Shown: piece by piece, positions 1 to 64,000 of the stretch
How the letters are laid out: every line of letters starts with the position of its first letter
How positions within the stretch are numbered: the first letter of the stretch is position 1
Translations under genes and position numbers: made by a program
The notes under the pieces: model-generated
The model's input: the letters and a program-made list of their open reading frames with translations, nothing else
What the model was told of the DNA's origin: nothing
Database searches by the model: none
Assembly (NCBI GenBank): GCA_051313645.2
Contig: JBNRSN020000005.1
Span: 221,712,001 to 221,776,000, forward strand
From: Centroscyllium fabricii
Lineage: Eukaryota
DNA length: 64,000 bases
Direction of reading: 5' to 3'

Positions 1-520
1 TGGACTCCAGCATTTTCCCAATGACCGATGTTAGGCTAACTGCCTTCTGTCTCCCTCCTTTCTTAAATAGGGGTGTTACATTAGCGGTTTCCCAATCCGC
101 TGGGACCTCTCCAGAATCCAGGGAATTTTGGAACATTGCAACCGGTGCATCCACTATCTCTGCAGCCACCTCTTTTAAGACCCAACAATGCAGGCCATTG
201 GGTCCAGGGGACTTGTTCACCTTTTGTCCCATTAGTTTGCCTAGTACTTATTCTCTAGTAATGGTGATTGTTTTAAGTCCCCCACCCCATCCCAATAGCC
301 CCTTGATTATCCATTATTGAGATGCTTTTAGTGTCTTCTACTGTGAAGACTGATACAAAATATTTGTTCAAAGTCTCTGCCATTTCCCTGTTTCCCAATA
401 TTAATTCCCCAGTCTCATCCTCTAGGGGACCAACATTTACTTTAGCTACTCTTTATTTTTATATAGCTGTAGAAGCTCTTACTGTCTGTTTTTATATTTC
501 TTGCTAGCTTACTCTCTCTT
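1..520 (-). mobile_element. CR1-type LINE fragment (ORF2, upstream of RT core), degenerate
   Basis: The minus strand resembles the CR1 ORF2 segment seen at 57880-58100 (SPGPDG-like motif, YRPVSLTS-like motif). Boundaries are approximate. Confidence 0.7.
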
Positions 521-529
521 TATCATCTA

Positions 530-1195
530 TGGCTGTAATTTTAATTTGGAGGTGGAGAGGGAGCAGGGCGGCGGGGGAGAGGCTAGGGCCTAGAAAGCCG
601 AATTTTATGGTAGGGCCTGATTAACATTTTTTTTAAACATTGATTCCCGCCTGCAGCCAACCAGATGGAAAAGTTGGCTGGCTGGCCGTCGAACGGGTAG
701 GCCTGCGGCACCAGGCTGCAGAGAGGAGGGGGGATGTCGGAAGGCTGGAGGGGGATTGGGGGCAGGAGGGTGATTGGGGGCAGGAGGGTGATCGTGGGCT
801 GGAGGGGGGAGGTCAGATGGCCGGAGGGGGATCGGGGACCAGAGGTTGATCAGGGGCCGGAGAGGTTCGGGGGTGAATCGGAGATCGGAGGCCTCGTTGG
901 GGTGGGTGGGAGGCTTCGGGGGGCAAATCGGAGGCCTCAGAGGGAGGGCCAGGGTGGGGTTGGTGAGGCAGGGATGCTGGATCCAGCAGGAATAAGGGCA
1001 CTTAGCTCCTGGATCCAGCAGTCCTCGCCTCCCTTTAACTGGAGGGTTCCCAGAGGCCTGGGAAACCTGATAACCCAGAGTTAAATTTTAAAATGGTGGA
1101 TCACCATGAGGCACGGAGCCTCATTATAATATTTAAAGTGCCAACCCGCCTCCTGGGAGTGGGTTGGATGCCTGCCCCTGCCCCCGCCGTCCCAC
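530..1195. mobile_element. probable Harbinger-derived non-autonomous element fragment
   Basis: GC-rich GGCGG/CCCGCC and AATTTT motifs like the subterminal regions of the Harbinger at 5157-15383. No paired TIRs resolved. Confidence 0.3.
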
Positions 1196-1198
1196 CTC

Positions 1199-1400
1199 TG
1201 GTCAGACCTACCTCTAGTATTGGGTCCAGTTTTGCTCAGACCTACCTCGAGTAATGTGTTAAGTTCTGGTCAGGCCCACCAGGCTCAGTTTTGGTCAGAC
1301 TCACCTTCAACACTGTGTCCAGTTTTGGTCAGTCCCACTTTGAGCACTGTGTCCAGTTTTAGTCAGATCACTTTGTGCAGTTCTGATCAGACCCACCTTG
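1199..1400 (+). repeat. degenerate ~35-bp tandem repeat (about 6 copies) derived from a CR1 segment
   Basis: Units such as TGGTCAGTCCCACTTTGAGCACTGTGTCCAGTTT resemble the CR1 VRPHLEYCVQFW-coding segment at ~58913-58950. Confidence 0.6.
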
Positions 1401-1620
1401 GGGTTCCACAGGGCTCAGTACTAGGTCCCTTGCTTTTTGTGGTATATATCAATAATTTAGACTTCAATGTAGGGGGCATGATTAAGAAGTTTGCAGATGA
1501 TACAAAAATTGACTCTGTGATTGATAATGAGGAAGAAAGCTGTAGACTGCAGGAAGATATCAATGGACTGGTCAGGTGGGCAGAACAATGGCAAATGGAA
1601 TTCAATCAGGAGAAGTATCA
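1400..1620 (+). mobile_element. CR1 LINE RT fragment
   Basis: Translation GVPQGSVLGPLLFVVYINNLD...KFADDTK...LQEDINGLVRWAEQWQMEFNQEK. Confidence 0.9.
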
Positions 1621-2059
1621 ATATGGCTCCTGGCCTGGCAGCTCCTTACTGAGCTGCTCTTCTCTTCAACTGTATCCTTGGTCATCCATTGTCATCCTTT
1701 GCCCTTTCTTCCCCAATCTCCTTTCTTCCATTGCTTAAGATACCCTGGCTCTGATAGGCAGTTCAGTCCAAGCTACAAGTTCAAACTACATGTTAAAGCT
1801 ACCGCTGCAGAGTCCACTACGCATCCAATGAGTCGGATTTCTTTGTTCTCTCTGAGCTCTTTTCAACTGCTGGAACTCTGCTGAAATTTGACTTCCATCA
1901 CTGGATTCCTCTGCCAACATCACTATGCTGCTCTACTGACTACACTGTTTGACTAAGCTGCTGTGACTCTGCTCTGCTATTCAGTCATTTCAAGTTTTAA
2001 GCTGCTGAATTATTTTCTCCAATTGGTTTCCGATCTCCTGGACATCTAGACTACATTTC

Positions 2060-2389
2060 TGTGAGGAATGATCAAGGTCCTGCCTCGCCTCACCACCAGA
2101 GGGCACCATGAACTCCTATTGTTCTCACCTGGTTTCCATGTTCCCTTCTCTTCCTAATTGTACGCACCTGTGCATGATTATGTGTCTGCTATTTAAGTAG
2201 TACTTAGTTTTGTGTTCAGTGCTCAGTCTTCAGTTTCACCCTGCCTTGTGATCCTCTTGCCTGCTGACTTGTATTTTGTGCTGCTGTTATTTTGTTATTT
2301 TGAAGTAAAGTTTATCTTTGTTTTTGCAACCTAACCTCTGCCTCCGTCTGCCTTCCTGCAGTTGGGTTCACCCAGTGTTGATTGTCACA
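2060..2389 (+). mobile_element. solo LTR (330 bp)
   Basis: TGTGA...TCACA inverted termini; TATTTAA and AGTAAA motifs; flanks ATTTC/GTTTC (5-bp TSD, 1 mismatch). Confidence 0.7.
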
Positions 2390-3004
2390 GTTTCTGCTTT
2401 GAACTGCCTTGGATTACACTCTTTGCTAGTCGCTGACTTGTGTTTTTACATTTTCTCCACCACATTTGATCTACGGTGACTTGTGTCAATTCCGCCATCA
2501 ATTTCTGTACCGCTACCGATTCTGATTCCTACGGCAACAACCTCCATCCTACAACTCTCTACCCTTCAAATAGCTTCTGGACTTCACTCGCCTGCAACAT
2601 CTGTCTCTGAATTTGGACAGCGGTTCGTCGATGCTCCATGCTGGCTCCAGCCTGCTTACATCAGCTTTGTCCTTCCATGGGAACCCTGACTTTGACCCTG
2701 ATCTCCTGTCTATTGTCTCCAACCTATTCCCTGCTACCAGGAAATATGTATCCCATTAATTACTGCATAACCAGGCCTGTGTAACCTGAGTTTTTCCCTG
2801 TGTCTATTCATGTGCGCACTTTGGCTGCCGCTTCCGGAATCGAGCCAATCACTTCTATTTCCACTTTTTTCTCTCCCCCTTTTCTCTCTTTGCCTCCCTG
2901 ACTGATCTCTCTTGTCATCAGGCCTCCTGTCATCCCTCCTCTCTCAGATACTCTGCCTTCCCAAATCCCTATCCCAATCGTTCATTACTCTTCGACCTTC
3001 CTTC

Positions 3005-4733
3005 TCTCCTGCTGCCGTCCCAAGCTTCACTCCCTCTTAGATAAGCCCACTGCTTCCCTCTGTGCCTCTGTTGGCATTCTACAAAGGGCCCATCGAGGCA
3101 CTTGTCGCTGCCTCCTTACGAGCAGCAACCCCAACTGTCCCATCCTACTCTCTCACCCTGGCTGTTCCCCCTGGTACGGCCCTCATCTTCACACGCTTAA
3201 GTCCAAAAGACGCAGACTTGAACGGATATGGCGGACAACTGGTTTAGCCATTCACCGCCAGATCTGGCTGGACCACATAAAGCATTATCAGGTCCTGCTC
3301 TCATCTGCCAAAACTGTTCACTATTCCAAAATAATTCTGGAATGCAAAGATAAACCCCGGCTCCTATTCTCTACTGCTAACCATCTTCTTAAACCTCTCT
3401 CCCCTGTCTCCTCCACCCTCACCTCCGACAACAAGTGTGAGGAGCTCATGGACTTCTTTGTCTCTAAGATTGAGACAATCCGTTCAGCTGCCTCTGCCAC
3501 TTCCCTTCCTTCCCCTAGCCCATTGGGCCAAACTTCCTCTAAGGTTGTCCCCTGCCCTAACCCTGAACTCGCATCTTTCCCCAGTTTCTCTCCGATCTCC
3601 CTTCATGTTGTATTGTACTAGTACTCTGCAATGACAATAAAACTTGAATTGAATTGAATTGAATTGAATTGAATTGAATTGAATTACCCCTCACCCTCAT
3701 GAGACCCACCTCCTGCTCCCTCGACCCTATTCCCACCAAACTGCTGAACACCCAACTTCCTTTTCGGCTCCCATGTTAGCTGACATTATTAACGGTTCTC
3801 TCTCCTCGGGTACTGTCCCCCTCTCCCTCAAATCTGCCGCCATCACCCCTCTCCTCAAAAAGCAAACCTTGCACCCTCCGTCCTTGCAAACTATCGGCCC
3901 ATCTCCAACCTCTCTTTCCTCTCAAGTCCTTGAACGTGTTGTCGTTTCCCAAATCCATGCCCGTTTCCCGTAACTCCTTGTTTGAATCCCTCCAATCAGG
4001 CTTCCGCCCCGCCACAGTACCGAAACAGCTCTCATCAAAGTCACAAATTATATCCTTTGTGACTGAGACTAAGGTAAACTATCACTCCTTGTCCTTCTTG
4101 ACTTGTCTGCAGCCTTTGACACGGTTGATCACTCCATCCTTCTCCAACACCTCTCCACCGTCGTCCAGCTGGGTGGGACTGCACTCGCCTGGTTCCATTC
4201 TTATCTCTCTAATCGTAGCCAGAGAATCACCTGCAACGGCTTCTCTTCCCGCTCCCACATCATTACCTCTGGTGTCCCCCAAGGATCTATCCTCGGCTCC
4301 CTCCTATTTCTTATCTACATGCTGCCCCTCGGTGACATCATCCGAAAACACAGCGTCAGTTTCCACATGTACGCTGATGACACCCTGCTCTACCTCACCA
4401 CCACCTCGCTCAAACCCTCCATTGCCTCTAATTTGTCAGACCCCTCTAATTCTGCCCTCTTGAGCTTCCCTGATGATAATCGCTCAACCATTGGTGGCCG
4501 TGCCTTCTATTGCTTAGGTCCGAAGATCTGGAATTCCCTCCCTAAACCTCACTGCCTCGCTCTCCTCTTTTAAGACGCTCCATAAAATCTACCTTTGACC
4601 AAGCTTTTGGTCATTTGTCCTCATTTCTCCTTATGTGGCTCGGTGTCAAATTATTTGCCTTATAGTACTCCTGTGAAGCACCTTGGGACATTTTACTACA
4701 TTAAAAGCACTATATAAATACAAGTTGTTGTTA
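3005..4733 (+). mobile_element. L2-type LINE, 5'-truncated, frameshifted, internally deleted near 4443
   Basis: RT motifs LSAAFDTVDH, GVPQGSILG, HMYADDT. The 3' end (..tataaatacaagttgttgtt) matches the fragment at ~50995-51291. Confidence 0.85.
3607..3685 (+). mobile_element. 79-bp 3' end of a Rex1/Babar-type LINE with (GAATT)8 tail, inserted in the L2
   Basis: Reverse-complement match to the Rex 3' end at 47722-47791; contains AATAAA plus a GAATT microsatellite tail. Confidence 0.8.
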
Positions 4734-4734
4734 T

Positions 4735-4957
4735 TGAAGTGTGAGGTAATGCATTGGGGAGGTAAACAAGGCAAGGGAATACACAATAAATGGTTGGATA
4801 ATGAGTAATGTAGAGGAACAGAGTGACCTTGGAGTGCATGTCCACAGATCCCTTGAAGGTAGCAGGCCAGGTAGATAATCTGGTTAAGAAGGCATATGGG
4901 ATACTTTCCTTTATTAGCTGAGGTATGGAATATAAGAGCAGGGAGGTTATGCTACTA
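4735..4957 (+). mobile_element. CR1 LINE 3' fragment, left half (continues at 15489-16110)
   Basis: GMEYKSREVML-coding sequence resumes at 15489 (..cagtataaaatgctagttaggccacagctagagtactgc) after the MITE/Harbinger nest. Confidence 0.85.
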
Positions 4958-5686
4958 CAGGTTGAGCGTCCCGAATCCGGCAACCTCGGGACCGAGGCCG
5001 AGCCAGTTTTCATGTTTTTCGGGACTTTTGAACGTGTTTCTGATGTCCGAAATCCAGAAATATCGCAACCTGGGTTCGGGCATTTCCGGACTTCAGACAT
5101 CAGAAACACGTTCAGATCCAGAAATGCCTAGGCTCGGCTGGCAGTGGAAACAGGGGGGGGGGAATTTTCGTGTGCCCGGCGGGCGGGGTTTTGGGCGGGC
5201 GGGAGATGAAAATTAGAAATGTTTGGTTCCAGCCCAAGCCCGCCCATTTCCCGCCAGTTTCGAATTTTCATCCCGATTTGTTTGCTGCCCCGAATCCGTC
5301 CCGCCGGCGCCCGGCGGGGATGCTTGTTGAGGTCGTTAAGGGCCCTTAATTGGCATCAGTAATGCCATTTTAAGGGCCCATCGCCATTTTCATGCCTTTC
5401 ACGCACAAATCCCACCAAGATAAACCCCGTCAGGTGAAACCCTTGTGTGAACTCCGTGGGACTGCTGAGTATCTGTGTCTGGTCACTAAATAAAGGCTCA
5501 CATTTAATCAGCCATCATTCGCTTGGCCAAACACATTGTTGTCTCAGTCCTGGGGATATTAGCAACAGCCTTCAGCACACCTGTGGAAGGTTGAATCCTC
5601 AAACACTTCTGCAGTGTGACCTGGGAAAGCCTCCCCCCCCCAACCCCTCAATCAGTGCTTCCTCAGCCGAGGCTGCCAGCACAGCC

Positions 5687-6971
5687 ATGGGAGCCGTTTT
5701 CTTCCTTCCCTTCTTGGGATTGCATGATCTCTACCAGGAGCAGATGCGGCTACAGCAGCAACAGCAACAGCCACACCAGGAGCCTGATGCTCCTGCGGAC
5801 CCTCCGGGGGCAGCATGGGCCAGAAGGCATCAGCGCATCCGAGGCCGTCACCGCAGAAGATAGCCCCAAACAGGGTCTACAGAGTCCGAGCCACCTACCT
5901 CAACATGAGTGAGCGGCAGTGCCAAAGGCGACTCCGACTTTCCCGACAGGCAGTCACAGATATCTGCGCCATGCTGCAGCAAGAGCTGGAGCCCAGGACA
6001 CCATGTAGACATGCCTTACAAGTGGCCCTCAAAGTCACCACCGCACTCAACTTCTTTGCCTCGGGCTCATTCCAGGGATCAGCAGCCGACATCAGTGGAA
6101 TCTCTCAGTCGGCCGCACAATCCTGCATCACCCAGGTAACCGATGCCCTCTTTGCCCGCGCCCACAATTCATCCATTTTACCACGGATCGCGCAAGTGTC
6201 AGGGCCCGAGCGAATGGAATGGCTCGTCTGGCAGGCTTCCCAAGGGTACAGGGCATCATTGACTGCACACATGTGGCTCTTAGGGCACCCAATGACAACC
6301 CAGTAGCTTTTCTCAACCGCAAGGGCTTCCATTCACTCAATGTTCAACTGGTGTGTGACCACAACAATGAGATTTTGCATGTGTGTGCCAGGTACCCTGG
6401 CAGCTGCCATGACTGCTATGTCCTGCGCCACTCAAACTTACCTACGCTCTTCACACCGCCGGACCAGCTTCCGGGGTGGCTACTTGGAGACAAGGGCTAT
6501 CCCCTCAGGACTTGGCTCATGATGCCGGTCAGGAGGCCAGCCAATGAGGCTGAGGAGAACTACAACTCCAGACACATCTCCACCAGAAGCATTATAGAGC
6601 ACACCATCGGCTTGCTCAAGATGCGTTTCAGATGTTTGGACAGATCAGGTGGAGCCCTGCAATACACCCCAGCCAGGGTCTCCAGAATGGTAGTGGTATG
6701 CTGTCAACTTTACAACATGGCCCAGCGCCGTGGCTTGCAACCTCCTGACCAAGACCTGCCTCCTCGCATACCGTCCTCAGATGAGGAGGAGGAGGAAGAG
6801 GAAGAGGAGGAGGAGGAGGAGGAGGAGGAGGAAGAGGAGGAAGAAGAGGAGGAGGTAGAGGAGGAGGAGGATGGGGTTGCTGCCGCTCGACCCCAGCCAG
6901 CGCCACCATTACGCGAGAACGTTGCTGCCCGGCAAGCAAGGATGGAGCTCATTCTTGCAAGATTTTCGTAG
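5687..6971 (+). pseudogene. Harbinger DDE transposase (HARBI1-like), two frameshifts (~5862, ~6168)
   Basis: Motifs [72 protein letters not shown]; C-terminal poly-Glu. Confidence 0.93.
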
Positions 6972-9853
6972 ACTACTCAAGCCAGCTTGTGTTACTCTCC
7001 TCATCCTACCAGCGCATCCTCAATGACACACTCCAATCAGTTCCACAGCTCATACCTACATGGGCCCACTACTGTAACGACATATGTGGGGGAGGGGGGT
7101 TGGGGGAGTGTGAATCGGTTGCTGCCAAGTGCCTGTGAAGGCTTTCTGTGCTCGCGCAACCAGCCACGCCCCTAACGCACCACACATTCCTTTGATGACC
7201 ATGGTCCCACCCAAACATCCATCCATCCATCACATGCAATAATGAACACAGAAACATTCAAGGTTGCAACTGCAACATGCTGTTTAGTACATATATTAAG
7301 CAAACATGGCCACATGCAGGGTTGTTCAACTGATGACCAGCACCTATGATTCACTGCATTAATGATGTCCCAGGCATCTCAGCTGCAGACATGCAGGTTG
7401 AAACAGTCAAAATGTCATTATCAGCAATTCTGCACCTCAGCCAGTCCACTTTGGAGCTTGCAACTTCATATCCATTGTCAATCATGTTCCCCCCTCTCAC
7501 GAGCTGCCCCTCCCTTTTCAAGAGTGACACATAATGACAAACCAGGGCAGCGCACCCGCACATGAGGCAGCAGCAGTGGAGGGCGGTGAGGGTCAATGTC
7601 TGGTGGTTCTTCACCCACCTGATCTTGTTTGATGTGTCAGAGCTGAGGCATGCTGGCACCATGGCTCCTTGGCCATTCCATCAGGGTCAGGTGCTGTGAG
7701 GGGCCATTTGAAGCCAGATGATGTTGGATGCATGGGTACTTTGGACAGTTGGCACATCTTTTCTTTGCCCACCTCCATCCGTTTAAGGTTTTGTTCCTGT
7801 AAAAGTTCAGCACTGAGGCGTGTTTGCTGCTGTAGCGAAAACATCAGGTGACTTGTTCAGTTAACCTGGTCATCCTTTGGTCCACACATCGGTCATACAG
7901 TACCTCTGTTCGCTGGTGTGCGTCTCCATGAGGGTAGGCCGGTTTCAAGGACCTTCACTGCTAACCATTCAGCTGCACTGTGCTGTGGAAACTCATTCGT
8001 CCTGCTGTAAGTCCTTCTGCCATGTTGCGTCAGCATCGTTGCATATCTGTGAGGCCTGCCCAATTGCTGCCCAGCCTGCATAAGGTGTCAATGTAGAAGG
8101 GGCATTCGCAAGATGTCAGACATGACAACTGCATCAGGTGGCACCTCAGTGGTCTGCTGTGTGACCACTGCTTTGGAGACCTAACTTACACTAACACCCA
8201 AGTGACTCCCGTTGTGCCTAAGGGTGCTTACTGGTTCTTCTACGAGTGCTCCTACGTGGTGCTATCCCTGTGGTGTCAGCAGATGTGGAGGCCCCCTGCT
8301 GAGTGCCCTGCTGCTCCTGTGTGGACACCTTTGGCGCCGTCCTCTGGGGCGGCGAGCCGGTGGGGTCTCGCCAGCAGTCTGCTGCTCCTGCGGCTGCGCA
8401 GGGTATGAGACTTCCATCTCAGGTGCATGGGGACTCCGGCGGGCCTCTGACCAAGGGCTCTGCAGTGGTGTAGACGTGGGAGCGCTTGGAGAGGAGCCCC
8501 CACCTCCTTGAGCTGCACCACCAACCTCCCTCTCATGGGTCACCTCCCCCTCAGCGCCAGCAAGTGGCTGAATAGCACCTTGCTGCACTTCAGGGGGGCC
8601 ATGAGGACCCGTTTCTGAAGTGGAAGTCCTACTCAGAGGGACTTTCAGGAAGGTCTGGGTCATCTGCTCAATAGATGCCACTCGCTGCTCAGGAGATGTG
8701 TATCTATTGTGTGCAGTGCCCATGTCTTCGAAAGACTGGCGACTTATGTGCTCGATGGCCGTGGCCATCCTCTCGTCCACGGTCGCTATCCTATCCATGG
8801 TGGTCGCCACCCTTTCCATGGTGTTCGACATCCTTTCCATCATGCTCGACATCCTTTCCATGGTGGTTGCCATCCTTTCCATGGTGATGCGATCATGCGC
8901 CACTGACTCCGCAAGGTCGCTTCTCATGCTTGCGACAGACTCCTCCATTCGCATAACACTCGCAGCTACCTGGGAGACAAAACCTGTCAGACTCCTGCAT
9001 CTGTGTCTGGAGTCCCATCATGTGTCCTCTGCCTGATGGATCCAAAGGCGCTGTGTCCACATGCAGCTCAGCTAAGCTGGCAGAGTCCTGCGCCCTCCAA
9101 CTAGGACCCTGCACTGCTGTCCCTGTCTCCACAATCTGCTGACGCTCACTAGTGCTGTCTGAATCACCCGGTGACAAGTTATATGTAGCTCTAGGGGGGC
9201 CCACCGAGGTGCTAGTATCTGCGCTGGTGCCGGGTGGAGTCTGTGGTGCTGACGCTGCACCCTCAGAGGTGGCATGTCCCTCTGAGGACTGGACAGGGGC
9301 GGCCTGCTGATGAGCTCCGGTTGTCTGTCCATCTGAGGCTGGACCTGTGGGGCAGTAAAGGCAGAGGTTAGAGATATGTCAGCAAGGTTACATACAGATA
9401 GCATTCAGGAGCTGAGCAGAGCTGCCTCTGCAGTGCTTTTACATTCATTGTGCCAGTCTCATGTGTTAGTTTTAAGATACATAATTAAACCATGCTGTCC
9501 CCAGCTCCAGATTGCCTGTCTGCTTCGCCGTCACCCACACCCGGGGCTTGCCCCTCCCCAACGAGGTCCAGCACTGCCTCTTCCCAGGTGGTGAGCTGCT
9601 GGATGGTGGGGGGTCCTCCTCCAGTCCCGGCACTGTGCCGCTTGTTGGCGGCTGTCTTTTCCTGCAATGAGGGACAGAAGTGGAGGTTGAGTGAGAAGGA
9701 AGGAGTTGGTGCAGCGAGTGAGCAGCAAAGTTTGATGTAGGGTGACAAAGATGCAGTGAGCCTGCAAGACCAAAGGCTCTCCTGTGTGCTTCCAGATGTG
9801 CAGCAAGCATGAGAGTGAGAGGGAGTGTGAGGGCTGAATGGAGGGAAAGTACC

Positions 9854-12800
9854 TGACGTATCGTCAAGGTCTTCAATTAAAAGAGTCGACGCGTAGTTAC
9901 CGAAACTAAAGGCTTTTAATTACTAATGAACGGAGCTACTCTCCAGACGAACTACTGTATAGGAATGGAGGAGCCTCGGTCAGACCACACCTATATCGGG
10001 GCCTCACCTGGGGGAGGAGTCGGGGGTGTGGCTGACCTGGCTCCCAACAGAGTCACAGTAAATAGGGCTGTGCCTAACATCTGCACAGCCCATCATTAGC
10101 CATAGTGGAACAGTGGTATAATGGACATAGAATGGTTACCACATTCACCCATTCTTAAAAACTTTGAGTCCGGGGGGTGGTGAATGGGTCGAACAGTTCA
10201 TAATAAGTCTGTCCGGCGGTCGTGTCTGCCTGGAGGACCGCCGGCGCTCCGGTGTTGGCGGCGGTGCCTCCTGGGTCAAATGGCCCGCATCTGCCGGCGC
10301 TGTGACTTCAGGTGGCGGTGGGCTCGGCTGGTCCCCGCCGTCAGGGTCGTAGTCGGGGAAACTCGGGGGCCATCGTGCGTCTGGTGGTTGGTCGGCCTGC
10401 TGGCCAGCAGGAGGCGCTGTGGTGGTGTTTCCGGCAGGGGCCAGGTCCCTGATGGACACGGTGTCCTCACGCCTGTCCGGGAACTGCACGAAGGCGTAGT
10501 GCGGGTTTGCGTGTAGGAGCTGTACCTTGTCCACCAGGGGGTCCGTCTTGTGGCTCCGGACGTGCCTTTTAAGCAAAACCGGCCCCGGAGTCGTAAGCCA
10601 TGGGGGAAGAGCTGTCCCCGAAGTCGACCTCCTGTTAAAAGAGAAAATCAGATCGTGCGGGGTGGCGTTAGTAGCAGTACATAACAGAGAGCGAATAGAG
10701 TGCAGCGCGTCTGGGAGGACTGCCTGCCAATGGGACACTGGAAGGCCTCTGGACTTGAGGGCCAGGGTGACCGCCTTCCAGATAATCCCATTCTCCCTTT
10801 CTACCTGGCCGTTCCCCCGGGGGTTATAACTGGTCGTTCTGCTCGTGGCAACCCCTCTATGGAGCAGAAACTGGCGCAGTTCATCGCTCATGAACGATGA
10901 CCCCCGGTCGCTATGGATGTAGCTGGGGAGACCGAAAATGGCGAACAGCGCGGTGAAGTGTTTGATCACCGTTGCGCTCGTCATGTCTGGGCAGGGGAAG
11001 GCGAAGGGGAAGCATGAGAACTCATCAACTACCGTGAGGAAGTATGAGTTGCGGTCGGTGGAGGGGAGGGGGCCTTTGAAGTCCACGCTGAGACGTTCAA
11101 AGGGGCGGGTGGCCTTGATGAGGTGCGCCGTGTCTGGCCGGAAAAAGTGGGGTTTGCACTCAGCGCAGACAGGGCACTCTCGGGTCATAGCCTTGATCTC
11201 CGTGATGGAGTAGGGGAGGCTACGGGATTTGACGAAATGGGCGAGTCTGGTGACACCCGGGTGGCAAAGGCGGTCGTGGAGGTCCTTCAGCCGGTCTAGC
11301 TGGGCACTGGCGCACGTTCCCCTGGACAGAGCGTCAGGGGGTTCGTTGAGTTTGCCTGGTCGGTAAAGAATGTCATACTCGTAAGTCGAGAGTTCGATCC
11401 GCCACCGCAGGATCTTATCATTCTTGATTTTACCCCGTTGTTTATTATTAAACATAAACGCTACCGACCGTTGGTCGGTGAGCAGGGTAAAACGCTTACC
11501 GGCCAGGTAATGACGCCAGTAGCGCACGGCCTCCACGATGGCCTGGGCCTCCTTTTCCACTACTGAGTGGCGAGTTTCGGGTCCCTGTAGGGTGCGGGAG
11601 AAAAACGCAACGGGCCTGCCTGCCTGATTCAGGGTGGCAGCAAGGGCGAAGTCCGAAGCGTCACTCTCCACCTGGAAAGGGATGGATTCATCAACAGCGA
11701 GCATGGTCGCCTTGATAATATCTTCCTTTATCCTTGCGAATGCCGTTTGGGCTTCCACAGAGAGGGGGAAGACAGCAGCCTTGAGGAGTAGTCTAGCCTT
11801 ATCTGCGAACTGTGGGACCCATTGTGCATAATAGGAGAAAAATCCTAGACATCTCCTCAAGGCTTTGGGGTTGTGAGGTAGGGGCAGTTCTTGCAAGGGT
11901 CGCATACGCTGTGGGTCGGGGCCGAGGAGCCCGTTCTCCACCACGTATCCGAGGATGGCGAGCCGGGCTGTATTAAAGACACATTTGTCTTTGTTATACG
12001 TGAGGTCCAGCTTAGCCGCCGTGGCGAGAAATTTGGCCAGATTGGCATCGTGGTCCTGCTGGTCGTGGCCGCAGATGGTCACGTTGTCCAGGTAAGGGAA
12101 GGTGGCCTGCAAGTCGTTTTGGTCAACCATACGGTCCATCTCCCGTTGGAACACTGACACTCCGTTGGTCACGCCAAAGGGGACCCGGAGGAAGTGGTAG
12201 AGCCGACCATTCGCCTCGAAGGCGGTGTAGGGGCGGTCGGCTTTCCGAATCGGGAGCTGATGATACGCCGATTTAAGGTCGATCGTAGAGAACACCTTGT
12301 ACTGGGCGATCTGATTGACCATTTCCGAGATGCGGGGGAGGGGGTAGGCGTCGAGCCCGGTGTAGCGGTTGATAGTCTGGCTGTAATCGATAACCAGCCG
12401 CTGTTTTTCGCCAGACTTCACCACTACAACTTGGGCGCGCCAGGGGCTGGTGCTGGCTTCAATTATCCCCTCCTTCAGCATCCGCCCGACCTCCGACCTG
12501 ATAAACGTGCGATCCCCCTCACTGTACCGCCGACTCTTAGTGGCAATGGGTTTGCACTTCGGATCGAAGTTGGCGAACAGCGAGCGGGGGTCGATTTTCA
12601 GGGTGGAGAGGCCGCAGGCCGGGCTCCGCTTTGGGAAGAGATTGTCCCGGCTACTGACGGTGAGGGGGGGTAAGGTCCCGCCGAACTCCATTGTCACGCT
12701 CCTGAAGTGGCACTGGAAATCCAAACCTAGTAAGGCTGGGGCACACAACTGTTGGAGGGTATACAATTTAAAATTACGGTACACGCGCCCCTTGACGGTG

Positions 12801-14710
12801 AGCGTGACGGAGCAGTAGCCGGTGACGTCCGCGGTGTGGGACTGTGAAGCTAGGGAGACTTGGTAGTTGGTGGGCAGGACCTGCAGTCCGCAGCGCCGCA
12901 CTGTATCAGGGTGAACGAAACTCTCAGTGCTGCCTGTGTCGAAAAGGCAGTCGACAGTATGATTATTAATGGTAATCGGCATTATTGAGTTAGACAGGGT
13001 ATGGGGCCTGCCCTGGCTAACTCTGATTCTGGCTGCCGCAGCCCCTGCTGATCGGGGCTGTGCACAAGATGGCGGCACCCCTGGCTCGCACATGGTGGAG
13101 CCCTGGGTACAAGATGGCGTCGCCCCTGGCCCGCAGCTGGTGGGGCCCCGTATACAAGATGGCGTCGCCCCTGGCTCGCACATGGAGGGGCCCTGGGTAC
13201 AAGATGGCGTCGCCCCTGGCTCGCACATGGAGGGGCCCTGGATACAAGATGGCGTTGCCCCTGGCTCGCACGTGGAGGGGCTCTGGTTGCAAAATGGCGT
13301 TTCTGAGGGGACGCACGCGGTGGGGCCCTGTGAACGCGCTGGCGGCGCCCGTGATTCGCACGCAGCGAACCGCGGTGATCGGGTTGGCAGTGCCCGTGAT
13401 TCGCACGCAGCGGGCCGCGGTGGTCGGTTTGGCGGTGCCCGTGATTCGCACGCAGCCGGCCGCGTTGGGGGGTCGCGCTTGGCCGGCCTTTGCTGCATCA
13501 GGGTGGGGGATGGGGGCGCTTGTTGTTTACCCCCGTACCGTCGCTGGATCGCGCTGCTATTGCAGCTTACCTGGTGTCTGTCGGTGCTCTCACAGGCTGC
13601 ACTGTTGTACCTTGAGTTGGGCGCTGCTGGAGCTGATCTGCAGGCTTTAGCGTAGTGTCCCTTCTTTGCACATTTCTCACAGGTCGCTGTCCTGGCTGGG
13701 CATTTAGCTCTAGGGTGCAGTCCCTGGCTGCAGAAGTAACAGCGCTTGTTTTTAGTGTCTTTAGTGGCCGTCGCGGCCATCGTGGGGGCCTCGGCCCGTG
13801 GTGCCCAGGCCTGGGCCTGTTGTGGCGCGGCCCATATGTTGTAGGCTTGCGGGTTAGTGCCGCTGTACGCCTGTAACTTGCTACGGGCCCCCTCTACCGA
13901 TTTGGCTATCGTAGTCGCCTCCTCGAGGGATAAATTGTCTCTCTCTAGTAGCCGCTGACGGGCTTCCACACACCTCAGTCCTGTAACATAAGCGTCCCGA
14001 ACGAGGAGTTCTTCCTCCTCTGCAACAGTTGTGCCTTTGCAGCCACAGGCCCGTACCAGGGCCAGGAGCGCTTGCTCAAACTCCTCATTTGACTCACCCG
14101 GTAGCTGAGATCTGGTCGCCAGCACATGTCGGGCGTAGACCGAATGGACCGGGCGCTCGTAACATTTCTTCAAAATTTGTATAGTCCCTTCGTAGGTTGA
14201 GGCGTTCCTGACGAGGCTGAATACCCTGCTGGAGATCCTCGATCGTAGGACATGCAGCATGTCCTTGTCTGATGTAGCCTTGGCGGCGTCCATGTAGGCC
14301 TCCAGAAGGCCGAACCAGTGTTCGTAGGTAGCGGGAGCAGCAGGGTCCTGGGGACTGATGTCCAGCTTCTCAGGTTTAACTGTGCTGCTCTCCATTTTAA
14401 AATAATTTAGTAATTAAAATTGACGTATCGTCAAGGTCTTCAATTAAAAGAGTCGACGCGTAGTTACCGAAACTAAAGGCTTTTAATTACTAAAGAACGG
14501 AGCTACTCTCCAGACGAACTACTGTACAGGAATGGAGGAGCCTCGGTCAGACCACACCTATATCGGGGCCTCACCTGGGGGAGGAGTCGGGGGTGTGGCT
14601 GACCTGGCTCCCAACAGAGTCACAGTAAATAGGGCTGTGCCTAACATCTGCACAGCCCATCATTAGCCATAGTGGAACAGTGGTATAACGGACATAGAAT
14701 GGTTACCACA
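9854..14710 (-). mobile_element. full-length Gypsy LTR retrotransposon (element 1), intact and young
   Basis: 290-bp LTRs (9854-10143, 14421-14710) with 3 differences by eye; TG..CA termini; perfect 5-bp TSD GTACC; purine-rich PPT AAGAATGGGTGAA. Confidence 0.97.
10145..14395 (-). CDS. Gag-Pol polyprotein (1416 aa): Gag with two Zn knuckles, protease, RT, RNase H, integrase
   Basis: CYFCSQGLHPRAKC and CEKCAKKGHYAKAC; LFDTGS; DLKSAYHQ..VPFG..YLDN; ESDASD..EKEAQA..TDQ..DALSR; HHCC plus DFKGP/SDRG/ERENG. Single uninterrupted ORF. Confidence 0.97.
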   Translation of the reverse strand: MESSTVKPEKLDISPQDPAAPATYEHWFGLLEAYMDAAKATSDKDMLHVLRSRISSRVFSLVRNASTYEGTIQILKKCYERPVHSVYARHVLATRSQLPGESNEEFEQALLALVRACGCKGTTVAEEEELLVRDAYVTGLRCVEARQRLLERDNLSLEEATTIAKSVEGARSKLQAYSGTNPQAYNIWAAPQQAQAWAPRAEAPTMAATATKDTKNKRCYFCSQGLHPRAKCPARTATCEKCAKKGHYAKACRSAPAAPNSRYNSAACESTDRHQVSCNSSAIQRRYGGKQQAPPSPTLMQQRPAKRDPPTRPAACESRAPPNRPPRPAACESRALPTRSPRFAACESRAPPARSQGPTACVPSETPFCNQSPSTCEPGATPSCIQGPSMCEPGATPSCTQGPSMCEPGATPSCIRGPTSCGPGATPSCTQGSTMCEPGVPPSCAQPRSAGAAAARIRVSQGRPHTLSNSIMPITINNHTVDCLFDTGSTESFVHPDTVRRCGLQVLPTNYQVSLASQSHTADVTGYCSVTLTVKGRVYRNFKLYTLQQLCAPALLGLDFQCHFRSVTMEFGGTLPPLTVSSRDNLFPKRSPACGLSTLKIDPRSLFANFDPKCKPIATKSRRYSEGDRTFIRSEVGRMLKEGIIEASTSPWRAQVVVVKSGEKQRLVIDYSQTINRYTGLDAYPLPRISEMVNQIAQYKVFSTIDLKSAYHQLPIRKADRPYTAFEANGRLYHFLRVPFGVTNGVSVFQREMDRMVDQNDLQATFPYLDNVTICGHDQQDHDANLAKFLATAAKLDLTYNKDKCVFNTARLAILGYVVENGLLGPDPQRMRPLQELPLPHNPKALRRCLGFFSYYAQWVPQFADKARLLLKAAVFPLSVEAQTAFARIKEDIIKATMLAVDESIPFQVESDASDFALAATLNQAGRPVAFFSRTLQGPETRHSVVEKEAQAIVEAVRYWRHYLAGKRFTLLTDQRSVAFMFNNKQRGKIKNDKILRWRIELSTYEYDILYRPGKLNEPPDALSRGTCASAQLDRLKDLHDRLCHPGVTRLAHFVKSRSLPYSITEIKAMTRECPVCAECKPHFFRPDTAHLIKATRPFERLSVDFKGPLPSTDRNSYFLTVVDEFSCFPFAFPCPDMTSATVIKHFTALFAIFGLPSYIHSDRGSSFMSDELRQFLLHRGVATSRTTSYNPRGNGQVERENGIIWKAVTLALKSRGLPVSHWQAVLPDALHSIRSLLCTATNATPHDLIFSFNRRSTSGTALPPWLTTPGPVLLKRHVRSHKTDPLVDKVQLLHANPHYAFVQFPDRREDTVSIRDLAPAGNTTTAPPAGQQADQPPDARWPPSFPDYDPDGGDQPSPPPPEVTAPADAGHLTQEAPPPTPERRRSSRQTRPPDRLIMNCSTHSPPPGLKVFKNG

Positions 14711-15488
14711 GTACCGTGAGTGTGAGCATAGATAGAGAGGGAGAATGGGTAAGGTTGCTTGGAGGTGATGGGCAAGTGGGATGTGGAGGAAGGTAGAGGT
14801 GAAGAGAAGGTGTGGTGAGGAGAGGTGAGGGGGATGAGATTGAGGGTGAGGGGAAATGAATACTTACTCTGGCAGTGCGATGAAGGTCATGCAGTCGCTT
14901 GCGACACTGCAGCCAGGACCGGGGTGTTGCGCCCAAGGAGCTGACCCCCTCAGCCACCTGCTTCCATGCAGCCTTCGTCTGTGAGGGAGGTCTCTTCCTC
15001 CCTGAGGAGGGGAAGAGAACCTCCCTATGGGTAGTTGCCCCCTCGAGCAATGCGTCGAGAGATGCATCGTCAAATTTGGGGGCGGGTCGTCCCCTGGCGC
15101 TGGCCGCTGCAGCACCCTCACGCTCTGCCATCCTGCTCAAGTTTGCAGAGCTGTGAGCAGTGCAGGAGGCGAGCTGTTTTTTTAAAGAAAACCCGAATCC
15201 TGACGTCATACTGTGTGACTTTCTGACTGGAAATCGGTGATTGGGAGGCTTCCCACATGTGGGGAATTAATTGGATCGTTGGAGGAAAATTGCGTGGGAA
15301 ACCCCGCCACCTAATTGGGCGGGCCAAAAACCCGCCCCACCCAATTCCCGCCAGTTTCCCGCCATTAGACGAAAATTCCCCCCATATAGTCTGGATTCCG
15401 GAACATTTTACGGATTACAGACGACCCTGCCACCAATCGTCCCAGAGTCCGGATTCTGGAACTCCGGATTTTGGGCTCTCAACCTGTA

Positions 15489-16110
15489 CAGTATAAAATG
15501 CTAGTTAGGCCACAGCTAGAGTACTGCATACAGTTCTGGTCACCACATTACAAGGAAGGTGTGATTGCACTAGAGAGAGTACAGAGGAGATTTGCGAGGA
15601 TGTCATAGAGTCATAATGACACAGAAGGAGGCCATTCAGCCCATTGGGTCTGTGCCGGTTGCCAGGACTGGAGAATTTTAGCTATGAGGAAAGATTGGAT
15701 AGGGTTGTTTTCTTTGGAATAGAGGAGGCTGAGGAGAGATATAATTGAGGTGTATAAAATTATGAGGGGCCATGGTAGAGTGGCTAGGAGGACCTTTTTC
15801 CCTTAGCGGAGATGTCAATAACCAGGGGGTATAAATTTATAGTAATTGGCAGAAAGATTAGAAGGGAGTTGAGGAGAACCTATTTCACCCAGAGGGTGGT
15901 GGGGGTCTGGAACTCACTACCTGAAAGGGTGGTAAAGGCAGAAACCCTCATTACATTTGAAAAGTACTTGGATATGCACTTGAAGTGCCATAACCTACAG
16001 GGCTACAGACCAAGAGCTGGAAAGTGGGATTAGGCTGGGTAGCTCTTTTTTGGCTGATATAGACACGATGGGTGAATGGCCTCCTTCTGTGACGTAAATT
16101 TCTATGATTC
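15489..16110 (+). mobile_element. CR1 LINE 3' end (right half of the element split at 4957)
   Basis: FTQRVVGVWNSLPERVV motif and a 3' tail ..gaatggcctccttctgtg..ttctatgattc. Confidence 0.85.
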
Positions 16111-16420
16111 GATTCACAAAGAGTGACCAACGTGCGGAATAATCTTCCGGATATTCGTATGGAAACATAAACCCTAGAATCATTTAAGAAAGAAATGGTT
16201 GTTACAATGGTTCATGGTGGGGGCAGTGGGGGTTAGATCTCTGAGAAGTGAATCACATTTCATTCAGAAAACACAGTACACTCGCGACACATTACACTTT
16301 ATAAAATAGGCACAGCGACGTGCAGGAGGGGAGGTCAGGTACCTGCATTTACATCCAACTCAGGCCGATGGGATGAAAGGTTCTTCCCTGGGAGTGTTTG
16401 ATGGGACAGTGTAGAGGCAG

Positions 16421-19400
16421 CTTTGGAGCTATACTCCGAACGAACATCCAGAACCAAATGAGGGAGCCCGGCCAGTCCTCACCTATAAAGGGCCTCACCT
16501 GGGGGAGGAGTTAGAGGTGTGGCTGACCTGGCTCCACGACAGTGTTGCAAACATGATAACAGAACAGCCAATATTGGCGACAATATTGCAGTGGTAAAAC
16601 TATGTATAATAACGGTTACCACATTCACCCCTTCTTGAAAATTTAAGTCCGGCGGGGTGAATGTACAGAGCAGTTCATTATAAGTTTGTCCGGCGGTCGC
16701 GTCTGTCTGGAGGACCGCCGGAGCTCTGGCAGAAGTTCATTATGTTCCGTCCCGCTCGGGTCCGGTGGTGGTGATGGTGGCGCTGGTGCCGAAACTTCGG
16801 ATGCTGGTGGCCTCGGTTGATCTGAGCCATCGGAATGGTGGTCGTGGGCCGCCCACGGCTGGGGCTCTGGATACCTCGGAGGCCACTGTAGATGCAGGGG
16901 GTGTTCAAAATACCGTGGCTGGGCGGGCTGCTGCCCGACCAGTGGCTCTGCTGTGGTGCTCCCGGCGGGGGCTAGGTCCCTGATGGAGACGGTGTCCTCG
17001 CGCCCGTCCGGGAACTGTACGTAGGCGTATTGGGGATTCGCATGCAGGAGCTGCACCTTGTCCACCAGGGGGTCGGTCTTGTGGCCATGGATGTGCTTTC
17101 TAAGGAAGACCGGCCCCGGTGTCGTGAGCCATGGAGGAAGAGCTGTCCCCGAAGTCGACTTCCTGGGAAAGGAAAACATCAAGTCATGAGGGGTGGCGTT
17201 AGTGGCCGTACATAAAAGAGAGCGTCTCTAATGCAGCGCGTCTGGGAGGACTGCCTGCCAATGGGCCACTGGAAGGCCTCTAGACTTCAGAGCCAGGGTG
17301 ACCGCCTTTCAGATGATCCCATTCTCCCTTTCTACCTGGCAGTTTCCCCGGGGGTTATAACTGGTCGTTCTGCTCGAGGCAACCCCTTTCTGGAGCAGAA
17401 ACTGACGCAGTTCGTCGCTCATGAACGACGACCCCCGGTCGCTATGGATGTAGCTGGGGAGACCGAAAATGGCGAACAGTGTGGTGAAGTGTTTTATCAC
17501 CGTTGCGCTCGTCATATCTGGGCAGGGGAAGGCGAAGGGGAAGCAGGAGAACTCATCTACGACCGTGAGGAAGTGTGAGTTGCGGTCGGTGGTGGGGAGG
17601 GGGCCTTTGAAGTCCACGCTTAGACGTTCAAAGGTGCGGGTGGCCTTAATGAGGTGCGCCGTGTCTGGCCGGAAAAATTGGGGTTTGCACTCGGCGCAGA
17701 CAGGGTACTCTCGGGTCATAGCCTTGATCTCCGTGATGGAGTAGGGGAGGCTACGGGACTTAACGAAATGGGCGAGTCTGGTGACACCCGGGTGACAGAG
17801 GCGATTGTGGAGATCCTTCAGCCGGTCTAGCTGGGCACTGGCGCACGTTCCCCTGGACAGTGCGTCCGGGGGTTCATTGAGTTTACCTGGTCGGTAAAGA
17901 ATGTCATACTCGTAAGTCGAGAGCTCGATCCGCCACCGCAGGATCTTATCATTCTTGATCTTACCCTTCTGTTTATTATTAAACATAAACGCCACCGACC
18001 GTTGGTCGGTGAGAAGGGTAAAACGCTTACCGGCCAGGTAATGACGCCAGTAGCGCACGGCCTCCACGATGGCCTGGGCCTCCTTTTCCACTGCAGAGTG
18101 GCGAATTTCGGGTCCCTGTAAGGTGCGGGAGAAAAACGCTAGGGGCCTGCCTGCCTGATTCAGGGTGGCGGCAAGGGCAAAGTCCGAAGCGTCACTCTCC
18201 ACCTGGAAAGGGATGGATTCATCAACGTCGTGCATGGTCGCCTTGATAATATCTTCCTTTATCCGGGCGAATGCCATTTGGGCTTCTACCGAGAGGGGGA
18301 AGACGGCAGCCTTGAGGAGTGGTCTAGCCTTGTCCGCAAACTGTGGGACACATTGTGCGTAATAGGAGAAAAATCCTATGCATCTCCTCAAGGCTTTGGG
18401 GTTGTGAGGTAGGGGCAGTTCTTGTAGGGGGCGCATATGCTGTGGGTCGGGGCCGAGGACCCCGTTCTCCACCACGTATCCGAGGATGGCGAGCCGGTCT
18501 GTATTAAAGACGCATTTGTCCTTGTTATACGTAAGGTCCAGCTTTTCCGCCGTGTCAAGGAATTTGGCCAGATTGGCATCGTGGTCCTGCTGGTCATGGC
18601 CGCAGATGGTCACGTTGTCCAGGTAATGGAAGGTGGCCCGCAACCCGTTCTGGTCAACCATGCGGTCCATCTCCCGTTGGAATACCGACACTCTGTTGGT
18701 CACGCCGAAGGGGACCCGGAGGAAGTGGTAGAGCCGACCGTTCGCCTCGAAGGCGGTGTACGGGCGGGCGGCTTTCCGGATCGGGAGTTGGTGATACACC
18801 GACTTAAGGTCGATCGTGGAGAACACCTTATATTGGGCGATCTGGTTGACCATGTCCGAGATGCGGGGGAGGGGGTAGGCGTCGAGCCCGGTGTAGCGGT
18901 TAATAGTCTGGCTGTAGTCAATAACCAGCCGCTGTTTCTCGCCAGTCTTCACCACTACTACCTGGGCCCGCCAGGGGCTGGTGCTGGCTTCAATTATCCC
19001 CTCCTTCAGCATACGCCCGACCTCCGACCTGATAAACGTGCGATCCCCCACACTGTACCGCCGACTCTTAGTAGCAATAGGCTTGCAGTTGGGGTCGAGG
19101 TTGGCGAACAGTGAGGGGGGGGTCGATTTTCAGGGTGGAGAGGCCGCAGGCCGGGCTCCGCTTTGGGAAGGGACTGTCCCGGCTACTGACGGTGAGGGGG
19201 GGCAAGGTCCCGCCGAACTCCATTGTCACGCTCTTGAGGTGGCACTGGAAATCCAGACCTAGTAAGGCTGGGGCACACAACTGCTGGGGGGTGTACAATT
19301 TAAAATTACGGTACACGCACCCCTTGACTGTGAGCGTGACGGAGCAGTAGCCGGTGACGTCCACGGTGTGGGACTTTGAAGCAAGGGAGACTTGGTAGTT

Positions 19401-21176
19401 CGTGGGCAGGATCTACAGTCCGCAGCGCTGCACTGTATCGGGGTGCACAAAGCTCTCCGTGCTTCCAGTGTCAAATAGGCAATCGATAATATGGCCGGTT
19501 ATTTTAATAGGCATTATCGAATTCGACAGAGTGTGTGGCCTGTCCTGGTCCACTCTGGGTATGGCTGAGGCCGACGTGTACTTTTGTGTGTGGGGGCCCC
19601 CTGCTGGTTGGGGCTGTACACAAAATGGCAGCGCCCCTGGCTCGCACATGGTGGGGCCTTGGAGACAAAATGGCGGCGCCCCTGGCTCGCATATGGTGGG
19701 GCCCTGGGGACAAAATGGCGGCGCCAAGGGGTCGCACATGGTGGGCCGCTGGAGTCGAGATGGCGGCGCCCGTGGTTCGCATGCGGCTGACCGCTGTGAG
19801 CGCGCTGGCGGCGCCCGTGGTTCGCACGCAGCGGGCCGCGGTGACTGGGTTGGTGGTGCCCGTGGTTCGCACGCAGCGAGCCGCGGTGGTCGGGTTGGCG
19901 ATGCCCGTGATTCGCACGCAGCCGGTCGCGTTGGGTCTGCTGCTGGCGTTGGGGGGTCGCGCTTGGCCGGCCTTTGCTGCAACGGGGTGGGAGATGGGGG
20001 CGCTTTCCTACTACCCCCGGACCGTCGCTGGATCGCGCTGCTATTGCAGCTTACCTGAGGTCTGTCGGAGCTTTCGCAGGCTGCGCTGTTGTACCTGGAG
20101 TTGGGCGCTGCTGGTGCTGATCTGCAAGCCTTTGCATAATGTCCCTTTTTGGCGCACCTCTCGCAGATCGCGGTCCTTGCTGGGCATCTCGCTCGCGGGT
20201 GCAGTCCCTGGCCGCAGAAATAGCAGCGTTTGTCCTTTGTGGCTGTCGCAGCCATCGTGGGGGTCTCGACCCGTTGTGGTGCTGCCCAGGCCTGGGCCCG
20301 TTGTGGCGCGGCCCACATGTTGTAGGCCTGTGGGTTTGTGCCGCTGTACGCCTGCAATTTATTGCGTGCTCCTTCAACGGAGTTAGCTATGGCGATCGCC
20401 TCTTCCAGAGACAAAGAGTCTTTTTCGAGCAGCCGCTGGTGGGCTTCCACGCACCTCAGGCCAGTTACATACGCATCTCGGACGAGGAGGTTCGCCTCCT
20501 CATCTGCTGTCCGGGCTTGGCAGCCACAGACCCGTACCAGGGCCTGGAGCGCTTGCTAAAACTGTTCATTGGTCTCACCCGGTAGTTGTGGTCTGGTCGC
20601 GAGCACATGTCTGGCGTAGACCGAATGGACCGGGCGCTCGTAGCATTTCCTCAGCTTTTCCACTGCCCCTGGGTAGGTTTTGGCGTCTCGGATGAGGGAG
20701 AATACTCGGCTGGAGATCCTAGACCGGAGAACCTGTAACTTGTTCCCGTCAGTTGTAGCCTTGGCGGTGTCCATGTAGGCCTCCAGGAGACCGAACCAGT
20801 GTTCGAATGTGGTGGCGGCGGCTGGGTCCTGTGGACTGATATCCAGCTTTTCTGGCTTTACTGCACCGCTCTCCTATTCAAAATTTTGAAGTTATTAAAA
20901 TTGACGTATCGTCAATATCTCTTAATAAAAGACTAGACGAGTAGTTACCGTAACTATAGGCTTTTAATAACTTACTTTGGAGCTACCCTCCGAATGAACA
21001 TCAGAACAGAATGAGGGAGCCTCGGTCAGTCCTCACCTATAAAGGCCTCACCTGGGGGAGGAGTTAGAAGTGTGGCTGACCTGGCTCCACGACAGTGTTA
21101 CAGGCTGTGTATCACACACAGCCAATTGTTGGCAACAATAATGCAGTGGTAAATATACATAATATGGGTTACCACA
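16421..21176 (-). mobile_element. Gypsy element 2 (same lineage as element 1), frameshifted; 3' LTR truncated (16421-16623), 5' LTR 20902-21176
   Basis: ORF pieces 20556-20774, 19413-20450, 19068-19364, 17309-19051 and 16643-17182 are collinear with and highly similar to the element-1 polyprotein. Confidence 0.95.
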
Positions 21177-24100
21177 TTCACCTCGTAACTTCTCGTCTCC
21201 GAGGTCATTGATACGGTATCAATTTTATTCGCTAAATTTAATCATGGAGACCATGCTCAAACCAGCGACGTTCGAACTGGATCCCCAAACACCAGGCGCC
21301 TCCAATACGTTTACGCACTGGTTCAGCTGTTTCGATGCGTACCTCGCAGCCAACGCGGCGGTCGTCCAGACGGAACAGGACAAGCTGCGCCTTCTCAACG
21401 CCCGGGTGGGCCCCCAAGTTTACTCTATAATCGCGGATGCTACGACCTACATAGAGGCGGTCCGAACCCTGAAAGCCGAGTATAACCGGACACCGAACCT
21501 CGTCCACGCCAGACACCTCCTGGCCACCAGAAAGCAGCAGCCCGGGGAATCGAGCATGGAGTTCCTACCAGCGCTGAGAGTCCTCTGCCGGGCCTGCAAC
21601 TGTAAGTCACAGACAGCCTTGGTGCACTCGGAAAGTCTCATCAGGGACGCTTATGTGACTGGCCTCAGGTCCGATTACATCCGCCAGAGACTATTGGAGC
21701 AGAATGGCATGGACCTGACGGCGACAATTGACCTTGGGAACGCGCTGGACTTGGCGTCCCATAACATGTCCTCTTACTCGGGCAACCATGCGGGCACATC
21801 GCAGACACCGCCATCTTGGACACAGCCGGCCGCGCCACGACCGGCGGAAGAGATGACTGTGGCTATGACCTCGAAAGGGCCTAAATGTTACTTCTGCGGC
21901 CAGGCCCAGCATCCCAGGCGAAATTGCCCGGCGAGAGACGCGGCCTGCTCTAAGTGCGGTAAGAAAGGACACTTTGCTAAGGTCTGCAGAGCAGCGGCAA
22001 TACCGCCCTCCAAACCGGGCAGCGCCGCGTGTGGGCCGTGGGGGAAGCCATCTTGGATACAGCCATCTTCATCACAGCCCGCCTTTGGGAGCAGACGCCA
22101 TCTTGGACACAGCCATCTCCATCACAGCCCGCCGTGTGGCGGCAGCCATCTTGGGACCAGGCCCCAGACCTCTCAACCGACTCGACCGACCCGATACTGG
22201 CCTCCATCACACTCGACCAGAACAAGAGCCAGCCACTGAGCAAATCCATGATGACGGTGCAGGTGAACGGGCGGAGTACAGATTCCCTTTTCGACAGCGG
22301 GAGCACGGCGAGCTTCATCCACCCAGATACGGTAAAGCGCTTCTCCCTTACAGTCATGCCGGCTAACCAGAAAATCTCGATGGCATCTAAGTCCGAATCT
22401 GCGGATGTCTGCGGTCGCTGCGTAGTGACCCTGACAGTGCAGGGCGTACACTTACAGAATTTTAAAGTATTTGTGCTGCCGCACCTTTGCGCTCCCTTAC
22501 TGCTGGGCTTCGACTTCCAGTGCCACCTCCAGAGCATGACTATGGCGTACAGTGGGCCCCTTCCCCCGCTCACGGTCAGCAACCAGCGCTCCCCACAGTA
22601 CCCACAGCGGGCTACCTGCGGCCTCTCGACCCTTAAGGTCGACCCCCCCTCGCTCTTTGCCAACCTCACCCCGGACTGCAAGCCCGTCGCCACCAAAAGT
22701 AGGTGCTACATTACCGGGGACAGAGACTTCATCAAGTCTGAGGTGAAGCGGCCTCTGAAGGAGGGGTCATCGAGGCCAGTAATAGCCCCTGGAGGGCGCA
22801 GGTAGTGGTCGTGAAGACCGGAGCCAAACACCGGATGGTTGTGGACTACAGTCAGACCATTAACCGGTTTACGCAGCTAGATGTGTATCCCCTCCCCCGC
22901 ATAGCGGATATGGTGAACCAGATTGCCCAGTTTCGGGTCTTCTCGACCATCGATCTGAAGTCTGCGTACCACCAGCTCCCCATCCGCTCAGAGGACCGCC
23001 ACTATACTGCCTTCGAGGCAGACGGCCGCCTCTACCACTTCCTCAGGGTTCCATTTGGTGTCACCAACGGGGTCTCGGTCTTCCAAAGAGAGATGGACCG
23101 AATGGTTGATCAGTACGGACTGCGGGCCACCTTTCCGAATCTTAATAATGTGACCATCTGCGGCCACGACCAGCAGGACCATGACGCCAACCTCCAGAAA
23201 TTTCTCCACACCGCCAAAAAGTTAAACCTGACTTATAACACGGAAAAATGTGTGTTCAGGACAACCCGCCTCGCCATCCTCGGCAGTGTTGTGGAGAATG
23301 GGGTCATCGGTCCCGACCCGGACCGCATGCGCCCCCTCCTGGAGCTCCCCCTCCCCCACTCCCTCAAGGCCCTGAAACGGTGCCTGGGGTTCTTTTCTTA
23401 TTATGCCCAGTGGGTCCCCAACTATGCGGACAAAGCCCGCCAACTACTTAAATCAACCACCTTTCCCCTGTCGGCAGAGGCCCGCACGGCCTTCTGCGGC
23501 ATAAAAAAAGACATTGCAAAGGCCGCGATGCACGCTGTGGATGAGGCCGTCCCGTTCCAAGTAGAGAGTGATGCGTCCGACTTTGCCCTGGCCGCCACCC
23601 TTAACCAGGCGGGCAGACCCGTGGCCTTTTTATCGCGCACCCTCCAGGGCACCGAGACCCGACACTCTTCCGTTGAGAAGGAGGCCCAGGCCATTGTTGA
23701 AGCAGTGCGACACTGGAAGCACTACCTGGCCGGCAAACGATTTACCCTGCTGACTGACCAATGCTCAGTCGCGTTCATGTTCAACAACAAAGAGCGGGGC
23801 AAAATCAAGAACGACAAGATATTGAGGTGGAGAATTGAGCTCTCTGCTTTCAATTACGATATCTTGTACTGGCCCGGGAAACTCAATGAGCCCCCAGATG
23901 CCCTGTCCCGCGGTACATGTGCCAGCGCACAAGTGGACCGTCTCCAGACCTCTACCACCCGGGGGTCACCAGGTTGGTCCATTTCGTTAAGTCCCGCAAC
24001 CTCCCCTACTGCATCGAGGAGGTCAAGACCATGACCAGGAACTGCCAGGTCTGTGCGGAGTGCAAGCCGCACTTCTTTCGGCCAGAGCGGGCGCACCTGA

Positions 24101-25027
24101 TCAAGGCCACCCGCTCCTTTGAGCGACTCAGCGTTGATTTTAAAGGGCCCCTCCCCTCCTCCAACCGAAACGTGTACTTCTTAAACGTCATTGACGAGTA
24201 CTCGCGTTTCCCTTTCGCCATCTTGCCGCACGGTCATCAGGGCACTGCACAGCATCTTCTCCCTGTTCGGCTACCCCAGCTACATCCATAGCGACCGGGG
24301 GGCCTCTTTTATGAGTGACGAGCTGCGTCAGTTTCTGCTAGCCAAGGGCATCGCTACTAGCAGGACTACCAGCTATAACCCCCGGGGGAATGGACAGGTA
24401 GAGAGGGAGAACACCACCGTCTGGAAGGCCATCCTGTTAGCCCTACGGTCTAAAGGCCTCCCGGTCTCCCGCTGGCAGGACGTCCTCCCCGCAGCGCTCC
24501 ACTCCATTCGGTCACTGTTATGTACGGCCACTAACACCACCCCTCACAAGCGACTTTTTGCCTTCCCTAGGAAGTCGGCTTCAGGGACCTCGCTGCCGTC
24601 ATGGCTATCATCCCCAGAACCCATCCTGCTCCGGAAGCACGTGAGGGGCCATAAGACGGACCCCCTGCTCGAATGGGTCCACCTCCTGCACGCCAACCCC
24701 CAGTACGCCTACGTGGCGTATCCTGACGGGAGGGAGGATACAGTGTCCATCAAGGACCTGGCACTCGCGGGTGCCCCCGAGACCAGTACAACCCATCAGC
24801 ACGCACCCCCTCCCCTGCCTACCGCCACCTTTGGGGCACTAGCACCACGGTACGCCGCTCCCCACGAGGCACCAGCACCACGGTGCGCCCACCCAGCACC
24901 TGCAGGCAACACAGTATGGCACCCGAATCTACGCACCCGCCAGCCGGATGACGAATGGGAGAGCACGCCCCTGAATGTTACCGCAAGGGGCCAAACATCG
25001 GGTCGAACGCTCCCGCCGATCCCGCAG
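21177..25027 (+). mobile_element. Gypsy element 3 (more divergent member of the same lineage), frameshifted; only 45 bp of the 5' LTR remain and the 3' LTR is lost
   Basis: Gag starts METMLKP at 21244; CYFCGQAQHPRRNC/CSKCGKKGHFAKVC; LFDSGS; DYSQTINR; KIKNDKILRWRIEL; integrase SDRG..VEREN. Confidence 0.93.
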
Positions 25028-27135
25028 TCTTCAGGACTGCATGCACTACACTGGTGACCTCGATACTTGGAACGACTTCCAAGTGAACATAATGAAGCAG
25101 TTGCTGCAGGACTGAGGGCCAAGCTGCCTCAGTACACTCCCAATCAACATGCCAGCAGGGAGCCAAACAGCGCGACTTCACAGACTGGGCCAGAACTACG
25201 GCCAAATACCAACCTTGCCAGAGTTCTGGGAACTACGTCCAGCGGCCTGGTTCCTCAGCACGGAGAACACCTACTGCATCCATGGCGTACAGGGGGACGA
25301 TCGATACAGCCTGCTCTTCGCGGCCCTTTCACAGACCACGGTCGACCGAATGTGGTCATCGATACAGCACGAACCAACCGCTGGCGGGTACGAATTCCTT
25401 AAGGCCGCGCTGCTAAAGAAATTCACCCCCTCCCAGTTTGAGCGCAACTGCCAGCTCATTAACCTCCCCGAACTCGGGGACGCAGACCCATCGGACCTCT
25501 GGGCCCAAATGGAAGCGCTCAATTGCGACCCGGCCACCATTAAGCGCGCCTTGTTCCTCCTCAAACTGCCTCCCTCCGTCAGACCGGCTCTGACGATCCT
25601 CGACCACTACACTAAACAGCAACTGGCTGAGGAGGCCGACAAGCTGATGAGGGCCGAGCGCTCCCGAGCCGCCACGTGCGAGCCCACTGCCGCGGCACCG
25701 GAGCACTACCATGCGCACCCCAGGTCCGGCCCCAAGTCTGATCCTAGGCCCCGGCTGGTGTTACTACCACACCAGGTTTGAAACTAAAGCGCAGCGCTGC
25801 GTCCAGCCCTGCACCTTCAAACCCCAAACCAGCCCAAGCCCCACCATGTCCGTAGGCCGCTCTGGAGCACTGCTCTTCGTCACGGACAGCGGCTCAGGCC
25901 TCCGCTCCCTCTGCGACACAGGCGCGCAGCACAGCATCGTGCCAGCCTCCCCCGCAGAAACCAAGCAAGGCACCCAAGGCCCACCACTCGAAGCCGCAAA
26001 TGGCTCCGAAATAGTTACGTTCGGCACCCACAAGCTCACCATCAAGCTAGCAGGCCACACGTACCAGTGGGACTTCATCACAGCCCAAGTCAAACTACCC
26101 CTCCTCGGGGCCGATTTTCTTTGCGCCCACGGCCTACTGGTCGACGTGACCCGGCCCCGCCTGGTCGACATCCATAACATGTCGACCATCCCATGCTCCA
26201 CAGGGCCGGCACACCAGGCCCACGCAGCATCCCACTGCCGAGCCCGGAACTCCGACACGTACGGCACGCTCCTCGCGGAGTTCCCAGCCCTCACCAACCC
26301 CACCTTCACAGCCCGCACAGCCAAGCATGGGGTGGAGCATCACATCACCACCACAGGCCCCCCAGTCCACGCCCACGCACGCAGGCTGGACGCGGCCAAG
26401 CTGGAGATCGCGCGTACCGAGTTCCACATCATGGAGCAACTCGGCATAATCCGCCGCTCCAGCAGCCCCTGGGCCTCCCCCCTCCACATCGCCCCCAAAC
26501 CCGGCGGTGGTTGGCGCCCCTGCGGAGACTACCGCCGCCTCAACAACACCACCACCCCAGACAGGTACCCCGTACCCCACATCCAAGACTTCTCAGCTCA
26601 AACCGGCACATGTAATGGCGGGCGAGACAACAGTCCCCGCGCAGCCACCAAAACGCGGACGCCCTACCGCACCAAAGCCCGCCCACACTCCCACGCAGAA
26701 CAAGGAGCAGCGCACGACACGTGCCGGCCGCATCATCCGGCCACCTCAACGCCTCGCCTGAGACTCATCTTTTATGCTCCATTTTTTTATTTTTACTTTA
26801 TTCTCCCTTCTTTTATTTTTAACTTTATTCTCCCTCACAGATTCTGGGGGGGAGCTGTGTGGCGACACGCCCACCAAGACCAACGAATCCGCCTCTTGAG
26901 TACTGCGGGACACGGCCCTGCCCGCCGGGCGGCGTGATGACGTCACCGCGACTTCCGGCGTGATGACGTCACCGGGACTTCCGGCAGTGACATCACCAAC
27001 CGCGGGCCCTTTAAATATGCCTGTTCCAGGAGGCTCAGTCTCTTCGCTACCTGGCCCCTGCAGAGTAAACTATTAAATGAGTGTTATCCGATTTCACTGT
27101 GTCTAGCGTGGTTCTTCAGGACTGCATGCACTACA
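25028..27135 (+). mobile_element. CsRn1-like Gypsy element 4, internally deleted; 23-bp 5' LTR remnant, 3' LTR 26858-27135
   Basis: PBS TGGTGACCTCGA (tRNA-Trp-like) at 25052; Gag LPEFW..PAAWF; WCYYH..C..PC knuckle; CDTGA protease. [12 protein letters not shown] is fused directly to the integrase C-terminal LKPAH segment at ~26597. G-rich PPT. Confidence 0.9.
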
Positions 27136-27320
27136 GGTCAGTGTAGCGGAGGCTTTACTCTGTATCTGGCTGCCCTCTAACTGTTCTGTGAGCAGTAAAT
27201 GCGAACAGTGAGTTCTCAGTATCACTGTCCCTCACCACAATGAGCACAAACATTTTTAAATCGAAAATAAGAGGCTGGAAGGCTGTGGAATGTTTCTCTA
27301 ACCTTCTTTATCCATGACAT

Positions 27321-27697
27321 TGTAGGAGTCGGCAGACTTCCTACTCGCGTTTCGAAGTAAAAAGACGCGGGGTGCAGGAGCACAGGTTCAACACGTCTTT
27401 ATAACATGGTTCTGCAGTACAAACTGCTCGAAAAAGCCCGCGAATCCGCAAAGCACTCTGGGACGTCTGAGTCGATCTGAGTGGCAGTTCCTTAGGCCAC
27501 TGAGGGATGGAGGCTGGCGAACCGGTTGTCCAATCGTACTGCATGGGCGGGACCGACCATTGCATGGGGTTATGCCTGAGAGGGGGAGCCCCGGTGGCTT
27601 CCCTGGGTAGCGCCGCAACAACATCAAGATAGCAGAGTAAGAGAGTTGCTGAGAGAATACCCTCCTTCCCGGGAGGTCTCTAACACGTCTCCCAACA
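27321..27697 (-). mobile_element. possible solo LTR
   Basis: TGTAGGAG...CTCCCAACA termini; CpG-rich with CCAAT and GGGCGG boxes. No clean TSD. Confidence 0.4.
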
Positions 27698-27789
27698 TTC
27701 AGTCCACTATTGCATCAAGTAGTAATGACACATGGTTTGGCTGGGTTGGGGATCTTATCTTGTTTTCTCTAGACTAGAAAGTAGGCGCC

Positions 27790-29800
27790 AGTGAGAAGCG
27801 GCCTCTCATTCATTCCACCATCATGGCTGGATTCTTGCAATCACTGACCGCACTAAGGTGGCCAAACCTACCTCTAGCACTAACTCTCTGCCATTCATGA
27901 ACAGGAAGAGCCACCATTCCATTAACATACAGGTGATCTGCAACCACAGCAACTGTCACAGGGTGCCTGTCCCTTTAAGATATCAAAACAGTTTGGCTGT
28001 GCTCCACACCTGTTTTGAGGACTGGTTTCCCCTGTTATTCCATTATCTATCTATTATCTGTGTCACTTGCCTGTGTGTGCTTGTTGTCAGTGCCTGCAGC
28101 TGGTTGGTTAAACCCAAATGATCTATTTGCTGGTTTTTGCTGATAAGCTGGAGGTCTTGCATGTGGCAGGTTGCGGGATCATTGAATTAGCTGGATTTCA
28201 TTTACACATTCTACAAGCCACTGGAAGAAGTGGTTACTGCTTCTGTGCTGCTGGAGAGGCTATGGGTTTGGGCTTTCCCTTGCCCGATTGAGGACGGATT
28301 CTCTTTGGACCACTCGGCTAGAGTGAGACTAGCTATGGCAGCTAGAGTGAGACTGGCTGTGGAGTAGTCTTCAGTGAATTACAATTTGTCATCAGTCTGG
28401 ACCTTGTGTTCAGCCACCTGCAGTTCAGGCTGAGTTGCTTAAGAGAGGCAATGGGGTTGGAGCTCATATCACTCAGCCTTGACATTGCACTCTGCTATCT
28501 GGAACTCAGGCGTGGACAATTCATATGTTTAGTAAGGGTGTTCCCCTGCTTGTGGATCAGATATTCTCTTCCTCTGAAGACTCAGCCGGAGTGAGTTTCG
28601 ACCAGCAGGGCGGACTCGGAGGAGAGTTCAGAATCTACTACTTGGACATTTGGTTCATTATCACCCGAACTCAGGTTTGGACATTGATGCCTGTTATACA
28701 GAAGCTGTTCCTAAATTCTCTGACGAGGAGTTGTATTGTGATGTCCTGCTCGCAGAGGAAAACTTGTTCTGTTCTCATAAAGCAGTTGTATTGTGATGTC
28801 CTGCTTACAGAGGAAGACTTGTTTAAGATGGACAGTGATGCCTGTTATACAGAAGTTTGGACTTGTATTCCTAGGGTAAATGATGCGCTTGGCTGCGTAG
28901 CATTCCTCTACTCATTTCTCACAACTTTGGGAAGTTCTGTGCCAGTCTTCAGCTAAGACTTGTTTAAGATGTTTACTAGATTTATGTATGTGAATGCTAT
29001 TTATGTGGTTTTTTGTTATATATATATATTAAAGGAGTTTTGCTTTTAAAGGACGTTTCAGTGTCTCTGCATTTGGGCCCCGCCCTCATTCCGTTACACC
29101 ATCCCGTTACAGAAACACAATCATTGCAGGTACATGCACATTTCCATGGCACGAATCCTTCATTCTGCAGCAGTCAACCGTGCCAGCCTTGCTTGAAGGC
29201 CTAAGACTCCAAGGTTGGTTTGTGGGTTACCAAGGATATGCTCCAAGGCTGGGAGTCATAACATCAGTAGTATACCTGATGTTGAGTGCAGTATAAGGAC
29301 AATATGGCCCATACAACCATCAGATTCAAAGTGGAACACATCATCCACATCGTCAAGCAGTGATTCTAGTGCCCAGGTCAATCAGCCCTACCGTATAGCT
29401 CAGTCGATGGCAGTAAGATTATTGTTGACTGCTGTGTCCTCCACAACTTACCCCTGCAAAGGGGCTGAATGAAAGTGGAGCTAGGTGAAGAAGAGGAGCA
29501 AGAAGCAGGGCTGAGCACAATACACCAGAATCGATTGTCGGACAAAGGGTGTAATAGTGCAAACATTTCAGCCAATTCCACCAATGCAGAACAGTCAATC
29601 CCACACATGCCTAATGCTCATCTATGTGCAGCTTTCCCTCCACTGGCCCCAAGCTGCACCTGAGCACCCATGAGCGCAGCCTCAATTTCTCCCCCACCAC
29701 CTGAAAGGGCCTGAGAACAGGAGAACTGTCAGGACACACAGTTCAATCACATACACACCAGCTGGCATTGTTTGTCTCTGACAGTCAGGGGCTGAAATTT
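27790..29800 (+). pseudogene. ancient Harbinger transposase relic, interrupted by a solo LTR
   Basis: FMNRKSHHSINIQVICNH at ~27893-27946; degenerate continuation after 29111 (QVHAHFHG, SFIL-like) and an acidic tract at ~29480. Confidence 0.65.
27954..29111 (+). mobile_element. solo LTR (~1.16 kb)
   Basis: TGTCAC...GTTACA termini; flanks GCAAC/GAAAC (4/5 match); interrupts the Harbinger relic. Confidence 0.7.
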
Positions 29801-31678
29801 CTGCAGCCCTGCTCCACCCCCGCAATTGTGATGGAGCTGGAATTCCGGCCCCTGACTGTGAAGGACATTGATCCCATTCCCACATCCCAGGGATGAGTTC
29901 ATTTTAATATTCAGGGCCAGTAGCCTGTGCCTGTAGTGGGACTTTAGATGCACCCTGTGGTGTATGTAACATTGCGCACTACTTTGTACCATGGCAGGAC
30001 ACTGCAGTGCTGCGGTCCGCCACTACTGTATATAAGTCTAAGCGTGGAGCGATACGGGTCAGTTCCAGCCTGTACCATGTTGAGTAAACATCACCTTTAG
30101 TTCGTACCTGTACAACTGAGTCTGTCGTTATTAATCCTCAATAGCGTGGGCTCAACAATGGCGACGAGGTCGGTCGAATTCATAGCTGTGTAATCGGATA
30201 CGTCGGGAAATGAAAAGATTCGTTTTTAACTGAAGTCGACCATCGACCACTAAGGCACACCCTGCACTCCAGAAAAGGGAGCGGCAGCGATTCACCAGCA
30301 GAGGGAACTCAGTCAGCCTACACTCCAACACTGGGAGTGGTGAGGCAGTTTCGCTCCAGCCAGCAGAAATCGACAGCAGCAGCCAGCAGAAATCGGCAGC
30401 AGGAGCCAGCAGAAATCGACAGCAGCAGCCAGCAGAAATCGGCAGCAGGAGCCATCAGAATCGGGTGCCCAGCTCAGCTGCGGCAGGAAGGCCGCGAAGC
30501 AGGACCCAGCCAGCAGAAGCATTGGACATCGGCTCGAGGTGGGGCCAGAACAATGGCAAACAAAGTCGCACAGCGGGGTCGAATGGGAGGATCGAGGGCG
30601 ACGAAGCCAGTCACCAGAAGTGGTTGTCGAGGATCAAGGTTGGTCCTCCGACCAGGAGAACGCACCAGCTTGCAGGTAGAGCGCAATCCTTACTGTAACC
30701 ACGGGGGAAATCAGAGGCCCAGCGGGGGAGAGACGTGCAGAGGTGGGGAGACGCCATCTTTGAGCGGGAAAAGCGCAGGAAGAGATGCGCACAGGTGGTA
30801 AGACACCATCTTTGAGCGGGAAAAGCGCAGGAAGAGACGTGCAGAGGCGGGAAGACGCCGGAAGAGACGCACAAAGGCGAGACTAAGCACTGGAAGAGAC
30901 GCGGAAAGGCGGGAAAAACGTCATCTTGGCGTGGGAAGAAACCGGAAAAGAAGTGGGAAAGCGGGACCAACGCCATCTTTTGGCGGGAAAGTGGCGGAAG
31001 AAATGCGGGGAGGCGGGAGAAGACGCCATCTTGACCGCAATATCATAAAATAAACATGGCCAGATCGAACGGGTTTGGGGTTTTCCAGCCAGATAAAGAA
31101 GACTGGGAGGCGTATTTAGAACGCTTCGATATTTATTGTAACGTACAAGCAGTCACGAAAGAGAACAAACTAAATACATTCTTAAATGCCCTGGGACCTG
31201 AAACATATGGGTTGCTCAGAACACTAGTGTCTCCAGATAGACCAGCGACTAAAAGTTTACAACAGATAAAGGATATTTTAAAAGATAACCTGAACCCAAA
31301 ACCCCCTTTTATAGTGGAACAATTCAAATATTTTAAAAGGGACCAGCAAAAGGGGGTGTCACAGGCTGAGTACATTACTGCACTCAGACGGTTGTCGAAG
31401 CACTGTGCCTTTGGGGAGGAACTGTCCAATCACCTAAGAGACAGATTTGTATGTGGTATAAGGGATGATACCACACAAAAAAAATGATTGACCTAAAAGA
31501 CGCTCACTTTAGAGCAGGCCCTGGAGACGGCCGCGGCCCTCGAGGCAGCTGCAGTAGGGGCAGCCGCGATTAGAAACAGTGGTGGTCCCCTAGAGACCCA
31601 CGAAATCTCTACACGCACAAAAAAGTGCTACCGCTGTGGCAAGTCCACACACGACCAGAGTCGGTGCTGAGCTAAGGA

Positions 31679-31933
31679 CAAAAATGTGCGGGTTAGATTG
31701 ATTGGCCATGATAAATTGACCCTTAGTGTTAGGGGGATTGAATATGTGGGGTTATGGGGATAGGGTGGGATATGTGTCGATGCAGGCTCGATAGGGATCG
31801 AGGGATATGGGGAGAGGGCAGGGGCGGGGTGCTGGGTTTAGATGATCAGCCATGATCTCATTGAATGGCAGAGCAGGCTCAAAGGGCCGAATGGCCTACT
31901 CCTGCTCCTAGTTTCTATGTTTCTATGTTTCTA
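31679..31933 (+). mobile_element. 5'-truncated HE1-like SINE inserted between the two Gag Zn knuckles
   Basis: Matches the 3' half of the SINE at 32474; (TTCTATGT)n tail; Gag resumes as DCRQCGKIGH. Confidence 0.85.
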
Positions 31934-32473
31934 AAGACTGTAGACAATGTGGCAAGATAGGCCACATAGGTCAGGGCTTGTAGGTCAGGGAAACAAGCGT
32001 GGCCAACACAGAGACAAACACAGAGACGGCCCAAACCCAGAAAGGTAAATAAAATGGCCGAAGAGGATTCGGGAAGTGAATCGGAAGACCAGGGCACAGA
32101 CCAGTGGGGGCTGGGAAGCTTAAAGGTCCACAATATGGGTGACCACACTGACCGGAGTGTAATATGGATTCCCCTAAAAGTAGCAGGGGCAGAGATATCT
32201 ATGGAGCTAGACACAGGATCTGCTCTATCAGTGATTAATGAAAAATTCTATAGGAAAACATTCAGTGGGACACCCCTAGAACAGTCCCCGGTAATATTAA
32301 AGACCTACACAGGACAGAAATTTAAGTCATTGGGGAGGTTGCCCGTCACAGTCAGATATCAAGGTAAACAGACAAAGGGTCTGTACCCCTACGTTTTAAA
32401 AGATGGTGGAGCACCACTCTTGGGGAGGGAGTGGATGCAACGGATCAACCTCGACTGGGGCACAATACATACC

Positions 32474-32881
32474 GGACGGCACGGTGGCATAGTGGTTAGC
32501 ACTGTTGCCTCACAGCACTAGAGACCCGGGTTCAAATCCGGCCTCGGGCACTATCTGTGTGGAGTTTGCACATTCTCCCCGTGTCTGCGTGGGTTTCCTC
32601 CGAGTGGTCCGGTTTCCTCCCACAGTCCAAAAATGTGCGGGTTAGGTTGATTGGCCATGATAAATTGACCCTTAGTGTTAGCAGGATTGAATATGTGGGG
32701 TTACAGGGATAGGGTGGGATATGTGTCGGTGCAGGCTCGATCGGGATCGAGGGATATGGGGACAAGCAGGGACAGGGTACTGGGTTTGGATGATCAGCCA
32801 TGATCTCACTGAATGGCAGAGCAGGTTCAAAGGGCCGAATGGCCTACTCCTGCTCCTGTCTTCTATGTTTCTATGTTTCTA
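32474..32881 (+). mobile_element. HE1-like tRNA-derived V-SINE
   Basis: Pol III A box TGGCATAGTGG and B box GGTTCAAATCC; V-domain TGTGTGGAGTTTGCACATTCTCCCCGTGTCTGCGTGGGTTTCC; CR1-like 3' tail. Confidence 0.9.
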
Positions 32882-35800
32882 TAATGTCAAGGCCTCACAC
32901 AAGACTGATGAGGACCTATCGGAAGACTAGACAGAATACTGGAAAAGAACCCAGAGGTTTTCCAACCCGGCCTGGGGAAGTTAAAAGGCATTAACGCAAG
33001 GGTAATGATCACGCATGGGGCAACCCCAATTTTCGCCAAGGCACGTCCAGTACCCTATGCTATTAGACCAGCAGTGGAGGCAGAACTCAAAAATTTGGAA
33101 GCAGAAGGAGTTCTGTCCAATGTGGAATGGAGCGAATGGGCCACACCCATCGTTCCAGTCTTAAAAAAAACACAAAACAAGGATGGGGAGAAGACAAAGG
33201 TGCGCATTTGCGGGGACTTTAAAATGACCATTAACCCGGTGTTAAAAATTGTACAGTATCCATTGCCCAGAATTGAGGATATCTTTGCTTCCTTAGCAGG
33301 GGGGAAACGGTTCAGCAAGATAGACCTCTCACAAGCGTATCTACAGATGGAGGTGGAGCAGGATTCCAGGAAGCTGCTGACCATCAATACGCACAAAGGG
33401 CTGTACCAATATAACCGAATGGCTTTTGGCATTGCATCAGCGCCAGCCATATGGCAGAGGACCATGGACCAGGTACTGCAGGGTATTCCAGGGACACAAT
33501 GCTACCTGGATGACATCTTAGTGACGGGCAGAACGGATGGGGAACATTTGTCCAACTTGGAAACAGTCCTGGAAGGACTCAAAGAGTGTGGGCTCAGGGC
33601 CAATAAGCAAAAATGTGAGTTTTTTAAGGATCACATCTTATTGTATCCATGAAATTGATAGCGAAGGGTTACACAAATCGCCTGACAAGATAGCGGCGGT
33701 AGTAAACACCCCAAGGCCAGAAAATGTCATGCAGTTCAGGTCATTTCTGGGGCTGATTAACTATTATCACAAGTTTTTACTCAACCTATCAATGGTTTTG
33801 TACCCGCTAAATACACTGCTACAGGCAGGGACACCCTGGAAGTGGGAGAAAGCGTGTGAGACAGCTTTCTTAAAAAGCAAACAAATGATCACCTCTAAGG
33901 AGGTCTTAATGCATTTTGACCCCAGCCTGCCCATAAAGTTAGCGTATGATGCTTCCCCTTATGGCATTGGCACCGTGGTGTTCCACAAATGCCCAGATGG
34001 GTCCGAAAGACCAATAGCAGTTGCCTCTAAGTCCCTCACCATGGCAGAAAAAAACTACGCTCAAATAGACCGTGAAGCACTCAGCCTGGTATGGGGGGTG
34101 AAAAAGTTTCACCATTACTTACTCGGCCAACAGTTTACACTGATAACCAACCATTGGTCTCTATTTTCCACTCAGAAAAAGGGGTACCCCAGATGACTGC
34201 ACAAAGGCTACAAAGATGGGCACTGTTCTTGGGTGCGCACAAATATACCATTGAACATAAAGGCACTAAGAGGCATGGTAATGCGGACAGATTGTCACGA
34301 ATGCCCCTACAAGAAACAAGGGGGGTCTGCAACAAGATCCCCTGGAATTGTACCATTCGTCAATAGTGGAGCAGTTACCGGTCACTAGCAAACAGATAGA
34401 GAGGGAAACGAGAAATGACCCCTGTTTGTCAAAAATGTTTAATGTCGTAGTACGAGGATGGTCCAGAGAGGACCTCAACATATGGCCTGATTACGCCAAC
34501 AGAAAGAACCAGTTGTCGGTCTGCCGGGGCACGTTAATGTGCGGAGGTCGGGTGGTAATCCCAGAAAAATTACGGAAACAAATTCTGATAGACCTACACG
34601 AGGGACATCTGGGCAGGGTTAAAATGAAATCCTTAGCCAGGGCGTACGTATGGTGGCCCAGGATTGACAAAGATATTGAGACACTGGCTAGTGAATGCAC
34701 CAGGTGCAAAATGGTCCAAAACGCACCGCCCCAGGTGCCCTTACACCCATGGGAGTGGCCATCGTCTCCATGGCAAAGAATTCATATCGATTTTGCCGGG
34801 CCTTTTATGGATGCTATGTTCCCCATCGTCGTTGACGCCCATTCCAAGTGGCCTGAGGTGATAAGAATGTCCTCCACCACAGCTGAGAGGACAATCTCAG
34901 TCCTCAGAACCATTTTTGCCAGAAATGGTATACCGGAACAGATCTGTTCCGACAACGGACCTCAGTTCATCTCTGAGGAGTTTAGTGCATTTCTAAAAAG
35001 AAATGGGATCCAACATTACAAGTCAGCACCATACCACCCAGCCACAAATGGACTGGCAGAAAGGTTTGTGCAGACCTTCAAAAAGGCCATAAAAGCCATG
35101 GGGGGAGGAAAGTTGGAATTACAACATAAAATAGACAACTTCCTCTTTGCATATAGAAATGTGGCACACACAACCACTCACCAGTCTCCGGCAGTGTTGT
35201 TCTTTAATAGGAGATTGCGGAATCGTCTGGACCTGTTGCAACCCAACATTCGTCGAGACGTAGAAAACCAAATGTACCGAAAGGCTTCGGACCGTGCAAC
35301 CAGAAACTTTGATGTAGGTCAAGATGTGCTAGTAAGAGACTATAGGCATGATAAGTGGCAGGCTGGAACAATCAGCCATCGGCAAGGGCCGTTATCATAC
35401 ACAGTAGAAACACCTGAGGGGCAAATCAGAAGACACACTGACCAAATTGTAAGGGACACTGTGGCCAGTGCTGATTCACCCAAATCAAAGACAACAACAA
35501 AACGGACAATCTCCCATGACAACAATTCAGACGAAGAAGCGCCTGATGAAGGCTCTCCGGAGGTCGAAACAGACGACGAGTCAACAAAGACTACCTCATC
35601 ATCGGCCATCACAAAACGATACCCAACGAGAGACCGCCGACCTCCACAGAAACTGAATCTGTAACTGTAAATATGACATCTGTATATATATCGTTGTTAG
35701 TCCTCCCCCTTTACTGACTGTTGTACCGTAAAGGCTAATTAAGTGGGGAGGAATGTGGTGTATGTAACATTGTGTAATACAAGGTTATCATTGCGCACTA

Positions 35801-37471
35801 CTTTGTACCATGGCAGGACACTGCAGTACTACGGTCCACCACTACTGTATATAAGTCTAAGCGTGGAGCGATACGGGTCAGTTCCAGACTGTACCATGTT
35901 GAGTAAACATCACCTGTAGTTCGTACCTGTACAACTGAGTCTGTCGTTATTAATCCTCAATAGCGCAGGCTCAACACACCCCTCCACTCATTGGCATCAA
36001 TGGGGGAAGCCACAGACCCTTCTCGGGCTGAATAGGACATTATTACTTGTTATTTTTCCATTGTGGGAATTAGCGGCATGCAATCGGAGGTAACCAGCCC
36101 TCTCTGGCATCAATTTCCTTAGCTCTGCGCCGACTGAACCCACACCTGCTCCCAAGCAGGGTGTCAGAGTGGCTTCAGTACAAGAGGGCTCCCGCTGCCT
36201 CCTACCCTCCCCACCCCCCACTTCATGTTCTCCCAGGACTAATAGCCTGGATCACTAACTCCATTTACTGTATGTGGGAACTGTCACATCAACACGGCCA
36301 TGGGAACATTGGGATTGTGAGGGAACAGGAATGGAAGAATGCAGGGAGGACTTAAGTATTCAGGGTGCTCACTGGCTTTAGCAGAAAATATCTAATAACG
36401 GTCTGATGACAAACTGTTGCAGCTGCCGAGTGGACATATGCTGCAGTGTGCTCGGTTCCTCAGGCTCCTCGCCTTGTTTCCCACCTGCCCCTTGGAGGGC
36501 TTTTGTTGCAGTTGAGTGCCTGTTGGAGAATGTAAATAACCATGATGATCCTAGGGACTGTGGTCTATCCTGCAGACACCCACCTCATCCACCACCCACC
36601 CCCAACGGGCTGGTTTCAATACCAGGAGCAACATGCCCATGGAGTGCTCTATGGTGCAGCTAATGCATCTACGTGCCTCACTCTACCTATGCGCAGCACA
36701 GGGGAGGGTCACCTGCAGTGGGCTCTCTAGGTCTCCTAAAATCCAACCCTTCACCTGTTGAGTACCAGCAAACAATGGTGGCACATTCAAAATGGAGGAA
36801 TTATAAATGTTGGGTTTACCTTCAAAGCTCTGCAGCCATTTATTTTCAAATTCCAGAGGCCTATAATTAAAGCCATTCTTGAGTCATCAGATTTTGGAGT
36901 TGTACCAGTTTTTTTGAACTTGTTGGTCAGCTTTTATTGGACTTGTAGGCTGCATTGAATCAATGATTCACCAATTCTCCCTAACCTTGTGCTTCTTCGA
37001 AGTGCACTCCCAGTAGGACAAGGAAGTGAGGTGGCTGGCTGTTGGGTTCAGTGGCTGCCCCAGGGGATGGAGCTTAGATTATCTGTAAGTGGAAGCACCA
37101 CAACTGCTGATGAAATGTCTGCCATTGCCCTGGACTTATTGAAGAGAGGCAGCGAGATAGGGATGTGCCATTACCAAGAGACAGCTGCATCATCTAGAAA
37201 TACGTAGAAGTTACAACACAGAAACAGGCCATTCGGTCCAGCCTGTCTGTGTCAGTGTTTACTCCCAACACAAGCAATTAGTCCTAATCACATTTCCTAC
37301 TCTGTTGCTATATTCCTTCATCCACCTATCCAATCTAATCTTGAATGTTGGCAGCTTCTGCGTCGACCACTAACCCAGTGCCAACTCCTGCTATTCCCCA
37401 AATCCATTCACTCAGCATCTTCTGTGATCTGTAGGGGAGCTGGCCTCAGGGCAGCAATGAGGGAGTTGGAG

Positions 37472-39635
37472 CCCTGTCTCAGTCTGATTCCCCTGTCTCA
37501 GTCTGATTCCCCCATCTCAGTCTGATTCCCCTGTCTCAGTCTGATTCCCCTGTCTCAGTCTGATTCCCCCATCTCAGTCTGATTCCCCTGTCTCAGTCTG
37601 ATTCCCCCGTCTCAGTCTGACTCCCCGTCTCAGTCTGATTCCACTGTCTCAGTCTGATTCCCCGTCTCAGTCTGACTCCCCGTCTCAGTCTGATTCCCCC
37701 GTCTCAGTCTGACTCCCCGTCTCAGTCTGATTCCCCCGTCTCAGTCTGACTCCCCGTCTCAGTCTGACTCCCCGTCTCAGTCTGACTCCTCGTCTCAGTC
37801 TGATTCCCCCGTCTCAGTCTGACTCCTCGTCTCAGTCTGATTCCCCTGTCTCAGTCTGACTCCCCGTCTCAGTCTGACTCCCCGTCTCAGTCTGACTCGT
37901 CGTCTCAGTCTGATTCCCCCGTCTCAGTCTGACTCCTCGTCTCAGTCTGATTCCCCGTCTCAGTCTAATTCCCCTGTCTCAGTCTGACTCCCTGTCTCAG
38001 TCTGATTCCCCCGTCTCAGTCTGATTCCCCTGTCTCAGTCTGATTCCCCGTCTCAGTCTGATTCCCCATCTCAGTCTAATTCCCCTGTCTCAGTCTGACT
38101 CCCTGTCTCAGTCTGATTCCCCCGTCTCAGTCTGATTCCCCCGTCTCAGTCTGATTCCGCATCTCAGTCTGACTCTCCCGTCTCAGTCTGACTCCCCTGT
38201 CTCAGTCTGATTCCCCTTTCTCAGTCTGATTCCCCCGTCTCAGTCTGATTCCCCTTTCTCAGTCTGATTCCCCCGTCTCAGTCTGATTCCCCTTTCTCAG
38301 TCTGACTCCCCGTCTCAGTCTGACCCCCCGTCTCAGTCTGACTCCTCGTCTCAGTCTGATTCCCCCGTCTCAGTCTGACTCCTCATCTCAGTCTGATTCC
38401 CCGTCTCAGTCTAATTCCCCTGTCTCAGTCTGACTCCCTGTCTCAGTCTGATTCCCCCGTCTCAGTCTGATTCCCCCGTCTCAGTCTGATTCCCCGTCTC
38501 AGTCTGATTCCCCGTCTCAGTATGATTCCCCGTCTCAGTCTGATTCCCCGTCTCAGTCTGATTCCCCATCTCAGTCTGATTCCCCCGTCTCAGTCTGATT
38601 CCCCGTCTCAGTCTGATCCCCCCGTCTCAGTCTGATCCCCCCGTCGCAGTCGGATTCCCCTGTCTCAGTCTGATCCCCCCGTCTCAGTCGGATTCCCCTG
38701 TCTCAGTCTGATTCCCTGTCTCAGTCTGATTCCCCCGTCTCAGTCTGATTCCCCTGTCTCAGAGTCTGATTCCCCTGTGTCAGTCTGATCCCCCCGTCTC
38801 AGTCTGATTCCCCTGTCTCAGTCTGATTCCCCTGTGTCAGTCTGATCCCCCCGTCTCAGTCTGATTCCCCTGTCTCAGTCTGATTCCCTGTCTCAGTCTG
38901 ATTCCCCGTCTCAGTCTGACTCCCCTGTCTCAGTCTGATTCCTCTGTCTCAGTCTGATTCCCCCGTCTCAGTCTGACTCCCCGTCTCAGTCTGATTCCCT
39001 GTCTCAGTCTGATTCCCCTGTGTCAGTCTGATTCCCCTGTCTCAGTCTGATTCCCCATCTCAGTCTGATCCCCCTGTCTCAGTCTGATTCCCTGTCTCAG
39101 TCTGATTCCCCCGTCTCAGTCTGACTCCCCATCTCAGTCTGATTCCCTGTCTCAGTCTGATTCCCCCGTCTCAGTCTGATTCCCTGTCTCAGTCTGATTC
39201 CCCATCTCAGTCTGATTCCCCTGTCTCAGTCTGATTCGCTGTCTCAGTCGGATTCCCCTTTCTCAGTCTGATTCCCCCGTCTCAGTCTGATTCCCCATCT
39301 CAGTCTGATTCCCCCGTCTCAGTCTGATTCCCCTGTCTCAGTCTGATTCCACTGTCTCAGTCTGATTCCCCTGTCTCAGTCTGATTCCACTGTCTCAGTC
39401 TGATTCCCCTGTCTCAGTCTGATTCCCCTGTCTCAGTCTGACTCTCCTGTCTCAGTCTGATTCCCCCGTCTCAGTCTGATTCCCCGTCTCAGTCTGATTC
39501 CCCCATCTCAGTCTGATTCCCCCATCTCAGTCTGATTCCCCTGTCTCAGACTGATTCCCCCATCTCAGTCTGATTCCCCTGTCTCAGTCTGATTCCCCCA
39601 TCTCAGTCTGATTCCCCTGTCTCAGTCTGATTCCC
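37472..39635. repeat. 19-20-bp minisatellite, ~110 copies (consensus TCTCAGTCTGATTCCCC(C/T)G)
   Basis: Direct tandem periodicity with no unique spacers. Confidence 0.97.
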
Positions 39636-40289
39636 TAGTACCGGCAGAACCGTGACTTGGTAACATAGCCCAGTGTAAGAGATTATAAGCATGCCATGAA
39701 AGTTTTCAAGTTAGCTGACCTTGTGTTATCTGGCAAGGTTGGTTCTGCCATGGTCCGCAGACAGCCTGATAAGCATTGCACACAGCTGACATGATCAGCT
39801 CCAATGAGTGAGCGTTATGCTGTGATAGTACAACAGGAACAGTATGCAGCTGATAATGCAGTCTGAGCACTGGACTGCCATAAAAACACTGCACCCCCTG
39901 ACATAATGTACTGCTGCATCGGGAGTGCCAGGCTGCATTGTGGGGTGCCAGTCCAATGAAGGCCAGCTGGCTGCCCATTGTGAGTTGGATGCTGACTTGG
40001 TGAGGGCAGCATACATTATGGGGCAGCTTGGGAGCCTGGTGAGCCCAGCTCACAGGCTGAGTACAAGCTTTCAGCCCCTCTGCTCTCGTTGCCTCAGGTG
40101 TGTTTTAGTTCTCCATCCGCTATAGCTGGTTTTCTGGGAGAGAGTGTCCCATGCACTTCAGCCCGCCATTGCGTTATTGGCCCCTATGAGTAGCATCTAC
40201 TGGTGATAGTGCAGGAAGAACTCCCTGGAATGGATAATTCCAAGACCTGCCCATCAGTGGCTGTGCACACACTGGGCCAATTGGCTGAC

Positions 40290-43200
40290 TGTAGCGCCGG
40301 CAGGGCCTAGGAACCACACGTGAGCCAGAGCTAGAGAAAACGCAGCTTTATTACACTAAGTAAAACAAGAAAGAGAGTGAACCACTCGCAGCAATCATAT
40401 TTAAACAGTCCCGCGGTTGGTGACGTCATCGCGTCGGCCGACGTGGTGACGTCGTCGCGTCACCCGGATGAGCGGGGCTTTGCTCTGCGGAGTTCCCGTG
40501 GCGGATTCGATGTCTCAGTGGGCGTGCCGCCACACAGCTCCCCCCAGAATCCGTCCGGGAGGAATAGTGACAGAATCTATGTGTGCCGTTGGGGTGGCCG
40601 GATGATGCGGCCGGACCGTGTTGTCTGTTGCTCCTGGTTCTGCGGTGGAGTGTGGGCGGGTTTTGTTGCGGGAGGGCGACCGCATTGTGGTGGTTGTGTG
40701 GGGACCGTTGTCTCACCCGCTATAACGTGCGCCGGCTTGAGCTGGTCTATTGTCACAGTGTCAGTCCTGTTGCCCATTTGTAATTCAAAAGCTTTAGCCA
40801 CCGCCCGAAGCACTCTGTAGGGGCCATCGTACGGTGGCTGTAGTGGAGATCGGTGTCCGTCGCGCCGGACGAACACAAATTTAGCTTTTTTAATGTTGTC
40901 CGGCACCCGAGCTGCCGGCTCTCCATGCCGGGCCACTGGTAGTGGCTGGAACGCTCGTGCCGGGTTGGCGAAGTCTTTTAAATACTGGTCGGCTGACCAG
41001 GGAGCGTTGGGCTCAGCCAGGAACTCGCCCGGCACCGTTAAAGTTTGGCCGTAGACGAGCTCTGCTGCCGAGGCATTTAGGTCTTCCTTGACTGCCGAGC
41101 GCAGCCCGAGGAGAACCCATGGAAGGCGGTCGGTCCACGATGTGTCCTTTAGTGTGGCTCGTAGTGATGCCTTCAATGAGCGGTGGAACCGTTCGCATAG
41201 GCCGTTTGCCTGTGGGTGGTATGCGGTGGTTCGATGTAGTGTCACCCCAAGGTCGCGGGCGATGGCCGCCCATAATGCCGACGTAAACTGGGGTCCTCTG
41301 TCGGAGGTGATGTCTGTGGGCACGCCGAAGCGGGTGACCCAGGTGGCGATGAACGCCCTGGCCAAGTCTGCGGTGCCGGTGGCAGTGAGGGGGACTGCTT
41401 CTGGCCAGCGAGTGTTGCGGTCGACCATAGTCATTAGGTGCGTGTGGCCCCGGGATGGCGGTAGTGGCCCGACGAGATCGATATGGACGTGGTCAAAGCA
41501 TCTGGCCGGCACTTTAAAAGTTTCCAGCGGTGCCCTGATGTGCTTATGCACTTTGGAGCGCTGGCAGGCTATGCAGGAGCTGGCCCAGGTGCGGACGTCC
41601 TTGTGCAGGCCGCGCCATACGAATCGGGCCGAGATTAATTTGATGGACGCGCGGGCGCCGGGGTGGGACAGGTCATGGAGGGTCCTAAATATGTGTCACC
41701 TCCAAGCGTGGGGTACGACTGGCCTGGGTTGCGGCAAGTATACGTCGCAGCAGACGACGGTGGCATCGGGGCCGTGCGCGATATTGGCCAAGTGGAGGCC
41801 GGGGAGATTAGCTGCTGCGTTGAGCAGGTCGGGGTCGGCCAGCTGGTCTGCGGCCAGCTGGGCGTAATCGACCGCCATTTGGGCGGCGTTAATGGTGGGG
41901 CGTGAGAGGCAGTCAGCGACCACGTTGTCGCGGCCGGAAATGTGCTGGATGTCGGTTGTAAATTCCGACACGGCCGCGAGTTGGCGCTGCTGCCTGGCCG
42001 ACCAGGGTTCGGCGACCTTAGCCATCGCAAACGTGAGTGGCTTATGCTCGCTGAAGGCTGTGAAGTGGCGGCCCTCCAAGAGGAAACGAAAGTGTCGCAC
42101 TGCCAGATGGAGAGCGAGTAGCTCCCTATCGAAGGCGCTGTATTTAACCTCTGGGGGCCGGAGTTGCCGGCTGAAAAAGGCCAGGGGCTGCCACGAGTTG
42201 CCGGTCCACTGCTCGAATACGGCCCCGACCGCATGGTCGGAGGCGTCGGTGGTGAGGGCTACTCTGGTGTTGGGCCTAGGGTGGGCTAGGAGGGTGGCAT
42301 TTGCTAGGGCGGTTTTAGTTGCGGTGAAGGCGGTGGCGGCATCGGCCGTCCACTCAACCGCAGCCTTGTTGGACTGCCCGCGGGTGGCCTGGTAAAAGGG
42401 GGCCATGAGAGCGGCTGCTCCCGGGATAAAGCGGTTATAAAAATTAACCATGCCTAAAAATTCCTGCAGCCCTTTAATGGAGTGCGGGCGGGGGAATTCC
42501 TGTACTGCCTGCACCTTGGAGGGCAGGGGTATGGCCCCTGTTTGGGAAATGCGGTGGCCGAGGAAGTCAATAGTCTCGAGGCCGAATTTGCACTTGGTGG
42601 GGCTTAAGATAAGACAGTGTTCGGTAAGGCGCTGGAACAGGGTCCTGAGGTGCAGGAGGTGTTCCTGGGGGGAGGTGCTGGCCACGAGGATGTCGTCTAA
42701 ATAGACGAAAATGAACTTCAAGTCCCATAGGACTGAGTCCATGAGGTGCTGGAAGGCCTGGGCCACGTTTTTAAGGCCGAAGGGCATCCTTAGGAACTCA
42801 AAGAGCCCGAAGGGGGTAATGACGGACGTTTTGGGAATGTCCGCCGGGTGTACCGGCACCTGGTGGTAGCCACGCACCAGGTCGATCTTGGAAAAGATCG
42901 TACAGCCCGCTAATCTGGCGGAAAAATCCTGGATGTGGGGTACGGGGTACCTATCCGGGGTGGTGGCGTTGTTTAGGCGGCGGTAGTCGCCGCAGGGGCG
43001 CCAACCTCCGTCGGGCTTGGGGGCTATGTGGAGCGGAGAGGACCAGGGGCTGCTGGAGCGGCGGATTATACCGAGTTGCTCCATGGTGTGGAACTCGGTG
43101 CGCGCTATCTCCTGCTTGGCCGGGTTGTGCCTACGGGCGTGGGCATGGACGGGAGGGCCTGTGGTCGTTATGAAATGCTCCACCCCGTGTTTGGCCTGGC

Positions 43201-44740
43201 GGGTGGTGAATGTGGGGTTGGTTAGGGCGGGGAACTCTGCCAGGAGTGTGCCGTAGGCATCTGAGTCCCGGGAGCGGCATTGGGCTGCCGCGTGGGCCAG
43301 GAGTGCGGGCCCTGTGGAGCATGGGATGGTCGTCATAGTATTTATGTTGACCAAGCGGCGCCGGGTTACGTCGACCAGTAGGCCGTAGGCGCAGAGGAAA
43401 TCTGCCCCGAGGAGGGGCGATGTGACCTGGGCCGTTACAAAATCCCAGGTGTACGCGTGGCTTGCAAGGGTAATTGTAAGCTTGCGGGTGCTGTACATTT
43501 TTATATTGGAGCCGTTGGCCGCCGCTAGTGGCGGGCCCCGGGTGCCTTGTTTGGTTTCTGCAGGGGAGGCTGGCACGATGCTGTGCTGCGTGCCTGTGTC
43601 GCAGAGGAACCTGAGGCCTGTGCCGCTGTCTGTGGCAAAGAACAGTGCTCCTGTGTGGCCTACAGACATGGTGGGGGCTGAGTTGGGCCGTGGCTTGAAC
43701 GCGCATGGCTGGACGCAGCGGTGCGCTTTATGGTCGAACCGCGTGTGGTAGTAGCACCAGCCGGTGCTAGAGGGACGCGGTTGCCTAGGTGGGCGCGGGG
43801 CCCTAGGTTCAGGCATAAAGTTATGCCTGGGGGGTGATTGGCTGCGCTCTACCGATGCGGAGTTAGGGTCGCACGTGGTTGAGCGGGTGCACTGCGCCTC
43901 CATGAGCCTGTCGGCTTCCTCTCCGAGCTCGTCATCGCTCCGTTGGCCAAGGGCCGCCAAGGCCGGTCTGATGGCGCGGGGCAGTTTAAGGAGGAAGACG
44001 GTGCGGAAGAGGGAGGCCGGGTTGGGTGTGAGCGCTTGCATCTGACCTAAGAGGTCCGATGGGTCTGCGTCCCCGAGTTTGGGGAGGTCGAGGAGCTGGC
44101 AGTCGCGCTCAAATTGGGAGGGGGTAAAAAAAAAATTAAGCGCGGCCTTGAGTGCTTCATACCTGCCTGCGATGGGCACACGCTGTATTTTTGACCACAT
44201 CCGATCGATCGTCGTCTGTGGTAGGGCTGAGAACACCAGGTCGTAGCGGTCGTCCCCTTGAATGCCATGTGTGCGGCAGCTGGTCTCGATGCACATGAAC
44301 CAGGCCGCTGGCCGTTGCTCCCAGAACTCGGGTAGAGTTAGCCCACGTCCGGCATTCTGGCCAGCTCCTTGCGTTCGTGGAGCTTGGTTCCTTGGGTTTA
44401 CCATGTTTTCTTATTTAAAAAGTTCTTTGACCGGTGTTCCCAGATCCTGCGGCAGCTTTTCTTCTCTGGAAGTCGTTCCAGTTCGGGGTCACCACTGTAG
44501 CGCCGGCAGGGCCTAGGAACCACACGTGAGCCAGAGCTAGAGAAAACGCAGCTTTATTACACTAAGTAAAACAAGAAAGAGAGTGAACCACTCGCAGCAA
44601 TCGTATTTAAACAGTCCCGCGGTTGGTGACGTCATCGCATCGGCCGACGTGGTGACGTCGTCGCGTCACCCGGATGAGCGGGGCTTTGCTCCGCGGAGTT
44701 CCCGTGGCGGATTCGATGTCTCAGTGGGCGTGCCGCTACA
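40290..44740 (-). mobile_element. full-length CsRn1-like Gypsy element 6
   Basis: 245-bp LTRs (40290-40534, 44496-44740) with 4 differences by eye; 4-bp TSD TGAC; PBS TGGTGACCCCGAA (tRNA-Trp); G-rich PPT. Confidence 0.96.
40577..44404 (-). pseudogene. Gag-Pol of element 6 with a single in-frame TGA at 41696-41698
   Basis: ORFs 44404-41696 and 41551-40577 share a frame; YLDD RT, TDASD RNase H, DLVGP/SDRG/ERFH integrase. Confidence 0.92.
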
Positions 44741-45258
44741 TGACCTTGCCCCATAATGCAAGGTCAGTTCATTCATATATTTTGATGACACTCCCAATGC
44801 TTAGTGTGTGCTGCGCTGTGAGTGCACTGAGGTCAGGCAATATGTGGACTTAGGATGAAGAATGGTTGGGGGCAGATTGGTCCCATTAAGCAACCAGGCA
44901 CTGAGGGTCCTCCATCAAAAGTTGTGCAGCAGAGCTTTGTTCAATTGAAGGAGAGGGCCGCCCTGAAATGAGTACAGCCAGAACAGCATGGCTGGCGCTG
45001 ACAGAGCGCATCATTGAAGTATTACGTGTGACCCTAATGTCTGAGCAGGTGAGCAAGACATGTTCGGTCCACACAATGATGTCAAGGTGCAAACACATGA
45101 CTACATCTTGATCAGTTAGCTTCTTTATTAAATCAACTATGTTTAGTGCACCATCAGAGAGAAAAAGATAATCAGAGAGAGAGAGAATCCAATGGGCAAA
45201 CCAGCTGGTGAACTTTGGAAATACCCAGGGATGCAATATCTGATCCATGGCTCTTGAT

Positions 45259-45670
45259 AAGAACATAAGAAATAGGAGCAGGAGTAGGCCATTCGGCCCC
45301 TCAAGCCTGTTTCAATGAGATCATGGCTGATCTTCTGCCTCAACTCCATTCACCGGCCCTATCGCCCTTGATACCCTTACTAGTCAGAAATCTATCGACT
45401 TCTGTTTTGAATATACCCAATGACTGAGCCTCCACAGCCCTCTGGGGTAGAGAATTCCAAAGATTCACCACCCTCTGTGTGAAGAAATTTCTTCTCATCT
45501 CAGTCCAGAATGGCCTACCCTTTATCCTGAGGCTGTGGCCCCTGGTTCTAGACTCCCCAGCCAAGGGAAACATTCTCCCAGCATCCACCCTATCAGGCCC
45601 TGTAATAATATTGTATACTTCAATGAGATCCCCTCTCATTCTTCTGAATTCAAGAGAATACAGGCTTAGA
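45259..45670 (-). mobile_element. CR1 LINE 3' end
   Basis: LYSLEFRRMRGDLIE..FFTQRVVNLWNSLP plus the 3' tail. Confidence 0.9.
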
Positions 45671-47721
45671 TAATATTGCCATATCAGCAATACTACTGCT
45701 AGCAACCCCAGAGAACTTCATGCTTGCACCTTCTTACCGGAGAAGCAGCACTCACCCACCCTGTGAAGTCACCCATCTTGCAGAGAGCCAGTCTCCACTT
45801 CCAGAGTCTGGGGGTGGGGGATTTTCATGTCCCCGTGAGCCGGGGTTTTGGGCGGCCCAGCTGGCAAAATAGCGGAACCAGCCATTTTGCCCTGTTTTCC
45901 GCCCTAACCTCGCCACCCTAAACCCCGCTGGGTGAAACCCAGTGGGAGCACAGCGCTGGTTATAACTTTTGCAATATAACCTGGTGTTGTGTGACTTCTT
46001 GAATTTATTACTTTCTCCTTTAAGGTGTGAAGGACATGCTGCCAAATGCTTGGCATGACTCCAGCACCTTAGAGGAGTAAGTACCTCCATTCTGGCTTCA
46101 GCATCAGCTGTGAACAGAAACTGAGAAATCTCAGTTCTGACCATGTCCTCACAGCCGGTGCGAGCTGTGAGGGATTCTGAGCCTGCCCACCCACCTGTCA
46201 GTCACCAGCACTTGGCCTTTCCCATTGGCTCCACTCCACTGTGATGTCACAGTGGAGTGTTTCCATGGGAACTGACAACAACCAGTGCTGGAACTGTCAA
46301 TCAAAGTGCTCGCAGCTCCACTGCAGCCCGATTCGATTGACCTAATTACCTCCCGCTCCCACCGACGGTGATTTAACAACCTCATTAAACTAAAATTGCG
46401 TGGCCTTCCCAGCTGTTTGGGCGGACGGGACCGGAACCCGCCCAGACCAATCCCCACCAGGTTCCCGCCCTTCCTCCAAAGTCCCCCCCCCTGGGTGTGA
46501 GAGAGAGAGAGCTGCAGTTGTGAGATATGTGGGACTAGGGAGGCAAAGAATTGTAGGTGACTAAGAACTGAATTTGGGGATGGGGTTTGTGGGAGAGTGA
46601 CAGCAGACTGGGGGGTCAGAGAGAGAGAGGGCGATGGAGGAGAGGGGGAGACTGGGGAATGGTGAGAGATGGGACTCGGGAATGTGGGTCAAGGGATTGG
46701 GGTTCGGGCGGGGGAGAAAGGGAGACTGTGGGTCGGCAGGGATTAGGGCTTGAGCAGGAGTGAGAGAGGGAGACTGGGAATTGGGGTTGGGGAGCACGGC
46801 GGGGGGAAAAGAGAGGGAGACTCCAGGTCGGGGGAAATGGGGCACAAATTGGGGTCAGGGGGGAAAAGAGGGAGATTGGGGAATGGGATGGGTGTGGGGC
46901 CCAGCATTTTCTGTCGAGCTGGAGCAGCAGCAATGTGATGAGCACAAGCGGCATTGAGAGAGAGGAGCAGTAAGTAAAGGGGTGAGTGAAACCTGGGACT
47001 TTATTGTGGGTAAATAGTGAAAGATTGTTTCCACTTGTGGGTGAATGAGGAACAAGGAGATGGAGACCGAGGATTCTCACTGGAAGAAAAAACGGGAAAG
47101 GAAGGAGCAAGGTTCTTAAACCGAGGGTTATTGGACCATGGGATCCTTCACCAGAAGTAGCTATTGAGGCAGAGACTAATATTTCATTTAAAAGGGAAGG
47201 GGATAAGTATCTGAAAAGGATGAATACAAATGGATCGGGGGGACTGGAGTTACAGGAGGGATCGGCAGTGCCAACACAGGCGCCGGGGCTGAATGGCCTC
47301 CTCCTGTGCTGTAATTTCCATCATCCTATGAACACTCTCCTTTATTGAGTCTAAGCCTAGGGAGTGGTTTAGAAATGTTGGTGCTGAGCTGAGTTTAGGA
47401 TGTGCCTTGTGAGAAGAGCCCCAAACACTGAGCCCACTGCCCTTTGGGCGATCTCTTGGTTTGGTTCAGGTAGGTCTGTACCAGTCAGTTTGATGTGTGA
47501 AGTCCAAGTACAGATCAGCCCTAACTGAGGCTCCCAGCTCAGAGTTATCATCTTCACTCAGAACCAGAATCCAAACCAGTGTCCAAGGAGGTGGGGAGCA
47601 AGTTCTGGCCTGTTAAAGGTGGCATTGACTGGGGAGCCTGACCGCACCTTGTGCAGTGCAGTGGGCCTCTGGTTGTACTTTCAGGGTGAATATCAGGTGG
47701 TTATAGGATTACTACTATATA

Positions 47722-48435
47722 CAATTCAATTCAATTCAATTCAATTCAATTCAAGTTTTATTGTCATTGCAGAGTACTAGTACAATACAACGAGACGAAG
47801 ACTCGACTCTCCCGAGAGTAGTGCAAATAAATAAATTACATGCAAATTGCATACAGTAAAGTACATTATCAGGCGTGCAGGTACCGGAGTTTATTTTTAG
47901 AGTTCAGGAGGCTGACAGCCCTGGGGAAGAAGCTGTTCTGAAATCTAGTCGTGCGGGTGCGAATTGCTCTGTAGCGTCTCCCGGAGGGCAGGGGGGCGAA
48001 CAGACTGTGGCTGGGGTGTGTGGGGTCTTTAATAATGTTCAGAGACCTCCGTAAGCAGCGTTTGAGGTAGATGCTTTCCATTGACAGTAGCTGTGTACCG
48101 GTAATTCGTTGGGCAGTTTTGATTACCCGCTGCAGGGTTTTCCGGTCCGAGATAGTGCAATTACCATACCAGACAGTGATGCAGCTTGTCAGTATGCTTT
48201 CTATTGTGCAGCGGTAGAAGTTGGAGAGGATGCCGGATGACAGCCTGGCTTTCTTCAGCTTCCTTAGGAAGTACAGGTGCTGTTGGGCCTTCTTAACCAG
48301 AGAGGAGGTGTTTAGTGACCAGGAGAGATCTTCCGAGATGTGGACCCCGAGGAACTTGAAGCTGGACACCCTTTCCACCTCAGCCCCTTGGATGAAGATG
48401 GGGGTGTGCCTTCTGCTTCCAGTCCTCCAGTTACA
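47722..48435 (-). mobile_element. Rex1/Babar-type LINE 3' fragment
   Basis: ITVWYGNC..DPTHPSHSLFAPLPSGRRYRAIRTRTTRFQNSFFPRAV; (GAATT)n tail. Confidence 0.88.
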
Positions 48436-48447
48436 GGTAAGATATCG

Positions 48448-48760
48448 TAGAATCATAGAATTATAGAATCCCTACAGTGCAGATAGAGGCCATTTCGGGC
48501 CGTCGAGCCTGCACCGACACATATCCCAGTAACCCCACATATTTAATCCCCCTAACACTAAGGGTCAATTTATCATGGCCAATCAACCTAACCCGCACAT
48601 CTTTGGACTGTGGGAGGAAACCGGAGCACCCGGAGGAAACCCACGCAGACATGGGGAGAATGTGCAAACTCCACACAGATAGCCACCCGAGGCCGGATTT
48701 GAACCCGTGCCCCTGGCGCTGTGAGGCAACAGTACCAACCACTATGCCACCGTGCCACCC
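48448..48760 (-). mobile_element. HE1-like V-SINE with an alternative 3' tail
   Basis: Same tRNA head and V-domain as 32474; tail ..GGCCTCTATCTGCACTGTAGGGATTCTATAATTCTATGATTCTA. Confidence 0.85.
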
Positions 48761-48799
48761 ATATCGGGGTATTACACCTATTACTAGCAGTTAAATATA

Positions 48800-49365
48800 G
48801 ACTATGTGAATCTTAGTTGAAGCCAGGACGGTGTGTGACTTTGAAGAGAACTTGGAGCTGGTGGTGTTCCCATGCACCTGCTGCCTTGCCTTGTCTTTCT
48901 ACATGGTAGAGATTGCGGGTTTGGGAGGTGCTGTCGAAGAAGCCTTGCCGAGTTGCTGCAATGCATCTTGTAGATGGTACACACTGCAACCACCATGCAC
49001 CAACAGTGCAGGGAGTGAATGTTTAAGGTGCTGGATGGGGTGATCAAGCGGGCTGCTTTGTCCTGGATGGTGTCGAGCTTATTGAGTGTTGTTGGAGCAG
49101 CACTCATCCAGGCAAGTGACGAGTATTCCATCAAATGTGCCTTGTAGGTGGTGGAAAGGCTTTGGGAGTCAGGAGGTGAGCCACGAGCTGCAGAATTCCC
49201 AGCCTCTGACCTGCTCTTGCAGCCACAGTATTTATGTGGCTGGTCCAGTTGAGTTTCTGGTCAATGGTGAGCCCCCAGGACGTTGACAGTCGGGGAGTCG
49301 GCAATGTTAATGCCATTGAATGTGAAGTGCAGATGGTTAGATTATCTCTTGTTGGAGATGATCAT
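48800..49365 (-). mobile_element. non-CR1 LINE RT C-terminal fragment (clade uncertain)
   Basis: GLTIDQKLNWTSHI..; MEYSSLAWMSAAPTTLNKLDTIQDKAARLI. Confidence 0.7.
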
Positions 49366-49384
49366 ACAATGTCTCGCTGAATTG

Positions 49385-49720
49385 CCATGCTATGGTGAAT
49401 GCCACTCACCACGCTGATCTGGCAAACTTTGGCTGGGTTTTGCTGAAGGATTCCTCAGACCTGGCAAAGTACCGGAAGTGCTGAGTGCTTCCTGGGAATT
49501 GGACATTGACCTGCAGTGTCATGTACAGATGGTCACACACAAGCTGAACACTGCTGGAATCAAAGCCCTTGTGCTTTGAGTAGGGGGCAGTACTGGTCAC
49601 AGAGTGTGTAGGGCTGTAGGGGTATCAACAATGATAGTCTGGACTTCAGGGAATCCACCAATCATTGTTAACTAAATCTTTATGACCACAGGAAAAGCAA
49701 CACCATTTGTCCTTCTCATT
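49385..49720 (-). pseudogene. Harbinger transposase relic
   Basis: KHKGFDSSSVQLVCDH..QVNVQFPGS resembles [20 protein letters not shown] of 6219-6971. Confidence 0.6.
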
Positions 49721-50085
49721 GCCCTGGCCACTCAGCCTCTCAGTTTTCAAATCACAAGAACCTCGTTTTAACCAGAACTGCCAACTACCAAACATAATGA
49801 AGGTTCAAGCATATCTTATCCTGTTGGCTTCTTCCAATGAACTACAGCACAGCCATTTTCACACAAATGCTAATTACAGTGGCTCAAGTTTTTGCACCCA
49901 GAGGTATCAGTTGTTTAAGAGCAAAATTCCACCTAATTTGTAACAATTGATGTTTTTTCCCTGAAGCTATGAAATTATTGCGGGGGGGCGGGGGGGTAAA
50001 TAGTCCACAATTACAATGGGTTACAATTAGCATTGGCTGTAACAGCAGGACTGCGATTGGAGGGAATTGATAAACAGGTTCTTAC

Positions 50086-50280
50086 ATTAGTTGATGTTGC
50101 CCTCCGACATTCCCAGGCCAGTCCACTTCACAGATCACTCTGTTGTTCAATTGCACAACATGGGCATAGAAACACTGAGGGAATGCCAGAGCCAGGGCCA
50201 GGATCCAGATAACACCAATCACTATCTTAGTCGAGCTGGACGACAGCCTAGGCTTCAAGGGGTGGATGATGGCAATGTAC
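50086..50280 (-). CDS. TACR2: tachykinin receptor (NK2R-like) exon 2, 195 bp
   Basis: CAG|G TAC acceptor and AT|GTAAG donor; encodes YIAIIHPLKPRLSSSSTKIVIGVIWILALALAFPQCFY..DWPGNVGGQHQL. STK, PQCFY and GGxHQL favour TACR2 over TACR1/3, but the paralog assignment is by eye. Confidence 0.88.
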
Positions 50281-50834
50281 CTGTGCAGTAAGACACAGCA
50301 CGTGTTACTTAGCAGGTGATCAGGCAGCACTTCTCACTCGCCAATATTATCCTCATTCTCCATCCATAGTTATATAGAATGCACTGCACAGAAACAGACC
50401 ATTCAGCCCAACAGGTCTATGTCAGTGTTTATGCTCCACACGAGCCTCCTCCCACCCCTCTTCATCTCACCCAAACAGCACATCCTTCTACTCATTTCTC
50501 CCTCATGTACTTATCCAGCTTCCCCTTGAATGCATCTATGAAGTAGAGTGGCCCAGATGTATTATACAAGGTGCCATTTCTCAGCTCCCAGTGTAATAGT
50601 GAGAACAGGTAACCAAGTTCCCCGCTTTAATTTTATTTCTATTTTTTCCCCACCTCTCCTGAAATGCCATTCTTTGCTAGGGTCGACGTTGCTGCCTGCT
50701 GCCTGCTGACGGAGCAGGATTGAGACCACGTCAGAGCCAGTGGCTGAGCATTCCACCAAGCCTGAGACCCACTTCCCGAAACTAAGGAAGTGGAGGGAGA
50801 GAACAGCTGGAGAGAGGAGTGGGCATCCAAACTT

Positions 50835-51291
50835 AAACACATTTATTTGGATCGCATTGGCTCCCAGTTAAGCAACACCTCGATTTCAAAATTCTCATCC
50901 TTGTTTTCAAATCCCTCCATGGCCTCGCCCCTCCCTATCTCTGTAATCTCCTTCCACCCCACAAACCCACCTCCCCCAAAGATATCTGCGCTCCTCTAAT
51001 TCTGCCCTCTTGAGCATCCCTGAATATAATCGCTCAACCATTGGTGGCCGTGCCTTCAGCTGCCTGGGCCCTATGCTCTGGAACTCCCTGTCTAACCCTC
51101 ACCGCCTCTCCACCTCTTTCCTCCTTTAAGATGCTTCTTAAAACCTACCTCTTTGACCAAGCTTTTGGTCACCTGCCCTAATTTCTCATGTGGCTCGGTG
51201 TCAAATGTTTTTCTCTTATAATACTCCTGTGCTGCGCCTTGGGATGTTTTACAACATTAAAGGCGCTATATAAATGCAAGCTGTTGTTGTT
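50835..51291 (+). mobile_element. L2 LINE 3' fragment in TACR intron 1
   Basis: Highly similar to 4443-4733. Confidence 0.85.
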
Positions 51292-51470
51292 AACTTTAAA
51301 CAGACTGAGATGGGCCCCGGCCACAATAAACAACACCTGGGAAATCAGTCTGGGAATGGGGCTGAAGGCGACACTGGGAACTAAACTGGCGCAAGTGCAA
51401 CAAGTGAGCCGACCAGTCCCGGACAATCTCCCTTCAATTTAAACTCCTTTGAGTGGTGCTCCTGGAAGCG

Positions 51471-51893
51471 ATACTTGTCCCAGGCGGGAGCCGGGTGTGA
51501 TCTGTCCCGGGCGGGAGCCGGGCGAGACCTGTCCCGGGCGGGGGCCGGGCGAGACCTGTCCCGGGCGGGGGCCGGGTGAGACCTGTCCCGGGTGGGAGCC
51601 GGGTGAGACCTGTCCCGGGTGGGAGCCGGGTGACACCTGTCCCGGGCGGGGGCTGGGCGAGACCTGTCCCGGGCAGTAGACGGGTGAGACCTGTCCCGGG
51701 TGGGAGCCGGGTGACACCTGTCCCGGGCGGGGGCCGGGTGAGACCTGTCCCGGGCAGTAGACGGGCGAGACCTGTCCCGGGCGGGGACCGGGTGAGACCT
51801 GTCCCGGGCAGTAGACGGGCGAGACCTGTCCCGGGCGGGGGTCGGGTGAGACCTGTCCCGGGCAGTAGACGGGCGAGACCTGTCCCGGGTGGG
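51471..51893. repeat. 27-bp GC-rich minisatellite, ~15-16 copies, starting ~28 bp into intron 1
   Basis: Unit GAGACCTGTCCCGGGCGGGGGCCGGGT with variants. Confidence 0.95.
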
Positions 51894-51921
51894 TTCATTC
51901 CCGGTTCTGTCCCTCCCTTAC

Positions 51922-52295
51922 CTGTCCAGGGCAATGGCTGTCATTGAGTAGATGCTGGCAAACACGGCAGTGATGGGCAGGAGGTTGTGGAAGCGGCAGT
52001 AGTGTAGTCCGAAGTACCAGTCATTGTGCAAGGCGTAGATGAAGTTGAAGGCGGTGTTAAAGGCGGCCATGGAGGCGTCTCCCAGTGCCAGGCTGAGCAG
52101 AAGGTAGTTGGTGACTGTCCGCATTCTCGGATGGGCCAGGATGATCCACATCACAACCACATTGCCGCACACAGCGATCAGCACGATGACCGAGTAAGCG
52201 AGAGCCCAGAGAAACACCTGCCAGGCCGGCTGGGCAAACGCATTGGCCAGGGTTTGATTGCCACTGGACTCGGAGTCATTCAGCTCAGCTCCCAT
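51922..52295 (-). CDS. TACR2: tachykinin receptor (NK2R-like) exon 1, TM1-TM3
   Basis: [65 protein letters not shown]; phase-2 GTAAG donor inside the DRY Arg codon, as in tachykinin receptor genes. Confidence 0.9.
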
Positions 52296-52410
52296 CGTAC
52301 TGCTAATCTCACAGCTGGCACTGGAACCCGCAGCTCTGTCCGTGCACTGACTGCAAAACCAACTCAATCTCCGGGCTCCGACTGGGGAGGCTGTGTAGAG
52401 CACTGAAAGA

Positions 52411-54165
52411 CCCAGCTCACTGTCCCTACACCCGGAGAGACCCAGCTCACTATCCCGACACCGCTCACTATCCCAACACCTGGAGAGTCTCCGCTCACTG
52501 TCCCAACACCTGGAGAGTCTCTGCTCACTATCCCAACACCTGGAGAGTCTCTGCTCACTATCCCAACACCTGGGGAGTCTCCGCTCACTATCCCAACACC
52601 TGGAGAGTCTCTGCTCACTGTCCTGACACTTGGAGCGTCCCCGTTCACTGTCCCGGCACCGTTCACTATTGCGACACTGCACACTATCCCAACACTGCTC
52701 ACTGTCCCGACACCTGGAGAGACTCTGCTCACTGTCCCGACACCTGGAGAGACTCCGCTCACTATCCTGACACCTGGAGAGACTCCGCTCACTATCCCGA
52801 CATCTGCAGAGTCTCCGCTCACTGTCCTGACACCACTAACTATCCTGACACTTGGAGAGTCTCCGCTCACTATCCTGACACCTGGAGAGTCCCCATTCAC
52901 TGTCCCGGCACCATTCACTATCCTGACACGGCTCACTATCCCGACACTGCTCACTGTCCCGACACCTGGAGAGTCTCCGCTCACTATCCCGACACCTGGA
53001 GAGTCTCCGCTTACTATCCTGACACCTGGAGAGACTCCGCTCACTGTCCCGACACCTGGAGAGACTCCACTCACTATCCCAACACCTGGAGAGACTCAGC
53101 TTACTGTCCCTACACCTGGAGAGTCTCCGCTCACTGTCCCGACACCTGGAGAGTCTCCGCTCACTAACCCGACACCTGGAGAGTCTCCGCTCACTGTCCC
53201 GACACCTGGAGAGACTCCGCTCACTGTCCCAACACCTGGAGAATCTCCGCTCACTGTCCCGACACCTGGAGAGTCTCCGCTCACTATCCCGACACCTGGA
53301 GAGTCTCCGCTCACTATTCCGACACCTGCAGACACTTCGCTCACTATCCCGACACCTGGAGAGACTCCGCTCACTATCCCGACACCTGGAGAGACTCCGC
53401 TCACTGTCCCGACACCTGGAGAGACTCCGCTCACTATCCCGACACCTGGAGAGACTCCGCTCACTGTCCCGACACCTGGAGAGACTCCGCTCACTGTCCC
53501 GACACCTGGAGAGTCTCCGCTCACTATCACGACTCCTGGAGAGACTCCGCTCACTGTCCCGACACCTGGAGAGACTCCGCTCACTATCCCGACACCTGGA
53601 GAGACTCCGCTCACTATCCCGACACCTGGAGGTTCTCCGCTCACTATCCCGACACCTGGAGAGACTCCGCTCACTGTCCCGACACCTGGAGAGACTCCGC
53701 TCACTGTCCCGACACCTGGAGAGTCTCCGCTCACTGTCCCGACACCTGCAGACACTCCGCTCACTATCACGACACCTGGAGAGACTCCGCTCACTATCCC
53801 GACACCTGGAGAGACTTCGCTCACTATCCCGACACCTGGAGGTTCTCCGCTCACTGTCCCGACACCTGCAGAGACTCCGCTCACTATCCCAACACCTGGA
53901 GAGACTCCGCTCAGTATCCCGACACCGGGAGAGTCTCCGCTCACTGTCCCGACACCTGGAGAGTCTCCGCTCACTATCCCAACACCTGGAGAGTCTCCGC
54001 TCACTATCCCGACACCTGGAGGTTCTCCGCTCACTGTCCCGACACCTGGAGAGACTCCGCTCACTGTCCCGACACCTGGAGAGGCTCCGCTCACTATCCC
54101 AACACCTGGAGAGTCTCCGCTCACTATCCCGACACCTGGAGAGTCTCCGCTCACTATCCCGACAC
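52411..54165. repeat. 30-bp minisatellite, ~55-60 copies, just upstream of the TACR start codon
   Basis: Unit GACACCTGGAGAGACTCCGCTCACTATCCC; lines repeat in register with the 60-column layout. Confidence 0.97.
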
Positions 54166-55013
54166 TCGGAAATGGTCACGGACAATCCTCTCCCCAATTC
54201 CCAGCTTACCGCCCCGACACTTGTAAATACCGAGGTCACTGACGCAAACACTCGCACAAACTTGGAGATGTTTGTAAACAGCGATCAGGGTTGCTGGAAG
54301 TAGTGGGTGCACCAACTATCCGAGACTGTTAGAGTAAAACTGGCAGGAGCTGCAGTATATGTAGAGCCGAGGGTGGAGCTGTGGGCTCTGACACTCCACA
54401 GATTCTGGGCGAGATTTCGCGGAATCAGCCCGGGTAAAACACCACCATCATCGACTGTTCTAATACCCAGACTGAGTGTTACCAGCCCCACAGCCACTGA
54501 ACGTGCGTGTGCTATACTTGTCATAGGATCAGTAAATTGCCACCTTGTATAGTGCCAGACTTTTCTCTTTGTTTTCACGTTCCAATTACCTGTAACAGAT
54601 TTTTCCCATTTGCAGAAACCAATGTTAATCTAACACAATTCAACCATGTACGGCAAGGTTGGAGACATTTCCACAACCAGTTCCTTCCTGAACCAGAGTT
54701 GGTCTTCGTGATTAATTTTATTTGGTTACAATATATTTCAGTTTTAATTTCCGAAAGCGTTGCCCCAGTCTTAAGGTGATACACGTATGATGCATATTAG
54801 ATACTCCCCATTCTAAAGGGCAACTTATTGAGGATACTAAACCCACGCCCTGCATAATTCCGCTCCTTTAATAGCCCCCCGGCTAAATAAACAAATAAAC
54901 AGCAATGTGAAGGAATAACATGAATTAAGTTTAATATTTAAAAATCCCTAATGTAAATGATTCCATAATGAAAACACAGGAACAGCAAAAGGAAGCATCT
55001 CACCCACAGTTTT

Positions 55014-55090
55014 CCTGCCCTGAGAGTGTTTGATGGGACAGTGTAGAGGGAGCTTTACTCTGTATCTAACCCGTGCTGTACCTGCCCTGG
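55014..55090 (+). repeat. short dispersed repeat (GAGTGTTTGATGGGACAGTGTAGAGGGAGCTTTACTCTGTATCT..), partial copies at ~16386-16424 and ~27136-27177
   Basis: Direct sequence similarity among the three sites. Confidence 0.65.
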
Positions 55091-55096
55091 CGTATT

Positions 55097-57125
55097 TAAG
55101 AACATAAGGTCTAGGAGCAGGAGTCGGCCATTCGGCCCCTGGAGCCTGCTCCACCATTCAATATGATCATGGCTGATCTTCGACCTCAACTCCACTTTCC
55201 TTCCTGATCTCCATATCCCTTGATTCCCCGAGAGTCCAAAAATCTATCTATTTCAGCCTTGAATATACTCAAAGACTCAGCATTCACAGCCCTCTGGGGC
55301 AGATAATTCCAAAGAATCACAACCCTCTGAGTGAAGAAATTCCTCCTCATCTTGTCTTAAAAGGCCGACCCCTTATCCTGAGACTATGCCCCTAGTTCTA
55401 GACACACCAGCCAGGGGAAACAACCTACCAGCATCGACCCTGTCAATCCCCTTCAGAATCTTGTATGTTTCAATGAGATCACCTCTCATTCTTTTAAACT
55501 CCAGAGAGTATCGGACCAATCTACACAATCTCTCATCATAGGACAGCTCTCTCACCCCAGGAATCAATTTAATGAACCTTTGCTGCACCGCCTCCAAGGC
55601 AAGTATATCCTTCCTCAGATAAGGAGACCAAAACTGTTCTCAGTACTCCAGGTGTGGTCTCACCAAGGCCCTGTACAATTGTAACAAGACTTCCTTACTC
55701 TTATACTCCAACCCCCTTTGCAATAAAGGCCAACATGCCATTTGCCTTCCTTATTGCTTGCTGTACCTGCATGCTAGCTTTCTGTGTTTCTTGCACGAGG
55801 ACACCCAAATCTCTCTGAACACCAACATTTAAAAGTTTCTCACCATTTAAAAAATATTCAGTTTTTCTATTCTTCCTACCAAAGTGAATAACCTCACATT
55901 TCCCCACATTATACTCCATCTGTCACCTCACTGCCCACTCACTTAGTCTATCTATATCCCTTTGCAGACTCTGTGTTCTCCTCACACCTTACTGTCCCAC
56001 CTAGCTTTGTATCATCAGCAAACTTGGATACATTACACTCGGTCCCTTCATCTAGGTCATTAATATAGATTGTAAATAGCGGAGGCCCCAACACTGATCC
56101 TTACGGCACTCCACTAGTTACAGCTTGCCAACCGGAAAATGACCCGTTTATCCCTACTCTCTGTTTTCTGTCCGTTAACCAATCCTCTATTCATGCTATT
56201 ATATTACCCCCAAACCCATGAGCCCTAATCCTGTGTAATAACCTTTTATGAGATATTTCTTTAAATGCCAGCCACTGCTTATCTACCCCCATACCATTTA
56301 ATCTATTTTTCCAATCTACCTGAGCCAACTCACCCCTCATACCCATGTAATTGGCTTTATTTAAGTTTAAGACTCTAGATTCAGACTTAGGCAAGTCACT
56401 CTCAAACTTAATGTGAAATTCCATCATGTTATCATCACTGCCCCAGAGGATCCTTTACAATGAGATTACTAATTAACCCTGTCCTATTATACAACACAAG
56501 ATCTAAAATAGCCTGTTCCCTGGTTGGTTCCATGACATATTATTCTAGGAAACTGTCCTGAATGCATGACATGAACTTGTCCTCCAGACTACCTTTGACA
56601 ATTTGATTTGTCCAGTCTATATGAAGATTAAAGTTCCCACGATTATTACATTACCTTTGTTACAAGATCGTACTATTTCTTGATTAATATTCTGTCCAAT
56701 GATATAGCTATTGTTAGGGGACCTATACACCACTGTTTTATGCCCCTTATTATTACTTATCTCCACCCATACTGATTCTACTTCCCGATCTTCCGAGCCG
56801 AGGTCCTTTCTCTCTACTATACTTATGTCATCCTTTATTATCAGGGCTACACCCCCCACACCCTGCCCCCACCCCCGACCTTTTCCATTCTGCCTGTCTA
56901 TTTGAAACATAAAGTACCCTGGAACATTTAGCTCCCAACATTGGTCATCTTGCAACCATGTCTTGTGGATAGAGAACTGGTTGGCAGACAGGAAGCAAGG
57001 AGTTGAAATAAACGGATCTTTATCCAAGTGGCAGGCAGTGACTAGTGGGGTACCGCAGGGATTGGTCCTTGGACCACAGCTATTCACAATATATATTAAT
57101 GATCTAGGCGAGGGAACTCGATGTA
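55097..57125 (-). mobile_element. rearranged CR1 LINE: minus-strand 3'/RT and endonuclease pieces with deletions, plus an inverted RT piece (56963-57125, +)
   Basis: [56 protein letters not shown]. Confidence 0.85.
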
Positions 57126-59807
57126 ATGGGGTTCAGACTCGGTCTTTTCGGCGGGTTGGGCCACAAAATTGCAAATCCGGGGGATCGTGACCCCCCGCCA
57201 GTTTCCTCACGCATTGCGATTTCCCCCCTGCCGTGTTTGGTCGACCCGATTCGCGACCAGCGAGAATGGTCTTTAGGCACCTTAATCATCATTAATTGGC
57301 ATCTATAATGTCATTTAAAGGGGTCCTTGCAATTTTCAGCCTTTTCCCACACAAACTCCAGCAGCTGGGAACCTCGCCGCTGAAACCTGGCGGGGACACA
57401 ATCGGATTGCTGACTCCCAGCAGCAGGTCAATCATTAAGAAAGAGATTTAAACAGCCATCATTTGCAGCCGGCAGGACTTTGTTGTCTCAGGATTGGGGC
57501 CACTTGTCTTCAGGCTTCACCACCCCTGCACAAGGTTGGAGCCTCACACACTTCTCCAGTGTGACCTCCTGGGAAAGCCCTCTCTCCATCCTCACTCAGT
57601 GCTTCCTCAGCGGAGGCAGCCACCAGAAGCATGGGAGGCCTTTTTTTCCTTCCCTTCTTGGCATTAGATGATCTCTAGCAGCAGAGGCGGCAGCAGCAGA
57701 ACCAGGAACAACATCAGCACCGACAGCAGCAGCAGCAGCAGCAGCAGTAGGAGCGACAGGCTCCTGCTCACCCTCCGGAGGCAGCACAGGCCAGAAGGGT
57801 CCAGCACATGGAAGCCCGTCGGTGCAGGAGATACCCCCCAAACAGGGTCTACAGATGCAGGGTCAGCTACCTCAACATGTTTTAAGGTGGATAAATCCCC
57901 AGGACCTGATGGCTTACATCCTAGGGTCTTGAGGGAAGTGGCAGTAGGGATTGTGGATGCGTTGGTAATAATTTTTCAAAACTCTCTGGACTCGGCAAAG
58001 ATCCTGGCAGATTGGAAAGCTGCTAATGTAACGCCCTTATTTTAAAAGGGTAATAGACAGAAGGCTGGAAATTATAGACAAGTTAGCCTAACATCTGTGA
58101 TTGGCAAAATGTTAGAATCCATTATTAAGGAAACAATAACAGGGCATTTGGATAAACATAATTTAATCAGACAAAGTCAGCATGGTTTTACAAAGGGGAA
58201 GTCATGTTTGACAAATTTGCTAGAGTTCTTTGAGGACATAACATACAGGGTGGATAAAGGGGAACCAGTGGATGTAATGTATTTAGACGTACAAAAGGCA
58301 TTTGACAAGGTGCCACACAAAAGATTATTTAAAAGATTATTCAAGATTTAAAAAATCACGCGATTGGGGGTAATATTCTGGCATGGGTGGAGGATTGGCT
58401 TTCTAACAGAAAACAGAGAATTGGGATAAATGGTTTGTTCTCAGACTGGCAGCCAGTGACTAGTGGTGTTCCGCAAGGGTCGGTGCTGGGACCCCAACTC
58501 TTTACAATCTATATTAATGATTTGGAGGAAGGGACGAAGTGCAACATATCAAAGTTTGCGGATGACACAAAGATGGGAGGGAGTGTGATGAGTGAGGAGG
58601 ACATAAAAAATGTGCAAAAGGACATAGATAGGCTAAGTGAGTGGGCAGAGATTTGGCAGATGGAATATAATACTGAAAAGTGTGAAGTTATGCACTTTGG
58701 CAGGAAAAATAATAGAGCGAGTTATTATCTAAATGGTAAAGAAACTGGAAAGTACTTCAGTGCAAAGGGATCTGGGGGTCCTGGTGCAGGAAACACAAAA
58801 AGTTAATATGCAGGTGCAGCAGGTGGTCAGGAAGGCCAACGGAATGTTGGCTTTTATTGCTAAGGGGATGGAGTATAAAAGCAGGGAGGTCTTGCCGCAG
58901 TTGTACAGTATTGGTGAGACCACACCTAGAGTACTGCGTGCAGTTCTGGTATCCATATTTAAGAAAAGACATACTTGTTCTCGAGGTAGTGCAAAGAAGG
59001 TTCACTAGGTTAATTCCGGGGATTAGGGGGCTAACATATGACGAGAGGTTGAGTAGATTGGGCCTCTACTCATTGGAGTTCAGAAGAATGAGAGGCGATC
59101 TTATTGAAACATATAAGATTGTGAGAGGGCTTGATCGGGTGGATGCGGTGAGGATGTTCCCAATGGTGGGTGAAACTAGGACTAGAGGGCATAATCTTAA
59201 TATAAGGGGCTGCCATTTCAAAACTGAGATAAGGAGAAACTTCTTCACTCAGAGGGTGGTGGGGCTGTGGAATTTGCTGCCCCAGAGAGCTGTGGAAGCG
59301 ACTACATTGAATAAATTTAAAACAGAGATAGACAGTTTCGTGGAAGTAAAGGGAATTAGGGGTTATGGTGAGTGGGCAGGTAAAGGCCCTGTCACACCTA
59401 GACGTTTTAGCCAGCCTATGCAAATGAGGCTAAAACGCTGAACTTTTGACACTTTGTTCAGTGTTTGTGGTTTGGAAGCGTATTCATAGCGTATTTAACG
59501 TGTAAATAACGTACACGTAGCATACACGCAGCGTACATTGACGTTTCCGAGCGCTTTTCTGTGAAATAGTAACAGCGTCTGACCAGCGTATTGAACGTAT
59601 ACGTAGCGTATGCGTAACGTATACGTAACGTGCTGGACGTATGTATAGCGTATGCACAGCCGGCGCCAGCGTGTCTACCAAGATCAGGTGGGGTAGCCTA
59701 ATCAAAGGCTGTCATTGGACGATTCAAATCATACCACTACATACCACTAGACTTTAAAAGCAGCAGCTCCACACAATGCTTCCAGTCCTACCTGCTTTTG
59801 ATTCACT

Positions 59808-61197
59808 ATGCCGAGGAGAGGGTCCAGGAATGCTGCCAGGAAGTTTCGTGGCCATGGGCGCGGCTGCATGGAGGATCCAGCACCCACACCCTTGCCATCA
59901 CGCTCACCACCCTCTGACGGAGAGGATGCTGCTTCCAACGTCTCTCGGGCATCGTCTGTGGCTGCGTCCGTCGCCTCCACAGAGTCTCAGCCAAAGAAGC
60001 GTGCCAAGAAGACACAATATTGTCTTTGTGTTGAGGAGGAGCAGCAGATGCTTGAGTTCCTGAGTGAGAACGCCATCCTCTGGGACATTAAGAAGATAGA
60101 CTATCGGAGGGTGGACAAGAAGGCAAAGCTCTGGGCGGATCAGGCAAAGGCCATGGGGAAGAGTGTGGAGCACCTTCAAGGGTGGTTTAAATCCCTGCGA
60201 GACACACACACCCGTCTCCACAAGAAGAGAAGCGGTGATGGCGCCCATGATCTGACAGAGAGGGAGCAGTGGGTGAAGGCCAAGTTCGGCTTCCTCACGA
60301 CTGTGGTCCGCCATCGTCCTGAGCCCGTCCACAGTGTAAGTATAAACACATATTAATGTCCATAATAATATTTATTTATATTAGTTTTACTGTACTTTGC
60401 CTCGTATTTGTGCTTTGTTTTTTACTAATCATTTGTCATAATTGCAGGTAAAGGAGACCATAGCAGCACACAGCGGGGACCTCGAGGCTGGCGAGGCTGC
60501 CTGTGCAGAGATTGTGGTGCACGACGACAGCACACCCTCCCCTTTCCCCAGGGGGAAGCGTGCCCAGGAGGATGAGCAGCTGCACTCCATCCACAGAAGC
60601 ATGCAGGAGACTGGAGAGATCCTGAGGAATCTGGCGACGCCTCAGGCCATCACACCCAGATTAGCCTTCGCCAACTACGTGCGTGACACCCTGGCCAGCA
60701 TTCCAGAGGATGTCTACCAGGAGTCAAGGTTGCGCATAACTAACATGTTCACTGAGCTGCTGACCCCCACCTCCGTGCAATCTGCTTCAGCACCAGCTAC
60801 CTACACCCCCACGGCGTCGAGCTTCCAGCAAGGTACCCACAGCTGGAGACACACGGCACCAGCTGCGTCAGTCTACAGACAGCACTTTCAACAGCCGCCG
60901 TACCAGCAGGTGATGGGACCGTTAAACATTATGCCTCCTGCTCCTCATCATGTGTACCAGTTTCCTCCTCCTCCTCCTCCTCCTCCTCTGATGACGCAGC
61001 AACCAATCCTCGCCTCTTCATCTGCTGCTGTAGGGTCGACTGACCAGGTACTCACCTTGAGCCAAAGCACCTTGGACAATGCTGCTGATATGTTCAATCT
61101 GTCAGGATTCAGCTTTTCAGCTGGTCCCAATGCTGCAAGCAGCCCGCATGGGGAGCTGAGCACACTTCCACCATCAGAGGAGAGTGCTGCTGAATGA
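59808..61197 (+). CDS. MADF-domain DNA-binding protein with a BESS-like motif, 2 exons (59808-60335, 60448-61197), 425 aa
   Basis: MLEFLSENAILWDIKKIDYRRVDKKAKLW..LQGWFKSLRDTHTR (MADF); AFANYVRDTLASIPEDVYQESRLRITNMF (BESS-like); 112-bp GTAAGT..TACTAAT..TGCAG phase-0 intron; no stops. Confidence 0.85.
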
Positions 61198-61309
61198 ACA
61201 GTGACAATAGTTGATGTTTCAGTTGTTGCATTTTGTCTGTACCTTTTCAGACCATTGTTATTAAAGTTATTTAATGTTGAGTTTGTTCCTGTTATGTTTA
61301 AAGTTATTT

Positions 61310-61440
61310 CAGTTATTTAATAAAAGTTATAAAAGTTATTTAATAAAAGTTATTTAATAAAAGTTATTTAATAAAAGTTATTTAATAAAAGTTGAGTAAA
61401 CTATTGATGGTTATGTTATGTTGTTATTTAATAAAAGTTG
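61310..61440 (+). terminator. tandem poly(A)-signal array (TTATTTAATAAAAG)n
   Basis: About 6 AATAAA on + and overlapping ATTAAA on -, ~120 bp downstream of the MADF stop. Confidence 0.6.
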
Positions 61441-61544
61441 AGTAAACTCTTGATGTTTGTCTTGTTTCAATATTTAAATCATAAACAATAAATTACAATA
61501 ATAAAATCATACACTTTGGAAAAGGTACAATAATATAATGGAGG

Positions 61545-61582
<38 letters not shown>

Positions 61583-62544
61583 GTGGGGTAAAAAGGCTTT
61601 TTCAGATGTTCTGTGAGGAGCTGTAAGTAGAAACACGTTCAGTAAGTTCTGTGGACGTCCGGGAGACGTCAAATACATTGGAGAGACATTACACATAAGT
61701 TCGAAACACGTTCCTCATAGGTTAGACATAAAATCTTTGAAAAAAAGACATTTATTCGACGTGTTTTGACGTATGACTAACGTCTGTCTAACGTGCCTAC
61801 AACGTATGCTCAGCGTATGATGAACGTATAAATAGATACATTTATACGTCGTGATTTTTTGTGCATGCACAAAAAATCACCACTTATACGACTTATACAA
61901 CTTATGGCCAGCGTATGGCAACGTGCTCTTAACGTATGCATAACGTACCCATAACTTGTCCAACGTATACCAGCGTATCGGCCATATTTGCATACGCAAG
62001 CTAAAACGCTAAGGTGTGACAGGGCCTTAAGTGGACGTGAGGCTAGGTTCAGATCGGCCATGTGATCTCCTGGACCGGTTTTTGATCGCCTAGATGGGCC
62101 GGAGAGGAATTTCCCAGATTTTTTCTCCCAAATTGGCCACTGGGTTTTTTATCTGGTTTTTCACCTCTCCCGGGTGATCACATAGGTTTGGGCGGGATGG
62201 AGAGTAAAAGTGAAATTGAGGTTAGGATCAGATCAGCCATGATCTTGCTGAATGGCGGAGCAGGCTCGAGAGGCCGATTGGCCGACTCCTGCTCCTATTT
62301 CTTATGTTCTTATGACTGAGCAGCAGTGCCAAAGGTGGCTCCGACTTTCGCGTCATGCCGTGACTGACATCTGCGCAATGCTACAGCAAGTCCTGGAGCC
62401 CAGAGCAATAGATGGACGCTCCTTACCAGTGGTCATCAAAGTCACCACTGCACTCAACCTTTTTTGCCTCAGGCTCATTGCAAGGATCATCAGCAGACAT
62501 CAGCGGCATTTCCCAGTCGGGCGCACACACTTGCATCATGCAGA

Positions 62545-64000
62545 TCATAGAGTCATAGAGTCATAGAGTAATACAGCACAGAAAGAGGCCCTTCGGCTCA
62601 TTGCATCCCTGCCGCCCATCAATCCCAGTCTATACTACTCCCATTTTCCCGCATTTGGTCCATAGCCTTGTATGCTGTGGCATTTCAAGTGCTCATCCAA
62701 ATGCTTCTTGAATGTTGTGAGGTTTCCCGCCTCCACCACCCTCTCAGGCAGCAGGTTCCAGACTCCAACCACCCTCTGGGTGAAAAAGTTCTTCCTCACA
62801 TCCCCACGATACCTCCTGCCCCTTACCCTGAAATTATGCCCCCTAGTTATTGACCCCTCAACCAAGGGGAAACGTTCCACTCCATCCACCCTATCTATTC
62901 CCCTCATAATTTTGTACACCTCAATCAGGTCCCCCTCAACCTCCTCTGCTCCAAGGAAAACAACCACAGCCTCTCCAGTCTCTCTTCATAGCTGAAGCTC
63001 CCCAGCCCAGGCAGCATACTGGTGAATCTCCTCTGCACCCTCTCCAAAGCTATTACATCCTTCCTGTAGTGTGGCGACCAGAACTGCACACAGTACTCCA
63101 GCTGTGGCCTTACCAGCGTTTTGTACAGCTCCATCATAACCTCCCTGCTCTTATATTCTATGCCTCGGCTAATGAAGGCTAGTATCCCGGCGGCAGGGCG
63201 GCACGGTGGCGTAGTGGTTAGCACTGTTGCCTTACAGCACTGGAGACCCGGGTTCAAATCCAGCCTCGGTTACTATCTGTGTGGAGTTTGCACATTCTCC
63301 CCGTGTCTGCGTGGGTTTCCTCCGGGAGCTCCGGTTTCCTCCCACAGTCCAAAAATGTGCGGGTTAGGTTGATTGGCCACGATAAAATTGACTCTTAGTG
63401 TTAGGGGGATTGAATATGTGGGGTTACGGGGATAGGGTGGGTTATGTGTCGGTGCGGGATTGAGGGATATGGGGACAAGGCAGGGACAGGGTGCTGGGTT
63501 TGGATGATCAGCCATGATCTCATTGAATGGTGGAGCAGGCTCGAAGGGCCGAATGGCCTACTCCTGCTCCTATCTTCTATGTTTCTATGTTTCTATCCCA
63601 TTAATATAGACTACAAACAGCAAGGGACCCAACACCGATCCCTGCAGTACCCCACTGGACACAGGCTTCCAGTCACAAAAACAAACTTCGACCATCACCC
63701 TCTGCCTCCTGTCACTAAGCCAGTTTTGGATTCACTGTGCCAAGGTGCCCTGGATCCCATGGGCTCTTACCTTCTTGACCAGTCTCCTATGCGGGACCTT
63801 ATCAAAAGCCTTACTAAAATCCATGTATACCACATCCACTGCACTACCCTCATCCACACACCTGGTCACCCCTTCAAAAAATTCAATCAAATTAGTCAGA
63901 CATGATCTTCCCTTGACGAAGCCATGCTGACTATCCTTAATTAATCCTTGCCCCTCCAAGTGGAGACTAATTCTGTCCCTCAGGAGTTTTTCTAGTAATT
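62545..64000 (-). mobile_element. CR1 LINE fragment (RT and 3' end), internally deleted, interrupted by a SINE
   Basis: SQHGFVKGRSCLTNLIEFFE..DFSKAFDKVPH; VRPQLEYCVQFWSP; FTQRVVGVWN. Confidence 0.9.
63196..63593 (+). mobile_element. HE1-like V-SINE
   Basis: A/B boxes, V-domain, CR1-like tail; TATCCC duplicated on both flanks (63183-63188, 63594-63599). Confidence 0.9.

What the first reader, a model, noticed from the sequence alone, without database searches (positions are those of the whole stretch)
20889..21236. Conserved multi-hairpin (cloverleaf-like) fold in U5 with covariation across three diverged elements
Seen: inside the closing stem there are three small hairpins. Element 2 transcript: UAGUUA-CGG-UAACUA, UCUUUU-AUU-AAGAGA, UUGACG-AUA-CGUCAA. 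Element 1: UAGUU-UCGGU-AACUA, UCUUU-UAAUU-GAAGA, UUGACG-AUA-CGUCAA. The last hairpin straddles the LTR end. In divergent element 3 it reads UUGAUA-CGG-UAUCAA (21208-21222), which has two compensatory pair swaps, the same stem length and a 3-nt loop. Inference: a selected RNA structure, possibly a tRNA mimic or a guide for primer cleavage or RT loading.
Basis: partly seen in the sequence, partly recalled or inferred. Interest (0 to 1): 0.7.

Follow-up and report, generated by a model that had tools for sequence, protein, structure and literature searches.

The report
Retrotransposon priming on its poly(A) signal
A very abundant jumping-gene family has no tRNA primer site; that site instead pairs perfectly with the family's own poly(A)-signal-like stretch, and dead-end copies in the genome suggest it likely starts DNA copying with the first ~52 bases of its own RNA, whereas the small hairpins first noticed are real but only partly conserved.

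Summary
The hairpins are in the sequence as described, but the cloverleaf is not the conserved unit. Three inner hairpins occur in 17 of 30 unselected TCA-ended copies and 0 of 20 ACA-ended copies. Intact element-3-type copies have two. RNAalifold keeps only the closing stem, and nothing is tRNA-like.

The invariant feature is a 12-14 bp Watson-Crick helix between the primer-binding position and the AAUAAA/AUUAAA segment of R. It has 21 matched variants, lies in about 198,000 junctions and is kept in 4 of 4 distant relatives.

About 1,400 aberrant copies carry a longer inverted copy of R. Of 137 mapped, 24 stop at the predicted start site, against 2.4 expected.

Best reading: Tf1-like self-priming in a non-chromovirus Gypsy clade. 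The primer would be about 52 nt and end in the poly(A) signal, and the same helix would hide that signal at the 5' LTR. The terminal hairpin resembles a U5-IR stem but is optional. No RNA data were available. The scan noted self-priming animal Gypsy elements before, on other DNA.

The parts
20902..21176 (-). Element 2 5' LTR (TG...CA); element 2 spans 16421-21176 and is decayed, with a truncated 3' LTR
21036..21043 (-). TATA-like box of element 2
   Evidence: first T of TATA lies 28-31 nt before the Inr A in 235 of 236 reference LTRs bar two outliers at 26 and 32 (234 of 236 in range)
20962..21012 (-). Inferred self-primer of element 2: from the Inr A (+1, 21012) to the end of the AUUAAAA run, 51 nt
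   Evidence: inferred from the pile-up of extended inverted copies at the Inr A; not shown by RNA data
20979..20991 (-). Short GGAG/CTCC hairpin just 5' of the pairing arm (E1/E2-type subfamilies); a possible stop for plus-strand copying (speculative)
   Evidence: P 0.99 in element 2 and 0.88 in element 1
20962..20973 (-). 5' arm of the closing stem; contains the poly(A)-signal hexamer
20947..20961 (-).
   Evidence: helix of 4 bp or more from this G in 33 of 51 clusters against 16.0 expected; P 0.26 in element 2
20942..20956 (-).
20918..20932 (-).
20901..20915 (-). Terminal U5 hairpin (HP3), stacked against the primer-binding site; U5-IR-like
20889..20900 (-). Primer-binding position of element 2: no TGG; 12-nt complement of the R arm, 1 nt after the LTR end
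21177..21221 (+). Remnant of the element 3 5' LTR (upstream part, including the pairing arm, is missing in this copy); inner hairpin 21180-21205
21208..21222 (+). Element 3 terminal hairpin with two swapped pairs
21223..21236 (+). Primer-binding position of element 3; its complement lies in R of intact subfamily copies
   Evidence: perfect in 14 of 19 other copies, one mismatch in 4, arm deleted in 1
14421..14710 (-). Element 1 5' LTR: Inr A 14533, pairing arm 14481-14494, hairpins 14461-14475, 14437-14451, 14420-14434
14406..14419 (-). Primer-binding position of element 1: 14-nt complement of its R arm
10145..14395 (-). Element 1 single ORF, gag-PR-RT-RH-IN, no chromodomain, RT motif YLDN
9854..10143 (-). 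Element 1 3' LTR (99% identical to the 5' LTR); not followed by the pairing arm; 5-bp target duplication

Best explanation
The region is the 5' LTR-leader junction of an abundant Ty3/Gypsy family whose primer-binding position pairs over 12-14 bp with the element's own AAUAAA/AUUAAA segment, and this helix likely serves for self-primed reverse transcription with a predicted ~52-nt primer cut from the 5' end of the RNA. Steps: (1) shown: no TGG site; strict complementarity that changes in step across subfamilies and distant relatives. (2) inferred from TATA-Inr spacing and from fossil products: the RNA starts at the Inr A, 51-54 nt upstream of the end of the arm. (3) inferred by analogy with Tf1: the RNA is cut at or just before the A|G step of AAAA-GCC, probably by the element's RNase H, and the 3' OH copies U5 and the short rest of R. 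(4) supported by fossils: plus-strand strong-stop DNA copies the attached primer, which rewrites the primer-binding site each cycle and explains the lock-step change. It normally keeps 12-14 nt but sometimes copies the whole primer before jumping onto the minus strand. (5) inferred: at the 5' LTR the same helix hides the poly(A) signal, which is free at the 3' LTR because no leader follows. The inner hairpins are accessory. They shorten the 50-65 nt loop, the helix starting at GCC may mark the cut site, and the terminal hairpin may act like a U5-IR stem, but different subfamilies use different sets.
For: Closing stem: at stem positions 6-12, which the search pattern did not fix, 1045 of 1078 cells are Watson-Crick, 4 G-U and 29 mismatched. 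126 of 154 junctions are perfect, with 21 different matched 7-mers, all giving AATAAA or ATTAAA. 6 covarying pairs; 0 of 500 shuffles reach the score. The arm predicted from element 3's leader was found in 14 of 19 intact copies. 133,389 + 65,073 junctions, controls 13 and 28. 4 of 4 metagenome relatives with the junction (47-63% RT identity) keep the stem and the RCC step; the 31% outgroup has a TGG site. Extended inverted copies: 766 and 643, controls 3 and 4. Of 140 fetched, 137 were mapped: 42 end inside R, 24 at the Inr A or one base beyond (at least 18 distinct junctions; 2.4 expected, P about 1e-10), and 13 over the next ~135 nt of U3. Of 27 copies ending within 1 nt of the start site, none has a PPT before its LTR and 19 continue into sense-strand gag or pol. 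Tf1 cDNA also copies its primer (PMC11042837, passages).
Against: No RNA evidence for the start site, the cut or the poly(A) site. 58 of 137 extended copies run through U3. About 39 of them end within 4 nt of the LTR start and about 12 go on into the PPT or internal region, so inversions also arise by DNA fold-back or by annealing to another template; the start-site pile-up could come from annealing in trans to an intact RNA 5' end rather than from an attached primer. What normally stops copying after 12-14 nt is unexplained. The exact cut site is uncertain by 1-2 nt. No clear cap-templated C follows the start-site junctions (5 C, 4 A, 2 T, 7 G among 18, hand count). The GCC helix is only 2-3 bp in 18 of 51 clusters. 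Plus-strand bias of the inner folds is weak (27 of 42).
Confidence: 0.75

Rival explanations
1. Self-priming, but the primer comes from the 3' copy of R, or the cut 5' piece is only 12-14 nt. The start-site pile-up then comes from plus-strand DNA annealing in trans to an intact RNA 5' end.
For: About 12 of 137 inverted copies continue into the PPT or internal sequence. Normal copies keep only 12-14 nt of complement.
Against: The 5' R arm is only 50-65 nt from the site and folds with P above 0.9. The stop rate inside R (about 1.3% per nt) is far above that in U3, and there is a sharp step at the start site. Several copies resume at the leader or gag start right after the extra primer copy.
Confidence: 0.12
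2. The helix only hides the poly(A) signal at the 5' LTR, and priming uses some other unknown primer.
For: The hexamer is always AATAAA or ATTAAA and the pairing exists only at the 5' LTR. Hairpin occlusion of a 5' poly(A) signal is known from HIV-1 (recalled, not checked).
Against: Occlusion would tolerate G-U pairs and shifts of register, yet G-U pairs are almost absent (4 of 1078) and the arm starts exactly 1 nt after the LTR end. No host RNA could track 21 variants. Occlusion alone does not explain inverted copies that stop at the start site.
Confidence: 0.06
3. One reading: a conserved cloverleaf acts as a tRNA mimic that loads RT.
For: Three hairpins exceed shuffles in E1/E2-type clusters (P 0.05 or less in each of 13 clusters).
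Against: Absent from E3-type, CATCA-type and ACA-type subfamilies, and not homologous in distant relatives. No consensus pairs. No tRNA or Rfam match. HP1 variants inside the E1/E2 group are breaks, not swaps.
Confidence: 0.04
4. The terminal hairpin is a DNA-level feature: part of the integrase attachment site, or a palindrome kept by template-switch correction. It has no RNA role. This concerns HP3 only.
For: It ends at the LTR end, its outer pairs include the conserved CA, the element 3 swaps are CpG transitions, and 0 of 20 ACA-ended copies have it.
Against: Several different stems occur. A U5-IR-like stem is required in Tf1 (title of Lin and Levin 1998, seen only in reference lists).
Confidence: 0.3

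Closest known systems
Tf1/Tf2 of Schizosaccharomyces pombe and the Tf1/sushi group of chromoviruses (self-primed reverse transcription)
   Same: No tRNA site; primer-binding site complementary to the element's own R; primer copied into the cDNA end (PMC11042837, passages); a U5 stem next to the site.
   Different: [quoted passage not shown] Here the pairing arm is at about +40 to +53, overlaps the poly(A) signal and lies 50-65 nt from the site. There is no chromodomain, and the RT forms a separate clade. Sushi-type elements in the same genome show the classical layout: a 9-11 nt complement near a TATA-proximal Inr, 124-218 nt before the LTR end, in 4 of 6 loci.
Plant Tcn1 and TAR (Houba, Osr-1) lineages, predicted self-priming
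   Same: Complement of 10 nt or more in the 5' LTR, starting 0-5 bp after the LTR end (PMC6317226, passages).
   Different: Plant elements: a chromovirus and a Copia lineage. The passages read do not describe overlap with the poly(A) signal or a long primer.
Retroviral U5-IR stem-loop and HIV-1 poly(A) hairpin
   Same: A stem in U5 next to the primer site; a poly(A) signal hidden in a helix near the 5' end.
   Different: Those serve tRNA-primed viruses. Here one helix would do both jobs and the inner stems are interchangeable. Recalled knowledge; only a title seen.
Cigr-1 clade of Ty3/Gypsy (label taken from earlier AI note e1-9160346)
   Same: Compact single-ORF metazoan Gypsy; a close homolog in the tunicate Styela clava (60% identity). 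The clade is reported from Ciona, molluscs and annelids (PMC6238403, PMC8556966, passages).
   Different: No Cigr-1 sequence was available, so membership was not tested. The passages read say nothing on priming.

Membership tests
Ty3/Gypsy (Metaviridae) | LTRs with TG...CA ends and pol order PR-RT-RH-IN | tested here: met
   best PDB match Ty3 RT, E 1e-47
Tf1/sushi group | Primer-binding site complementary to the element's own LTR, no tRNA site | tested here: met
Tf1/sushi group | Self-primer is the first ~11 nt of the RNA | tested here: not met
   the arm lies 40-53 nt after the predicted start site; start site inferred, not measured
Tf1/sushi group | Chromodomain at the integrase C-terminus | tested here: not met
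   0 of 8 proteins by Pfam at E 0.1; none in the precomputed domains of 120 homologs
Tf1/sushi group | RT-RH groups with chromoviruses | tested here: not met
   26-row family clade (SH-aLRT 99) apart from 9 sushi-type rows of this genome (100), identity 27-31%; quick tree, careful search unfinished, no named Tf1 or sushi reference
Tf1/sushi group | Pretzel: two further duplexes flanking the primer duplex | tested here: inconclusive
   GCC pairs with GGY just before the LTR end in some subfamilies and locally in others; no duplex with sequence 3' of the site
Tf1/sushi group | RNase H cleavage releases the primer | not testable with these tools
   needs biochemistry
tRNA-like structure | Cloverleaf with tRNA arm geometry, D and T loop motifs, conserved family-wide | tested here: not met
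Cigr-1 clade | RT groups with Ciona Cigr-1 | not tested
   no reference sequence obtained; label comes from an earlier AI note

The most novel reading that the evidence does not exclude
A second, independently evolved architecture of self-primed reverse transcription in a metazoan-wide, non-chromovirus Gypsy clade. A capped ~52-nt primer ends in the poly(A) signal itself, so one helix both blocks premature polyadenylation and yields the primer. The cut site is marked by a helix junction (RCC paired with GGY) that different subfamilies build from different partners.
Probability: 0.5. Interest if true: 0.72.

Novelty: new variant of a known kind. Interest (0 to 1): 0.55.

Why it matters
Self-priming has been shown by experiment only for Tf1, according to the papers read. 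This clade has about 198,000 junctions in one genome and relatives from sea anemones to sharks. It appears to have reached self-priming with a different geometry that ties primer formation to control of polyadenylation. The genome holds over a thousand dead-end products that map the primer's 5' end without an experiment, a method usable for any element lacking a tRNA site. It also poses a sharp question: what stops plus-strand copying after 12-14 nt of a 52-nt unmodified primer? The cloverleaf itself matters less, as it is one of several interchangeable fillings of the loop.

Tried and rejected
DNA search with element 1's junction returned nothing because its words are too common. No RNA holder listed. 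Two contig runs laid on the region gave no start or end information. A search for poly(A)-tailed retrocopies gave 1 match, too few to map the poly(A) site. A cap-templated C after start-site junctions was not evident. An alternative long-range helix (UCGUC with GACGA) competes with HP3 (P 0.36 in element 2) but shows little covariation. In one search the zero probabilities for element 1 HP1, HP2 and the alternative helix, and for the element 3 GCC helix, are script artefacts (wrong occurrence matched) and were not used. The script stopped on a save error after printing its results; 3 of 140 loci had no reference and were dropped. Junction sets were limited to copies with a start codon after the leader; searches used clusters of natural copies enriched on purpose for rare end types, so they are not frequency estimates. 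Ten literature searches found no paper on self-priming at the poly(A) signal or in this clade. The primary Tf1 papers were not held. Butler 2001, Simmen and Bird 2000 and Repbase entries could not be seen and may already describe it. Papers were read as passages only; no supplements were opened, and those of PMC6317226 and PMC6238403 may bear on the claim.
Full report
Setting. The finding lies at the 5' LTR-leader junctions of two Ty3/Gypsy elements that meet head to head. Element 2 is on the minus strand (16421-21176) and element 3 on the plus strand (from 21177). Element 1 (9854-14710, minus) is a complete relative with 99% identical LTRs, a 5-bp target duplication and one ORF gag-PR-RT-RH-IN. 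The genome has 7.2 Gb. The closest named homologs are from rays and sharks (75-82%), followed by a nematode, a sea anemone, a tunicate and a damselfly (58-64%).

Observation. All quoted hairpins are present at the stated places, and the junctions of elements 1 and 2 fold better than shuffles (z -2.9, -2.7). But elements 1 and 2 are 85% identical, and in this window element 3 has lost all but 45 nt of its LTR. I therefore sampled the family. A pattern that leaves the inner region free finds 133,389 junctions ending in TCA (control 13) and 65,073 ending in ACA or GCA (control 28). In the first 30 and first 20 of these, the closing stem has at least 11 of 12 pairs in all 50. Three inner hairpins occur in 17 of 30 and 0 of 20, and a hairpin at the LTR end in 29 of 30 and 0 of 20. 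On 47 representative natural copies the closing stem is 97% paired with 6 covarying pairs, HP3 89% with 2, HP1 73% and HP2 71% with many gaps. RNAalifold keeps the closing stem alone. No tRNA or Rfam match. The cloverleaf is thus one subfamily group's filling of a loop, not the conserved unit.

The conserved unit. The leader begins 1 nt after the LTR end, has no TGG, and is the reverse complement of the R segment that ends in the A run before an invariant GCC. From element 3's leader I predicted the missing arm and found it in 14 of 19 other copies; 4 have one mismatch and 1 lacks it. At the seven stem positions not fixed by the pattern, 1045 of 1078 cells are Watson-Crick and only 4 are G-U, with 21 different matched 7-mers. 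All 21 give AATAAA or ATTAAA, while neighbouring positions vary freely, so the arm is also under selection as a poly(A) signal (inference). Four of four metagenome relatives that include the junction (47-63% RT identity) keep the stem and the RCC step, with unrelated inner folds; a 31% outgroup has a TGG site. A helix of 4 bp or more starting at the G of GCC is found in 33 of 51 clusters against 16.0 expected. Its partner is local in E1/E2 types and near the LTR end in others, with matched changes at the fourth pair.

Fossil products. One locus had a leader that went on as an inverted copy of R up to an initiator motif. Patterns for such copies found 766 and 643 (controls 3 and 4). I fetched 140 and mapped 137 against natural LTRs. 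Of these, 42 end inside R, 17 at the Inr A, 7 one base further (about what a chance match gives), 13 in the next ~135 nt, and 58 run through U3. The rate inside R predicts 2.4 stops at those two positions; at least 18 distinct junctions are seen (P about 1e-10). The Inr A lies 28-31 nt after the TATA start in 234 of 236 LTRs. None of 27 copies ending within 1 nt of it is a 3' LTR, and 19 continue into sense-strand gag or pol at many different sites. This is what plus-strand strong-stop DNA would leave if it copied a whole 51-54 nt primer and then jumped onto the minus strand. Tf1 cDNA likewise keeps a copy of its primer (PMC11042837, passages). Against this reading, the 58 long inversions show that fold-back or trans-annealing also occurs, so annealing to an intact RNA end remains possible. 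That alternative still needs an RNA 5' end at the Inr and a primer complementary to the site.

Mechanism. Shown: the complementarity, its lock-step change, its overlap with the hexamer, and the pile-up at the Inr. Inferred: the start site, a cut at or 1-2 nt before A|GCC (by RNase H, by analogy with Tf1, PMC7175516 passage), rewriting of the site from the primer each cycle, and hiding of the poly(A) signal at the 5' LTR only. Speculative: the GCC helix marks the cut, HP3 acts like a U5-IR stem, and the hairpin 5' of the arm helps stop copying. No RNA run was available.

Comparison. It works like Tf1/sushi but is not a member. There is no chromodomain (0 of 8), the RT-RH clade is separate from sushi-type elements of the same genome (quick tree), and those elements show the classical short primer at the start site in 4 of 6 loci (description in 10.1101/2022.12.06.519325, passages). 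An earlier AI note files the family under Cigr-1, which I could not test. Ten searches found no paper on this layout, but key older papers and Repbase were out of reach. The scan recorded self-priming animal Gypsy elements in other genomes and the fossil-product argument for a BEL/Pao family; these notes are unchecked and were seen after my own tests.

Verdict. Observation partly confirmed. tRNA mimicry not supported. Priming without tRNA strongly supported through the closing stem. New variant of a known kind; interest 0.55.

Noticed in passing
window 10145-14395 (-), RT domain; homologs P0002-P0121: The RT motif is YxDN instead of YxDD in element 1, in 12 of 12 genomic hits and in 96 of 121 proteins; 21 have DD and 4 gave no motif. 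No paper found for YLDN. An earlier AI note covers it.
   Followed up: partly
window 25050-27150 (+) and 40288-44740 (-): A second Gypsy family with a TGG-type primer site; one copy replaces the 3' part of element 3. The CsRN1-like label is recalled.
   Followed up: no
window 21176/21177: Element 2 abuts element 3 head to head inside element 3's 5' LTR, and the rest of that LTR is not found beyond element 2. Flanks of many loci are also family members, so nesting is frequent.
   Followed up: no
L141-L280: About 39 of 137 extended copies are complete inverted LTR duplications ending at the LTR start and followed by other DNA: likely fold-back plus-strand products that were integrated.
   Followed up: partly
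L361, L363, L364, L366, L368, L371: Sushi-type elements (chromodomain motif found in 4 of these 6) with the classical self-priming layout coexist in this genome, which gives two self-priming designs side by side.
   Followed up: partly
window 29967-35976 (+): A further Gypsy element with 191-nt LTRs (96% identical) and a distant RT, interrupted by LINE-like pieces.
   Followed up: no
window 37300-39900 and 51400-54300: Long tandem arrays with units of 18-19, 27 and 30 nt; a 45-nt tandem repeat also lies inside gag of elements 1 and 2.
   Followed up: no
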